Source: Macrostomum lignano
Lineage: Eukaryota
Direction: 5' to 3'
Assembly: GCA_002269645.1 (NCBI GenBank)
Contig: NIVC01000166.1
Span: 248,001-312,000, forward strand
DNA: 64,000 nucleotides
Part shown: in pieces, positions 1 to 64,000 of the stretch
Layout: the number at the start of each line of letters is the position of its first letter
How positions within the stretch are numbered: the first letter of the stretch is position 1
Made by a program: the position numbers and the translations under genes
Notes under the pieces: generated by a model
Told to the model about the DNA's origin: nothing
The model's input: only the letters and a program-made list of their open reading frames with translations
Database searches by the model: none

Positions 1-2
1 TC

Positions 3-443
3 TCCCTTTTCTAGCTCATCTGGTTGGGGTAGAAGTTTGGTCTTTGGATCAGCCTGTGGATCTCCATAGGTGAACACTTTAATGTTCTGCCATTTTTCAT
101 TGTCTTTGAGGTGCTTTGCATATTCGGCAGCTACAATTTCAGGGTTACTGGGAAGGCTCATTTGGTTATTAAAACATGCAATAATGTCCTCTTTGTTCAG
201 CTTGTTTTGCAATCCAGAAATCAGCATTCTATACTCATCTTGATACAGTGTGGGAGAGTAGATGTGCAGAGTGTCATAGTCGATAAATCCAGGTCTAAGA
301 AGCATGTTAAAGACTCTGAATGTTTTACCTGAACCTGATGAACCAACAACAATGCATCTGAAGTGACTCGGAATTGACTCGTGATGAGAAAACTTAATCT
401 GATTACGCGTCCAGTGAGGATTGAAGTCGTTTGAAAAGTCCAT
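3..443 (-). CDS. Polinton DNA-packaging ATPase (A32/FtsK-HerA-like), N-terminal part, runs off the window
   Basis: Not in the ORF track. Manual translation from ATG at 443: MDFSNDFNPHWTRNQIKFSHHESIPSHFRCIVVGSSGSGKTFRVFNMLLRPGFIDYDTLHIYSPTLYQDEY... The Walker A motif GSSGSGKT (~321-345) follows a hydrophobic strand, and the frame stays open to the edge. Confidence 0.88.
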   Translation of the reverse strand, partial: MDFSNDFNPHWTRNQIKFSHHESIPSHFRCIVVGSSGSGKTFRVFNMLLRPGFIDYDTLHIYSPTLYQDEYRMLISGLQNKLNKEDIIACFNNQMSLPSNPEIVAAEYAKHLKDNEKWQNIKVFTYGDPQADPKTKLLPQPDELEKG

Positions 444-483
444 TTTTTTCTATGATGAAAAAAATAATTAAATAATAAATAAT

Positions 484-546
484 TTAGATGTGTCATTTTG
501 GGACTTAGATGTGTCATTTTGGGACTTAGATGTGTCATTTTGGGAC
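484..546. repeat. 21-bp tandem repeat x3 (TTAGATGTGTCATTTTGGGAC) between the ATPase and core-protein genes
   Basis: Three consecutive copies are directly visible. Confidence 0.9.
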
Positions 547-590
547 TAGTCTTGTACCTTTACATTTCTTGTACCCTCGGAAAGTACCCT

Positions 591-968
591 TTAGTCAAAT
601 TTGAAACCACTTCCTTTTTTAATGCTAGCTTTCATCTTCTCATAGACTGCAGGGTCCACACTGTCTGGGTTTGGGGCCAGCGGAGCCAGAGGTTGAATCT
701 CTTGTTTAGGTGTTACAGTATCCTTTATCTTTTTGGCTGCTGTGGCTACACTGCCAGCCGCTTCGGCAACGTTCTTGATGTTCTCTTTGTTCTCTCCAAT
801 GACCTTAAAAATCTTGGCCCCCTGAGCGATCAAATCGGCAAGGCCATTCCCAGAGCGTTCTTTTCTTGGATAGTGGCCTGCAGGGAAAAGTCCAGATCCG
901 CGTTTAATAAGATTAAGTTCCTCTTTGTCGTAGTATTTGTCCACGTCTTTCTCAAAAATAATCGGCAT
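591..968 (-). CDS. Small Polinton core/pVII-like protein (~125 aa)
   Basis: ATG at 968 (MPIIFEK...). Contains RGSG, SGNG and KGSG glycine motifs resembling the adenain-type cleavage sites of Polinton core proteins. Lies next to the ATPase and capsid genes. Confidence 0.6.
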   Translation of the reverse strand: MPIIFEKDVDKYYDKEELNLIKRGSGLFPAGHYPRKERSGNGLADLIAQGAKIFKVIGENKENIKNVAEAAGSVATAAKKIKDTVTPKQEIQPLAPLAPNPDSVDPAVYEKMKASIKKGSGFKFD

Positions 969-984
969 CTTTTTAAATAGAAAT

Positions 985-2232
985 TTATTTTTTGTTGAAC
1001 CGCGAAAGCAGAAGCTCTCTCGCCCTCTTATCGATGTATTTTCTCTCAAGCATTTTGTCCAGGATGTTGACAAATTCTTTTCTATTTTCATCTTTCATTC
1101 CGGTCTTTGCCGCTCCTAGAAGAACCGCTACTCGCTTGTAGATTTCAGAAATTCCTTTTCCAGTTGCGGGCGGTTGGTCTTGGGGTTGTGGAGTTGGTTG
1201 GGCTTGTAGCTGCTGGGGAGGTGATGCAAAAGACTGCTCACTTTCAGAGATGGAACTGTCATGTGGTGCCTGTCTTTGTTGAGGTGTGAAAACTCTTTGC
1301 TTGATTCTATTCATTCGATCTGGAGAGTGTTGTTCTAAGTGTTGCCAGTCTGTTGGGTTTTGTTTCTTATATTCAGCTACTTTCAAAGGGTCTAACTGCT
1401 CGAGTTGACTGAGTACTTGTTCTTCTGTGGAATGTTGCTGCTGTGGTTGTGGTTGTTGTTGTTGCTGTTGTTGTTGTTGTTGTTGTTGTTGTTCTAGATA
1501 TTTTATGACTTCCGCCTGATCTGGCAAATCGAACCATTGTTTAAAGTGTTTGTACTTTTTGAATCTAGTCAGGTTGACACCGTTATCATACATAAGTTTC
1601 AGGACTTCTGGGGCCTTTAGTATTTCTATATCTCTAGCAAGAGAAAAAGTCACTAGATCTTTGTAGTTCTTTAGCTGCTTGTCCGAGATTCTCTCTTGGT
1701 TCTTAGTCATAAAATTCAGTAAGGTTTCTGTGAAAGGAATGCTCTTAGTTTCCGAGCCTTTGACAACAGAAATATGTTTCTTATTTATGTCGATATAATA
1801 TTCCACTGGTTCATTATAAATATTTTTTCTCCACATACTTATTCCAAATACATATTTCCCATCATGTTCTACACGCTCTACTGGTCCAAAAATGTTATCT
1901 GTCACTTTTAGTTGCTGTTGTTGTGGTTGTGATTGATGTGGTTGTGGTTGTTGTGGTTGCGGTTGTGTCTGTGGTTGCGGCTGTATCTGTGGTGCTTCTG
2001 GAATTTTGCCCAAAGCCTTTTGCACTTGGGTTTCCTGTATGTCGTCGATAGTTTCTTTGACCTGATCAATATTTTTCTTAGCTTCTCCATACCCGGGCTT
2101 ATGAAACTCTGTGGCTGCTTGGACAAACTCATTGTAGGATTGTTGCTCCTTATTTATTAGCCCGGTAACTCGTTTCTCTGCTTGTGCTAGCTTCTCCAAT
2201 TCAGATATCTGCTGTGTACTTTTTCGCTTCAT
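985..2232 (-). CDS. Gln/Pro-rich Polinton hypothetical protein (415 aa) with a conserved-looking C-terminal helical motif
   Basis: Long open frame with polyQ encoded by CAA/CAG runs. The C-terminal GKGISEIYKRVAVLLGAAKTGM...EFVNILDKMLERKYID resembles a motif I recall from Maverick virion-associated proteins. Confidence 0.7.
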   Translation of the reverse strand: MKRKSTQQISELEKLAQAEKRVTGLINKEQQSYNEFVQAATEFHKPGYGEAKKNIDQVKETIDDIQETQVQKALGKIPEAPQIQPQPQTQPQPQQPQPHQSQPQQQQLKVTDNIFGPVERVEHDGKYVFGISMWRKNIYNEPVEYYIDINKKHISVVKGSETKSIPFTETLLNFMTKNQERISDKQLKNYKDLVTFSLARDIEILKAPEVLKLMYDNGVNLTRFKKYKHFKQWFDLPDQAEVIKYLEQQQQQQQQQQQQQPQPQQQHSTEEQVLSQLEQLDPLKVAEYKKQNPTDWQHLEQHSPDRMNRIKQRVFTPQQRQAPHDSSISESEQSFASPPQQLQAQPTPQPQDQPPATGKGISEIYKRVAVLLGAAKTGMKDENRKEFVNILDKMLERKYIDKRARELLLSRFNKK

Positions 2233-2262
2233 TTCTTATTTTATTTTATTTTTAGTTAAAAA

Positions 2263-3549
2263 ATGAACGACCCACTGACACCAGTTTTCTACAAAATTAA
2301 CAAGCCTATTTTGAGTGATGACAGCACTAATTAAGCGACTCAGGTAAGAGTTCCCAGTCAGGAAAATCAGAATGAAACTAATCTTGGTCCTGGCCAAACA
2401 CTGACATTTACATACAATGGATGTTCGTCTCTGGTTAGTGTGCACAGTCTTAAGAGCGGCTTCCATATGACATTTCAATTCAAGACAAAAGGTGGTGCGG
2501 ATGCGGCTCGTGCTAACGTTGACAAGCATGATGCGGATGTGGCTCTGATCAGTAACTTTTGGGCGTACATGTTCAAGGAGTTTAGTGTATCGAATGGGAG
2601 CACTGAGTTGGAGCGAATCGCCAACTTTGGAATTGTCTATGACGCTCATTGTTTGATCGAGAATCCTGATTTTATTCAATTGGGAAGTGGTGCGGGTTTT
2701 ATTGCAGATGAAAAAGAAGGAGATATCAATGACAGTGGCTATAAAAATAGGAAGAAGAGATACAACTATGCATTGCAAGGTGCAGATGATGCTGCTAAGA
2801 ACCCGCAGTATCGGTCTGTTGATGTATTTGTACCATTGAGATTCATGAGTGGATTCTGTAATACATTTAATCGACTGACTAGTAACTTTAGCTACACCTT
2901 TAGGATGACTAGAGATGATCGCAGTAGAGTGTTGTGGACTGGGGCGGATCACACAAGGATGGAGGTGAAGCTAACCGGAATCGAGCTGTATTTGGAAGTC
3001 ATTGAGCCAAAGACTGCACTAAAAGCAGACTATCTTAAGGCAATAGAGAAGGACATTGATGTTGCATACACGGCCTACATGTGTCGAGATGAGCGAAACG
3101 AAACTAGAACAAACATCTGCATCAAAGAGGGATCATGCAGCAATCCAAGGTATATCATTATTAATATGAGAAACCCAAATAGCATTATACGCTACATGCA
3201 TGGAGACGTGCGGTCCATTCAGCATGAAATCAGTGATAATCTTTACCCTGCACTGCCACAAAATGGAGATTTCAGTCAGAACAAGATTAGCAAATTTTAC
3301 AGCGAGTTGGTCGACTTGGCTGTGAAAGAGAACAATGGAATTGCTATCACTGCTCTTCAATATGGAACTCTATATCCGATGTTTGGCGCTGATGTGTCTG
3401 CCAGACAAATGCCTACTGATAACAGCCCTGTGAATATCGTGACTAACATTGAAAGGACTGCCGCAACACCCGTGGACCTGTACATTGTCTATGCATTTGA
3501 GAGGAAGGTGAAGCTTAACATGATCAACAATTCATCCAGTAAAGTTTAA
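2263..3549 (+). pseudogene. Polinton major capsid protein (double jelly-roll), with an in-frame TAA at 2332-2334
   Basis: ATG 2263 (MNDPLTPVFYKINKPILSDDSTN*ATQVRVP...) is in frame with the 2440-3549 ORF. Motifs SNFWAYMFKEFSV, VFVPLRFMSGFC and LTGIELYLEVIEP match the Maverick MCP pattern. Confidence 0.85.
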
Positions 3550-3573
3550 ATATTTTTTTTGTCGGTGAAAAAA

Positions 3574-4437
3574 ATGGAAGCCATAGCCGAAAGACTAAAC
3601 AACATTGTTTCACACTCTAAGGAGAGCATTCCTATTACAATAACCGGGCGAATTAATGACTCAAACGGGATATTTGTTCAAAAATTAGAGCAGGCGATTA
3701 GCCTGGATCCAGGCGCTAATTACCATGTCTATCTTAACGACTTCACTGGTTGGTCAAACGTTCCCAATGTGTCGGCAGCAAATAATAAGTTTTATTACAA
3801 ATGGAAAGGTGCAGCAGCAGACCCTGTGGTATTCCCTGTGAGCACGCAAAGTGTGGATACTTACAATTACTTTCTAGAAAACGTCTTTACTAAAAGAGGC
3901 CATTTTGAGACACCTGATGCGAGTAAGCCAGATAAAAAATTGTTCCCTGTCAAACTATCCTATGATCTCACTGTAATGAGAGTGGTCATGCAAGTTTACA
4001 AAGATGCGGAGGTTGAGTTTAAAGATGACACTTGGTATAGGGAACTAGGATTCGAGAAGAAAGTTTATAAGGCAGAATCCGCGGCGCAGACCGCCACTCA
4101 AGCATCGGGGACTGTTAGAATGGTCCGGGAAAGTGTAAGCGGTTTGTTCTTAGCACCCAATATTGCAGACATTGTAAAGGGTTTGAATATTCTAATCAGA
4201 AGCAATCTCAGTCTTGATTGGGTATTTAAGGGAAAGCGAACTAATATTTTGTACAACATCTCCAACTCTGTAGCTGGAGGACAGATGGTGGTAGAGAAAC
4301 CAAATCCAGTGAAAAGAGTTGTATTGAGTAATAAGGAGATTCACGAGATTGTGCTACAGTTTGAGACTGAAGATGGGATGGGCGTTGATTTTAATGGGGA
4401 AGAGTTTGTATTGACGTTAATCATTGAGAGAATGTGA
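3574..4437 (+). CDS. Polinton minor capsid (penton, single jelly-roll) protein
   Basis: ATG at 3574. Motifs ISLDPGANYHVYLNDFTGWSNVPNVSAANNKFYY, ILIRSNL...ILYNI and IHEIVLQFETEDGMGVDFNGEEFVLTLII. Directly follows the MCP. Confidence 0.85.
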   Translation: MEAIAERLNNIVSHSKESIPITITGRINDSNGIFVQKLEQAISLDPGANYHVYLNDFTGWSNVPNVSAANNKFYYKWKGAAADPVVFPVSTQSVDTYNYFLENVFTKRGHFETPDASKPDKKLFPVKLSYDLTVMRVVMQVYKDAEVEFKDDTWYRELGFEKKVYKAESAAQTATQASGTVRMVRESVSGLFLAPNIADIVKGLNILIRSNLSLDWVFKGKRTNILYNISNSVAGGQMVVEKPNPVKRVVLSNKEIHEIVLQFETEDGMGVDFNGEEFVLTLIIERM

Positions 4438-4683
4438 TGGAAAAAATAACTAAATATTTTATTTCAGTTCTATTTCGAATTTTTAGTATATTTTTTCTAG
4501 TCATATTACTTATTAGTAGGCAACCTCACGCTTTTTAGACTGACCAAGCATTATTTTTTTCTAACCAGTATTTAGTGAAAGGATTGAAAACACAAAAGAA
4601 ATCGGACACAAAAAGATGCCCGATGTCAAAAGTTGGTTAACTTCGCAAGTATTCGCACATAACAAACACAAGTCTGTCATTAG

Positions 4684-4990
4684 TCTTTCTCAGAAAAAAA
4701 AGCTTTCTTTTTGCACAGTTGAATTCGTGCGAATTCCTGTTAAGACAGGAAATGGCGCGAATCCAACTGCGCACTACTCTTTCTCAGAAAAATGCTATTT
4801 TGTACAGTTGAATTCGTGCGAATTCCTGTTATGCACATGATTTTTACGAACGTTCGTAAAAATCATGTAACCACTGAGAGCCGCTTTATGCTGCACATGA
4901 TTTTTACGAACGTTCGTGAAAATCATGTAACCACTGAGAGCCGCTTTATGCTGCACATGATTTTTACGAACGTTCGTGAAAATCATGTTA
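4684..4990. repeat. Palindrome-containing repeat array: two ~55-bp direct repeats with GAATTCGTGCGAATTC, then a 60-bp unit x3 built on a 34-bp palindrome
   Basis: ACATGATTTTTACGAACGTTCGTAAAAATCATGT (4835-4868) is a perfect palindrome. Copies at 4895 and 4955 have one mismatch. A partial copy lies near 5222-5246. Confidence 0.92.
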
Positions 4991-5311
4991 TCAGTGGGAA
5001 TCGAACCATGCAGGGCAGACTTCGGGCTTGCTTGCCCTCGTCAGTCAGTCATAGCCACGCGAGGTCGGCTCCACCTCTAGCCAGCTGAGTGGAACTGCTA
5101 TTTATACGCCCTTGCACCAAGTCCTTGCCTTGCACATGGCGACATTTTCTAGTCCACCATGTGAGGAATTCGCGCCATGTTCAAATAGCTTTACTATCAG
5201 TAAGCTATCGCTTACAAATACGAGCCGCTTTATGCTGCACATGATTTAGTCAGTATTTTTAGATCTTGCGTCTGCACTCTACAGGGTACAACCTTGTAGT
5301 GTAGTTGGCTA

Positions 5312-5548
5312 CTACAACTGCCTTATAACTTCAGCAAAGTTATAATAGCTGTCAAAATCGTTAATGACTACTCCGTGTTTTTCAAACCAGTGAGATTTAA
5401 GTGCTTTATTAATATTAGGGACATTGATATCAACATCGGGCCAATATTTTCTCATGTATTCGTTGCATTCTAGTTTGCATCGGTACTTACTCTTGTAGTT
5501 AGGCTCGTGCGCTTTGTAATAAGAACCTGGAGAGACAACTGGAAACAT
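5312..5548 (-). CDS. Small hypothetical ORF (78 aa), probably Polinton accessory
   Basis: ATG with an A-rich leader like the other element ORFs. Intronless, with ordinary globular composition. No recognised motif. Confidence 0.4.
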   Translation of the reverse strand: MFPVVSPGSYYKAHEPNYKSKYRCKLECNEYMRKYWPDVDINVPNINKALKSHWFEKHGVVINDFDSYYNFAEVIRQL

Positions 5549-6596
5549 TTTTATTGAGAATTTATTTTTTTTTCAAAGGGTAAGGACCCTGGGTTAGGGG
5601 ATTTAAAGTCTTAGGGATCTGGTTTCAACGCTTCGGATTGAATGTGGGCCCCATGGGAGAAGAATGCAGATTATTTTCTGATTGTTTCGAAGATGCTATG
5701 GGTGGATGTTGGTGGATTATGTCTGTGTCAGTGAGCATAACAAGTGTCCACAGTGAGCATAACAGGTATCAGTGGACACCTGCTCTGATTCTGTCAGGGA
5801 TAATATGGATGGATTTAATGGGATTATGGAGGACGTTTTGTGAGCGAGTGCGACCCCCCTTTTTTTCTGATTCTGTCAGGGATAATATGGATGGATTTAA
5901 TGGGATTATGGAGGAGGTGAAAAATTTTGTCCCAGAAGCCCCCTCATGCCTTCTACTAGAGTGCCAGCTGATCATAAGAGAAATACGCAGAAATGAACGG
6001 CCCGCTGCTTGAAATGCCAATATGATGCACTTGACTTGATCTTTTGGTAACTCTGAATCGACAATTTGCCAATACTGATTTGGCTTGCTGCAATTTGACT
6101 TGAATATGCCGCACTTGAACAGATTTATTTTGCATTTATAAATCAGTTTAAAAGGCGCACCCAGTGTGAATCAAGGTAAAGACACAACCTGTCAAATGCA
6201 CTGAAGAAAGTGCATGATAAACTACAATACTAGGCCAGCCAAGTCGCCAAAATTTCCATTATAGATTTCGTTCGTAAATGCTCAGCTGCAACATTCCTCA
6301 GTCAGCGCTAAAGTTCAGAAGTTCACCAAGACAATAAATCCAAAATTTTATATTCAAAGTTGCAGCATTGCTAAAAAGTCAAGCGCCCATTGTGCTGCCA
6401 GGCAAAGAAGTTGCATTTTGTATTTCCTGAATAACCGGTTCAAGAATAAACAAAGCCGGGCGAGAAAGCAGAAAAACAAAAATCCAGTTGATAAATGCGA
6501 GAAAATTAGAGAAAAATGAAAATGCTAAAATAATAAATTTGCCGCCCGTTCAAGCTACTGTTAGTAGAAATGAGGGATTTTTAGAGAAATGAGGGC

Positions 6597-8751
6597 TCAC
6601 AGCAGGTCGTAGAACCGGGGTCGCCGGGAGACGCCGAACCGGAGCCAGGCGGCGCGGGTCCACAGGGCGCGGGCGCTCGAGACGCCGTAGCGCAGCCGCA
6701 GCTCCTCCTCGAAGTGCCGCACCGGCCTGTGCCAGTCGACGCTGAGTCGACCCGCCGAGTGGCCGCCGACGTCGCTGCTGTCAGCGCTGGACTCGGCTTC
6801 GCTGGCTTCGCTCGCTACGCTTCTGGTGCCGCCGCTGCCGATGCTGGCCAGGGCTCTGCCGAGACCCGAGCTGCCGAACACCAGCGACGGCCGCCAGCCT
6901 CTGCTGTACTTGGCCACGCTTTCTAGGAAACTCAGCACCGCCGTGTACGACTCGTGCTGCCTGTTGGGCGGCTTGCAGATCTGAATGTGATCGGTGGGTA
7001 GCCGGAGCACCGCGCCCACCTGGGGAGGCGGAGAGAGCAGTCTTTCAGGTGGGTAGTGAAGGCTTCAGGTGGGTAATGCAGGCTTTCAGGTGGGTAATTC
7101 AGGCTTTCAGGTGGATAATATTGGCTTTCAGGAGGGTAATGAAGGCTTCAGGTGGGTAATGCAGGCTTCAGGTGGGTAATATTGGATTTCAGGTGGGTAA
7201 TGCAGGCTTCAGGTGGGTAATGCAGGCTTCAGGTGGGTAATGTAGGCTTCAGGTGGGTAATATTGGCTTTCACGTGGGTAATATTGGCTTTCAGGTGGGT
7301 AATGCAGGCTTCAGGTGGGTAATGCAGGCTTCAGGTGGGTAATATTGGCTTTCACGTGGGTAATATTGGCTTTCAGGTGGGTAATGCAGGCTTTCAGGTA
7401 ATATTGGCTTTCAGGTGGGTAATGCAGGCTTTCAGGTAATATTAGCTTTCAGGTGGGTAATATTGGCTTGCAGGTTGGTAATATTGGCTTTCAGGTTGGT
7501 AATATTGGCTTTGCATTGGCAATAAATGATTCATGTGGTTAATATTGACAGGCTAGAGGGCTAAGGTGTAAGGATCAAATTTAATCTAATATAATTTAGG
7601 GGCTATTGTAGGAAAAATTGGGAATAGGATTTTGGTTAAGTTAGGTTAGGAACTTCAATGTTATCAGAGCGTGGTGAAGTGCTGTGGTCAGCTGTCACTC
7701 TTACAAAAAAGACACAACTATGTATAAGCTAGGATAGAATACCGGTAGATCAATAGCAGAATTAAACTAAGAATTAGGCTCCGTATTATATCATCGGAAG
7801 CCGATTAAGTAGGAGCAAGGAGCTCCTCTAGATATGGCACAACAGGAAGGTTTAACGCTAAATTTCTAGCAGGTGCAAAGCACGGCGATGCAAGTCACAC
7901 CACAGACCGCATTCCGCAAGTTCGCAGCAGAGGCTTATAGAAAGCGCCTATACTTCAGCCACTATTGTTAAGCAAGCAGTGCGGTCTCACCCCCTCTCTA
8001 CCTAGTCTTTAGGATGTCTATAGTATAAAAAATATATCACAATAGACAGCAGATATAAATATCTTGAAATGTGTACAAAGCAGATAGCCAAGTTATGCAC
8101 ACCAACGCTTCTATTGTGCGAATTTCTATTGGCGGACAGAGCTGGCCAACATCGCTGATGCTGACTATGAGCAAAAAATAAGAAAAACACTATAGATGCG
8201 CATATTTTAGAGAGCTTTTTAGAAAATAAGCGCCAAAACACACGCAAAAAGAGAACTTTTTTTCTCAGAACGGAGCAACCCTGAGCAGCAGAGGTTTCAA
8301 ACAGCCATGCAAGCAGCGTCAGGAATAATTGCAAATTTAGCCTTAATTGGACTTTGTCTGCTTGCCTTCAACGGAATAATTGGTACGTTTTCAATTCTAG
8401 GTATAAAGAGTCAAGTTTTGTGTTAATTGAGCAAAACTATTTTTATTGACATTAAAAATAAATTTGCAGGGCCAACTGAGGCAGCGGACTGCTCAACTGT
8501 CACCTGCGACAACGGCGGCACCTGCAACAACTTTACAGTCAGCCCGCCCTGCCTGTGCCCGCTGCCCTACATCGCACCTAACTGTTCAACTGCTGCAGAC
8601 TACTGCTTCACCCTGCAGCCTGACAAGGGCATCAACGCACTGCCTGTGTGCCAGAATAACGGCACCTGCACTCTGACTTACACCGATCCGTACTTTAACT
8701 GCAGCTGCCCTGATGGCTTCACAGGTAGCTAATAGACTGGGTTAATGCCTA

Positions 8752-8795
<44 letters not shown>

Positions 8796-11700
8796 TAGCG
8801 TCTGTTTGTCTGTATGTTCATATGTCTGTCCGTTCGTCTTAAAGATCGTTCATACCGACTATATGTACGTCATTCTTAGTGTTTGTGTGTCTTTCTACGT
8901 GTCTGCGTCTGTGCGTGTGTCTGTCCGTCTATCCGTCTGTCTGTCAGCCGAAGTGAATCACAATTGCTGTACAGAATCACAAGAAAATTGCCGCGTGGTC
9001 AAGCAACCATCGGCCTGCATTTGATGACGTTCACTTGTTAGAGTCTCTTGGTCTGATTTGCCACCAACTTCCCACTTTCACCGTCTAAACTTGTGCACAG
9101 ATGTGCGCTGCAATGCAACGGTAACAACTACGGTAACAACCACAGCGCCCGTGTCTGCGACAACAGAGCCGGGATTAACAGACGGCGAAATAGTGGTGAT
9201 TGTGATTTGCATTACTATCGCTGTCGCGGGCTTTCTAATTGTGATATTGATTTTCTGCAAAGTCATTCCTGTACCAGAGTCATGCACTCTGTGCGTTGAT
9301 AGTTGCCGCAGCTCCTGCAATTGCCAGTGCGAATGCTGCCAATGCGAATGCTGCCAATGCGAATACTGCCAGTGCGAGTGCGAATGCCTCAGATCGGTAA
9401 GTGCAGAATGCATTCTGTAGTGAATCTGAATGCACTCTGTAGTGAATCTGAATGCACTCTGTAGTGAATCTGAATGCATTCTGTAGTGAATCTGAATGCA
9501 CTCTGTAGTGAATCTGAATGCACTCTGTAGTGAATCTGAATGCATTCTGTGGGAATCTGAATGCACTCTGTAGTGAATCTGAATGCACTCTGTAGTGAAT
9601 CCGAATGCACTCTGTAGTGAATCTGAATGCACTCTGTAGTGAATCTGAATGCATTCTGTAGTGAATCTGAATGCACTCTGTAGTGAATCTGAATGCACTC
9701 TGTAGTGAATCTGAATGCACTCTGTAGTGAATATGAATTCACTCTGTAGTGAATATGAATTCACTCTGTAGTGAATATGAATTCACTCTGTAGTGAATCT
9801 GAATGCACTCTGTAGTGAATCTGAATTCACTCTGTAGTGAATATGAATGCACTCTGTAGTGAATCTGAATTCACTCTGTAGTGAATCTGAATGCACTCTG
9901 TAGTGAATCTGAATGCACTCTGTAGTGAATCTGAATTCACTCTGTAGTGAATATAAATTCACTCTGTAGTGAATCTGAATGCACTCTGTAGTGAATCTGA
10001 ATGCACTCTGTAGTGAATCTGAATTCACTCTGTAGTGAATCTGAATGCACTCTGTAGTGAATCTGAATGCACTCTGTAGTGAATCCGAATGCACTCTGTA
10101 GTGAATCTGAATGCATTCTGTAGTGAATCTGAATGCACTCTGTAGTGAATCTGAATGCACTCTGTAGTGAATCTGAATGCATTCTGTAGTGAATCTGAAT
10201 GCACTCTGTAGTGAATCTGAATGCACTCTGTAGTGAATCTGAATGCATTCTGTAGTGAATCTGAATGCATTCTGTAGTGAATCTGAATGCACTCTGTAGA
10301 GAACCCGAATGCACTGTGTAGAGAATCTGAATGCACTCTGTAGTGAATCTGAATGCATTCTGTAGTGAATCTGAATGCACTCTGTAGAGAACCCGAATGC
10401 ACTGTGTAGAGAATCTGAATGCACTCTGTAGTGAATCTGAATGCACTCTGTAGTGAATCTGAATGCACTCTGTAGAGAACCCGAATGCACTCTGTAGTGA
10501 ATCTGAATGCACTCTGTAGTGAATATGAATGCACTCTGTAGTGAATATGAATTCACTCTGTAGTGAATCTGAATTCACTCTGTAGTGAATCCGAATGCAC
10601 TCTGTAGTGAATCTGAATTCACTCTGTAGTGAATCTGAATGCATTCTGTAGTGAATCTGAATGCATTCTGTAGTGAATCTGAATGCACTCTGTAGAGAAC
10701 CCGAATGCACTGTGTAGAGAATCTGAATGCACTCTGTAGTGAATCTGAATGCATTCTGTAGTGAATCTGAATGCACTCTGTAGAGAACCCGAATGCACTG
10801 TGTAGAGAATCTGAATGCACTCTGTAGTGAATCTGAATGCACTCTGTAGTGAATCTGAATGCACTCTGTAGAGAACCCGAATGCACTCTGTAGAGAACCC
10901 GAATGCACTGTGTAGAGAATCAGATTCAAACTTGGTTCTCAAAATTTGAACCACCAACCGCAATTTCAGGAAGTCGGCCCCGCGGAATCCTAATTAAACA
11001 AAAATTGTACTCTTGAAACATTGACAGCAGACTCTTCTTGAACTGATTATTGCTCGTTTACAATAACTTCGCATATAAATTGGATCTTAAAAAAATAGGA
11101 TTTGAAATCCTAAGCTCAATTTATGTTCCTATAGTTTGGCCTACTGTTTAGGCTGACTGTCTACTTATGATTTTTTAAAGATGTGCGCATGCGAAAAATA
11201 CAGATTTTCTGAGTTTCTTTTTCCATACTTTTTTCACAGTCACTTTGTTCCTTAACGAAACTTATTGCGCTTTTTTTTCCAACTTTCAAACAGACATTAG
11301 TGCCCGTCTGTCCGTTTGTCTGTCTCAGTGCCTGTGTCTGTCTGTCTGTCTGGCTGTCTGTTTTAATGTCTTAGTGTCTGTCTGTTTTTCTACCTGCTCC
11401 AGTTTTGAAGTCGACCCGCTAAAAGTTGCAATGCGAAAAATGATTACTGAACTTACTGAATGCCCAAATTGTGATGAAGTTTCGGCAGCTTTTAAAAGAC
11501 TTTAAGACTTCAAAGACTTTTTTAAAAGACAATAAGCAATATTGTCAAGATGAGCCGGCTCTGCCGTACAGATACTAGTTCAGTTCCGCCAATCTTTCCC
11601 AGCGATCAGTGGGAGCACACTCAGGTGTGAGAACAGCAACGCACAGACGGCACTCACCAGCTTGTCAGCCCAGGACTCCGGGCAGACTTTGAGCCCGATT

Positions 11701-14700
11701 CCGCCAGGGGCCACGGGTGTCCTGCTCAGCTCGATGATGTTGAGCACTCGCATATCCGGCCGGGTCTGCGCGTACTGCACGAACCAGGCGTGCAGGTGGC
11801 TGAGCACGTTGCAGCTGCCATCGAATACGTACCTGGCCTCCTCGGACAGGCAGAGCTGGCGGAGCGGCCGCCAGTAAATTCTGCTCACGTTCACCGCCTG
11901 CGGGTGGCGGATGGACCGGGGCGAGTGTGAAAGGGGAATCCCAAAAATGGCAAATATATCATTTCAAACTGAAGAAAATTTTATACCTAGCGGAAAGGAG
12001 AATGTCAAAAGCTAATAAAAGGGGATTCTAAAATTCACGGAAAGGGGGAATTCTCAACCTGCTAAAAGGGTTATCCACAAACTCGCGGTAAGGATGGAAA
12101 GAGTAAAATCCATCCCCAAAAGGAAAAATAGGAATCTTAATCTGCTGGAAATGAAAATTCTAAACCTTGCAGGAAAGGGTATCATAAATTTTACGAGAAT
12201 AGAATCCTAAGTCACAGAAAAAGGAATCCCAAACTCACGGAAAGGGGAATCCCAAGATCACGGGAAAAGGGAATCCCAAGCTTACGGAAAGGGGAATCCA
12301 AAGCTCACGGAAACGGGAATCTTAAGATCACGGAAAGGGGAATCCCAAACTCACGGATAGGGGAATCCCAAGCTTACGGAAGGGAGAATCCCAAGATCAC
12401 GGAAAGGTGAATCCAAAGCTCACGGAAACGGGAATCTTAAGATCACGGAAAGGGGAATCCCAAACTCACGGAAAGGGGAATCCAAAGCTCACGGAAAAAG
12501 GGAATCCCAAGCTCACGGAAAGGGGAATCCTAAGATCACGGAAAGGGGAATCCTAAACACACGGAAAGGGGAATCCTAAGATCACGGAAAGGGGAATCCT
12601 AAACCTATGAAAAGGAAATTCCAAACTTAAGTAAATGAGAATTAACAAACAAACAAGAGTATTAAAGCTAACATATATCGCAGAATAATTTTCTCACCTT
12701 GCTGCGCCCCAGATGCGGCACTGCAATGAACACAACGCCGCGAATGCTAGCCAGCAATCTCTTTCTAAGCCGATCTTCGCTCGAATTCAACACCTGCATC
12801 ATCTGCTTGACGATGAGGCCGCCGAATGAGTGACAGACGAAGGCGGTCATGCGGTTGCCGACCCCGGCCGCCAGCAGCTGGTTGGCGGCTTCGTTGGCTC
12901 GGCGGGGCAGAAGGCCGGACGAGTCGCCGGTCTGGCGGCAGCCGCGCCACTTCATGGCGGCGATTTTCATGTTCAGCGCTGCGGGTGTTCGGGCAGGATT
13001 AGCGTTATTGCTTGAGACCAGGACTTAATAAGGGCTACTCAATGTATCTATATAAGGCCCTCCAATCAATCAGTAAATCAATCGAAACATGGGTGTCAAG
13101 CAAAGTAATAAATCAACTAAAGGTGTTAAACCAATAAACCAATCAATCAATCACAGATGTAAACTAATCAATCAAACACAGGTGTCAAAACAAGCAATCA
13201 ATCAAACACAGGTGTCAAATCAATCAAACACAGGTGTCAAATCAATCAAACACAGGTGTCAAATCAATCAAACACAGGTGTCAAACCAAATAATCAATTA
13301 GAAGTGTAAAACAAATCAACCAAACACAGGTGTCAAATCAATCAATCAAACACGTGCCAAGCCAATTAATCAATCAATTAAACACAGGTGTCAAACCAAT
13401 CAATCAATCAAACACAGGTGTCAAATCAATCAAACACAGGTGTCAAACCAATCAATCAATTAGAAGTGTAAAACAAATCAACCAAACACAGGTGTCAAAT
13501 CAATCAATCAAACACGTGCCAAGCCAATTAATCAATCAATTAAACACAGGTGTCAAACCAATCAATCAATCAAACACAGGTGTCAAATCAATCAAACACA
13601 GGTGTCAAACCAATCAATCAATCAAACACAGGTGTCTAATAAATCATTCAAATAATTGTCACATGAATCAATCAAACACAGGTGCCAAACCAATCAATTT
13701 AGAGCACAGCTGCCCTACCCAGCACCCGAGCTCTGGGCATGTCCTCGGCCAGCCAATCTCTCGGCCAACATTCCGTCACTTGAGGCGCGTCATTCTCGCT
13801 ATTAGAGTCGGACTTAACCGCGGCTGTCCGCCCAGCCTCCGAAGCCGATGAAGCCGGACAGTCGCCCTGTTTCCACGTGTAGAACACGCTGCCCAGCATG
13901 CCATTAATAAAGACTACATCGATACAGGGGGTGGCCAGAAACGGCTTAGCCAACTCGTACACGTCCGGCTGGTAGATGCAATGCGGCCGGTAGGAACTGT
14001 CAGTTGCCAGGGCGTTCAGCAGGGCGTAGGTGGACAGATTCGCACAGATCTTCCTGCCGCACAGGCCCAGCGCCAGACAGGAGCTCTCTGACCAGCCATC
14101 AACGAGATTGCACACGAAGCTGTCACTGGAGAACATGGAATAGGCGGCCCGGTGGCAGCTCAGGTTGGCCAAAGTTTTGGCTAAAATAATTTCGCAAGCC
14201 GGCGGCATGTCATAAAAATTCGCGCAGATCGCCAGCGGCAGCAGGCGGCAGAAAACTTCGTCAGAAACCAGGCGGATGGCCGAATCCAGGCACCTGCGGG
14301 TGGGAGTTTATATCAATTCTAACACTAGTATAAGCGGCGCACGGCTGCCAATGCATGTAAGAATCGCCCCTGATCCACCCAGTAAGAATCGCCCCTGATC
14401 CACCCAGTAAGAATCGCCCCTGATCCACCCAATAGGAATCGCCCCTGATCCACCCAGTAAGAATCGCCCCTGATCCACCCAGTAAGAATCGCCCCTGATC
14501 CACCCAATAGGAATCGCCCCTAATCCATACAATAAGAATCGCCCCTGATCCACCCAGTAAGAATCGCCCCTGATCCACCCAGTAAGAATCGCCCCTGATC
14601 CACCCAATAGGAATCGCCCCTGATCCACCCAGTAAGAATCGCCCCTAATCCATACAATAAGAATCGCCCCTAATCCACCCCTAACAACACCCCTGACTGC

Positions 14701-15929
14701 CGCAACGAACCTAGTCGCGGACTGCAGCCGTTTGAGCAGCTTGAGCATGAGCAGCATACACCGGCGTCGCTTCTGCAACACCTGACGCTCCGTCATTGGC
14801 CTGAAGCCGGGCAACATTCCGCCGCCGCCGCCGCCACCGCCAACGCCGGGGATGCTCAGCGCCGACAGCCGGCTGGCGGTGAACCTCGGCAAAACCTCCG
14901 GCTGAGGAGGCGACTCGCCTGGAGCCAAGCTGAGCAGCAGTTCCACACGGTTGTGCAGCCACTCCAAGCTGCTGGCCAGGACGGCCTCGGAGTCTTCATC
15001 TCTGAGGTTGATGCGGACTGTCTGCACGCTGACCTGCGACCTGCGGCGGCTGAGGATGGGGAGGCAGGGACAAGTTTTCAATTGCGATTCCAATTGGCGA
15101 TTTTTCAATTGCGATTCCAATTGGCGATTTTTCAATTGCGATTCTCATTGGCGATTTTTAGATGGTGATTTCTTAAGGGTGATTCTCATTGGCGATTTTT
15201 AGATGGTGATTTCTTAAGGGTGATTCTCATTGGCAATTTTTCGATAGCGATTTCTCGATGGCGATTTCTTAAGGGCGATTCTCATTGGCGATTTTTAGAT
15301 GGTGATTTCTTAAGGGTGATTCTCATTGGCGACTTTTAGATGGTGATTTCTTAAGGGCGATTCTCATTGGCAATTTTTCGATAGCGATTTCTCGACGGCG
15401 ATTTCTTAAGGGCGATTCTCATTGGCGATTTTTAGATGGTGATTTCTTAAGGGCGATTCTCATTGGCAATTTTTCGATAGCGATTTCTCGATGGCGATTT
15501 CTTAAGGGCGATTCTCATTGGCAATTTTTCGATAGCGATTTCTCGATGGCGATTTCTTAAGGGCGATTCTCATTGGCGATTTTTAGATGGTGATTTCTTA
15601 AGGGTGATTCTCATTGGCGATTTTGCGATAGCGATTTCTCGATGGCGATTTCTTAAGGGCGATTCTCATTAACGATTTTTCAAGCGCGATTTTAGGCAAT
15701 TTTTCCAAAGCGATTCCGAGGCAGTTTTTAAGCAGACCCAGGTTAAACACGAGCGATGCTGTAGTACTAGCTAAAAACGCATCTAGGCTTGATTAAAAGC
15801 AGTCAAATCTCTCACCTTGTACTGCTGCATAGTCCGCAAGCCCCTGACATTTGCGGCGGCAGTCGACAAGCCGACAACGGGCCTAGGACGGCTGCAATTG
15901 TAAGTGAAGGTAATCATCTTGACAACATG
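6597..15929 (-). CDS. SERAC1: SERAC1 (serine active site-containing 1, lipase-like); inferred exons ~15818-15929, 14711-15033, 13719-14293, 12698-12978, 11658-11897, 6597-7021
   Basis: DVVFINGMLGSVFYTW, CWPRDWLAEDMP, the nucleophile motif CHSFGGLIVK, GVVFIAVPHLG and DHIQICKP occur in SERAC1 order. GT/AG sites are phase-compatible. The two 5' exons are less certain. Confidence 0.88.
7040..7510. repeat. ~20-bp minisatellite (GGCTTTCAGGTGGGTAATATT/GCA) in the last SERAC1 intron
   Basis: Tandem copies start next to the acceptor at 7021. Confidence 0.9.
8307..10993 (+). CDS. Signal peptide-2xEGF-Thr-rich stalk-TM-Cys-rich tail protein nested in a SERAC1 intron; exons 8307-8382, 8470-8724, 9101-9396, possible last exon 10970-10993
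   Basis: Hydrophobic N-terminus (MQAASGIIANLALIGLCLLAF). Two EGF patterns (CDNGGTC...CLCPLPYIAPNC and CQNNGTC...CSCPDGFTG-DVRC). TM segment IVVIVICITIAVAGFLIVILIFC, then CQCEC repeats. Exon phases 1/1/0 are consistent. The last exon (EVGPAES*) is tentative. Confidence 0.8.
9405..10925. repeat. 22-bp minisatellite (TGAATCTGAATGCACTCTGTAG), ~1.5 kb
   Basis: Tens of near-identical tandem copies. They account for the repetitive ORFs in the track. Confidence 0.95.
12200..12620. repeat. ~23-bp minisatellite (GGAAAGGGGAATCCCAAGATCAC) in a SERAC1 intron
   Basis: Tandem copies visible. Confidence 0.9.
13080..13700. repeat. Minisatellite ATCAATCAAACACAGGTGTCAA in a SERAC1 intron
   Basis: Tandem copies visible, ending at the donor near 13719. 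Confidence 0.9.
14355..14680. repeat. 25-bp minisatellite (AAGAATCGCCCCTGATCCACCCAGT) in a SERAC1 intron
   Basis: Tandem copies visible. Confidence 0.9.
15075..15720. repeat. Composite minisatellite (GCGATTCTCATTGGCGATTTTTAGATGGTGATTTCTTAAGG) in a SERAC1 intron
   Basis: Tandem copies visible. Confidence 0.9.
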
Positions 15930-16019
15930 CACACTGCAGAGCTGCTCTGGGATTGCAACGGAGATTGTTGAACTTTGTACGCAATAAATTGTAGTTTAAT
16001 TAATGCTAGATATGGTGGA

Positions 16020-16650
16020 TTGCCTCAGGTGGTAGATGGTCTGATGGTAGATTGCCTCAGGTGGTAGATGGTCTGATGGTAGATTGCCTCAGGTGGTAGA
16101 TGGTCGAAGGTGGTAGATGGTCGAAGGTGGTAGATGTTCCCAGGTGGTAGATGGTCGAAGGTGGTAGATGGTCCCAGGTGGTAGATGGTAGATGTTCCCA
16201 GGTGGTAGATGGTCGAAGGTGGTAGATGGTCGAAGGTGGTAGATGGTCGAAGGTGGTAGATGGTCGAAGGTGGTAGATGTTCCCAGGTGGTAGATGGTCG
16301 AAGGTGGTAGATGGTCCCAGGTGGTACATGGTCCCAGATGGTAGACGGTCACAGGTGGTAGATGGTCCCAGGTGGTAGATGGTAGATGTTCCCAGGTGGT
16401 AGATGGTCGAAGGTGGTAGATGGTCCCAGGTGGTAGATGGTCGAAGGTGGTAGATGGTCGAAGGTGGTAGATGTTCCCAGGTGGTAGATGGTCGAAGGTG
16501 GTAGATGGTCCCAGGTGGTAGATGGTCCCAGATGGTAGACGGTCACAGGTGGTAGATGGTCTGATGGTCCCAGGTGGTAGATGGTAGACGGTCCCAGGTG
16601 GTAGATGGTCCCAGGTGGTAGATGGTCTGATGGTCCCAGGTATCAGATGG
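16020..16650. repeat. ~17-bp minisatellite (GGTGGTAGATGGTCGAA/CCCA) between RPA3 and SERAC1
   Basis: Tandem copies visible. Confidence 0.9.
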
Positions 16651-17005
16651 AGGGCAGGTCCTATAAAAGATCCAATCAATCAAATTAATCAAATAAGTCA
16701 AAGTGGAAGAGAATAACACGAAAACTTATCGAAATACGGAAGCAAATGCTTACTAGAAAAATTCAGACTAATTGTTAATTACCGAAAAGGATTAGCAACA
16801 GAATATAATTGACATTATTAATTATTTGAGTAAAATGCAGTATGTCTTAAATGCCCAAACAGGATTGTTATTAATAGTGAAGAATACGAGCGTAGTGATG
16901 GATTCGTTTCAAACCCCAAGTTACTGGTAAAAGTACAAAAATAAATTGAAGTTTTGCAATGGTCATTAGTTGGATATTGTTACTAAATATGAAATCGCCC
17001 TGCTA

Positions 17006-17307
17006 TCAAGGCTTAGTGTAATAGGCGTGACTGAACTTGTTGCAAATTTGCACGGCCTTGTTGTACATGTCCATGTCGAAGTTCTCAGAGCAGCCTCTGT
17101 CCAGCTGCACCAGGTGCTGCACTGAGACAGAGTTGTCGGACAGGGCGCTGCCAACCACCTCGACGAGGCTGCCCGGCTCGGCGTGGAACTCGCGAGACAG
17201 CTGGGCTTTCACCTGGCGGGAGGTGTTTCGGTGGATTTGGGTACTGTATGGGTTGGGTGTGCGTGTCGTGCGCTCTTGATTGTGTCTGTACTGCTGTGCT
17301 GATGGCT

Positions 17308-17393
<86 letters not shown>

Positions 17394-17395
17394 GG

Positions 17396-17457
<62 letters not shown>

Positions 17458-17459
17458 GG

Positions 17460-17515
<56 letters not shown>

Positions 17516-17655
17516 CAGACAGACAGACAGGAATACAGGTCAGTCAGTCAATAAGACACACAGACACACAGACAGACGGACAGACAGGCAGACAGAGGGA
17601 CAGACAGACGGACAGACAGACAGACAGAGGGACAGACGGACAGACAGACAGACGG

Positions 17656-17689
<34 letters not shown>

Positions 17690-17732
17690 AGGAATAAAGG
17701 TCAGTCAGTCAATAAGACACACAGACACACAG

Positions 17733-17766
<34 letters not shown>

Positions 17767-17771
17767 AGAAG

Positions 17772-17815
<44 letters not shown>

Positions 17816-17856
17816 GGCAGACAGACAGACAGACAGACAGACAGAGAGACACAGAC

Positions 17857-17899
<43 letters not shown>

Positions 17900-18100
17900 T
17901 ACAGGTCAGTTAGTCAATAAGACACACACCTGCACAGAGTCGGAAGCCTCAAGCAGCAGGCAGGTGGGGCTGGGACAGCTCACCACCCGGCCCAGCAGGC
18001 ACACGCAGGCGCCCTGGTGCTGGGCCAGCAGCCCGCCGTTGACCCGAGGCCGGGCCCTGGCCTCGTCGCTGGAGTCCACGTCCATCACGCTGGTGTTCAT
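17006..18100 (-). CDS. RPA3: Replication protein A 14-kDa subunit; exons 17930-18100 and 17006-17212 (~125 aa)
   Basis: [23 protein letters not shown] and LVEVVGSA...[12 protein letters not shown] match the RPA3 OB-fold pattern. Phase-0 GT/AG intron. Confidence 0.85.
17305..17925. repeat. (ACAG)n microsatellite filling the RPA3 intron
   Basis: Directly visible. Confidence 0.97.
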
Positions 18101-18189
18101 GGCGCTAGCTATGGGGTGAAAATAGCTGAAAATAATGGGGTAGAGAAACTTTAAAATGTTCTATGGCGATGTTTTGCATTACAGACAAT

Positions 18190-18790
18190 TCTCTAATCCA
18201 ACTGTCTATACTCTAATATCTCACTCTCTATTCTCCCATGTCACTGTCTATTCTCTTATCTCACTGTCTAGTATCTAATCTCACTGTCTATTTTCTAATC
18301 AAACTGCATATACTCTAATATCTCACTCTCTATTCTCCCATCTCACTGTCTATTTTCTTATCTCACTGTCTATTCTCCCATCTTACTGTCTATTCTCCTA
18401 TCTCACTGTCTATTCTCACATCTCACTGTCTGTTCTCATATCTCACTGTCTATTTTCTTATCTCACCGTCTATTCTCTTATCTCACTGTCTAGTATCTAA
18501 TCTCACCGTCTATTTTCTAATCCAACTGCCTATACTCTAATATCTAACTCTCTATTCTCCCATCTCACTGTATATTTTCTTATCTCACTGTCTATTCTCC
18601 CATCTTACTGTCTATTCTCCTATCTCACTGTCTATTCTCATATCTCACTGTCTAGTATCTTATCTCACTGTCTATTCTCTTATCTCACTGTCTATTATCT
18701 AATCTCATTGTCTAGTCTCTAATCTCTCCCTATTCTCTAATCTTATCCGTCAATCCTCATATCTCTCATCTCGCTTTTGTCTGTAATTTT
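18190..18790. repeat. ~20-bp degenerate minisatellite (TCTCACTGTCTATTCTCCCA)
   Basis: Tandem copies visible upstream of RPA3. Confidence 0.85.
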
Positions 18791-19244
18791 GTCTCTATTC
18801 CTATATCAAACCAGTTTAAATCGTTTCACGCCCAATACACATCAAGTCACAACTACAAAACATAAAAATAAATTTGATTACAAAAAATATTTCACAGCTT
18901 CTAATTTTTCAGTCTCACTTTAATTAAAGTTTGTGAATAGTGGCGCAGAGTGCAGAGATTTTTAAGCCACTGCGAGACTGCGCTTTAAATAGCAAAAACG
19001 AAGCAGACAATGGAATAAAACGCAGAAATATATTTTGGTGCGCTTGAAAGTCAGAACAGCAAGAATAATAGCCGCCTAGTAAACATTCTAGTAATAAAAT
19101 AGTGTTGACTAGATAGAGAAGTGGCGATTACCGAAGTGCTTTTTAACAGATAAGATAATAAAATTAAATATTGCTTTGCAGATAGATCTGATCGGGTTTG
19201 CTAAATTGCCTTGACGGGGGCTTGACACATGACTTAATAATAGA

Positions 19245-20115
19245 TTAATTATCCCCTGGATGGAATGGGGGACTGAGAGCCAATGAGTAATTATCCCCTG
19301 GGTGGAATGGGGGGACTGAGAGCCAATGAGTAATTATCCCCTGGATGGAATGGGGGACTGAGAGCCAATGAGTAATTATCCCCTGGGTGGAATGGGGGGA
19401 CTGAGAGCCAATGAGTAATTATCCCCTGGATGGAATGGGGGGACTGAGAGCCAATGAGTAATTATCCCCTGGGTGGAATGGGGGGACTGAGAGCCAATGA
19501 GTAATTATCCCCTGGATGGAATGGGGGACTGAGAGCCAATGAGTAATTATCACCTGGATGGAATGGGGGGACTGAGAGCCAATGAGTAATTATCACCTGG
19601 ATGGAATGGGGGGACTGAGAGCCAATGAGTAATTATCCCCTGGATGAAATGGAGGGACTGAGAGCCAATGAGTAATTATCCCCTGGATGGAATGGGGGAC
19701 TGAGAGCCAATGAGTAATTATCCCCTGGATGGAATGGGGGGACTGAGAGCCAATGAGTAATTATCCCCTGGATGGAATGGGGGGACTGAGAGCCAATAAG
19801 TAATTATGCCCTGGATGGAATGGGGGGACTGAGAGCCAATGAGTAATTATCCCCTGGATGGAATGGGGGACTGAGAGCCAATGAGCAATTATCCCCTGGA
19901 TGGAATGGGGGACTGAGAGCCAATGAGTAATTATCCCCTGGATGGAATGGGGGACTGAGAGCCAATGAGTAATTATCCCCTGGGTGGAATGGGGGGACTG
20001 AGAGCCAATGAGTAATTATCCCCTGGATGGAATGGGGGACTGAGAGCCAATGAGCAATTATCCCCTGGATGGAATGGGGGACTGAGAGCCAATGAGTAAT
20101 TATCACCTGGATGGA
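19245..20115. repeat. 41-42-bp minisatellite (AATTATCCCCTGGATGGAATGGGGGACTGAGAGCCAATGAGT), ~20 copies
   Basis: Highly homogeneous tandem copies. Confidence 0.95.
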
Positions 20116-20524
20116 GGAGTTGAATAGCCGGAAATTATAATTGCACACTATACATAAAACGCAGGCGCTTGAACAAAAAACTTAAGCATATAATCTATAG
20201 TGTTAATTATTCATTCATTACGAAGCAAAATTGTCTCGAAGGTCAAGGAATGGCGTCAGTGCTGCGTGTTTGTAACCTTTTATGCGGGCACCAATTGCTA
20301 AAAACAAGAAAATACACTGTCAAGAAGAAAATAGGCAACATAAAAACAAAAGCAGCTACTAATAAAGATATGAATAATTCGATTAACATAGCATTTTGTG
20401 GCCCACAGAAACAGGGTTGCTAGGGGACGGAAGAGTTGCTATTATTAGATTTTATTAAACTATTGTCAAGGCCAAATGCCAATTATAGAGATATGGGCAC
20501 AAGTATAGTAGGGGTTAGTGGGGC

Positions 20525-21175
20525 GCTGGTCGGGAACATGTACATTGAGGAATGAGTGGGGTGGTCGGGAGCGAGTGTACATTGAGGAATGAGTGGGGTG
20601 GTCGGGAGCGAGTGTACATTGAGGAATGAGTGGGGTGGTCGGGAGCGAATGTACATTGAGGAATGAATGGGGTGGTCGGGAGCGAATGTACATTGGGGAA
20701 TGAGTGGGGGTGGTTGGGAGCGAGTGCACATTAAGGAGTGAGTGGGGGCTGATCGGGAGCGAATGTACATTGAGGAATGAGTGGGGTGGTCGGGAGCGAG
20801 TGTACATTGGGGAATGAGTGGGGTGGTTGGGGACGAGCGTACTTAGGGGAATGAGTGGGGGTGGTTGGGAGCGAATGCACATTAAGGAGTGGGTGGGGGC
20901 TGATCGGGAAAGTGCACATTGAGGAGTGAGTGGGGTGGTCGCGAGGAGTGTACATCGGGGAATGAGTGGGGTGGCTGGGGACGAGCGTACATTGGGGAAT
21001 GAGTGGGGTGGTTGGGAGCGAGTGCACATTAAGGAATGAGTGGGGTGGTCGGGAGCGAGTGTACATTGGGGAATGAGTGGGGTGGTCGGGAGCGAGTGTA
21101 AATTGGGGAATGAGTGGGGTGGTCGCGAGGAGTGTACATTGGGGAATGAGTGTGGTGGTTGGGAGCAATTGTATA
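20525..21175. repeat. ~37-40-bp G-rich minisatellite (GTACATTGAGGAATGAGTGGGGTGGTCGGGAGCGAGT)
   Basis: Tandem copies visible. A looser array with a similar GTACATT core lies at ~28240-28530. Confidence 0.9.
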
Positions 21176-22784
21176 TAGAAAGGTTCTTTTTTAGGCATGG
21201 ATAACTATTTAGCCACCTATAAAAGTTCAGTAAAGCCAAGGTGCAAATAAAAAATCAAAAAGGGGCAGAATAGGCGAGACAAGTGCTTGTGCACAGTCTA
21301 AAAACTTCTTTGTGACAAACAACTAGCAAAAAAACGCATACCTTGTGCTTTGTGTGAGGAAAATAAAGAGAAAACTATGACATACCGATGAGTGATGACA
21401 ATCAGCAGGTGCATTCCAGAAAGTGGAAGTGGCGAGTAAAATTTACAAGCTATTAAAAACTTAAGAAGTAGTATCGTGTGCACTTCTGAGTACTAGTACG
21501 AGTAGAAATTCTAAAATAATTTTTGAGAACTCCAAATTTTTTTGCATCTTGTGGAATGATTTATCATTCAGTAGATTATTTAAATAATTTTTTCCAATAA
21601 TAATAATGCTAGCCGCCGCGATGCAAACGTTCTACAATAATACAAATTTTATCATGTTAATTAAAAAAGTTTAAAGATAAACCTCTCATTACAGAGCGCC
21701 ATCAATGGAAACCTCTGATTCTGCTTAGAGGTTATAAACAGAAAAACAAAACAAAAAAGTGTGTGTGTGTAAAAATAAAAACAGAAAATAAAAGAACATG
21801 AATAAAATTTGCACAACCAAATTCGGTTATCGTAGGCAGCAGTGTGCTACTATAAGTAGCAAGGAGAACAAGCTAAAATTAGAGGTTAACAAAAAAGGTA
21901 ATTCTATGCTGTTTTCTTAAAAATTCCATGTCTATGTCAGAAACTGAAATATGTGTGTTTTCGAAGAAACGGTATCGCTGATCCGCCAACAGCCTGTGTT
22001 CCAAGAAACAATACCATTTCTTAGAAAATTACTCATTCAAAAGTGTACGCAAGTTTAAGGAACACACTTCTATAATATAAGCAAAGAAGTCAAGAGCAAC
22101 TTGAAATGTGCGCGCAAAAAGGAAAAAAAATTGAATAAACAACTGACTACTGACAGAGACAAATAAGTAGCGTGTACAAAATGCCGCATATTAATAGTAT
22201 TATTATAAGGAAACAATATTTTTCTCTTAAACAAAAATTGGTCAAAAAGCGAATGGGTAAATTATCTTGCTTTTAATTAAAAATGTGGATTGTTATTAAT
22301 GAAGAAATACTTTGCAGTTGGTGTTTGGATGATCAATCATGGGGATTGCTGCTGTGTACATTTTTATTTCAAAAGAGACCAGTTCAAAGGTGACTTTCAA
22401 ATTTAATCATAAAGCTCCCGTACAATTTATTAACAAGTGGAGAATTAGTAAATACTGGTAGTACAGATCAGTATGACTAGATACAGATAAAAATCCAGTG
22501 ATTTGACTAGAAAGAGCAGATTGACTAGAAATTATTGCAGACTTGATATACTATACATATTTAACTGTAATTAAATCGTTGTGCGATTGTATTATCCTTT
22601 CTCACACACAGAATATTAAATATTAGGTAACAGTATCCTAGGGTTAGATTCAAAACGCATTTATTAATTAGACATTCCTAAATTACTTACTATAAGTAGC
22701 TTGATCATTTTCTTCAATAAGTGAACAGTAATTAAAAAAACACGGTCGTTGTTCCCAAGAACAGATACTAGAATAACTAACTAT

Positions 22785-23400
22785 GCCACGCGCAACAAAA
22801 GTTGTGAAAAAAATTATTTATCAGCAGTTTTGGCTGCGCAGTGTCACTTAAATTTAATACGGAAGCTAAAATTTCCTTCCCTTTCCCAGAAGCACATGGA
22901 GTTGGAAATGGGAAAAGCAAGCATTTAACTCGATGTACACAAGTTAACGCCAGACGGATGAAACCCTGTCTAGGAGTGCAGAACAATCTGGCTCAGCCAA
23001 TGAGAGAGCAGTAAGGAGAGAGATCAAAGTCAGAAGGACGAAACTCAGCCTAGGGCGCAGGCCCAATCTAGCTCAGCCAATGAGAGAGCAGTAAGGAAGG
23101 AGAGATCAAAGTCAGAAGGACGAAACTCAGCCTAGGGCGCAGGCCCAATCTAGCTCAGCCAATGAGAAAGCAGTAAGGAGAGAGATCAAAGTCAGAAGGA
23201 CGAAACTCAGCCTAGGGCGCAGGCCCAATCTAGCTCAGCCAATGAGAGAGCAGTAAGGATAGAGGTCAAAGTCAAGCACAAGCGGACAAGAGGAAAGCCA
23301 AAACTGTTTATCGGCCTGGCTGGAGCGCCACCTCCTTTCTCTCTTGCTCGCCATGCACACGCACTGGATTTGACTTTTTCAAGTTAAAGATGCCAATTTA
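22785..23400 (+). mobile_element. Dispersed non-autonomous element with internal ~80-bp tandem repeats, copy 1
   Basis: Unit CTAGCTCAGCCAATGAGAGAGCAG...CCTAGGGCGCAGGCCCAAT occurs x3-4. The unique flanks also match the reverse complement of 33590-34215. Confidence 0.75.
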
Positions 23401-23801
23401 GTAGTCTGTTTGTAGAAAGCCTGAGCTGATTGTTACAGCTTCAACAACAACTTTAAAAAATATTTTACAAAAAGTAAAATGTAACTGAAAAAGCTAAGAG
23501 TACGAGCTCGTAGATAAGCGCGTTTTTGCGGGTGACATCTAGCTATTCTAGTATCAGTGAGTAACGCCAGATCGCAGAGCAGAGCGTGTACACTGTCTGA
23601 CGCAATGCGAAAGTCATCAGGGCCGCTGTACGAGTACACCTTGCATGATCAGCCGAGTGGTCACAGCTGGTTTCAGCTGGCAATCTACCCTATACTTTGA
23701 CAAATTTAGTAAAATTTAAACAAATATCTTTAAACATATTTTTAACACAAGGAATGCGCTCCAGCTGTAAGTGCAGATACTAATAACTTTTGCAATTCGA
23801 A

Positions 23802-26339
23802 TCACGCCTTCGCCGCCGCACCGTCAGCGTCTGCTGCTGCTGCTGCCTCTTGCGGAGGCAGAAAGGCGACAGCTTCAGTCTGCTGTTGGTCAGTCTCAGG
23901 TCCTCCGGCAGATGGTCGAGCTTTGTGATGTTGTTGATGCTGATGATGATGATGATGATGCTGAGCAGCTGGTCTGCTCACAGCGGTAGTCGCGCCGCCA
24001 TCTAGCTCCCGCTCGGACGGGCCCCGGCAGCAGTACTTGCGCACTTTCGGCAGAACAAAGGGCAAACTGCACAGAGCCGCAACGCCGCCAATGCAGCCGA
24101 GAACCACAACGTAAAACAGAAAGTTCGGCGCCGTGGCGGCGTAGTCATCGCAGTTGGCTGGACTTTCGTCCGCTTCGCTTGGACACTTGGCATCGCCGCT
24201 GCACAGCTGATGGCAGGGATAGTAGGCGCTGGATAGCTGATAGCTGGAGTTGCTGCCCTGGATGAAGTCGCAGGTGCAGAAGCACTTTTGAGAACAGCCG
24301 GGACACGCGAGCGAGTCGCTGACCAAACCGGCTGCGCCGCTCTCTGAAGCGTCAGCTGCCGTAGGCAGGCTGCGGCAAGGCGTGCAAGCCGGCCGGCACT
24401 GCGTGTGACGGCCGCGGTTCTTTGAGGACACCCGATTGCAGGTGTGCTGCAGCTCGTTGAAGCAGGTCAGCTGCGGGATCGGGTGCGGCAATGGGCTGGG
24501 GACTCAGATTTGGGATCCGATTGGGGATTCAGATTTGGGATCCGATTGGGGATTCAGATTTGGGATCTGATTGGGGATTCAGATTTGGGATCCGATTGGG
24601 GATTCAGATTTGGGATCTGATTGGGATTCAGATTTGGGATCTGATTGGGGATTCAGATTTGGGATCTGATTGGGGATTCAGATTTGGGATCTGATTGGGG
24701 ATTCAGATTTGGGATCTGATTGGGGATTCAGATTTGGGATCTGATTGGGGATTCAGATTTGGGATCTGATTGGGGATTCAGATTGGGGATCAGATTGGGA
24801 TTCAGATTTGGGATCTGATTGGGATTCAGATTTGGGATCTGATTGGGATTCAAATTTGGGATCTGATTGGGGATTCAGATTTGGGATCTGATTGGGATTC
24901 AGATTCGGGATCTGATTGGGATTCAGATTTGGGATCTGATTGGGATTCACATTTGGGATCTGATTGGGGATTCAGATTTGGGATCTGATTTGGGATTCAG
25001 ATTTGGGATCTGATTTGGGATTCAGATTTGGGATCTGATTTGGGATTCAGATTTGGGATCTGATTTGGGATTCAGATTTGGGATCTGATTTGGGATTCAG
25101 ATTTGGGATCTGATTGGGGATTCAGATTTGGGATCTGATTGGGGATTCAGATTTGGGATCTGATTGGGGATTCAGATTTGGGATCTGATTGGGGATTCAA
25201 ATTTGGGATCTGATTGGGGATTCAGATTTGGGATCTGATTGGGGATTCAGATTGGGGATCTGATTGGGGATTCAGATTGGGGATCTGATTGGGGATTCAG
25301 ATTTGGGATCTGATTGGGATTCAGATTTGGGATCTGATTGGGATTCAAATTTGGGATCTGATTGGGATTCAGATTTGGGATCTGATTGGGATTCAGATTT
25401 GGGATCTGATTGGGATTCACATTTGGGATCTGATTGGGATTCAGATTTGGGATCTGATTGGGGATTCAGATTTGGGATCTGATTGGGGATTCAGATTGGG
25501 GATCTGATTGGGATTCAGATTTGGGATCTGATTGGGATTCACATTTGGGATCTGATTGGAATTCACATTTGGGATCTGATTGGAATTCAGATTGGGGATC
25601 TGATTGGGATTCAGATTGGGGATCTGATTGGAATTCAGATTGGGGATCTGATTGGGATTCAGATTTGGGATCTGATTGAGGATTGAGATTTGGGATCTGA
25701 TTGGGATTCAGATTTGAGCTGAGCCATCTACTGGTTAATCCCTTTTGAGATTTACTGGGGAATCCCTTTTTGGGATCTACTGGGGAATTACTATTAGGAT
25801 CTACTGGGAAATCTCTATTGTGGTCATCAGTTGGTCAGAATCAGAACGAAAGAATATATAACGTAAGACTCTCAATAACATCCCCAAAAAGCCAGTCTCA
25901 CCCGAACAATGCCGTCAGCTCCCAGTCCGGCCGGTCTGTGGGTTACGGCAAACCAGGCGCAGAACATGTCGGGCTCCTGGGACAGGCACAGCTGCAATGC
26001 CCGGCCGAAAGTTCTCTCCGCCGGTTTCAAGCGTTTCAATTCGCGAGCAGCCCCCGAAGAGGCGTTCAACTCCCGCCAGATGAGGCGGTCCAGCTGCATC
26101 TGCCTGTGCCTGTCGGTCACCTCCGTGACAGCTGACAGCGGACCTGACCGATCGCCAGACGATGGTAAAGTGGTCAAACCGCCAGACACCTGCTGGGCAG
26201 AGCTGGCCGAAGTTGCCAGCGCTGTTGCCAAGGCCATGGCAACCAAACAGCGGATAGCCGGACTGGATGAGGATAAGCCGCAGAAACAGATTCGAAAATA
26301 CTCGAAATTATGAAACCAGCTGCTAGATAACAGCATCAT
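23802..26339 (-). CDS. Single-pass membrane protein with a Cys-rich ectodomain including an LDL-receptor class A-like module; exons 25902-26339 and 23802-24470
   Basis: Hydrophobic leader ([16 protein letters not shown]). [22 protein letters not shown] resembles LDLa. TM segment [24 protein letters not shown], followed by KVRK. Phase-0 GT/AG intron. Confidence 0.7.
24490..25720. repeat. 24-25-bp minisatellite (GGGATTCAGATTTGGGATCTGATTG) filling an intron
   Basis: About 50 tandem copies, starting next to the acceptor at 24470. Confidence 0.95.
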
Positions 26340-26409
26340 CGGCTGCACAGGTGACTGAAATTCAATAAATTGATAGCTTTCTAAATATCTGCGAAATAAC
26401 AATAGCAGA

Positions 26410-26950
26410 TATGAAATCCTAAATATTTATTGATTATGAATTCCAAATATCTATGGATTATGAAATCCCAAATATCCATGGCTTATGAAATCACAAAAAT
26501 CTATGGATTATAAAATCTCAAATGTCTACGGGTTATGAAATCCCAAATACACATGGATTTATGAAATCCAAAATACACATGGATTATGAAATCTCAAATA
26601 CACATGGATTATGAAATCCCAAATACACATGAATTGTGAAATCCCAAATATCTATGGATTATGAAATCCCAAATACACATGGATTATGAAATCCCAAATA
26701 CACATGGATTTATGAAATCCCAAATATCTATGGATTATGAAATCCCAAATACACATGTATTATGAAATCCCAAACACACATGGATTATGAAATCCCAAAT
26801 ACACATGTATTTATAAAATCCCTAAGATCTATGGATTATGAAATCCCAAATACACATGGATTATGAAATCCCAAATACACATTGATTATGAAATCCCACA
26901 TATCTATGGACTTTAAGTCCATAAAATCTACCTAAATATATGGATTTTTA
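26410..26950. repeat. 25-bp minisatellite (ATGGATTATGAAATCCCAAATACAC)
   Basis: Tandem copies visible. Confidence 0.9.
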
Positions 26951-27770
26951 AACCAAGAACAGAACGCTGAAGATCTCATTAACTAAAATAATAAAAACAG
27001 AAAGGACGCCTACAAGTATATTTAAAATTAGCTTTGCATAGTAACTTAGTAAGCCAATAAATATATTGCATTAGAACTACATAAAAAATAGGGTTATAAA
27101 AATAAGACTTACAGACAAGCCAACAACAGACTTGACAACTTATCTCAAGCTGAGCACGGCGGCAGATTGGTAGCATTGAAGAAAAAGCAGAGAAAGATTG
27201 CTGCTACTAAAATCAGAGCCAAGTGAGATGGGAAGAGAGAGGAAGGGAATCAAATTAGTGCTAGCGACCCCAAACTCTACACTTGCCTTCTTCACTCGAT
27301 GAGCAGGGTGAAGCCTCTTTCATGTTCTCGCCAGATGCGACCTGAACCAATCACATCGATATTGGCGATATCGCATGGCTGACAAGGTAATTAATTACAT
27401 TATATATCTGACTGTACTTGTATGCAGTATAATATAGTTGCAATAATGTATCACTGCCCTAAATAATAAGGCGCACTTGAATCAGTGTTGCCATATCTTA
27501 GCTAATGGTTAATCATGGACTCTTGTTAGATCTTAGTTAATGGTAATCGTGGACTGCTTCTATATCTTAGCCTAATGGTAATTTAGGTAGTACTATGCAC
27601 AGATACAGAAGCAATACAACATGCATGATAGACAATCTATTAACTACTAACAATTAAGAAACCACTATATAAATATGCTATTGATATTGTGGAACGTTAG
27701 TAACACGCGCAAACGAGGGAAGACAAATATCTACTCGTCAGTAGTTGAACAGTTAAAAGTCGCACTCGCA

Positions 27771-29112
27771 CTACTTAGAGTAGTTCCGCTCGCCAAATAT
27801 TGTACTGCCGACGCGTACATTTGTGCTGCCCATTTTTATCTGTAAAATTTTAATGGAAAATTAAATAAACGAAATATTCAAATGACACTACTGACAATCA
27901 GACAAATAAGTAGAAAGTAAGACATTTGTTTGAAAAATAAAAATATAAATATAACTCACGGCCAGTTCGAAATCGGACGACATGCCCATGCTCAGCTCCA
28001 GGTGCTCCTCGCCGCCAAGTTTCAATGTCGCGGTCAGCTCGCGGCGGCACAAAACCAGCCGTTCAAAATCAGCGTTGCCATCCTCAGCTTGATGCGAAGC
28101 TTCCAACGAGCCAATTGTCATGAGGCCGGCTAGGCTAATTGCCGGGCAATTTTCTAGCAAGTGGCCGGCCAAACCGACCACTTGGTTGGGTTTGCAGCCG
28201 TACTTCTGCTCCTCGTTGCTTGTGTTCACCTGGATACACGTTGGAGGTTAGGGTAGAGGCGAGTGAGAGTACATTAGGGCTATGGGAAAGAATGTACATT
28301 ATTAGGGGTACGAATTTTGAAGGCTCAGTGTACATCAATGGGTAGAATAGTGGGGCTGAGTATACATTGGGGGTAGAAAAAGTGGGGCTGAGTGTTCATG
28401 TACATTGGGGGAAGAAATTTTGGGGGCTGAGTGTACATATGGGGTAGAGGGAAATGAGTGTACATCAAGAGGTAGGAACAGAGGGGTTTGCGTGTACATT
28501 AGGGGGTAGAAATAGAAAAAGCGCATGAGTTGAGTGAGTGTGCGTATGTGGGGTTGAGGTGTAGGTTGGGATCAGCATCAGATTGGGATGAAATGTAGGT
28601 TGTTAACAGACGTTAATTTTACTGTAAACAACTGAAAATGGTGAATAGAGCTAATCCGTCACATTGAGCACATGTCTCACCTGAATAAACACTCTCAATT
28701 TGCTACCCGACTCATAGGCGGAGGTCTTGGTCCACTCTTTGTGCAGCAGATTTGCTAATTTTTCAGAATCTACCGTTTCCATAGTATCCAAATTGTTAAC
28801 CTGGGATAAACGTTTCACATTCTTTGACTGACAATGACCGATAAAATGCCAGCGAATGTCCGGGCACTGCGACTGGATCTCGGGGCTGTGGGATTTCTCG
28901 TACAATTCTTGAACATAGTTCTCGCCAAAGTGCCTCTGGCCAGCCGAGTAGGCGGCTACAATATCGGATATCGGCTTGGTTTTCGACACGGCAACCAAGC
29001 GAGGCAGCTGCTTGGCCGAGCCGCCCGAAGCTGCGGCAGCAGCGCTAGCGATTCGCTGGAGCACAGACTGGAGACGGGAAGCGACCTCGGTGCCGCCAGT
29101 GGCCACGGACAT
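27771..29112 (-). CDS. PLPBP: Pyridoxal phosphate-binding protein (PROSC/YggS family); exons 28681-29112, 27960-28229, 27771-27839 (256 aa)
   Basis: LVAVSKTKP, HFGENYVQEL, WHFIGH, GLMTIG, LSMGMSSDF and a manually found last exon IKMGSTNVRVGSTIFGER. All introns are phase 0. Confidence 0.95.
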
Positions 29113-29139
29113 TTCTTGCTGCTGTGGCTGAAATACCAA

Positions 29140-30865
29140 AGATACCCCCAGCACAGGAATATAGATACCTACAGCACAGGAATATAGATACCTACAGCAG
29201 TGGAATATAGATACCTACAGCAGTGGAATATAGATACCTACAGCAGTGGAATATAGATACCTACAGCAGTGGAATATAGATACCTACAGCAGTGGAATAT
29301 AGATACCTACAGCAGTGGAATAGATACTCACAGCACTAGGATATAGATACCCACAACTCTGGGATATAGATACCCACAAAACTGGGATATAGATACCTAC
29401 AGCACTGGAAAATAGATACCTACAGCAGTGGAATATAGATACCTACAGCAGTGGAATATAGATACCTAAAGCAGTGGAATACAGATACCCACAACATTGG
29501 GATGTAGATACCCACAACACTGGGATATAGATACCCACAAAACTGGGATATAGATACCTACAGCAGTGGAATATAGATACCTACAGCAGTGGAATATACC
29601 TACAGCAGTGGAATATAGATACCTACAGCAGTGGAATACAGATACCCACAACATTGGGATGTAGATACCCACAACACTGGGATATAGATACCCACAAAAC
29701 TGGGATATAGATACCTACAGCAGTGGAATATAGATACCTACAGCACAGGAATATAGATACCCACAGCAGTGGAATATAGATACCCACAGCACAGGAATAT
29801 AGATACCCACAACGTGGAATGTAGATACCCACAGCACTGGGATATAGATACCCACAAAACTGGGATATAGATACCTACAGCAGTGGAATATAGATACCTA
29901 CAGCAGTGGAATATAGATACCTACAGCAGTGGAATATAGATACCTACAGCAGTGGAATACAGATACCCACAACATTGGGATATAGATACCCACAAAACTG
30001 GGATATAGATACCTACAGCAGTGGAATATAGATACCTACAGCACAGGAATATAGATACCCACAGCAGTGGAATATAGATACCCACAGCACAGGAATATAG
30101 ATACCCACAACATGGAATGTAGATACCCACAGCACTGGGATATAGATACCCACAACATGGAATGTAGATACCCACAGCACTGGGATATAGATACCCACAA
30201 CATGGAATGTAGATACCCACAGCACAGGAATATAGATACCTACAGCAGTGGAATATAGATACCTACAGCAGTGGAATATAGATACCTACAGCAGTGGAAT
30301 ACAGATACCCACAACATTGGGATGTAGATACCACAACACTGGGATATAGATACCCACAAAACTGGGATATAGATACCTACAGCAGTGGAATATAGATACC
30401 TACAGCACAGGAATATAGATACCCACAACATGGAATGTAGATACCCACAGCACAGGGATATATATACCCACAACATGGAATGTAGACACCCACAGCACTG
30501 GGATATAGATACCCACAGCACTGGGGTATAGATACCCACAGCACTGGGGTATAGAAACCCACAGCACTGGGATATAGATACCTACAGCAGTGGAATATAG
30601 ATACTTACAGCAGTGGAATATAGATACCTACAGCAGTGGAATATAGATACCCACAACACTATGATATAGATACCCACAGCACAGGAATATAGATACCCCA
30701 GCAGTGGAATATAGATACCCACAGCAGTGGAATGTAGATACCCACAACATGGAATGTAGATACCCACAGCACTGGGATATAGATACCCACAACATGGAAT
30801 ATAGATACCCACAGAACTGGGATATAGAGACCCACAGCAGTGGAATATAGATACCCACAGCAGCA
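29140..30865. repeat. ~21-bp minisatellite (ATATAGATACCTACAGCAGTGGA), ~1.7 kb, just upstream of PLPBP
   Basis: Tandem copies visible. Confidence 0.95.
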
Positions 30866-31719
30866 TCTTAGCTTATAAATCATAGCTCATAAATCAAGAT
30901 AGCCTAATAAGCCAGCAAAAACTGTGTTACATAATCAGATCAAATTATCACATAAAAAAGACATCACTAATCCATGGTAAAATTTAGTGCATATTTTATC
31001 TACAAATTTTATTGAATACAGGCGGCCTTAAAAAACACAAAAATACAATGCTTGCGAACATCAGTGTAAAAATACAATAATGGAAACAAATAAAAAATGT
31101 GCTAATGCGTAAGTAATATCGCAGATAAAAGTTACTGAGCAAGTGCAGTACATGTACTTCTAACTAATTTGCGTAGATCAGAAAATGAAGGGGATAGTGA
31201 TTAAAAATAATCAGCCACATCAGATTTGCATTGGTGTGTCGGGAGTTTGAGAGCATTCATTTTTTCCTTTTAAATGTACAACCATTGCGCGTGAAATTTG
31301 ATTAATTATTTCGAAGTTTTGTTAATATACTACTAAAAATACTATGTGCATAATATATATTCAGTAAAATTATCTTCTGTACAAAGATTACAGCAACAAT
31401 GAGGATAGAATTGCAATAACGCTGCTATCTGCGGAATCTCACAGAAAAAAATAAGGGGATCTCAATTAACAAAGGAGAATATACCTAAAAAACAAGATAC
31501 ATCTCATAAACGAAGGAGATTCTTTGCAGCAAATTAAAATTCTCACGACAGGGGGGATCTCAAAACAAAGAATCGCACATAAAAGGGAATCCTCGAACGA
31601 TAAGAAATCTCAAATTCATGATGGCAAACTTCAGAGCAAGGGAATCTTAAAGCAACGGAGAATCATACAGCATAGAGAATTTCAGCATTGGGGAATCTCA
31701 AATCAAGGGAACCCTAAGG

Positions 31720-32160
31720 CCTAAGGGGAATCTCAAAACAAGGGGGATTTCCAAACAAAGGGGAATCTCAAAACAAGGGGAATCCCAAGACAAGGGAACT
31801 TTCAAACAAGGGGAATCTCAAAACAAGAAAATTTCCAACCAAGGGGAATCTCAAAGCAAGGGGAATTTCCAAACAAGGGGAATCTCAAAGCAAGGGGAAT
31901 TTCTAAACAAGGGGAATCTAAAGACAAGGGGACTTTCAAAACAAGGGAATTTCCAAACAAGGGGAATCTCAAAACAAGGGAATTTCCAAACAAGGGAAAT
32001 CTCAAACAAGGGGAATCTCAAAACAAGGGGAATCTAAAGACAAGGGGAATCTCAAAACAAGGGAATTTCCAAACAAGGGGAATCTCAAAACAAGGGAATT
32101 TCCAAACAAGGGAAATCTCAAACAAGGGGAATCTCAAAACAAGGGGAATCTCAAAACAAT
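31720..32160. repeat. ~18-bp minisatellite (AAACAAGGGGAATCTCA)
   Basis: Tandem copies visible. Confidence 0.9.
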
Positions 32161-32296
32161 AAAAAATAGGGTAAGAATGACATGACAACACAAACTTTAA
32201 ATCTACGATAGAAATAATGTAAAAAAACTTGTCTAATGAACTCCAAAGTAAGAAGCCTGTAAATTCTGTTACCGCTGTTAACGAAAACCCGCCACT

Positions 32297-32746
32297 TCAA
32301 AAAGAATTCGGAGCAACGGCGTTTAGATCGCGAAACACGGTGGAATTCTTTCGTTTCCTTGACAACGCCGCAATGCCTCCCAATACGCCGCCGCCGGGCG
32401 AAACAGAAGCGGCGGTGGAGTCAGCAGCCCGCGGCATCGGCAGGCACTCCGCCAGCAGAATGCCGCCAGATTGGCCCAATCCGTCTTCTTTGACATCGTC
32501 ACAGAGCTTCATTCGTTTTGGCGGACTCGGACAGCACAGCCCCGCGTGTTTGTAACTTTTGTCTTTGTCTTTGTCCCCATCGGACTGGCCGGTATTGCCT
32601 AAGCAGGCGGCGCTGGTCTTTGTTGGAGATCGAGAGGGGAACAGCAGCAGGCTGGGGAAATTCCTGCTAAGCCATGAGGTCCCGATGGCGCCCGTGTTAT
32701 TGGCGCGGCAATTGATACCGCTTTTACACCTGTCTGCCCCGCACAT
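32297..32746 (-). CDS. Hypothetical single-exon ORF or orphan exon (149 aa)
   Basis: GC-rich island with host-like codon usage. AG lies 2 nt before the ATG. Basic patches PPKRMKL and RKRK. No recognised domain. Confidence 0.4.
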   Translation of the reverse strand: MCGADRCKSGINCRANNTGAIGTSWLSRNFPSLLLFPSRSPTKTSAACLGNTGQSDGDKDKDKSYKHAGLCCPSPPKRMKLCDDVKEDGLGQSGGILLAECLPMPRAADSTAASVSPGGGVLGGIAALSRKRKNSTVFRDLNAVAPNSF

Positions 32747-32879
32747 GGCTTTCAGTTATTAATGCTTCAGTAGTGATTTTAAGTGGGGTAGCTTGAGAAA
32801 CCTCTGAAAAGATTGTTAGCATGAACTTAAGTTTGCATTATGTTTGTAAATCAATTATCAGATCCACTTGTTCATCCGA

Positions 32880-33110
32880 TTCTCTGTCAGTCTGTCTGCC
32901 CGTCTGCCTGTCTGTCTGCCTGTGTCTGTCTGTCTGGCTGGTTATCTATCTGTCTGTCTGTTTGTCTGTCTGTCTCTCTCTCTCTCTCTCTGTCTGTCTA
33001 TCAGCCTGTCTGTCTGGCTATCTATCTGTCTGTCTGTTTGCCTGTCTTTCTCCCTTTCTCCCTCCCTCCTTATCTGCCTGTCTGTCTGTCTGCCTGCCTG
33101 CCTGGTTGCC
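32880..33110. repeat. (TCTG)n-type microsatellite
   Basis: Directly visible. Confidence 0.9.
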
Positions 33111-33589
33111 AGAAAAGAATGTTACATGCTTTTTAATCTAGCTGAGATACTGGACCACTGAGAATTTTCCTACGAGTAAACTGCCCTAAGTAAAAAGTAA
33201 ATAAATGAATAAACGAAAAGTTTGACCTACAAAATCCCAAGCTGTCGTGATGATGCTGGCTTTATTACTGGCTTTATTAAAAACACCTGATACAATACAC
33301 AAAATGAGTATTGATAGAACAGGCTTTCAAACGCCGACACAAATGCGACGCCGTAACGAAATGCGAAAGAGACAAGTACAGAACCATATGCTTAATTCCA
33401 AGCTATAATCAAGGATATACATATTGACACCACAGATACTAGAATAGCTATGCTATCGTCTACTTTTTTCAGTTTCATGATTAACATTTTTTGGTATTTT
33501 ATTTGCTAAAATAAAAAAACACTACATTTTACAACTTGCTTCAATTTTGAAGCTGATAACAAGCAGACCCACTTGATTGGATCTTTAAT

Positions 33590-34215
33590 TTGAAAAAAGT
33601 TGAAGTTGCAAAACTTGAAAATCCAGTACGTGCATACCAAACAAGCGAGAAAAGGGGTGGGCCCTAGCCCCCAGCCAGTCTGATAAACAGTTAGGCTTTC
33701 CTCTTGCCCGCTGGTGTCTGACTCTCCTTACTGCTCTCTCATTGGCTGAGCTAGATTGGGCCTGCGCCCTAGGATGAGTTTCGTCCGTCTGACTTTGACC
33801 TCTCTCCTCACTGCTCTCTCTCATTGGCTGAGCTAGATTTGGCCTGCGCCCTAGGTTGAGTTTCGTCCGTCTGACTTTGACCTCTCTCCTCACTGCTCTC
33901 TCATTGGCTGAGCTAGATTTGGCCTGCGACCTAGGTTGAGTTTCGTCCGTCTGACTTTGACCTCTCTCCTCACTGCTCTCTCATTGGCTGAGCTAGACTG
34001 GGCCTGCGCCCTAGGTTGAGTTTCGTCCGCCTTGCGTTCACTTGTGTAAATCGAGTTAAATTATTGTTGTTCATTTTAACCCCCTATGCTCCTGAGGCTT
34101 TTAAATCCGGAGGCAAAGAAATTTTAGCTGCCACATTAAATTAGAGTAACACTGAGCAGACAAACTAATGATAAAAGAGTAGATAGTTCTGATTTTTCAC
34201 AACTTTAATTGCGAG
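33590..34215 (-). mobile_element. Dispersed non-autonomous element with ~80-bp tandem repeats, copy 2 (inverted relative to copy 1)
   Basis: CTCTCATTGGCTGAGCTAGATT...CCTGCGCCCTAGG occurs x4, with homologous flanks. Confidence 0.75.
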
Positions 34216-34265
34216 TGGTATATCCAATCAATCTAGTATTTATAATTGATACTGGAAGCGAAGCA

Positions 34266-37200
34266 TTAGGCCTGGGAAAACTGCACTACAGTTTGAACAA
34301 AACTATCGAAATCTTCAGAGACGACCTTAGCCGACTTCTTAGCATTGATAATTTGGCACAATAACTCTGGTATCGGAGGAGCGGATGCTTGAACTGAGTC
34401 GCTATGCTCGGACAGCAGTTCGCCAGTGAGACGCAGCACCAACAGTTGAAGGTCGCCAATACCATCTTCATCATCATCATCAGCATCCTCGGCAATATTC
34501 GAATCGAATTCATTCGGCGAACAGCTGACAATATGACGCAACGAATTGACAATCAAAGCCTGAGCTACAGAGCAGCTAGGCGTAGGACTCAAATTCAATA
34601 ACAGGCATAGCCTCAGAGAGGCGAGGCCAAGCACCAGAATGGACAAGAAGTTGTTGGCACACAAACGATTATTTCCAGAGCCAATTGAAACAGTCAGATA
34701 GTCTGTCAGACTAGCTATCATGCCAGTCAGTTGTTGGCCATCAAAGCACAAGTTAGAGGCGTCCTCTTCAGCCGAGTGCATCTGACCCAGAGTGAGGTTC
34801 AGCAGCACATTCGCCAGAGGAGACAGGGCGCTGGACGATGAGGCAGCAAGTTGACGAGCGAGACAGTCAGACATCAGGTAGCGAATTAACTGGCGACTAC
34901 TCTTGCGAAGAAGCTCGACGCCATCGTCTGAGGAGGTGAGGGTGCACAGGTAGGGCAGGGCGGCTCTGCGGGAGGTTCAATAAGCATGTCTGAGGTTATA
35001 GTCTTGTATATATATTTAGTTGATCGGTGCATGTATGTAGCTTTTTTTCTACATATCACTAAATACTTTAGCGATAATATCCCCTTAGCTTGTATCTATA
35101 GGGTTTATTTTTTACTCCTAAAGGCCAGATTAAGAATTTAGCTTTATACTGGATGAGATAAGACCAGCAATCTTTGATCTCCCGCTGTTGGGAGATTGTT
35201 GTCAGCCCCGGCTTCGTTGTCTTAGTGAGCACATTATGAATTATCATTTATGATTTAGGAATAAATCTTTATGGATAGCAACCCCATTTTAATTTTTTAT
35301 CCTTAATTGAGCACTTGCAGATCATCACATATATACATAGACTGAGTTACCTGGCAACGTCATCAGCATCCTCAGAATCCACGGCATCGTTCGGTCCTTC
35401 AGCTCCCATCAGCCAGCCAAGCAGCTGTACAAACGCGCCCCGCTCACGACAGCTGTCGCTGTTGAATTCCTCATCATTGCCTACCCGTTCGCGAATCTGT
35501 TCGGCAAGTTCATCGCCTTCGCTCAGCCACAGGCAGAGGCAGCGGGCGCAGGCGGCCAAGAACAGTCGCTGAGGTCGATTCGAACCAGCGTCAGCAGCTG
35601 TCAGCGGCGATTTCATAAATGCAGAAGCCCCAGCAACAAGACGATCCAATAGAAGATCAAAAGCGTCGCTAAGACGAGTAAGTAATCGCTCAAAATAATC
35701 AGGTCGTTGCTCGGCGCCACGGTCCGATTGCTGCTGCTCCAACAATCGGCGAATAGTTTCTTCTAGTAGAACGAAACAAGCGCCAAGAGTTTCGCGATGC
35801 TGCGAACTCGCCATTACAAGTTCAAATGCTCGGTCGCTTTCGTCCGCAAGATTTAATCGGACATCAACTTCCAAAGCGGCCAGTGAGCCAATCAGGTAGA
35901 GCAGCTCCGATTCGGCCACTGCACCAGAGCTCGCCTTGCTGTCAACAATGTCCGCAAGACCACGCTTGCTAGCCGAAGCTAAATTGGCTAATAGCGACAG
36001 ACTGACAGCTCGAAGACTGCGGTTGCCAAGGAGACTGGGCATCAAAGGACGCAACTGCTCGGTTAGACGACCAGACGAAATTGTGACGCAGTTTGGCGTA
36101 ACGTAGGACAACAGCTGACTGACGAATTCGAGGATATCCGCCGTGCCGGGTAATTGGGAATCCTCGGTCGGGGATTTCCCTTGGGATTCCCCGGTTGAGG
36201 ATTTCCCTTGGGATTCCCCGGATTGGGTTTTCCCTTGGGAATAATCAGTTGGGGATTTCCCTTGGGATTCCCCGGCTAGGGATTTCCCTTGGGATTCCCC
36301 GGATTGGGTTTTCCCTTGGGAATCATCAGTTGGGGATTTCCCTTGGGATTCCCCGGCTGAGGATTTCCCTTGGGATCCCCCGGTTGGGGATTTCCCTTGG
36401 GATTCCCCGGCTAGGGATTTCCCTTGAGAGTCCCCGGATTGGGTTTTCTCTTGGGAATCCTCATTTGGGGATTTCCATTGGGATTCCCCACGTGAAGAGT
36501 TCCCTTGATCGGACTGCTTTGTCTTGGACAGTTCAGCTTGAAACTCTTCGACAAGCTCAGCGGTTAGGTTAGAGAGCAGCTTGTCAACAGATGGAGCCAC
36601 TCGATCAAGCATGCCGGCAAAAGCGCACCGATCCAACGCCACCAGCGCCAGCCTCAGGCTGCTATCCCACTCCGGCAGCCGGTTGAGCACAGATTCCACA
36701 AGAGTTCCCACTAGCAGCGAATCTGCCAAGAACTCTCTGCACTGATCCAGCTCTAATCCGCAGGCGATAAAGTACAGCGCCCGGTGAAGCTGCTCAACAA
36801 GCTGGCGAGTCTCCTCGGATTGAGCGGCAGCCGGCTGCCACCGAGCCAGGCATCGGCAGAGGCCATTCAGCAGGTCGGGGAAATCCGCCCGGCCAGCCAT
36901 TCCGGCCAAGTCTCGCTCGGCCAAGTGTCCGATAATCGAGGCCGCGGCGGAGACGTGCGCCAGCGTGTCCGCATCGTCGCCGTCGCCGTCGCCGTCGCGG
37001 TCGACTAGAAGCAGGCGTAGCAAAAATTTGGTATCGATATGAGCAAATACTGAGCTGCTCTCGGGGGCGCTGAATGCGGCCAGCTGACGGGCGGTGAGCA
37101 GTAGAGCGGCCACCCGGTCATTGTCTGTGCCGGCTTTGGCCAGCGCCTTAGCGCATAGAGCTGCGGCTGATTGGCGCGACTGAAAAAGTAAATTAATATA

Positions 37201-38048
37201 TTTCAATGCGCTGCTAAAAATCCTAATCGCACTACTTATAGCAGCATGGTTTGGAAAACTCAACAGAGGACTGCAAAGCCTTTCCAACCGGCCATCGGGT
37301 CCTTTGAAACTTCACAATAGCAATCCGGCCTGTGTCTCTTCTCCCCCTTCTCTCATCTCTCCCCATTCTCTATTCTCTCTTCTCTCGCCCTTCTCTCTTC
37401 TCTCTCCATTCTATCTTCTCTCCCCTCTTCTATCTTCTCTCCCTCTTCTCTCCCCCTTTTCTCTCCCCTCTTCTCTCTCCCTTCTCTTTTCTCTCCCCAT
37501 TCTTTCTTCTCTCCCCTCTTCTCTCTTCTCTTTTCTCTCCCCCCTTCTTTTCTCTCACCTCTTCTCTCTTCTCTCCCCTCTTCTCTCTTCTCTCCCCTCT
37601 TCTCTTTTTTCTCCCCTCTTCTCCCTTCTCTCCCCTCTTCTCTTTCCTCTCCCCTCTTCTCTTTTCTCTCCCCTCTTCTCTCTCCCTTCTCTTTTCTCTC
37701 CCCTCTTCTCTCTCCCTTCTCTTTTCTCTCCCCTCTTCTCTTTTCTCTCTCCTGTTCTATATTCTCTCCCTCTTCTCTCCCCTCTTCTCTCTCCCTTCTC
37801 TTTTCTCTCCCCATTCTTTCTTCTCTTTTCTCTCCCCTTCTCACATCTCTCCTTTCTTCTCTCCCCTCTTCTCCTCTCTCTTCTCCTCTTTTTCTCTCTC
37901 TTCTCTTTATCTCTACTTCGTTTCCATCGCTCGTCTTGTCTCTCAGTTCTTCGCCTCTCTCGCATTTACAGTCTTATCTTTCATTTCTAATCTTCTTCTC
38001 TCCTCTATCTCCCCCTTTCCTTCCCTCACTCGCCTGGCCCACAGCCAT
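34266..38048 (-). CDS. NCDN: Neurochondrin-like ARM-repeat protein; exons ~38030-38048 (tentative), 35351-~37179, 34266-34965
   Basis: ALAKAGTDNDRVAALLL...FAHIDTKFLLRLL, ACARCLCLWLSE and ALPYLCTLTSSDDG follow neurochondrin motif order. The phase-2 intron 34966-35350 is consistent. Confidence 0.75.
37330..38030. repeat. CT-rich low-complexity tract (first intron of NCDN)
   Basis: Nearly pure pyrimidine on the plus strand. Confidence 0.95.
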
Positions 38049-38424
38049 GAGCTGAATTCTTTATCTAGCGCTTGATATAAGTCTGCCGACCCCTGTCATA
38101 TAGCGGAGGGGTGCAAATAAAAAAATTCACAAAAGAAGTTTAAATAAAATCGTGAATTAGCTTTAAATGTGTGCTTATTATTTAAGAAAATTCAGTGTAG
38201 AAACATTATTAAAACTTATTATTCTGTAAATACAGAATTAGATAAAATACCGGATATGAAGCATGCAAACTATTGAAACAAAATCATTCAATGGCAATGA
38301 TTTATATATAAAAAATCTGAATCTAATGGAATAATCAAACTCTTATTATAGAAATGCTTACTATTGATTCGAATGTCTCTTTACGAATAGATAACGCTCA
38401 GATTTTTTACGCAATAACTAAGAT

Positions 38425-41400
38425 TTATGGTTGCTGCCGTCCGTTGTTTTGCCGCGCGTAAAGCTGCTGCAGTGCTTTCATTTGTTCCACCAATGAGGCC
38501 AATTCTGATGGTGACTTCTGGGAATGGAAAATGTAATTGCTACTCATTTAGCGACTCATTTGACTACTCATTTAGCGACTCATTTGACTACTCATTTAGC
38601 GACTCATTTGACTACTCATTTATCTACTCATTTGACTACTCATTTATCTACTCATTTAGCTACTCAGCTATCTACTTATTTAGCTACTCAGTTATCTACT
38701 CAGTTATCTACTTATTTATCTACTCATTTAGCTACTCATTTAGCTACTTAGTTATCTACTCATTTAGGTACTCATTTATCTACTCATTTGGCTACTCATT
38801 TATCCACTTATTTAGCTACCCATTTAGCTACTCATTTATCCACTCATTTAGCTACTCATTTAGCAACTAACTAATAAAAGGAAGGGCTAAGCTTACTGTA
38901 TTCGCTTCAACAGACGCTTCAGTGAAAGCAGCTGATACTACTAACTCAGTAGAATAAGCAGGTGTTGCAGATGATTTCACTTGCTTAGGAAATTTTCGAG
39001 TGTCAGAAAGCAGGCCAACTCTAAATAGTAAATTGTCCAACAGCAATTCGTAACTCTGAAATGGGAAAATAGGGGAAACCGTGAGAGAGGGGATCAAAAG
39101 AAAACGGGGAAATGAAACAGAAGAAATGAGGATTAAGAAATTTCCATTTTACAACGGTCAAGGCCAAAGGCAGACAGGAAGGAAGGAGAGAGGCTGACTG
39201 TGAAGCAAAAATGAGGCAATTATCTCCTACATCAAGTTGAGCATGCTAAATTTCCTCCCGTTGTGGGGAAATTACTAATTTTATCATAATCGATTAGATA
39301 GAAACTCGGTTGACCTTACTACCAGTAAGGGGAATTATTACTTTTACTAATATGACATATGAAGTCTTACATGCACTTAAGCCAAGTATCAAAGCAAATT
39401 AATAAATAGCGAGGAAATTTCGGGTTTAAAGAGCAATCTAGTTGCTAGGGTAGCTTCAATATGCCTAGAATAGAATTAGATCTCATATTTCTTTGCCCCG
39501 TTTAGCCATCAATAGAAACAACAGCTTTGGTAACTCAGTAATGTAATCTGTCAAATTCTTCCCATTGTGCACAAAAAACAGCTATATGCCGATTTCATAA
39601 CAATGCGCGCTATTTAACAATAGTTTAAATGGGGACGGGGCAAGGACTAGCTGCCTCATGATGGTATATGAGGGGACTCTGCGTGAACGTTTGTAAGAGT
39701 GCGTGCGTGCCGATAGTATTGGCGCGCTTCTATGTGCTCAGGAGTCAGCGGAATGACCTACCGGAAAGATCTATGACCTACCAGTACCAGAAGATCTATG
39801 ACCTACCAGTACCAGAAGATCTATGACCTACCAGTACCAGAAGATCTATGACCTACCAGTACCAGAAGATCTATGACCTACCAGTACCAGAAGATCTATG
39901 ACCTACCAGTACCAGAAGATCTATGACCTACCAGTACCAGAAGATCTATGAACTACCAGTACCAGAAGATCTATGAGCTACCAGTACCAGAAGATCTATG
40001 TATGAAACACCAGGAAGACATATGACCTATCAGAAAGGTTGGTCTATGACATATCAGACAAGTTTATGAACTACGAGAAGAATCTATGACCTACAATCAA
40101 GATTTTTGACCTACCAGAAAGGTCGGAACTACCAAAAAGGTAGGTCTTTGAGCTATCAGAAAGGTATATGAACTAACAGGAAGAATGGAAAATCTATGAC
40201 CTTCCAGAAAGGTCTATGACCTACCTTAAGAAAGAAGGAAAAATCTTTGTCCCTGACAAATTTACTCGAATAAGGTAATTTATAAGAACTGAAGAAAGAA
40301 TGATTTTAAGAAAAAATGTTTTCGTTTTAACTTTTACTTAAAGAATTTGCATAAATAATTTCTGTCCCTTGCTTATATTGGCTGCCCCGAAAGGGGGGCA
40401 CTGGATTGTTAGTCCATATACTATAAATGGTCTTATCTAAAAATTGCAATTACTAACAAAAAACTACAATAAACAAACTCTAGGAAAGAAAACAGCAAGA
40501 CACGTGCTTGAAGCGGACTTGACCTTTAACTGCACTGCGAAGTTTTAACCGGTTAGACAATAATTTTTTAATACTAGAGCAAAATGTAACGAAAATATTT
40601 GGTTGGACCAATTATTGGAAACTACAACTACACTACGACTACGACTACAAGTATTCTTCTACATGCACTCCTCGAAGTTTATTTAATATAAACAGTTCCT
40701 CTTAAGCTCCAGTCAGCCTGAATTTTATGCAAAAATAAATTTCCTCGTTCTTGTAAGAGTACCCTGAGGAATTCCCCTCTGAGCGTTTTAATGTCAAAAA
40801 GATTAAAAATATTTCCCTGAAATCCTAAATTCATAGGGGAATTGCTGAGATGTCAAGGCTCACGGGGAGGGGGAATTGCTGAGATGTCAAGGCTAACTGG
40901 GGAAATTGCTGAGATGTCAAGGCTCACGGGGAGGGGGAATTGCTGAGATGTCAAGGCTCACGGGGAGGGGGAATTGCTGAGATGTCAAGGCTAACTGGGG
41001 AAATTGCTGAGATGTCAAGGCTAACTGGGGAAATTGCTGAGATGTCAAGGCTAACGAGGAGAATTGCTGGGACGTCGAGGCTCATGTGGGTTTCTCACAT
41101 GCCTTGAGCCACAGCTCATAGAGGATCTGCATCTGATATCGTAGGCTAGACTTCCCTTAAGAGATTAACACTAGCGAACGTACAAGGTCAAAGAAACCAA
41201 CATGCAGTTGATTAAAAAACATTCTTGCCTCCCCAACCCCAACAGGAGAGCCAAGAAGGCTAACTTAGTAACAAAATTTTTAGATACTCTCCTGAGAAGT
41301 TCCTCAACAACACTTACCGATGCATTCAGCAGTCCCCGATGCCTCATAGTGTACAGAGCATCCCAAACTGAACGCTGCCGCTCAGTCAGTGACGGATAAA

Positions 41401-42699
41401 CCTGCATAGACTTCGAACCCGTCACGGACTGACATGCCAGCGGTGTCTCTAGCAACATTTTGTACTGACAGACTGGAGACTCGACCACTGAGGCCAGCCG
41501 AGTGGCCCTGGAGCAGGCCAATTCGACTAGAGTTCGTCTCGAATCGCGTCCGTGGCCGCAGGGCACGCCGTTTGGCATTGCCATGGCAACTAGGCGGCTT
41601 TCGTTGGCGCCACTGTGATCCACGAGCCAGCCGTCCCACACTCTGGGGAATAAGATGGATTAGGGATTCTTGACAGATGCTTGAGATGGGGATCTGGGGA
41701 ATAAGGCGTCTGTGATTGGGACCTGGGGAATCAGATGTCTCAGATGGGGATCTGCATCTGGGGAATCAGGTGCCTTAATAGGAATTTGAAGAATCAGATG
41801 CCTGAAATGGGGACTGGGGTAATCAGAGGCGTGACGTGTAGGGAATCAGAGGCCTGGTATCTAGGGAATTAGAGGTCTGATATCTAGGGAATCAGAGGCC
41901 TGACATCTAGGGAATCAGAGGCCTGATATCTAGGGAATTAGAGGTCTGATATCTAGGGAATCAGAGGCCTGACATCTAGGGAATCAGAGGCCTGACATCT
42001 AAGGAATCAGAGGCCTGGTATCTAGGGAATTAGAGGTCTGATATCTAGGGAATCAGAGGCCTGACATCTAGGGAATCAGAGGCCTGAAATCTAGGGAATT
42101 AGAGGCCTGATATCTAGGGAATCAGAGGCCTGACATCTAGGGAATCAGAGGCCTGATATCTGGGGAACCAGAGGCCTGACATCTAGGGAATCAGAGGCCT
42201 GATATCTAGGGAATCAAAGGCCTGATATCTAGGGAATCAGAGGCCTGACACCTAGGGAATCAGAAGCCTAAGAGAACACAGACACAAGAGAATCAGTAGC
42301 CAATAATCACCCAATAACACCATGAAAGCCATCTAAAGCGCGATAGACCACATCGCGCTGAGTAGCATTGTCAAATGGGCACAGTGTATACTCATACTGC
42401 GCCCCAACTTGAGTTGAATAGCATCGACCAAAAAGACCAGAGATAAGTCTAGCTGGACCACTAGGAGGCTTAGCTGTTACAGGCTTCTTCGGTTGTTGTG
42501 GTCGCTGCTGCTGCTGCTGTTGTTGTTGTTGTTGAAAATAATTATGCGGCGAATCAAGAACTTTTATTGGTACTTGATGATTTGCAGCTGCCAGTTCATT
42601 GTGCAACTGCATAGGCACCATTGCAAAAGCTGAGCTAGTAATACAATGAAGCACAAAGTTGACTACCATAACAGTAGTGCACAGCACAAACTTTATCAT
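38425..42699 (-). CDS. GNPTG: GlcNAc-1-phosphotransferase gamma subunit (MRH domain); exons 42311-42699, 41318-41642, 38897-39055, 38425-38517
   Basis: Signal peptide, then SGPARLISGLFGRCYS...YEYTLCPFDNATQ, GVWDGW, CGHGRDSRRTLVELAC, ESPVCQYKMLLETPLAC and QVYPSL...WD. Splice phases 2/0/0 are consistent. Confidence 0.88.
38530..38870. repeat. 12-bp minisatellite (CTACTCATTTAG/AT) in a GNPTG intron
   Basis: Tandem copies visible. Confidence 0.9.
39770..40220. repeat. 25-bp minisatellite (GAAGATCTATGACCTACCAGTACCA), degenerating to the right
   Basis: About 8 perfect copies, then decayed copies. Confidence 0.92.
40835..41090. repeat. ~30-33-bp minisatellite (GGGAATTGCTGAGATGTCAAGGCT...)
   Basis: Tandem copies visible. 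Confidence 0.9.
41820..42275. repeat. 23-bp minisatellite (TCTAGGGAATCAGAGGCCTGACA) in the first GNPTG intron
   Basis: Tandem copies visible. Confidence 0.92.
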
Positions 42700-45600
42700 A
42701 ATAAAGTTCTAGTTGTTCCTGCAATATGTATTATTGTAATAAATCTTCCAATGGTGTAACCTATACACCCATACAATAAACTAATACAAGGTCAAAGGCA
42801 TGAGAGAATTATGGATAACAATGTTGGCATAGCAAATTGGGCTGACTTACAAGTACTTATATTAGAAATACAAAAAACTGCTATATACACTCTGTACAAA
42901 TGCAACCTATAAAATTAAACTGGCTATATGACTTAGGTGTGACTGAAAACCTACCAAATATCTTATTATAACTTAGTCTGCTGCTAGTGCAACTCAACTA
43001 CTCTTTTGTGACTTAATTTTTCTTCTATTGCAATTCACTTTGTTTTATATTCACTCTTTGATTATTATGTATAGACTTTTCTTTTTTGCTTACCTGTGCT
43101 ATTTTTATCTTTTTCTTAGGTTGTTTGTTTTCTTTTTTCATTTTTTAATTTTGGTTATCAATTTTGCAGCTTATCTTTTGCCTGCCTATCCTTTATTGGA
43201 CCTTGCAAACCACTTCTTAATGGTTAAAAATTGCTAAAGTAATAATAAAAACCTTTCTGACTAAAAGCATAAAAACATATAGCCTTAAGTTCATTACCTT
43301 TAATATTAGTATATCATATTATACTATGAGAATGAAACATTTTAGTTCAACCCTAGTGTTACATCATAAAAATAAATAAATTCATAATTTAATTTAAGTG
43401 TGCTTAATCCAAATTCCAAAAGCAATAATTGTTCTAACTTTACAAAGATAATTAAAGACAAAGTAGACTCCTAAGATAGCACTGAGCCTATACATTGCAT
43501 ACTATATTGATCTAATTGACTTTATTGATAATGACTATACATGCTTATTATGACTTGTCAACACTTAACTTAGGCGTACTCTCATACTAATACATACTTA
43601 TGATCATTCATTTTAATCTTGCACCCAAAACCCTATTTGCTCTTACATTACTTTATTCAACCTAAAAACCAATGCCTGTACCTAGTTACTTTAGTTTAAT
43701 TATTAAAATACTCATATTCAATCTAAAGTACTAGGTAGACAGAAGACAGCCACCATGCATACAATTAAAACACTAAGTGGATGGCTGCCATGCACACAAA
43801 TGCAAGCTTTCTGTATATAATATGCTAGGCCCTATGAGCATCTTTGTGAAGCACAACTTGCCAGCCAGTCAGCCTTTTTTATTGGCTCTGCCTTCTCATT
43901 TTAGTATTACTTTAAGATGTTTAAGTTAAATGCTAAGTGCCTATTTCATTATTTAAGGACATTGCACATTATTTTTACTTATCAATCAGGCTAGGCCTAT
44001 TCTATAAAATTGTTTATTGAAATATTTCATCATTGTTTGAGTGATTCTCACTATTAAAGGAGTCATAAAAAGCTTACTGAAAAATATAAGGCCCCAAAAG
44101 CATTAGTAGTAAGAATAAAAAACAGAGCAACTTTGTTTTTCAAGGCCTTTAGCCATAGAGCAACAACAGTCATGGCTATAAATCTATCTATCACTAGGCC
44201 TATCTTTACTATTTTAAGTATTTTATTATATACATATATTTCCTTGTAAATATTTATACATATTATTAATAATACATATAAATATGGTCAGACAATATTA
44301 TATTTATTTTTTCACATTCTTAAGATAATCGAGATACGAGATTTAATTGAGATTCATGAATTGGAAGTCAAGTCTTGATAGGTGAACGCAAATTACTTTG
44401 TTCGATTTTCTGCTTTATTTACGCGAAACGTTTAAAACATTTAAACAAAGTTTGTTGTAAAATAAAAGCTCTAGGCTATTTAAAGCTGCAGAAATGCGAA
44501 AAGTAAAAAGCTGTCAAGTTTTTTAAGCTGAGCCAAGAGTAGTTTTGATCGTAGCTAAGGCCCTGGGGTAAAATTTGCAATAATTTGCGATTACCCCCCC
44601 CTCCGAACAAACGTTTGGGAATACTGAGGTGGGGTGGAGAACAAAATAAATTTTTTTAATTGGTTTGGGTTTGTCGTTGGGTTGGTCGACACCAGTGAGG
44701 TGGGCGGATTCCACGTTTGAACCGCCGCCTGCGTACGTTGTCTCAACACTCGTAAAGCCGGAAAATTTCACGAATTGATGCGTTGTCGAGTCTTCTCCTT
44801 GGATACTCCGTCTGCCGGGGTCCTCAATTCCGGGGGGAGGGTAGTCGTAATCTTAGTCGAGTGGTCTTGTAGCGGCCCGGGTCGTTCAGAATGGGTCTTC
44901 AGACACCGTAAACTTCGGAATTCGTCGAAGATGCTCGTTTCGTTACTAACAATAGTAAAAGTAGCGCTGCCACCACCGTAAATGTCGTTTTACGGAACGT
45001 TGAGGGTCTCAGAGCTTTCTTTGAGTTAAGACAAACTGGTTATTTTACGCCCCGCGGGCAAAGAACTTAATATAAACTAGAGGCTTTGATTAGGTCCAAC
45101 TGGATAAATATTAATGTTAGAAGCTTTTATTATCTTATTCGTTATTATTATTATTATTACGGTCAACTAATTATTAATAAAGATGCTAACTACGTAATGC
45201 GCAGAAACTGCTGGGTTTTGGAGGTGAGGTGGGTGTCAGAGCCAATGCAAATTCAATGCCTATCTAAATACATTAGACCTCTTCTAATTGGTCCAGACCC
45301 TGTAAGTCATTATGTGAGACATTTATGCATGTAACTCTCATGTAAATCTAATTATACGTACATGTAATCACTGTATCGTACAGAAGCGACGAGTACAACA
45401 TAGTACGCATAATTAGCGCTTCACCGTAGCAGTTGTTGTACGTAGAAACGCGCGCGCCCCCATCCCCACACAATGCAGCATCGGTGTACGCAGAATTAAC
45501 TGTTCATATACCAAAAATTGGCAGAATTAACGCGCACCGACCCACCCCATAACGTCCATATTATTACTTGTCCATATTTACTGTCCATCCCAAAATTGTT

Positions 45601-46026
45601 GTACGCACAGAATTGTAGCGCCCACCCACCCCATAGCTGTTTATATACCAAACTTCGTGTTATACGCACAGAATTGTAGCGCCCACCCATCCAAGAAAAT
45701 ATTATTTGACCCCCCACAATTAATTGGCGGCCCCGCGCGGAGGCATGATGAGTCAGCCGCTGTAAATCGCCGCTATCCACCCCTCTGCCCTGCGCTGGCC
45801 GCTATAGCTACCAGCAGCAGTGTTACGCAACAACCCGGTCGAGCCACAATGCTAACTTTATAGCCAGACACGTCATCAAGGTCTGAAAACACAAACTTCT
45901 ATGCATGAAATATTCTCGTTTAACAAGATGCCAAACCAATTTTGTTCAGACAGCAAACTATAAATAAGAAAATTTGGATTCTCGGCCGTTTATCTAAATT
46001 CACCAAGTTCAATTAACAACCCAATC

Positions 46027-46230
46027 ATGTGGAAAACGCAGTGTTTGACAAGCAATTTTTGGTTGCCAAAGCACAAGAGGATCAGACCGACAAAGCATGA
46101 ACTGCCAACAACTTTGAGCAAGGATTTCAACACACCTCCAACGCCAGCACCGAAAATAGGTACAAGTCTCATTTTTTCTGGAATCCTCGATAACGACAAC
46201 ACCGTAAAAAGCTCGTTAACATGTAATTAA
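46027..46230 (+). pseudogene. Short duplicate of the C-terminal part of ORF 46386-46898
   Basis: NFWLPKHKRIRPTKHELPTTLSKDFNTPPTPAP vs NFWLPKHKRNRPPKLELPATWSKDFSTPPTPAP. Confidence 0.75.
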
Positions 46231-46385
46231 AACAAAAACTTATTGAGACTCTCGGGTATATAAGCACCAACCCGGGGCACCAAGCACCCGTACCTGCAAA
46301 TTTTTCTCGAATTCTCGGCAGTTTTTCAAGCTCAAATAACATCCCCACCACTAGTGCGAACAACGCAGCAAGTGCTTGACAAGAA

Positions 46386-46898
46386 ATGAGCTGGATTTCC
46401 AGAGACTACCCCCTATTATCGAACGAGGAAAAAGACGAATATGAGGCCTTGAAAAAATCTGCTGACTGGTTGTGCATTTGCCACAGCAAACCGATTTCCG
46501 AGCGATTAGTCACCTTCAATGCCAAGGTCGAGGAAATTGATCAAGGCCCCTACGACAGCCAAGACTACGCAGCAGCCAGGATAAATGAGCAACTACGGGA
46601 CAAAATGAGGTTCAAAACTGATTTAGCACGAATGGAGAGATTACTGGCTCCGATACTAAGTGAAGAGCATCGCCAAAAAATACGTTTTCGGAACCATCAA
46701 GATCTGTATAATCCGTCGTGGGAGGAGCAACAAAAGATTTGGAATTTTTGGCTGCCAAAGCACAAGAGGAACAGGCCGCCAAAGCTTGAACTACCAGCAA
46801 CTTGGAGCAAGGATTTCAGCACACCTCCAACGCCAGCACCCGAAAATAGGAACAAAAGGTTCATTTTTCCGGAATCCTCGATAACGACAACTCTGTAA
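46386..46898 (+). CDS. Maverick hypothetical protein (170 aa)
   Basis: ATG-initiated, preceded by TATATAAG at 46257. No recognised domain. Confidence 0.65.
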   Translation: MSWISRDYPLLSNEEKDEYEALKKSADWLCICHSKPISERLVTFNAKVEEIDQGPYDSQDYAAARINEQLRDKMRFKTDLARMERLLAPILSEEHRQKIRFRNHQDLYNPSWEEQQKIWNFWLPKHKRNRPPKLELPATWSKDFSTPPTPAPENRNKRFIFPESSITTTL

Positions 46899-47016
46899 AA
46901 AGCTCGTTATCGTGTAATTAAAACAAAAACTTATTGAGACTCTCGGGTATATAAGCACCAGCCCGGAGCATCTGCAAGCGCCCGTACCTGCAAATTTTTC
47001 TAAACAGACAAGAGAC

Positions 47017-47727
47017 ATGGAGACAGTGCAAGACTTCAACTGCGTCAAGCGAGAGCTGCTGGCACTCAAACCGCGAGGTCCGAGCTTCAACGGGGTTGAA
47101 ACGTTTGACATTGAATATGACGAACAGGGACCTCTCTACTTGGCCAATGCGGTCCCTGTTTTGATCGTCAAGGGCGTGCGTACTGACAACGAAGGTCGCG
47201 AATTCATCATCATTGCACAAAAACACATTGAAAGCTGCATACCCTACACTTTCAACACTGTGGCGGAGCACCTTTCCGGCGAAAGTCTAGCTCTGCTGGG
47301 CTACAACCCAGCGTTTGGAGGTGACAGTGCAGCGTTTGGGCTGGCTCACGACTTTAAAATGTACGACCAAAACGGACTGCCTGTAGAGGATTACAAAAAC
47401 AAGAGCGGCTACTACAGGATTCTGTTTACTCTCGACACGGCCGTGATTCGAGACGCTGTTTTGACCGCAATGCCAAAAATTCAACAGCTACAGTTTGTCG
47501 AAGAAGCCAAACAGGCATTCGATCGTTGCTATTGGACGCCACCTCCAAAAATCAAGGTAGGCGCCAAGAAAGTAAGCAAGAAAGCAAAGAAACCACCAAA
47601 GCTTGTCAAGGAGAAGCAGCCAAAGGTGCCTAAAAATCAGGCCAGAAAGCGACAGCATCAATCGAAACTAGTAGCAGCCAACGAATCAAAGAAGCGGTCG
47701 AAAGCCCCAAGAAGGATACGAAAGTAA
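47017..47727 (+). CDS. Maverick hypothetical protein (236 aa) with a Lys/Arg-rich C-terminal tail
   Basis: ATG-initiated, preceded by TATATAAG at 46948. Tail: KKVSKKAKKPPKLVKEKQPKVPK...RRIRK. Confidence 0.7.
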   Translation: METVQDFNCVKRELLALKPRGPSFNGVETFDIEYDEQGPLYLANAVPVLIVKGVRTDNEGREFIIIAQKHIESCIPYTFNTVAEHLSGESLALLGYNPAFGGDSAAFGLAHDFKMYDQNGLPVEDYKNKSGYYRILFTLDTAVIRDAVLTAMPKIQQLQFVEEAKQAFDRCYWTPPPKIKVGAKKVSKKAKKPPKLVKEKQPKVPKNQARKRQHQSKLVAANESKKRSKAPRRIRK

Positions 47728-47746
47728 AAACTGCCGAAAAATCTAC

Positions 47747-48226
47747 TTGCAGAACGTCGAGTGTGTGAACCGAGTGTTTTGCGCGAAATGGAGCCGCATG
47801 CCTGACTTGGACTGGGCGAGCGCACGGACATTTCGCAGACCAAGAGCTCTTATCAATTTGCGAATAGGAAAATGTACAATCAACTTTTTTCAGCGTTCTT
47901 TGTCTGCAATTGTATTCGGTTGTCGCTCAGTCAACCAAGTTTTGCGTCTTTTTCCTCAATGTAAACCAATTTCTGTTGTTGTTACCACTAGTACTTACCG
48001 CGCTGAAGTAGACAGATGGCCAAACTTTTTCCAAATTGCATACTCCGGGTCCCGCTGGGTGAAGTGGGAGTGTGAAGTTTTCAATGGAATAGTAATAAAG
48101 TCTCCATTTCGCAATGCTAAATGTTTATTATGCGGAAAGAATGGCCGCCTTGTTTTCCTTGGAATACGAAACTTTAAAGAGCTCTGTCAAATGTACGATC
48201 ATGTGACTAGCGTTTTGCATGTCTAA
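47747..48226 (+). CDS. Divergent TATA-binding protein (TBP)-like protein
   Basis: Two-repeat pattern aligned by eye to the TBP core: [12 protein letters not shown]~[38 protein letters not shown]~[41 protein letters not shown]~SGKMVCTGAKSEEQS; VNRV~QNIV. The start is uncertain (TTG 47747 or first ATG 47798). Confidence 0.7.
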   Translation: [159 protein letters not shown]

Positions 48227-48366
48227 TCCATGTAGCTGTTGCGTAACTTTACTGCTTCACCACTGTACCGAATTTGTATGTACGTACAAGCTGCTACGAA
48301 ATTGTCTATAAATATATTGTGCATAAATTGCAGTGCACTGCAACCAACATCTTTTTGCTAAACAAA

Positions 48367-48723
48367 ATGACAAACGGAATCTCCAGACTATGTTCTTGTC
48401 GCGGCGAGCTCGCAGAGCTCGCCAAAGCCCGTCCCACTCTTCGGCGGGCCATTATTCGAGGTGCAGGCAAGGAACTGATTCATTGTCTCTGTGAATTGAG
48501 TCACAACGTGCTCCGGGGAAATATCGATCTTTCTCCGAAACAGTATCTGCGATTAAAGCGATACAGAAGATCGTTGCGTGAATTGGCAGACACAAAATTG
48601 TCTATAAATAGGAAGAAGAATATGCTTCTCTCGAATCCTCAAGTCGGTGGCTTTCTACCCATCCTCGCATCTGTTGCTGCAACGCTAATATCAAGCCTGT
48701 TTGGCGGACTACTTGGTCGCTAA
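48367..48723 (+). CDS. Conserved basic Maverick protein with a C-terminal QVGGF motif (putative core/virion protein)
   Basis: KELIHCLCELSHNVLRGNIDLSPKQ...LR...QVGGFLPIL matches a family I recall from Mavericks. GG-F resembles an adenain cleavage site. Confidence 0.75.
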   Translation: MTNGISRLCSCRGELAELAKARPTLRRAIIRGAGKELIHCLCELSHNVLRGNIDLSPKQYLRLKRYRRSLRELADTKLSINRKKNMLLSNPQVGGFLPILASVAATLISSLFGGLLGR

Positions 48724-48724
48724 A

Positions 48725-49375
48725 ATGAATAAATACGTTGTTGTACCAGAAGAAGAATTTAATAGACTAAGTCAAGGCACACCCCGAGAAATTGCATCCA
48801 AAACAGAATATGAAAAACTCATTGAATACAACACTCAACTCCAAAATAAACTAAGTCAGATCAAGCAAAAGAAGAGTAATCGTTTTCCTGAACGACAACA
48901 ACGTGCTTGGGACATGCTGACAGAAAGATACCCAAATTTGGAGTACAACAAGTCGTGGGAAATTGTATTTGATGGAAAAACCTGGCCAGGAAGCAATATT
49001 TTCGATCTATTGAAGGAGATTACATCGAATGAAAGGCGCGACCGCCCAAGCCCAAAATATAGTACCGCTTTTTGGGCCCTGGCCGAAGAGGCAGATATTG
49101 CAAAAGCTCTACTAGGACGACGCCAACAAGAAGAAGTCAGTGTGAAAAAAGAAATCGGCACGGATCCGGATCGAGACGATTTTTTAGTCGAGCAAGCAAT
49201 TGGAACTAATGATTTCTACAACGACTTGCACAAAGACCAAGCCAGTGGCCTGAATGAAATTAAAAAATATGAAGATCGTGGCAGCGATGCCTACCGGCAT
49301 GCTTCATACCAACTCCGCGAACCAAAGAGGCGGCAGAAACCAGCAGTAAAATACGAGACGTTAAAAAAACTATAA
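48725..49375 (+). CDS. Conserved Maverick hypothetical protein
   Basis: N-terminal KYVVVPEEEF and internal WEIVFDGKTWPGSNIFDLL resemble a Maverick family usually found upstream of the integrase. Confidence 0.7.
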   Translation: MNKYVVVPEEEFNRLSQGTPREIASKTEYEKLIEYNTQLQNKLSQIKQKKSNRFPERQQRAWDMLTERYPNLEYNKSWEIVFDGKTWPGSNIFDLLKEITSNERRDRPSPKYSTAFWALAEEADIAKALLGRRQQEEVSVKKEIGTDPDRDDFLVEQAIGTNDFYNDLHKDQASGLNEIKKYEDRGSDAYRHASYQLREPKRRQKPAVKYETLKKL

Positions 49376-49512
49376 ATAGAAATCATTTTCATGATATATA
49401 ATCTGTTTTTGGATCATGGGTGCCGCAGCTGTAACTTCAAAGCTTTGCTCAGACAAACCGTCTGTGGAGTTCAAGTGTAATTACTCATGCTGTGCATCGA
49501 ATCTAGTTGCGA

Positions 49513-50579
49513 ATGAGGGTGAAAACCGCTCTTCGGAGAGTGTACGAACAGGGGGACGCCGCTTTTACAAATGCTGCCCGTGTATATCAGGAGGCCAAAC
49601 GGCTGGTCCCCTCCCTGACGAGACGCCAAACCGACGAATGGCTGAAGACCCAATCGAGCTACACCCGGCACAAGAGGGTTAAAAGAAAATTCCGAACCGG
49701 AAAAGTAATGTCAGGAGGCTTCATGGAAACTGTGCAAGCGGATTTGATGGACATGTCACGATACGAACAATGAATGATGGTCATCGATATATTCTAGTTG
49801 CAATTGACGTGCTTAGTAAATTGGCTTTTTGTCAGTCAATAAAATTGAAAAGCGACACTCCAAAGGCTTTTGAAAGCATGATCAAAGACTTCCCCATTAA
49901 GCCTTTATATCTACACGTTGATCGAGGTACCGAGTTTTATAACAATCGCATGCAGAACTTACTGAAAGCCCATAATATCAAAATGTACAGTACAAACTCT
50001 GTATACAAGGCAAATATGGCTGAAAGGCTGATTAGGACTCTCCGAAAACGTTTAGCTCGCTACTTTGAGCATAAAAACACGTGGCGTTGGATCGACTATT
50101 TGCCAATATTGGTTAAAAGTTACAACAACACAGTACACTCTACTATTGATATGAAACCTTCGAGTGTCGGTCTGCACAATCAAAAAGAATTGTGGGAAAA
50201 GCTCTACAAGGATCCTGAATATGATGAACCAGTTTACCAAAAAGGGGACTTTGTCAGAATTTCAAAATCTCGTCGAGCCTTTGACAAGGAAGCATACGAT
50301 ATGTACAGCGAAGAAGTTTACGTTGTGTCTCAAGTATGCCCGGGACCGCCTCATTTTTATCGCATTTCCGACCTATCTGGAGAACAAATCGAGGGTCGAT
50401 TCTACTATAATGAACTTTCAAAGACGGTTCGACCAGACCGCTTTGTTACAGACAAAATTCTGCGTCGCAATGTCATCATCAATGGTGTCGCTCATCATTT
50501 CGTTAGTTGGCGCGGCTATCCCGAGTCGTTCAATGCATTTGTACCAGTTGAGGAAGTTATAAATATAAGACAAGGATGA
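49513..50579 (+). pseudogene. Maverick retroviral-like (rve, DDE) integrase with C-terminal chromodomain; frameshift at ~49770
   Basis: VQADLMDM / NDGHRYILVAIDVLSK, LHVDRGTEF, AERLIRTL and chromodomain DKILRR...HFVSWRGYPESFNAFVP. The two ORFs join if one base is restored at CAATGAATGAT. Confidence 0.93.
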
Positions 50580-50613
50580 ACACACATACACTCGAAACGT
50601 GTAGTATATTACA

Positions 50614-51774
50614 ATGCATCTATTCCTACCTAGCAATGCGTGCGTTGAGCACTATCCTGAGAATAATTCGGCACATTATAGCATTAATTTGCCCGACACC
50701 CTCCACTTTCCGAATCATGAAGTCTGCATCGAACGGATCTACTTTTGTAAAGAATTCAAAACCGTCCCCGATAATCGAATGGTTGATGTCCTGACCAACG
50801 CTCCCGAGGATGAAGTGATTGACATTGAGGTGAGAGAAAAACCCGCCTCCGCGTATAAACAGTTTGCGTCGGTTTCTCTCGCCGCGGGGCTATCAACAGC
50901 CAACGAAGTGGTTGATGCAATCATCGCCGATCTAAAATATGAGCAAGACGATAATGCGATGATTTGCATTGAGCGTTCACAGGAAGGCCAAATTTCAATT
51001 GTGAACAAATCATGGTATGGTACATGGTGCGAACATTAGGCTGTCCAGTAATGTGCGTAGCATGTTTAAAAAGGTTGATGACGCTGGAAATAAATCAAAT
51101 ATCGAAGTAACGACTTTTTTATTAAACCCAAGAAATTCGTTAGTATTCGCTATAGAATTGGAGTCCTCCTCCTCCATAGAGAGTCCGATGACTCTAACGT
51201 TTGAAAAGAGTGTCTGGCCTTCTAGAACGTCACTGCGGATTGCTAAAGGATTCTACCGCACGCCTGATGAGCTCTTAAATTATGTTAATGGAGCGCTTTG
51301 GGGCGTCGTTTCAAAGCTCCCAATAAGTCCAGCGACGAGAGTGGATGCATTCCGCTACAACCCTTTTTGAACCGGTGTGAGTACAAACCCATTGAAAACA
51401 TTTTATTCGACATTGGAGAGCTTGCTGCCATTCTCGGCTTTCGCGAAGATGTTTTCAATGAAACTCCAAAGACCGCTAAACGACCAATCGATTTAACAAA
51501 TGGTGTACAAACTATGTACATCTATTCAAATATTGTCGACTCTGCCATTGTTGGAGACGTCAAAGTCCCCCTGCTTGGGGCAATTCCTTTGAATGAAAAG
51601 GTATACGGCGAACGAGAGTACTACGAGTTTGTCAATCCATCCTACTTACCGTTGGTAAAACACCCATTCAAAACCATTGAGGTGCAAATCTGTGACGATA
51701 TGGGCAAGTTAATGGATCGGATTCTTCGAGGCAAAACTGTTTTATCGATCAACATTCGCGAAATTAAGCTATAA
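50614..51774 (+). pseudogene. Maverick minor capsid (penton) protein, split by two frameshifts (~51020 and ~51365)
   Basis: MHLFLPSNAC...YPENNSAHYSINLP at the start. MYIYSNIVDSAIVGDVKVPLL...FVNPSYLPL...IEVQICDDMG...GKTVLSINIR at the end. Confidence 0.88.
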
Positions 51775-51818
51775 ATAAAGAAGTTTTCACGAATAAAAGG
51801 TAGCAACTGATCGACAAT

Positions 51819-52187
51819 ATGCCTTCAATCTTGATCGGAGGAGCTTTACCGGTATTTTCCGGTGCACAGCGCGGCAACGGCCTGTTTGGCAGCATTGCCC
51901 GATTTGCCCTGCCAATTTTAAAGAGTTTTGGCAAAAATATTCTTCGCCACGGAACACGAGCCCTAGCTACAACAGTTAGCGACATACTCGATCAAGGCGG
52001 GAACTTGAAAGAAGCAGCATTGCGTAACTCTGTCCAGGCAGCTAAAGATGCTTTCAAGGACACAGTCGCACAACGAGGTAGCGGCAGACAAAGACGAAGA
52101 AAGATGACTAGCAAAAAAACGAGAAAAAGACTGCAGCATTCTGATATTTTCGACTCTATAAATAAAAAAACCCGTGCCAATAACTGA
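51819..52187 (+). CDS. Maverick pVII-like core protein
   Basis: PVFSGAQRGNGLFGSIARFALPILKS and a second QRGSG followed by a basic tail. Typical position between the minor and major capsid genes. Confidence 0.8.
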   Translation: MPSILIGGALPVFSGAQRGNGLFGSIARFALPILKSFGKNILRHGTRALATTVSDILDQGGNLKEAALRNSVQAAKDAFKDTVAQRGSGRQRRRKMTSKKTRKRLQHSDIFDSINKKTRANN

Positions 52188-52230
52188 TCTGTCTATTAGA
52201 GCACCACACTAAGCCGCTGTTGAAAGAAAA

Positions 52231-52700
52231 ATGACTGAGTGCCTGTGTACAAAGTCGGAATTCGAGCTATTTGCTCCTCGCGCACACCAAATTGCTGCAA
52301 TTAGCGCTACCACTGAAGAAGTTCACCCTGTTGCCAGTGTTGAAAATGCCAGCGTGGTCGAATTTAGGATTGTTGGTGGTGAGACGTTTATCGATCTTAA
52401 CGACATTGACCTCGAGATTAAGGCCCGCGTTAAGCAGTCTAATGGTACAAATCTTGCTGCTGATTCGAATGTTGCGCCGGTCAATTACGTCCTTGAAAGC
52501 ATGTTTAAAAACGTCACGTTGACAATCAACGGGACACACGTAGAGTCGAGCAATAACAACCACGCTTACAAGGCCTATATTCGCACGTGTTTGAATTACG
52601 GACACGATTCAAAAACCAATCAACTGAGAATGATGGGCTACGCAAAGGACGCTGGAGGTCAAATGGCTGTGGTTGGAAATCCTGGCTTTGGAAATCCTGG
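52231..52700 (+). pseudogene. Maverick major capsid protein, N-terminal ~155 aa only
   Basis: TKSEFELF...EEVHPVASV...VVEFRI...FIDL...VAPVNYVLESMFKNVTLTING...HAYKAYI...LNYG matches the Maverick MCP pattern. The sequence switches to antisense Gypsy integrase after VGNPGFG. Confidence 0.9.
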
Positions 52701-55700
52701 AGAACCCTGTTGTCGCGCTGATGCTGCTTCTGTAGGCCAGGAGACAGTGCGGCAGGGCGTCCTCCCAGTCCGGCGGATTGACGGTCTGGAGGTGACAGCG
52801 CAGCATTTGATGAAGCGTCCGATGAAATCGTTCCACCAGGCCGTCGCACTGCGGATGGTAACCTGATGTTCGGGTCTTGTCGATCTCCAGCAGGCTGCAG
52901 AGACCTCGGACAATGCGGCCGTCGACGCTTCTGCCTCGGTCCGAATGGAAGACATGTGGAGCTCCCCAGCGCGCGATCCAGTGGCTGAACAACGCCTTGG
53001 CAATAGTTGCTGCCTTCTCGTCCGGCATTGACACCAGCTCCACCCATTTGCTGAAGTAGTCGATGATCGTTAGTAGACGATCGTTGCCATTCTTGGAGAC
53101 GCCGACCTTGACGACGTCGAACCCGACGCGCTGCATGGGGAAACCCGCTGTGATACTTTGTAACGGCGCACGTTTGATAAGCGGCGTCTTGGCTCGCTGG
53201 CAGACTCCGCATGAACGAACAGCCAGCCGGACGCTTTCGGCCATCTTCGGCCAGTAGAACCGCGCCTTGAGGCTGGCCAGCGTCTTGTCCTCGCCCAGGT
53301 GGCCGATGTTGTGGACCTCGTAGATGACGTCGCGCTGCTGACAGAGAGGGATGACCGGCACCGGCTTCGCGTTGACCAGGCGGTGCATGGCGCCGTTGAC
53401 GAAGCACAGATCGTGTACCTTTTGTGCCAGCACCAGGGTCTCCGACGGCACTTTGTCGCGCTGCCGATCGGTGAATCTGGTCTTGCCGTCGGCGAGCAGC
53501 CGGAACACTGGGCTGATGACTGGATCCTGAAGCTGCATTCTGCGTAGAGATGGTGGTCCGCTGTCTGCTGCTGGTGCCTCAGTCGCGTCGTCATCGCTGC
53601 TGTCTTCACTCTCACTGGTAAGCGGCTGTAGAATTTGCTTGCGCCTCGCCTGCATGGTGCTGACCTGGACGATGTCGTTAGCAGGCGCTGCTGGCGCCTC
53701 GGTGTCCGTTTGGCAAGCCACCGAGGAAGTCGTCTTTCTGATGTTTACTGGCTCCGGCCGACAGACTCGACATTGGTTGGTACATCGTTGCTGGACCCGT
53801 GATAGAGCGTCGGCGTTGTTGTTCTGACGGCCTGGGCGGAAGACAACCTTGAAGTCGTACTCGTCTAGAGTCTGCAGTCACCGTGCCAGTTGACCCTCGG
53901 GCTCCTTGAACGTCAGCAGATGTGTCAGAGACTGATGATCGACGCGGACGGTGAATGTCCGAGGCAGCAGGTACGTTCGAAACTTTCTGACATGGTCGAC
54001 GACCGACAGCAGTTCTCGCCTCGTCACGCAATAGTTGCGTTCAGCCCTTGACAGCGCCCGACTGGAGTACGCGATGACCCGTTCCTCGCCGGCCTGGACT
54101 TGAGAGAGCACCGCGCCAATGGCACAGTCGCTGGCGTCAGTGTCCAAAACGAACTCCGAGCTGTCTGGGCTGGTGTCCGGGAAGGCAAGGACTGGTGCTG
54201 ACGCTAGCGCCGCCTTCAGTTGGACAAATGCTGCCTCAGCCACTGGTGTCCACTGGAATTTCTCCGCCGGAAGAGTCAGGCGTCGTAGCGGTTCGGCAAT
54301 CTTCGAATAGTCCTGGACAAATCGCCGATAGTACGCCGTGAGGCCTAGGAAGCTCTTCACCTCCTTAGGGTTTCCTGGTGTTGGCCATGCGCGGATGACG
54401 GCAGTCTTGGTCTCGTCGACGGTGATGCCGGACTTGGAGACTCGATGACCGAGCACAATCATCGTCGAGTTGGCGAAACGGCACTTTGACGGTTTCAGCC
54501 GCAGGTTTGCCTCCCTCAGCCACTCAAGCACTGCTCGCAGTCGAGAATTATGCTCAGCGATCGTCCGGCCCATAATGATGACATCGTCGATGAAAACGAG
54601 GCACGCTTGCCAGGTCAGCCCTTGGAGCACCAGCTGCATAAGTCGTTGAAACGTCGCCGGGGCGTTGCGCAGGCCAAAGGGCATGACGTTGAACTCAAAA
54701 AGGCCTTGGTGACAGATAAAAGCAGTCTTTTCCTTGTCGCGCTCTTCGACTTCGACCTGCCAGTAGCCACTCTCCAGATCGAGTGCCGAAAAGTAAGCGT
54801 TGCCCTCCAGAGCGTCCAAGGTGTCGCCGATGCGAGGGATCGGGAAGGCATCCGGCTTGGTGACCTGGTTGAGCAGCCGATAGTCAAGGCAGAAGCGTGC
54901 CGTCCGATCCTTCTTCCTGACGAGCACGATCGGCGATGCCCACGGCGAAGATGACGGCCGGATGACGCCTTTCTGCAGCATGTCGTCGACTAGTTCGGCC
55001 TGTTTTTCGATGACCGGGCGCGCTGCACGTCGAAGGCCCTGTCGAATCGGTCGCGCTCCACCGGTGTCGATGTGGTGTCGTAAAACTGCTGTGCGGCCAG
55101 CGTTGCCTGGTGATGCGAAGACGTCGCAGAATTCCAGCAGAAGATCTTTGACAGACTGCTGTTCGTCGACCGAAATATCACTTTCGATTTTTATGCTGTT
55201 TAACCAGTCTGTCGTGTGTTGCAATGTCGCCGAAACCGAGACTACCGCCGTCGTCACCGCCGTGCTGCCAGCGGCCGTCGCCGCCGTGCTGCCAGCGGCC
55301 GTCGCCGCCGTGCTGCCAGCGGCCGTCGCCGCCGTGCTGTCAGCGGCCGTCGCCGCCGTGCTGCCAGCGGCCGTCGCCGCCGTGCTGTCAGCGGCCGTCG
55401 CCGCCGTGCTGTCAGCGGCCGTCGCCGCCGTGCTGCCAGCGGCCGTCGCCGCCGTGCTGCCAGCGGCCGTCTGGATTCGTGCGTGGCTACTGAGTGGTGA
55501 GAAACTGCCGATGATGTCGCCGTCGCTAATGCTGATGATCTGATCGCCGACGTTGATGACAGCCAGTCCCATTCCGCTGTCGGATAGCTTTGAGACGCAG
55601 CGACCGATGAGCAGCCCTTGTAGTTTTGTCCCGGTGACTATCCCAGGGGCGCCTGATTTCGTCCACGAGGCTTGCTGGGCTGGCTTGATTGGGATGATCC

Positions 55701-56110
55701 ACCGATCGCCTGGCTGCAGCTGAACTGAGGCCGCCGACACTAGCCTGCAGGTCTGCGCTGCTTCTTTGCTTTGTCGAGCCGGGATTGATGCACCTATGCT
55801 GTTGAAGGTGATGCAACCGGCCTGCAGATGAACAGAGACGTCGTGGGTGCTGAGGAAGTCACAGCCCAGGATGACGGATGCCGGATGCAGCTTCTCCAGT
55901 ACGACGAATCGATGTTGTACACGAACGATTCCAAGTGTCACTGTCAATGTTGTCTCGCCCAGCACTCGTTGCAAGTTGCCATCCACGCCTATAATGGTGA
56001 TGCTGCTGGGCTGCAGCTGCCGCCTGGCCTTCCAGTAGATCTCGGCGCCGATGCATGACACCTCTGCTCCGGTGTCGATCAAGCAGTGGCGCCGTCGTCT
56101 GAAAATGCGC
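52700..56110 (-). pseudogene. Gypsy pol (protease, RT, RNase H, integrase) with one in-frame TGA at 53878-53880
   Basis: LIDTGAEVS; SPWASPIVLV, LDLESGYWQ, MPFGLRNAPATFQR, FIDDV; DTDASD; HNIGHLG...CGVC, DRG, VERFHRTL. The TGA replaces the W of GQLARWL and the frame continues into the integrase ORF. Confidence 0.93.
55243..55470. repeat. 24-bp in-frame repeat x~9 (TAAGSTAA) between protease and RT
   Basis: Tandem copies of GCCGTCGCCGCCGTGCTG(C/T)CAGCG. Confidence 0.92.
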
Positions 56111-56161
56111 GCGGTGACGAAACGCGCCTTTCACGTTATTGGCGTAGAGGTTATGACCCTT

Positions 56162-56919
56162 AAAAGGGCAGTTTGACGAGAATTGTCGTAAGTTGTTGTA
56201 GTCCCAAAATGACTCAAAGCCAATTCTTGCAAAGCGGATTGTGTAGCGGAGCACTTGGCGTATAAGGGCAGGAAACTGCCGTAGCTAATTTATTGTCGAG
56301 ATCAGTATTAGACTGGTCAATATCAATACAAAACTTATAGTGTTCTGGGCACTGGCGGCTGCAACAATGGTTTTGAAGTGATTAGAATATGAAGTCGAGT
56401 AGCAGGCGAAGGATACAATGGCGACGCAACGTAGTGAGTGATGTCGATGAGCACAGTGAAGGCAGTGAGTAGTAAGTAGACAGGCAGATAAGTAGCGGTG
56501 AGAGTGGCGTTAGCCGTGGCAGTACACAGTGGAGTACAGAGTGTAAACAGGCTGGCCCAGACAGAGGAGCCGTGGCGAGAGATAAGGAGGCTCGAGGCAG
56601 CCAGGAGAGAGAGAAGGAAAACGAGACGAAAACACAAGGGCCGCAAGTGAAGACCCCCCAGGCCGCCGCCAGGCGGGGGTTAATAAAGGGGCGCAGAAGG
56701 GTTAGCATAAAACACGGAGAGTTTTCATTGGCTGGCGAGAGAACTTGAAATTATCGATCGTGCTAAAATTTACAGACGAACGCAAGGCCTACCAAATACA
56801 CAGTGAATTAGCCATTGATACAGATTATTTGCACGCTACTACAAGTAAAAGTTAAAATAAATTATTGGAGAAATTAAAATGAGAAATTGCAAGGGAAACT
56901 ACAGTCCAACGGCCCTTTT
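56162..56919. mobile_element. ~760-bp insertion between gag and pol with imperfect 16-bp terminal inverted repeats
   Basis: AAAAGGGCAGTTTGAC (56162) vs the reverse complement of 56904-56919, AAAAGGGCCGTTGGAC (14/16). No target-site duplication found. Confidence 0.45.
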
Positions 56920-56989
56920 GCGGGACCACTTATACTAGCAACGGCACACGCCTGACCAGGCTGACAGCTGCTGAGGCGTGGAGTGGAGG

Positions 56990-58115
56990 CCGAGTGTCTT
57001 AGTGCTGAGAGGGCCGGTGCTGGCCTCGCGGACCAGCCTTCTCGGCGTTTGGGCAGTTGCGTCGAATATGGCCGAGCTGACCGCAGCTGTAGCAGACTGT
57101 TTTCTCCAGTCGTTGCTGTCCTCCGGTGCTCGACTGCTGCGGCATCAGCGGTCTTGGTAGCTCAGTCGATCTTGGAGGCCTCGGTGGTGTTGGCGGGTAG
57201 GCGACATCTGCGGCTGCACTAGACCGGTACTCATGTACGCCCGCGTTTCCCGAAGCTGCTGGGCGAAGCGTAGTGCCTGCTCCACAGTGTGTGGCGGAGT
57301 TGCATGGTTGAGCAGTCGCTCAGTGACGTAGCTGTCGTTTAGGCCTTGCATGAACTGCTCGAGAACTATCTGCTGCACAAAGACCTGGGCTCCCGGGTCC
57401 GGATGGGCCCGAACAGCCAACTGTTGGAGCTCCGTCAGGTACTTCTCAAAGCTCTCGTCAGGTTTCCGATGTCAAGCACGGAACTCGCGTCGAAGAAGGG
57501 CTGCACTCTTGGCACCACCGTGACGTGAGCGGAGGTGTTCTACCAGGTCTTCGTAGTACACCCCAGGTAGCTGATCCAATGTTGACCTGGGCGGAAGACC
57601 GACGTACGCGCACTGCATTGCCAGCCAGGCAGTGTGTACGTTGCGAATGCCGGTCCGAGATAAGCTGTCAGGGTATTGACCTTCTCGATGTCCGGGAGGC
57701 CGGGGAATCGACCAATGTGAGCGCCGATCCTGACGAGGAAGTCGTCGAAGTCTTCACGACCGTTGTATGGCGGAGGATTGGGCACCGAAGACAGAGCAAG
57801 CCGGTGATTTGCCACTGGCAGCGCTGCATAAGCCAGGTTGTTAGGCGGGGCGTATTCCAGCTCCGGGACATGACGAGCTTGACGTTGAACGTGCTCATGG
57901 AACGGGTTTGTTGAATACGACTCCGGCCGTGTCGTCCGTGGATCTTCGTCTGCGATGAACGGGTTGGTCGATCTGCTGGCTGCTGCAGACACAAACGGGT
58001 TGTATGAACTCGAACTGGACGCGATGCTTGACTCGGCTGCTGTAGCTGCATCTGCCGCGTTTGCTCGTCTGACGAGCCGTCCTCGAAGCTCCAGGAAGTC
58101 GTCGTCGTTCCACAT
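56990..58115 (-). pseudogene. Gypsy gag, frameshifted
   Basis: PPPYNGREDFDDFL and QFMQGL capsid-like motifs, plus the zinc knuckle CYSCGQLGHIRRNC (~57055-57100). The pieces lie in different frames. Confidence 0.8.
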
Positions 58116-58130
58116 GATGAAACACTAGCG

Positions 58131-58139
58131 TGGTCGCCA
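58131..58139 (-). promoter_or_regulatory. Primer-binding site of the Gypsy element
   Basis: TGGCGACCA, 2 nt after the LTR-terminal CA and upstream of the gag ATG at 58115. Confidence 0.75.
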
Positions 58140-58499
58140 AATGTAGATACCCAAGTCGCCGTTTGAAATACGAGTGACGAAGTCGTGCAGGCAATTCTGG
58201 TCGGCTGTGCTCACTTAGCCGAGGGGAGAAAGTCTTAAAAGATTCCTGCTCAAACCATTACTGTATTTTTAACCATTGGCGATGTTTTGCAGACAGCGTG
58301 CGAGGCTTAAAAGCGTAATTCACGCGCGGGAATAAAATCAATTCCAGAATACATTCAAATATTTGGAAACTAAGCGAGTCGGAGAAAAGAATGCGACTGC
58401 GCAACGCATTTGTTTCCCGATCGATATTCAGATTGATATTCGAAAACTAACAAAATCTCTGCTCTGCAAAAATATTTTAGAACGCCGTTTGACAGGAAA

Positions 58500-61400
58500 A
58501 AAAGTGCAACCAAGAACATTGCAAAAATTAAGTTTCAGCTTGATCCATCACTCTGGCTCGAAATGGCACCGATTTTCGATGTGCTCCCATTTAAAATACA
58601 TGTGATTTTATAAGGCAGATCGATATTCGAGTTCGCTCACTTTGGCTTGACCATTCAACATGAAATTTTACACACTAAAAAGTGCAACTCAGAAACCGAT
58701 AAATATACAGTTTCAGCTCGATCAGTCATTCTGGCTCGAAATGGCACCGATTTTCGATGTGCTCCCATTTAAAATACATGTGATTTTATAAGGCAGATCG
58801 ATATTCGAGTTCGCTCACTTTGGCTTGACCATTCAACATGAAATTTTACACACTAAAAAGTGCAACTCAGAAACCGATAAATATACAGTTTCAGCTCGAT
58901 CAGTCACTCTGGCTCGAAATGGCACCGATTTTCGATGTGCTCCCATTTAAAATACATGTGATTTTATAAGGCAGATCGATATTCGAGTTCGCTCACTTTG
59001 GCTTGACCATTCGACTCGAAGTTTTGTTCCATTTTGATAGCAAACATTTTTTTTATCTTGCTCATTTATTTTACGCAGGAGGCAGAACATTGTTAAGTTC
59101 GGATGTTGGTGCATTCAGAAAAGTATATACAATGAGGAACGCGAAATCTATAGCTCTCGTATATAGCTCACAGAAGGCAGGTTGCGGATCTAAGTAGGGG
59201 TTGCAAATCTTATTCAGCTTCCCGAAGAATGGTGTTTCCTAAGCAATACTAAGCAAGCAGTACATTCTATTTATTGCCTCGTCTTGCAATTTCCAGCAGC
59301 TATGTGAGAATTACCTTACTTATTAAATTAAGACTTTAAGCAGGGGGGCAACAGCCCTCGGCCCCAGGGCCAGATCCAGCCCAATTCCAATCCGCCCCCA
59401 AGGCCCTTTTTGATCTAGCATTGCATTAGGCCCCACTCAAGAAATTCCTGGATCCGCACCTGACTGATGGAGTATGAGAATTTGTAATGGAAAAATATAA
59501 CAATAAAAACGGTGCGATTGCACGGACGATGAGATACGCGATTCATAATTCCTACTATACGATTGCCTGTATGCTTTAAGAAACAGTCTAGATGTACTCG
59601 TAAAATTAAAAAAGCGCTGGTTAAATTCACTAGTTTGCTGTTGCTTCGTTCGTTCAGATAGAAAATAAGTTTTGGCAGCTCGAACAGATAAAGGTGTCGG
59701 TCGGGCCACTGGCCACGCATTTGTCGTGGTACCAATTCAGGCAGGATGGGCATTCAATCTGTAGTAGGTAATTTAATTTCAGCGTTAAATGGGGTTTCCC
59801 CAACTTTTATTTAGCATATCAGTAATGGTTAATTACTTCCTTTTTAGCTTTTTTTGCCACTGTTGGCTACCTACAGTGAAATGGTTTTAGTACTAGCTAC
59901 TTATCGGCGATATATCGTTAATACTCGTAGATTAGCCTATTTCCGGAAATAACGACTTCAACGAAGAGCAGCATAACTATAGTAAATTTTTTATTGTACA
60001 AGATGTGACTCGTGAGCTAAAAATTCGAAACGTGACATGCATCGGTGACAATAGAACACTAGCAAGAGTCTATTTAAGTCCTGGATGTATTTTATGGAAC
60101 TCTAACAACATACTGGCGAAGCCAGCATAACGTGTTTGCCTCCTTCATCCACACATGTTAGGGTAGTTCTCAAATTAAGGTCATGATGTTTTGGTACAGA
60201 AAAAAAGTTTTCGAATAAAGTAATTGTTTTGTGAAAAACGATTATTTCGTCAATTTAATTAAAAAACTGCCATTAAAACCACAAGAAACTAAACATTTCA
60301 GACGAAATCTAGCAATTTGTTATTTTTCGCAACGGAGAATAAAACGACCAAAAATCGTGAAATAGTGCAAGTTTTCTTTAATTTTTATGGTTAAGATGCA
60401 TCTTTTATTCTATTTTTACTATTTAATAAGGATTATTTCAATAGAAAATGTTATTTTTAAATCAATATTTTGTTTTTTTCGTCTAAATTGCTTGTATTTA
60501 AAATTATCGCGTAACAAGAAACACCCGAAATAATTGTTATTGTACAACTCAAAGACTTGAATTATTGTACTTAGCACCTAAATATGAAGCTCAAAATCTA
60601 CAAAGATTGTTTCGCTAGAAATTAGGTTTACAAAATATGTCTTTTAATGCATTAAAAGTCTTTTGAATTATAATATATATAGTAAATGAGCTAGGACGCC
60701 ATTTCTTTTAAAACCTGAAATACATGTATCTTTTTTCGAACAGACTTGCGTTTTCTTTTGAAAAAAGAATTCAGCAAGCATTTATATTCTGCAACATAGC
60801 TTTTAATGCTATTTTACTATTTTACAATTTTCTTATGCAATTAGCTAGGCTGCACATAATAGAACAGCTTTATTAATTTAAATTAAGTAGTTTGGGCTTG
60901 GTAAGTTAATTGGCCTATTACAGACGTCTGACTCGGCAGCCGCATGGATCACTGTGAACCTCCTTAATCGATTCTGGTCCTGCACTGTCATGCTCGGTGC
61001 AATTCGTCTCATTTGATAACCACCGATGCCTGCAGAACTGACCACATCCAAAGTACCACTGTACAATGATGCGAGAGGTGTGCGGTTTGCAGTGCTTTAG
61101 CCAATTGGGTCAGTAGAATTAATTAATCGATCACATTAGAATAAAAGTAGATGTCGTTTGCTGTAAAAAGTAGACGTCATATGTAACAAACCAATAGCAA
61201 GACATTATTAGATGTCTTTCCCTTCTACTGATGCTCGCATCAGCTGGCTGCCTCCACAGGCCACAGCTCATCACATTCCCTGTTAATCGCCGCTCCAGTG
61301 CTGTCAGCCGCACTTAACTGTGTCCGGCCTCGGTAAATATAGAGTCAGTCCCAATGGAAAATCATCATCTAAAACATATCTAAAGCGTAAGTCAATCGAA

Positions 61401-64000
61401 GAAGAATATAAATATATTATGTCTGTTATTATGGTGCTGCCATGACTTATCTGTTAAATACTTCAAAAATTCGTGTGGTAGCACTCTGTATAGATTCCAT
61501 CTTTCTGTACCATATTTAATATTACATTGCCAGCACAATGGCAAGTTTTTTATTTTATTTTTTTCTTGTTAGTAACTATCCATCAAAAGGTGGAAAGTAT
61601 CAACTGAATGTTTAAGTTGCTACATGTCTATCTTTAATGAAGTGCAGCACATATGAGAATAAATTTAATGTTTAAAAGAAATTAATTTCTTGTGCTTCAG
61701 ACAGCTAATTTCATTGATAATAAATCAGATACAAAATTGTTTTAATACTATTTTTTGACTAATCAAATCATGCAATTGTTTTTATTATTCGTAAATCTTA
61801 CTTTATTTTCAGTTTCTACTATGTACCTCTTGTTTTGACTAATTATGTTTACTTGTAACTTACACTACAAATTTTAAATCAGTTAAAATGTCTTTTCTGA
61901 GTGAAAACAACAAAAATTAACGACTGTTTCCAAGAGAAAAATAGTCGATTTTAGCTAAATAAATCAAATTCTGTTTGTTCTGACTAACATAGTGGGTGAT
62001 CAATTGCAAAAATTCATCTAAATACATGAAAAAACATCCAAAAAACCTAACAATGTGCTGAGAAATTTTTTTTCTTAACTAGAGACAAAAAAGAGGTACT
62101 TTTTCTCATCCCACAGATGAAGGCTTTGAATTAAAATAATTTTGGTGCTACTTGCTTTGTTGTAGTCAGCTAAATCGCTCTTTGTTAGGTTAATTTTGTG
62201 CTATTGAAAAAAACTTAAAATTGAATTAAATTAACTTTTCTGTTTTATTATAGAATGAAACTGCCTTAACTGACACTTTAGTGTTAGATATGACTATCTT
62301 TCTTAAAAAACAGATTAACACGCAGCTAGTAGCCGATTCTATCAACAGAACAAATAAAATTAAAAGTGGATTTTTTATCATTCATAATGTTACGTTTCTA
62401 GCAAAAATCGAAATAGCAACATCTGCTTTGCAATCAAAAGAGTTAAATGGGTTTTAGGTTGTACTAACCAAAGAAATAAATAACATTTATTAGTTTTCTT
62501 CTTTAATAAGACCACGTGAACAGAATGCAGCTTCTCTAAAGTGGGTATTATAGCTCGTGCGATAATAAAAATTATATCGAAAAATGAAATAGTGCACTCT
62601 GTTGAGATTGACATCAAAAGTTCAATGTGAAAAAAGATTAAGACCCATAAAAGGCGTTTATTTTTAAACTCTTTTTACAGCTAAAATGAGAAATGACTCA
62701 ATATTTCAGGCTGAATTTTAAAAATATTTGTTTCACTGCTTACGACTAAACTTTGAGAACGACCCGTTAGCGAACGTAGATTACTTGTTTTCAAAAGTTT
62801 CCCCGAACTTAGTTAATCAATATAAATGAGGCCAAAACAATGTTCTGCCTTCCTGCGTAAAATAAATGAGCAAGATAAAAAAATATTTGCTATCAAAATG
62901 TAACAAAATTTTGAGTCGAATGGTCAAGCGAAGCCAAAGTGAGCGAACTCGAATATCGATCTGCCTTATAAAATCACATGTATTTTAAATGGGAGCACAT
63001 CGAAAATCGGTGCCATTTCGAGCCAGAATGACTGATCGAGCTGAAACTGTATATTTATCGGTTTCTGAGTTGCACTTTTTAGTGTGTAAAATTTCATGTT
63101 GAATGGTCAAGCCAAAGTGAGCGAACTCGAATATCGATCTGCCTTATAAAATCACATGTATTTTAAATGGGAGCACATCGAAAATCGGTGCCATTTCGAG
63201 CCAGAGTGACTGATCGAGCTGAAACTGTATATTTATCGGTTTCTGAGTTGCACTTTTTAGTGTGTAAAATTTCATGTTGAATGGTCAAGCCAAAGTGAGC
63301 GAACTCGAATATCGATCTGCCTTATAAAATCACATGTATTTTAAATGGGAGCACATCGAAAATCGGTGCCATTTCGAGCCAGAATGACTGATCGAGCTGA
63401 AACTGTATATTTATCGGTTTCTGAGTTGCACTTTTTAGTGTGTAAAATTTCATGTTGAATGGTCAAGCCAAAGTGAGCGAACTCGAATATCGATCTGCCT
63501 TATAAAATCACATGTATTTTAAATGGGAGCACATCGAAAATCGGTGCCATTTCGAGCCAGAATGACGGATCGAGCTGAAACTGCACATTTATCGGTTTCT
63601 GAGTTGCACTTTTTAGTGTGTAAAATTTCATGTTGAATGGTCAAGCCAAAGTGAGCGAACTCGAATATCGATCTGCCTTATAAAATCACATGTATTTTAA
63701 ATGGGAGCACATCGAAAATCGGTGCCATTTCGAGCCAGAATGACGGATCGAGCTGAAACTGCACATTTATCGGTTTCTGAGTTGCACTTTTTAGTGTGTA
63801 AAATTTCATGTTGAATGGTCAAGCCAAAGTGAGCGAACTCGAATATCGATCTGCCTTATAAAATCACATGTATTTTAAATGGGAGCACATCGAAAATCGG
63901 TGCCATTTCGAGCCAGAATGACTGATCGAGCTGAAACTGTATATTTATCGGTTTCTGAGTTGCACTTTTTAGTGTGTAAAATTTCATGTTGAATGGTCAA
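58500..64000. mobile_element. Foldback-like element: long inverted arms built of 178-bp tandem repeats (left ~58500-59095, right 62838 to beyond 64000) around an AT-rich core without long ORFs
   Basis: 178-bp period on both arms, in opposite orientation (~2.6 and at least 6 copies). The ~85 bp of unique sequence inside each array are also inverted copies of each other. Confidence 0.8.
59365..59461. mobile_element. Possible tiny MITE remnant
   Basis: CAGGGCCAGATCCAG ... CTGGATCCGCACCTG imperfect inverted ends (12/15). Confidence 0.35.

Follow-up and report, generated by a model that had tools for sequence, protein, structure and literature searches.

Mavericks/polintoviruses do not encode an RNA polymerase, which raises the question of how the expression of their capsid genes is timed and co-ordinated. 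In this study, we addressed it with Maverick B, an element in a 64,000-nucleotide stretch of the Macrostomum lignano genome (hereafter, the window). Co-expression of the capsid genes is discussed in the accessible part of one paper, which gives no promoter or factor there (PMC11131425). On a Maverick promoter word or TBP circuit, our literature search, with most subscription papers and Repbase outside its range, returned only a 'TBP' label in a figure legend on MELD viruses, accompanied by no promoter analysis in the accessible part (PMC8502044; 10.1101/697771). A sequence-only reading of the window had proposed that almost every Maverick B gene has its own TATA box and that these boxes and a TBP-like ORF form a self-contained transcription circuit. 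Here, we name the cis words and a candidate trans factor of each lineage.

Maverick B is approximately 10.2 kb long, has TIRs and a 6-bp TSD, and carries every gene on one strand (Table 1). The window match begins at 45183-45189 in all 13 copies tested, the TIR is about 590 nt long in copy C594, and 6-bp target duplications are present in both copies with both flanks (C594 and C1070). The integrase (Pfam rve, E 7.7e-8 and 1.9e-9) is one ORF of 349-359 aa in other copies. Protease and pX are supported via homologues in other lineages, the pX-like ORF being 33% identical to a lineage II protein with a Pfam Adeno_PX match (E 2.3e-6), and the ATPase by a Walker A motif and weak AAA matches. The genes that we take to encode the major capsid, minor capsid and core proteins are labeled from order, size and motifs; the putative major capsid has no Pfam or PDB sequence match and is 29-33% identical to the capsids of polymerase-bearing lineages in the same genome. 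The element thus shares TIRs, 6-bp TSD, RVE integrase, pX-like, protease, ATPase and putative capsid genes with Polintons/Mavericks (adintoviruses, Polintoviricetes), and differs from typical members in its size, its single coding strand, its TBP-like gene and its lack of a protein-primed DNA polymerase. No DNA polymerase ORF was found between the TIRs of whole copies: the right TIR directly follows the ATPase in L033, L034 and L032, and the left arm holds only short ORFs. Other Maverick lineages of the same genome do have a DNA polymerase. The Maverick B family is a recently amplified, polymerase-less family with a full virion block, in which the capsid labels are putative.

Table 1 Features of Maverick B in the window.
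Feature	Position	Strand	Remarks
Left TIR	45189..45780	.	element starts ACTAC at 45189; right edge approximate
TATAAATA box	45959..45966	+	first box past TIR; 68 nt to 67-aa ORF at 46027
TATATAAG box	46257..46264	+	duplicate of 46948; 129 nt to ATG 46386
ORF, 170 aa	46386..46898	+	orthologue in L031
TATATAAG box, candidate early promoter	46948..46955	+	69 nt to ATG 47017; kept at L031:2328
ORF, 236 aa	47017..47727	+	180-250 aa in other copies; possible first exon of TBP-like gene
Splice-donor-like AAG/GTAGG	47554..47561	+	codon boundary after 47556; splicing inferred
TBP-like ORF	47747..48226	+	conserved part from TTGCAG/AAC (47747-47755), 5' of first ATG (47798)
TATAAATA box, intergenic	48307..48314	+	60 nt to ATG 48367; kept at L031:3476
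pX-like ORF, 118 aa	48367..48723	+	box 48603 within its codons
TATAAATA, overprinted in S-I-N-R codons (LSINR)	48603..48610	+	122 nt to ATG 48725; sister codons identical, TCT ATA AAT AGG
ORF, 216 aa	48725..49375	+	stop overlaps box 49371
TATAAATA box	49371..49378	+	45 nt to small ORF 49416; kept at L031:4508
Small Gly-2, Cys-rich ORF	49416..49682	+	overlaps integrase start; conserved in sister family; no Pfam match
RVE integrase	49513..50579	+	two frames here; no own box; carries box 50558
TATAAATA, overprinted in V-I-N-I codons (EVINI)	50558..50565	+	56 nt to ATG 50614; sister codons identical, GTT ATA AAT ATA
Putative minor capsid (penton) gene	50614..51774	+	three frames here; no Pfam match; label from motif, size, order
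TATAAATA, overlaps stop	51770..51777	+	49 nt to ATG 51819; contains AATAAA; CTA TAA ATA in both families
Putative core protein with basic tail	51819..52187	+	box 52157 within its codons
TATAAATA, overprinted in S-I-N-K codons (DSINK)	52157..52164	+	74 nt to ATG 52231; contains AATAAA
Putative major capsid gene, 5' part	52231..52690	+	interrupted by LTR-retrotransposon-like insertion; whole copies encode 427 aa; label inferred

The nine boxes (seven TATAAATA and two TATATAAG) all lie on the + strand, which is the coding strand, and no TATAWAWR occurs on the - strand between 45900 and 52690. TATAAATA is the top 8-mer of the Maverick B region; the remaining window (57.2 kb) has 6 on the + and 4 on the - strand. 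Its 7 occurrences compare with 0.11-0.67 expected under Markov models of order 1-4 and were reached in 0 of 300 simulations at each order, while the 9 TATAWAWR were reached in 0, 0, 4 and 3 of 300. These data confirm the sequence-only reading on the coordinates and strand of all nine boxes, on the three boxes within codons and on the two across stops (49371 and 51770), and bear out the motif enrichment and strand bias for which it had proposed a test. Maverick A, as had been stated, lacks the pattern (1 coding-side and 3 opposite in 13.5 kb). The spacing of 40-135 nt to the next ATG holds for the gene ATG (45-129 nt), but the very next ATG is at +18 to +20 for three boxes. The claims that the TBP-like ORF alone is boxless and that the architecture is uniformly monocistronic do not stand: 9 of 13 ORFs have their own box, the integrase, protease and ATPase also lack one (the latter two as read in whole copies), and in all lineages examined the protease lies after the capsid stop or across it. 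The integrase ATG lies 142 nt from box 49371, behind the conserved small ORF 49416. An internal duplication gave boxes 46257 and 46948, where the sister family has a single copy, and the sister orthologue of ORF 46386 has no box.

The sister family keeps seven TATAAATA, including all three overprinted boxes, and has CATAAATA ahead of its first gene. Four-fold sites are identical between the families in only 218 of 582 cases (37%) and two-fold sites in 351 of 555, and every synonymous position within the three embedded boxes is kept (about 0.003, calculated by hand from site rates). The expected conservation of the S-I-N codons is borne out for the boxes and fails for one residue, since box 52157 is kept despite a change from Ser to Thr (TCT to ACT). 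Because they are kept in the sister family despite largely diverged synonymous sites, the Maverick B boxes are under selection. Codon resampling gave 0.16 TATAAATA inside coding sequence vs 3 observed (0/2000), and TATAAAT is the coding of x-I-N in 6 of the 14 instances close to gene ends but in 0 of the 9 others (P 0.048). Among copies 94-99% identical (for each box 20-24 aligned loci, with the window and split pieces included), a comparison with little power, variants affect only boxes 45959 and 46948 and the A-run of 52157. With selection shown, we infer that the boxes are very probably TATA-type core promoters.

The assignment of the TBP-like ORF is upheld: a TBP fold is supported by Pfam on the sister-family orthologue (E 8.5e-5, 22.8 bits vs a cut-off of 22.9), by a PDB profile search (13 of 14 matches TBP, all weak) and by two fold searches. 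As a single sequence, the window ORF has nothing in Pfam or PDB and no usable Atlas match. A model built from four of its own homologues has a pLDDT of 48, and TBPs rank first in its fold search; one built from an alignment including true TBPs has a pLDDT of 86 (fold search E 7e-10). Like cellular TBP and TRF2, the predicted protein is a two-repeat saddle (TM about 0.75-0.8 to TBP structures), and TATAAATA and TATATAAG fit TATAWAWR; unlike them, it is a sequence of 15-18% identity with several DNA-facing residues altered, and the sister-family ORF has no ATG at its N-terminal start. It is the most diverged of the Maverick TBP-like proteins, with two of four intercalating Phe, one of two Asn and no Pro in an alignment read by eye. 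KSHV ORF24, in the accessible part of the sources, requires all four Phe (PMC4893493; 10.1101/2025.08.25.672222). Alignment with host TBP by hhalign was weak (probability 4.9, E 0.008), and a midpoint-rooted tree places the Maverick proteins together, apart from host TBP and TRF2 (support 100/98). The ORF is 78% identical between families and 67-68% to outside homologues; no fused or longer homologue appeared among 124 candidates, which is weak evidence.

Upstream, residues 1-180 of ORF 47017 are 75% identical to the sister family and the tail is variable; Pfam gave no match and the Atlas no usable one. The splice-donor-like site within it is kept in 19 of 19 aligned loci and in the sister family. 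None of the listed data sets that contain the sequence is recorded as RNA. Contigs of four runs presumed to be RNA have no GT-AG joint, are unspliced across the proposed intron and lack start or end pile-ups; contigs can show neither rare joints nor starts.

We compared four Maverick lineages with a TBP-like gene and one without, all from one genome. All of lineages I-IV have TBP-like ORFs, and each has its own word: TATAAATA in lineage I, TATAAGC/T (TATAAGCA) in II, CTTAAGAA in III and TATAAGAA in IV. In a de novo count, each ranks first among the 7- or 8-mers of its own lineage and is almost missing from the others, and Maverick A, from TIR to TIR, has neither a TBP-like ORF nor such a word. 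Counts on the coding and opposite strands were 7/0 and 7/0 in the two lineage I families, 22/2 in four lineage III elements, and 3/0 for TATAAGAA and 2/0 for TTAAGAA in lineage IV; in five lineage II families, TATAAG[CT] was found 34/1 in structural and 0/2 in early modules. Words II-IV have G at position 6, which lies outside TATAWAWR. The proline of TBP favours T at position 1 of the box, according to the accessible part of published work. This residue is kept in lineage II, whose word starts with T, and missing in I, III and IV, of which III starts with C. As a point against reading by the element's own factor, divergence of protein and of word do not track: the TBP most similar to that of the host (Pfam E 7.9e-25) belongs to lineage III, whose word is the least canonical. 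The TBP-like gene has its own box in lineages III and IV and not in I and II. Tyr-Lys in lineage II is encoded as TATAAG in 7 of 9 cases near gene ends vs 0 of 25 elsewhere (P 7e-6), and the Leu-Arg coding bias in lineage III is not significant (7/28 vs 4/47, P 0.09). The 4 Leu-Arg cases of lineage III are the box before the overlapped TBP gene.

Out-of-frame ATGs suggest where transcripts may begin. For 18 boxes of two related families, they are tolerated at +8 to +24 (6 vs 3.2 expected) and depleted from +30 (1 vs 6.1, P 0.016); in lineage II, they are not depleted at +8 to +24 (3 vs 3.6) and are depleted from +30 (4 vs 9.9, P 0.03). This spacing would fit transcription beginning about 25-30 nt past the boxes. 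An initiator signal at +30 is weak in lineage I (9/19, P 0.024) and absent from lineages II (3/33) and III (7/29).

We propose, with a probability of roughly 0.5, that Maverick B combines TATA promoters with an early-to-late switch through its own TBP-like protein. Each transcription unit would have one box, which is overprinted on the preceding gene wherever the element is densely packed, and host RNA polymerase II would start about 25-30 nt past it. The host-read TATATAAG at 46948 would drive ORF 47017, and the TBP-like protein would be made from this unit, probably by splicing or a non-AUG start. It would then occupy the box shared in the lineage (TATAAATA), replacing or preceding host TBP, an assignment for which we see about even chances, and the virion-gene block would be switched on together, as by vTBP in beta/gamma-herpesviruses. 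The protease would be a second cistron on the capsid message and the integrase on the small-ORF message, and DNA replication would be supplied by a helper. The proposed self-contained circuit is plausible and is strengthened by the lineage-by-word pattern; it is not fully self-contained because the ORFs of Maverick B include neither an RNA nor a DNA polymerase, and its word is host-TBP-readable. Somewhat more tentatively, animal Mavericks may have their own programme for late-gene transcription, in which each lineage possesses a minimal TBP mimic co-evolved with its own TATA variant, overprinted before the virion genes. Such mutually insulated circuits of Maverick families that share one genome and host Pol II would be a convergent, one-protein form of the herpesvirus vPIC and natural orthogonal TBP-promoter pairs, with the window family a polymerase-less satellite keeping the circuit.

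In beta/gamma-herpesviruses, vTBP (KSHV ORF24, EBV BcRF1, CMV UL87) serves TATT/TATTWAA promoters, as described in the accessible part of the sources (PMC4893493; 10.1101/2025.08.25.672222). Both systems have an element-encoded, highly diverged TBP fold, uniform minimal variants of the TATA box ahead of structural genes, a canonical one at early genes and, as proposed here, host Pol II. Herpesvirus vTBP is large and multi-domain, whereas the Maverick protein is a stand-alone core of about 160-190 aa, whose word varies by lineage and is canonical in lineage I, and the Maverick system is described here from its sequence. Homologues of the five herpes vPIC partner proteins were not recognised among Maverick B ORFs, and we claim no herpes kinship.

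Alternatively, the boxes could be ordinary strong TATA promoters for host TBP/TFIID and the TBP-like protein a decoy (TFIIB/NC2/Mot1), a repressor or a decaying passenger, which we consider rather unlikely. TATAAATA is canonical and host TBP is intact, so that lineage I needs no element factor, which counts against reading by its own; the changes on the DNA-binding face of its TBP-like protein and the weak +30 initiator signal confined to this lineage point the same way. However, the TBP-like ORF is conserved, and host TBP leaves unexplained why sister lineages have fixed non-canonical words confined to structural modules and why one exact 8-mer, not any TATAWAWR, recurs 7/7 in both families.

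It is improbable that the words are read by the machinery of a helper, be it a large DNA virus or a Maverick that has a polymerase. Giant viruses recognise the promoters of their virophages, the TAAG of words II-IV (present as [AT]TAAG) is similar to the late promoter of baculoviruses, and Maverick B, without a DNA polymerase, needs a helper. However, polymerase-bearing lineages use words other than that of the Maverick B family, every one of lineages I-IV has its own TBP-like gene, and the depletion of lineage II ATGs only from +30 argues against initiation within TAAG. Giant-virus TBP-like proteins, the best viral fold matches of the Maverick protein, act with viral RNA polymerase. Maverick B resembles the giant-virus and virophage case in this fold and as a small element of DJR type in which one promoter word recurs, but it differs in being integrated into an animal genome and in encoding a factor of its own.

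The reading of the motif as a signal for the 3' end of the preceding gene, by polyadenylation or termination, has still poorer prospects. The motif lies near gene ends, and two of the seven window boxes, like four of seven in the sister family, contain AATAAA, but the other five window boxes and words II-IV lack it, no gene lies upstream of 45959, box 48603 is 120 nt before the stop of its gene, and ATG depletion points downstream. Polyadenylation as the sole role is rejected; dual use as promoter and 3'-end signal at some junctions is possible. Chance, AT content or amino-acid constraint, favoured by nothing beyond the post hoc choice of motif, is negligible against the simulations, codon resampling, lineage matrix and codon-use contrasts, and was rejected on cross-family synonymous conservation.

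If the proposed switch is true, late transcription through a TBP mimic would have originated a second time, independently, and the switch would provide a sequence mark for particle-forming Mavericks and natural variants of TBP whose specificity is shifted. Should host TBP suffice, two things would still merit record: the candidate overprinted promoters with their synonymous constraint, and a polymerase-less Maverick family that has recently amplified and has a full virion block. Rfam gave no match within 45000-53000, and four viral scans and one metagenome scan returned no relatives with flanking DNA outside the host genome. Scans outside this genome yielded one 2.8-kb capsid match at 21% (L090).

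All nine boxes that a sequence-only reading had placed in the Maverick element of the window (lineage I) are present on the plus strand, and none occurs on the minus strand of 45900-52690. Seven copies of TATAAATA are observed against 0.11-0.67 expected under Markov models of order 1-4, a count met by 0 of 300 simulations at each order, which bears out the expected enrichment; the rest of the window (57.2 kb) holds six on the plus and four on the minus strand. The two TATATAAG boxes are copies of one internal duplication, as read directly from the sequence. AATAAA is also present within two of the seven window boxes and four of seven in the sister family F2.

Coordinates of features in the window
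Feature	Position	Strand	Distance to gene ATG (nt)	Remark
Maverick A	1-5950	both
Minisatellite arrays	7000-42400			many; 8-43 bp units
517-aa ORF	35347-36900	-		host gene; Neurochondrin match (Pfam E 2.6e-9)
Left end of element	45189
Box TATAAATA	45959	+	68
Box TATATAAG	46257	+	129
Box TATATAAG	46948	+	69
TBP-like ORF	47747-48226	+
Box TATAAATA	48307	+	60
Box TATAAATA	48603	+	122
Box TATAAATA	49371	+	45
Small Gly-2, Cys-rich ORF	49416-49682	+		overlaps integrase start
Box TATAAATA	50558	+	56
Box TATAAATA	51770	+	49
Box TATAAATA	52157	+	74
LTR-retrotransposon-like element	52690-58150	-		inside capsid gene
178-bp tandem repeat arrays	58488-59025; 62931-64000			inverted, about 4 kb apart, 94-98% complementary

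A 7.3-kb query has at least 31 matches in this animal genome (G000), and at least 15 are almost complete, at 97-100%. The family is about 10.2 kb long with TIRs of about 590 nt, and 6-bp target duplications are found in both copies that have both flanks covered. On a single strand follow short ORFs, ORF 47017, the TBP-like ORF, a pX-like gene, ORF 48725, the small Cys-rich ORF overlapping the integrase, putative penton, core, major capsid, protease, ATPase and the right TIR. We take the capsid, penton and core labels from gene order, size and motifs; these proteins have no match in Pfam or PDB sequence searches. The family is best called a non-autonomous Maverick, since it has no DNA polymerase gene, one Polinton criterion in the accessible text of PMC5499653. 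The window copy is broken, with the integrase split over two frames, the penton over three and the capsid gene interrupted by the LTR-retrotransposon-like insertion at about 52690 (read by eye); only the first 153 aa of the capsid match there, and the rest of the Maverick was not found adjoining the insertion. Where the window's family has the internal duplication, the left arm of F2 (L031:612-1391) has a Fic-domain gene (Pfam E 6.6e-14) together with another ORF of 117 aa.

F2 (L031, L052) shares 78% identity with the window's family in the TBP-like protein and 88% in the capsid. Seven TATAAATA and one TATATAAG lie upstream of its gene starts, and CATAAATA precedes its first gene. At four-fold synonymous sites the families agree in only 218 of 582 cases, and at two-fold sites in 351 of 555, whereas the three embedded boxes retain every synonymous position (about 0.003 by hand calculation), one despite a Ser-to-Thr change. 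Codon resampling gave 0.16 and 0.24 boxes within coding sequence for the two families against three and three seen, reached in 0 and 1 of 2000 runs. The boxes are under selection, with strand and position bias.

The boxes very probably act as promoters. Around 18 boxes of both families, which are not independent, out-of-frame ATGs are free at +8 to +24 (6 vs 3.2 expected) and depleted between +30 and the gene start (1 vs 6.1, P 0.016), suggesting that transcripts start at about +25 to +30, the spacing of a TATA box. At +30 an initiator-like YR shows only weak enrichment (9/19, P 0.024).

The uniform monocistronic architecture proposed earlier, with the TBP-like ORF alone boxless, is overstated: 4 of 13 ORFs have no box of their own (TBP-like, integrase, protease and ATPase). 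The box at 49371 first serves the small ORF at 49416, which is conserved in F2. In lineage II a box lies about 230-270 nt before the integrase with an earlier ATG in between, so small ORFs of this kind may be widespread. The protease, boxless after or overlapping the capsid stop in lineages I, II and III, suggests a second cistron.

As a single query, the window TBP-like protein has no Pfam or PDB match; its F2 orthologue matches Pfam TBP at E 8.5e-5, just under the cut-off. A four-sequence profile gave 14 PDB matches, all weak, 13 being TBPs, and also an archaeal-type TBP among 4 matches. In a low-confidence model built without true TBPs, TBP structures rank first; a second model (pLDDT 86, TM 0.72-0.81 to TBP structures) is biased by true TBPs in its alignment. 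By our alignment reading, the protein keeps two of four intercalating Phe and one of two Asn, and not the Pro.

The conserved part of this ORF already starts ahead of its first ATG, and F2 lacks an ATG at this place. ORF 47017, just upstream, has a donor-like AAG/GTAGG on a codon boundary; this site and an acceptor-like TTGCAG/AAC before the TBP-like domain flank the variable tail of ORF 47017, and both are kept in 19/19 aligned loci and F2. From these sites, the domain may be exon 2 of a gene behind the box at 46948, which would account for its lack of a box. Alternatively, translation may start at TTG, or trans-splicing may supply the start, should the host possess a leader that ends in AUG; PMC9851317 mentions leaders of this type. 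In lineage II (L054:5128, L075:4049, L077, L056:3854) the TBP-like frame opens at a codon boundary upstream of the first ATG, directly after a pyrimidine tract and AG, suggesting a start supplied by splicing or trans-splicing; L076 appears broken there.

Further lineages were reached by genome searches with pX-like, capsid and Pfam TBP queries, the last giving at least 150 matches, mostly multi-copy. The pairing of boxes and TBP-like ORF is wider than previously reported, the ORF being present in 5/5 polymerase-bearing lineage II families examined and in lineages III and IV. On coding/opposite strands, TATAAG[CT] counts 34/1 in lineage II structural modules (TATAAGC 27 vs 1.9 expected) and 0/2 in early modules, CTTAAGAA 22/2 in lineage III (0.6 expected), and TATAAGAA 3/0 and TTAAGAA 2/0 in one lineage IV element; TATAAATA counts 0-1 in each. 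Left out were degraded lineage II loci (L048, L049, L051) and lineage III loci for which just one half was used (L061, L062, L064, L066, L067, L070-L072, L078-L080, L085). The lineage word lies 25-170 nt, mostly 40-60 nt, upstream of 23/46 listed gene starts in II and 20/27 in III, where the list omits first genes and a number of broken starts. Overprinting is seen here as well: near lineage II gene ends TATAAG encodes Tyr-Lys in 7/9 cases, vs 0/25 elsewhere. First genes of II and III, in III a PC4 homologue, are preceded by canonical TATATAAG, TATAAAAG or TATAAATA. The words are lineage-specific, with TBP-fold genes in the same elements. A midpoint-rooted tree of 20 rows groups the TBP-like proteins of I and II in a single clade and separates them from those of III and IV and from cellular TBPs (100/98), indicating that they have long been resident. 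Because families of the same lineage are related, the count is four lineages, not independent events.

Polymerase-bearing Mavericks at L042-L046 (G000 C593, C2529, C3758, C4948, C297) have TATAAG[CT]AA ahead of penton, pX, core, capsid and dUTPase genes, and the word is overprinted as TAT AAG TAA where the integrase ends. In the large lineage with CTTAAGAA boxes (L061-L072, L079-L085), the first gene encodes a PC4 coactivator and follows a canonical TATA, the upstream ORF overlaps a clear TBP gene, and a probable polymerase gene lies on the other strand.

We put at about 0.5 the reading in which the TBP-like protein reads the boxes: an early canonical promoter would make the factor, which would read the lineage word and activate the virion genes through host Pol II. 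The circuit suggested earlier is plausible in this form, and its self-containment was overstated. It is weakest for the window's family, because TATAAATA is canonical, the host TBP gene is intact and the DNA face of its factor has changed most; the same points favour host TBP alone reading the boxes, which we regard as less likely. Lineage III shows the opposite pairing. Helper machinery reading the boxes is improbable. Host TBP and a TRF2-like gene (L073, L074) each have an intron-free core in three near-identical copies.

Late transcription in beta/gamma-herpesviruses is the nearest working model: there a viral TBP mimic acts on TATT boxes (PMC4893493, 10.1101/2025.08.25.672222). The window's family is not a member of that system, with no partner protein recognised among its ORFs and no herpes ancestry. 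MELD viruses have a TBP label in the figure legends available (10.1101/697771, PMC8502044), and the available portions of PMC11131425, PMC12220804 and 10.64898/2026.06.19.733378 mention VLTF3 or co-expression, and neither TBP nor a promoter word. No description of Maverick promoter words was found in the literature searched, which largely excludes subscription journals.

Maverick A, covered by L088 and its part in the window, has no TBP-like ORF, and the box pattern is absent from the counts there, as first noted. With both TIRs, it carries polymerase, integrase, PLA2-like, protease and capsid genes on both strands; no TATA-like word is seen, and A-rich runs often lie ahead of starts. A piece of another copy abuts the lineage II element at L049.
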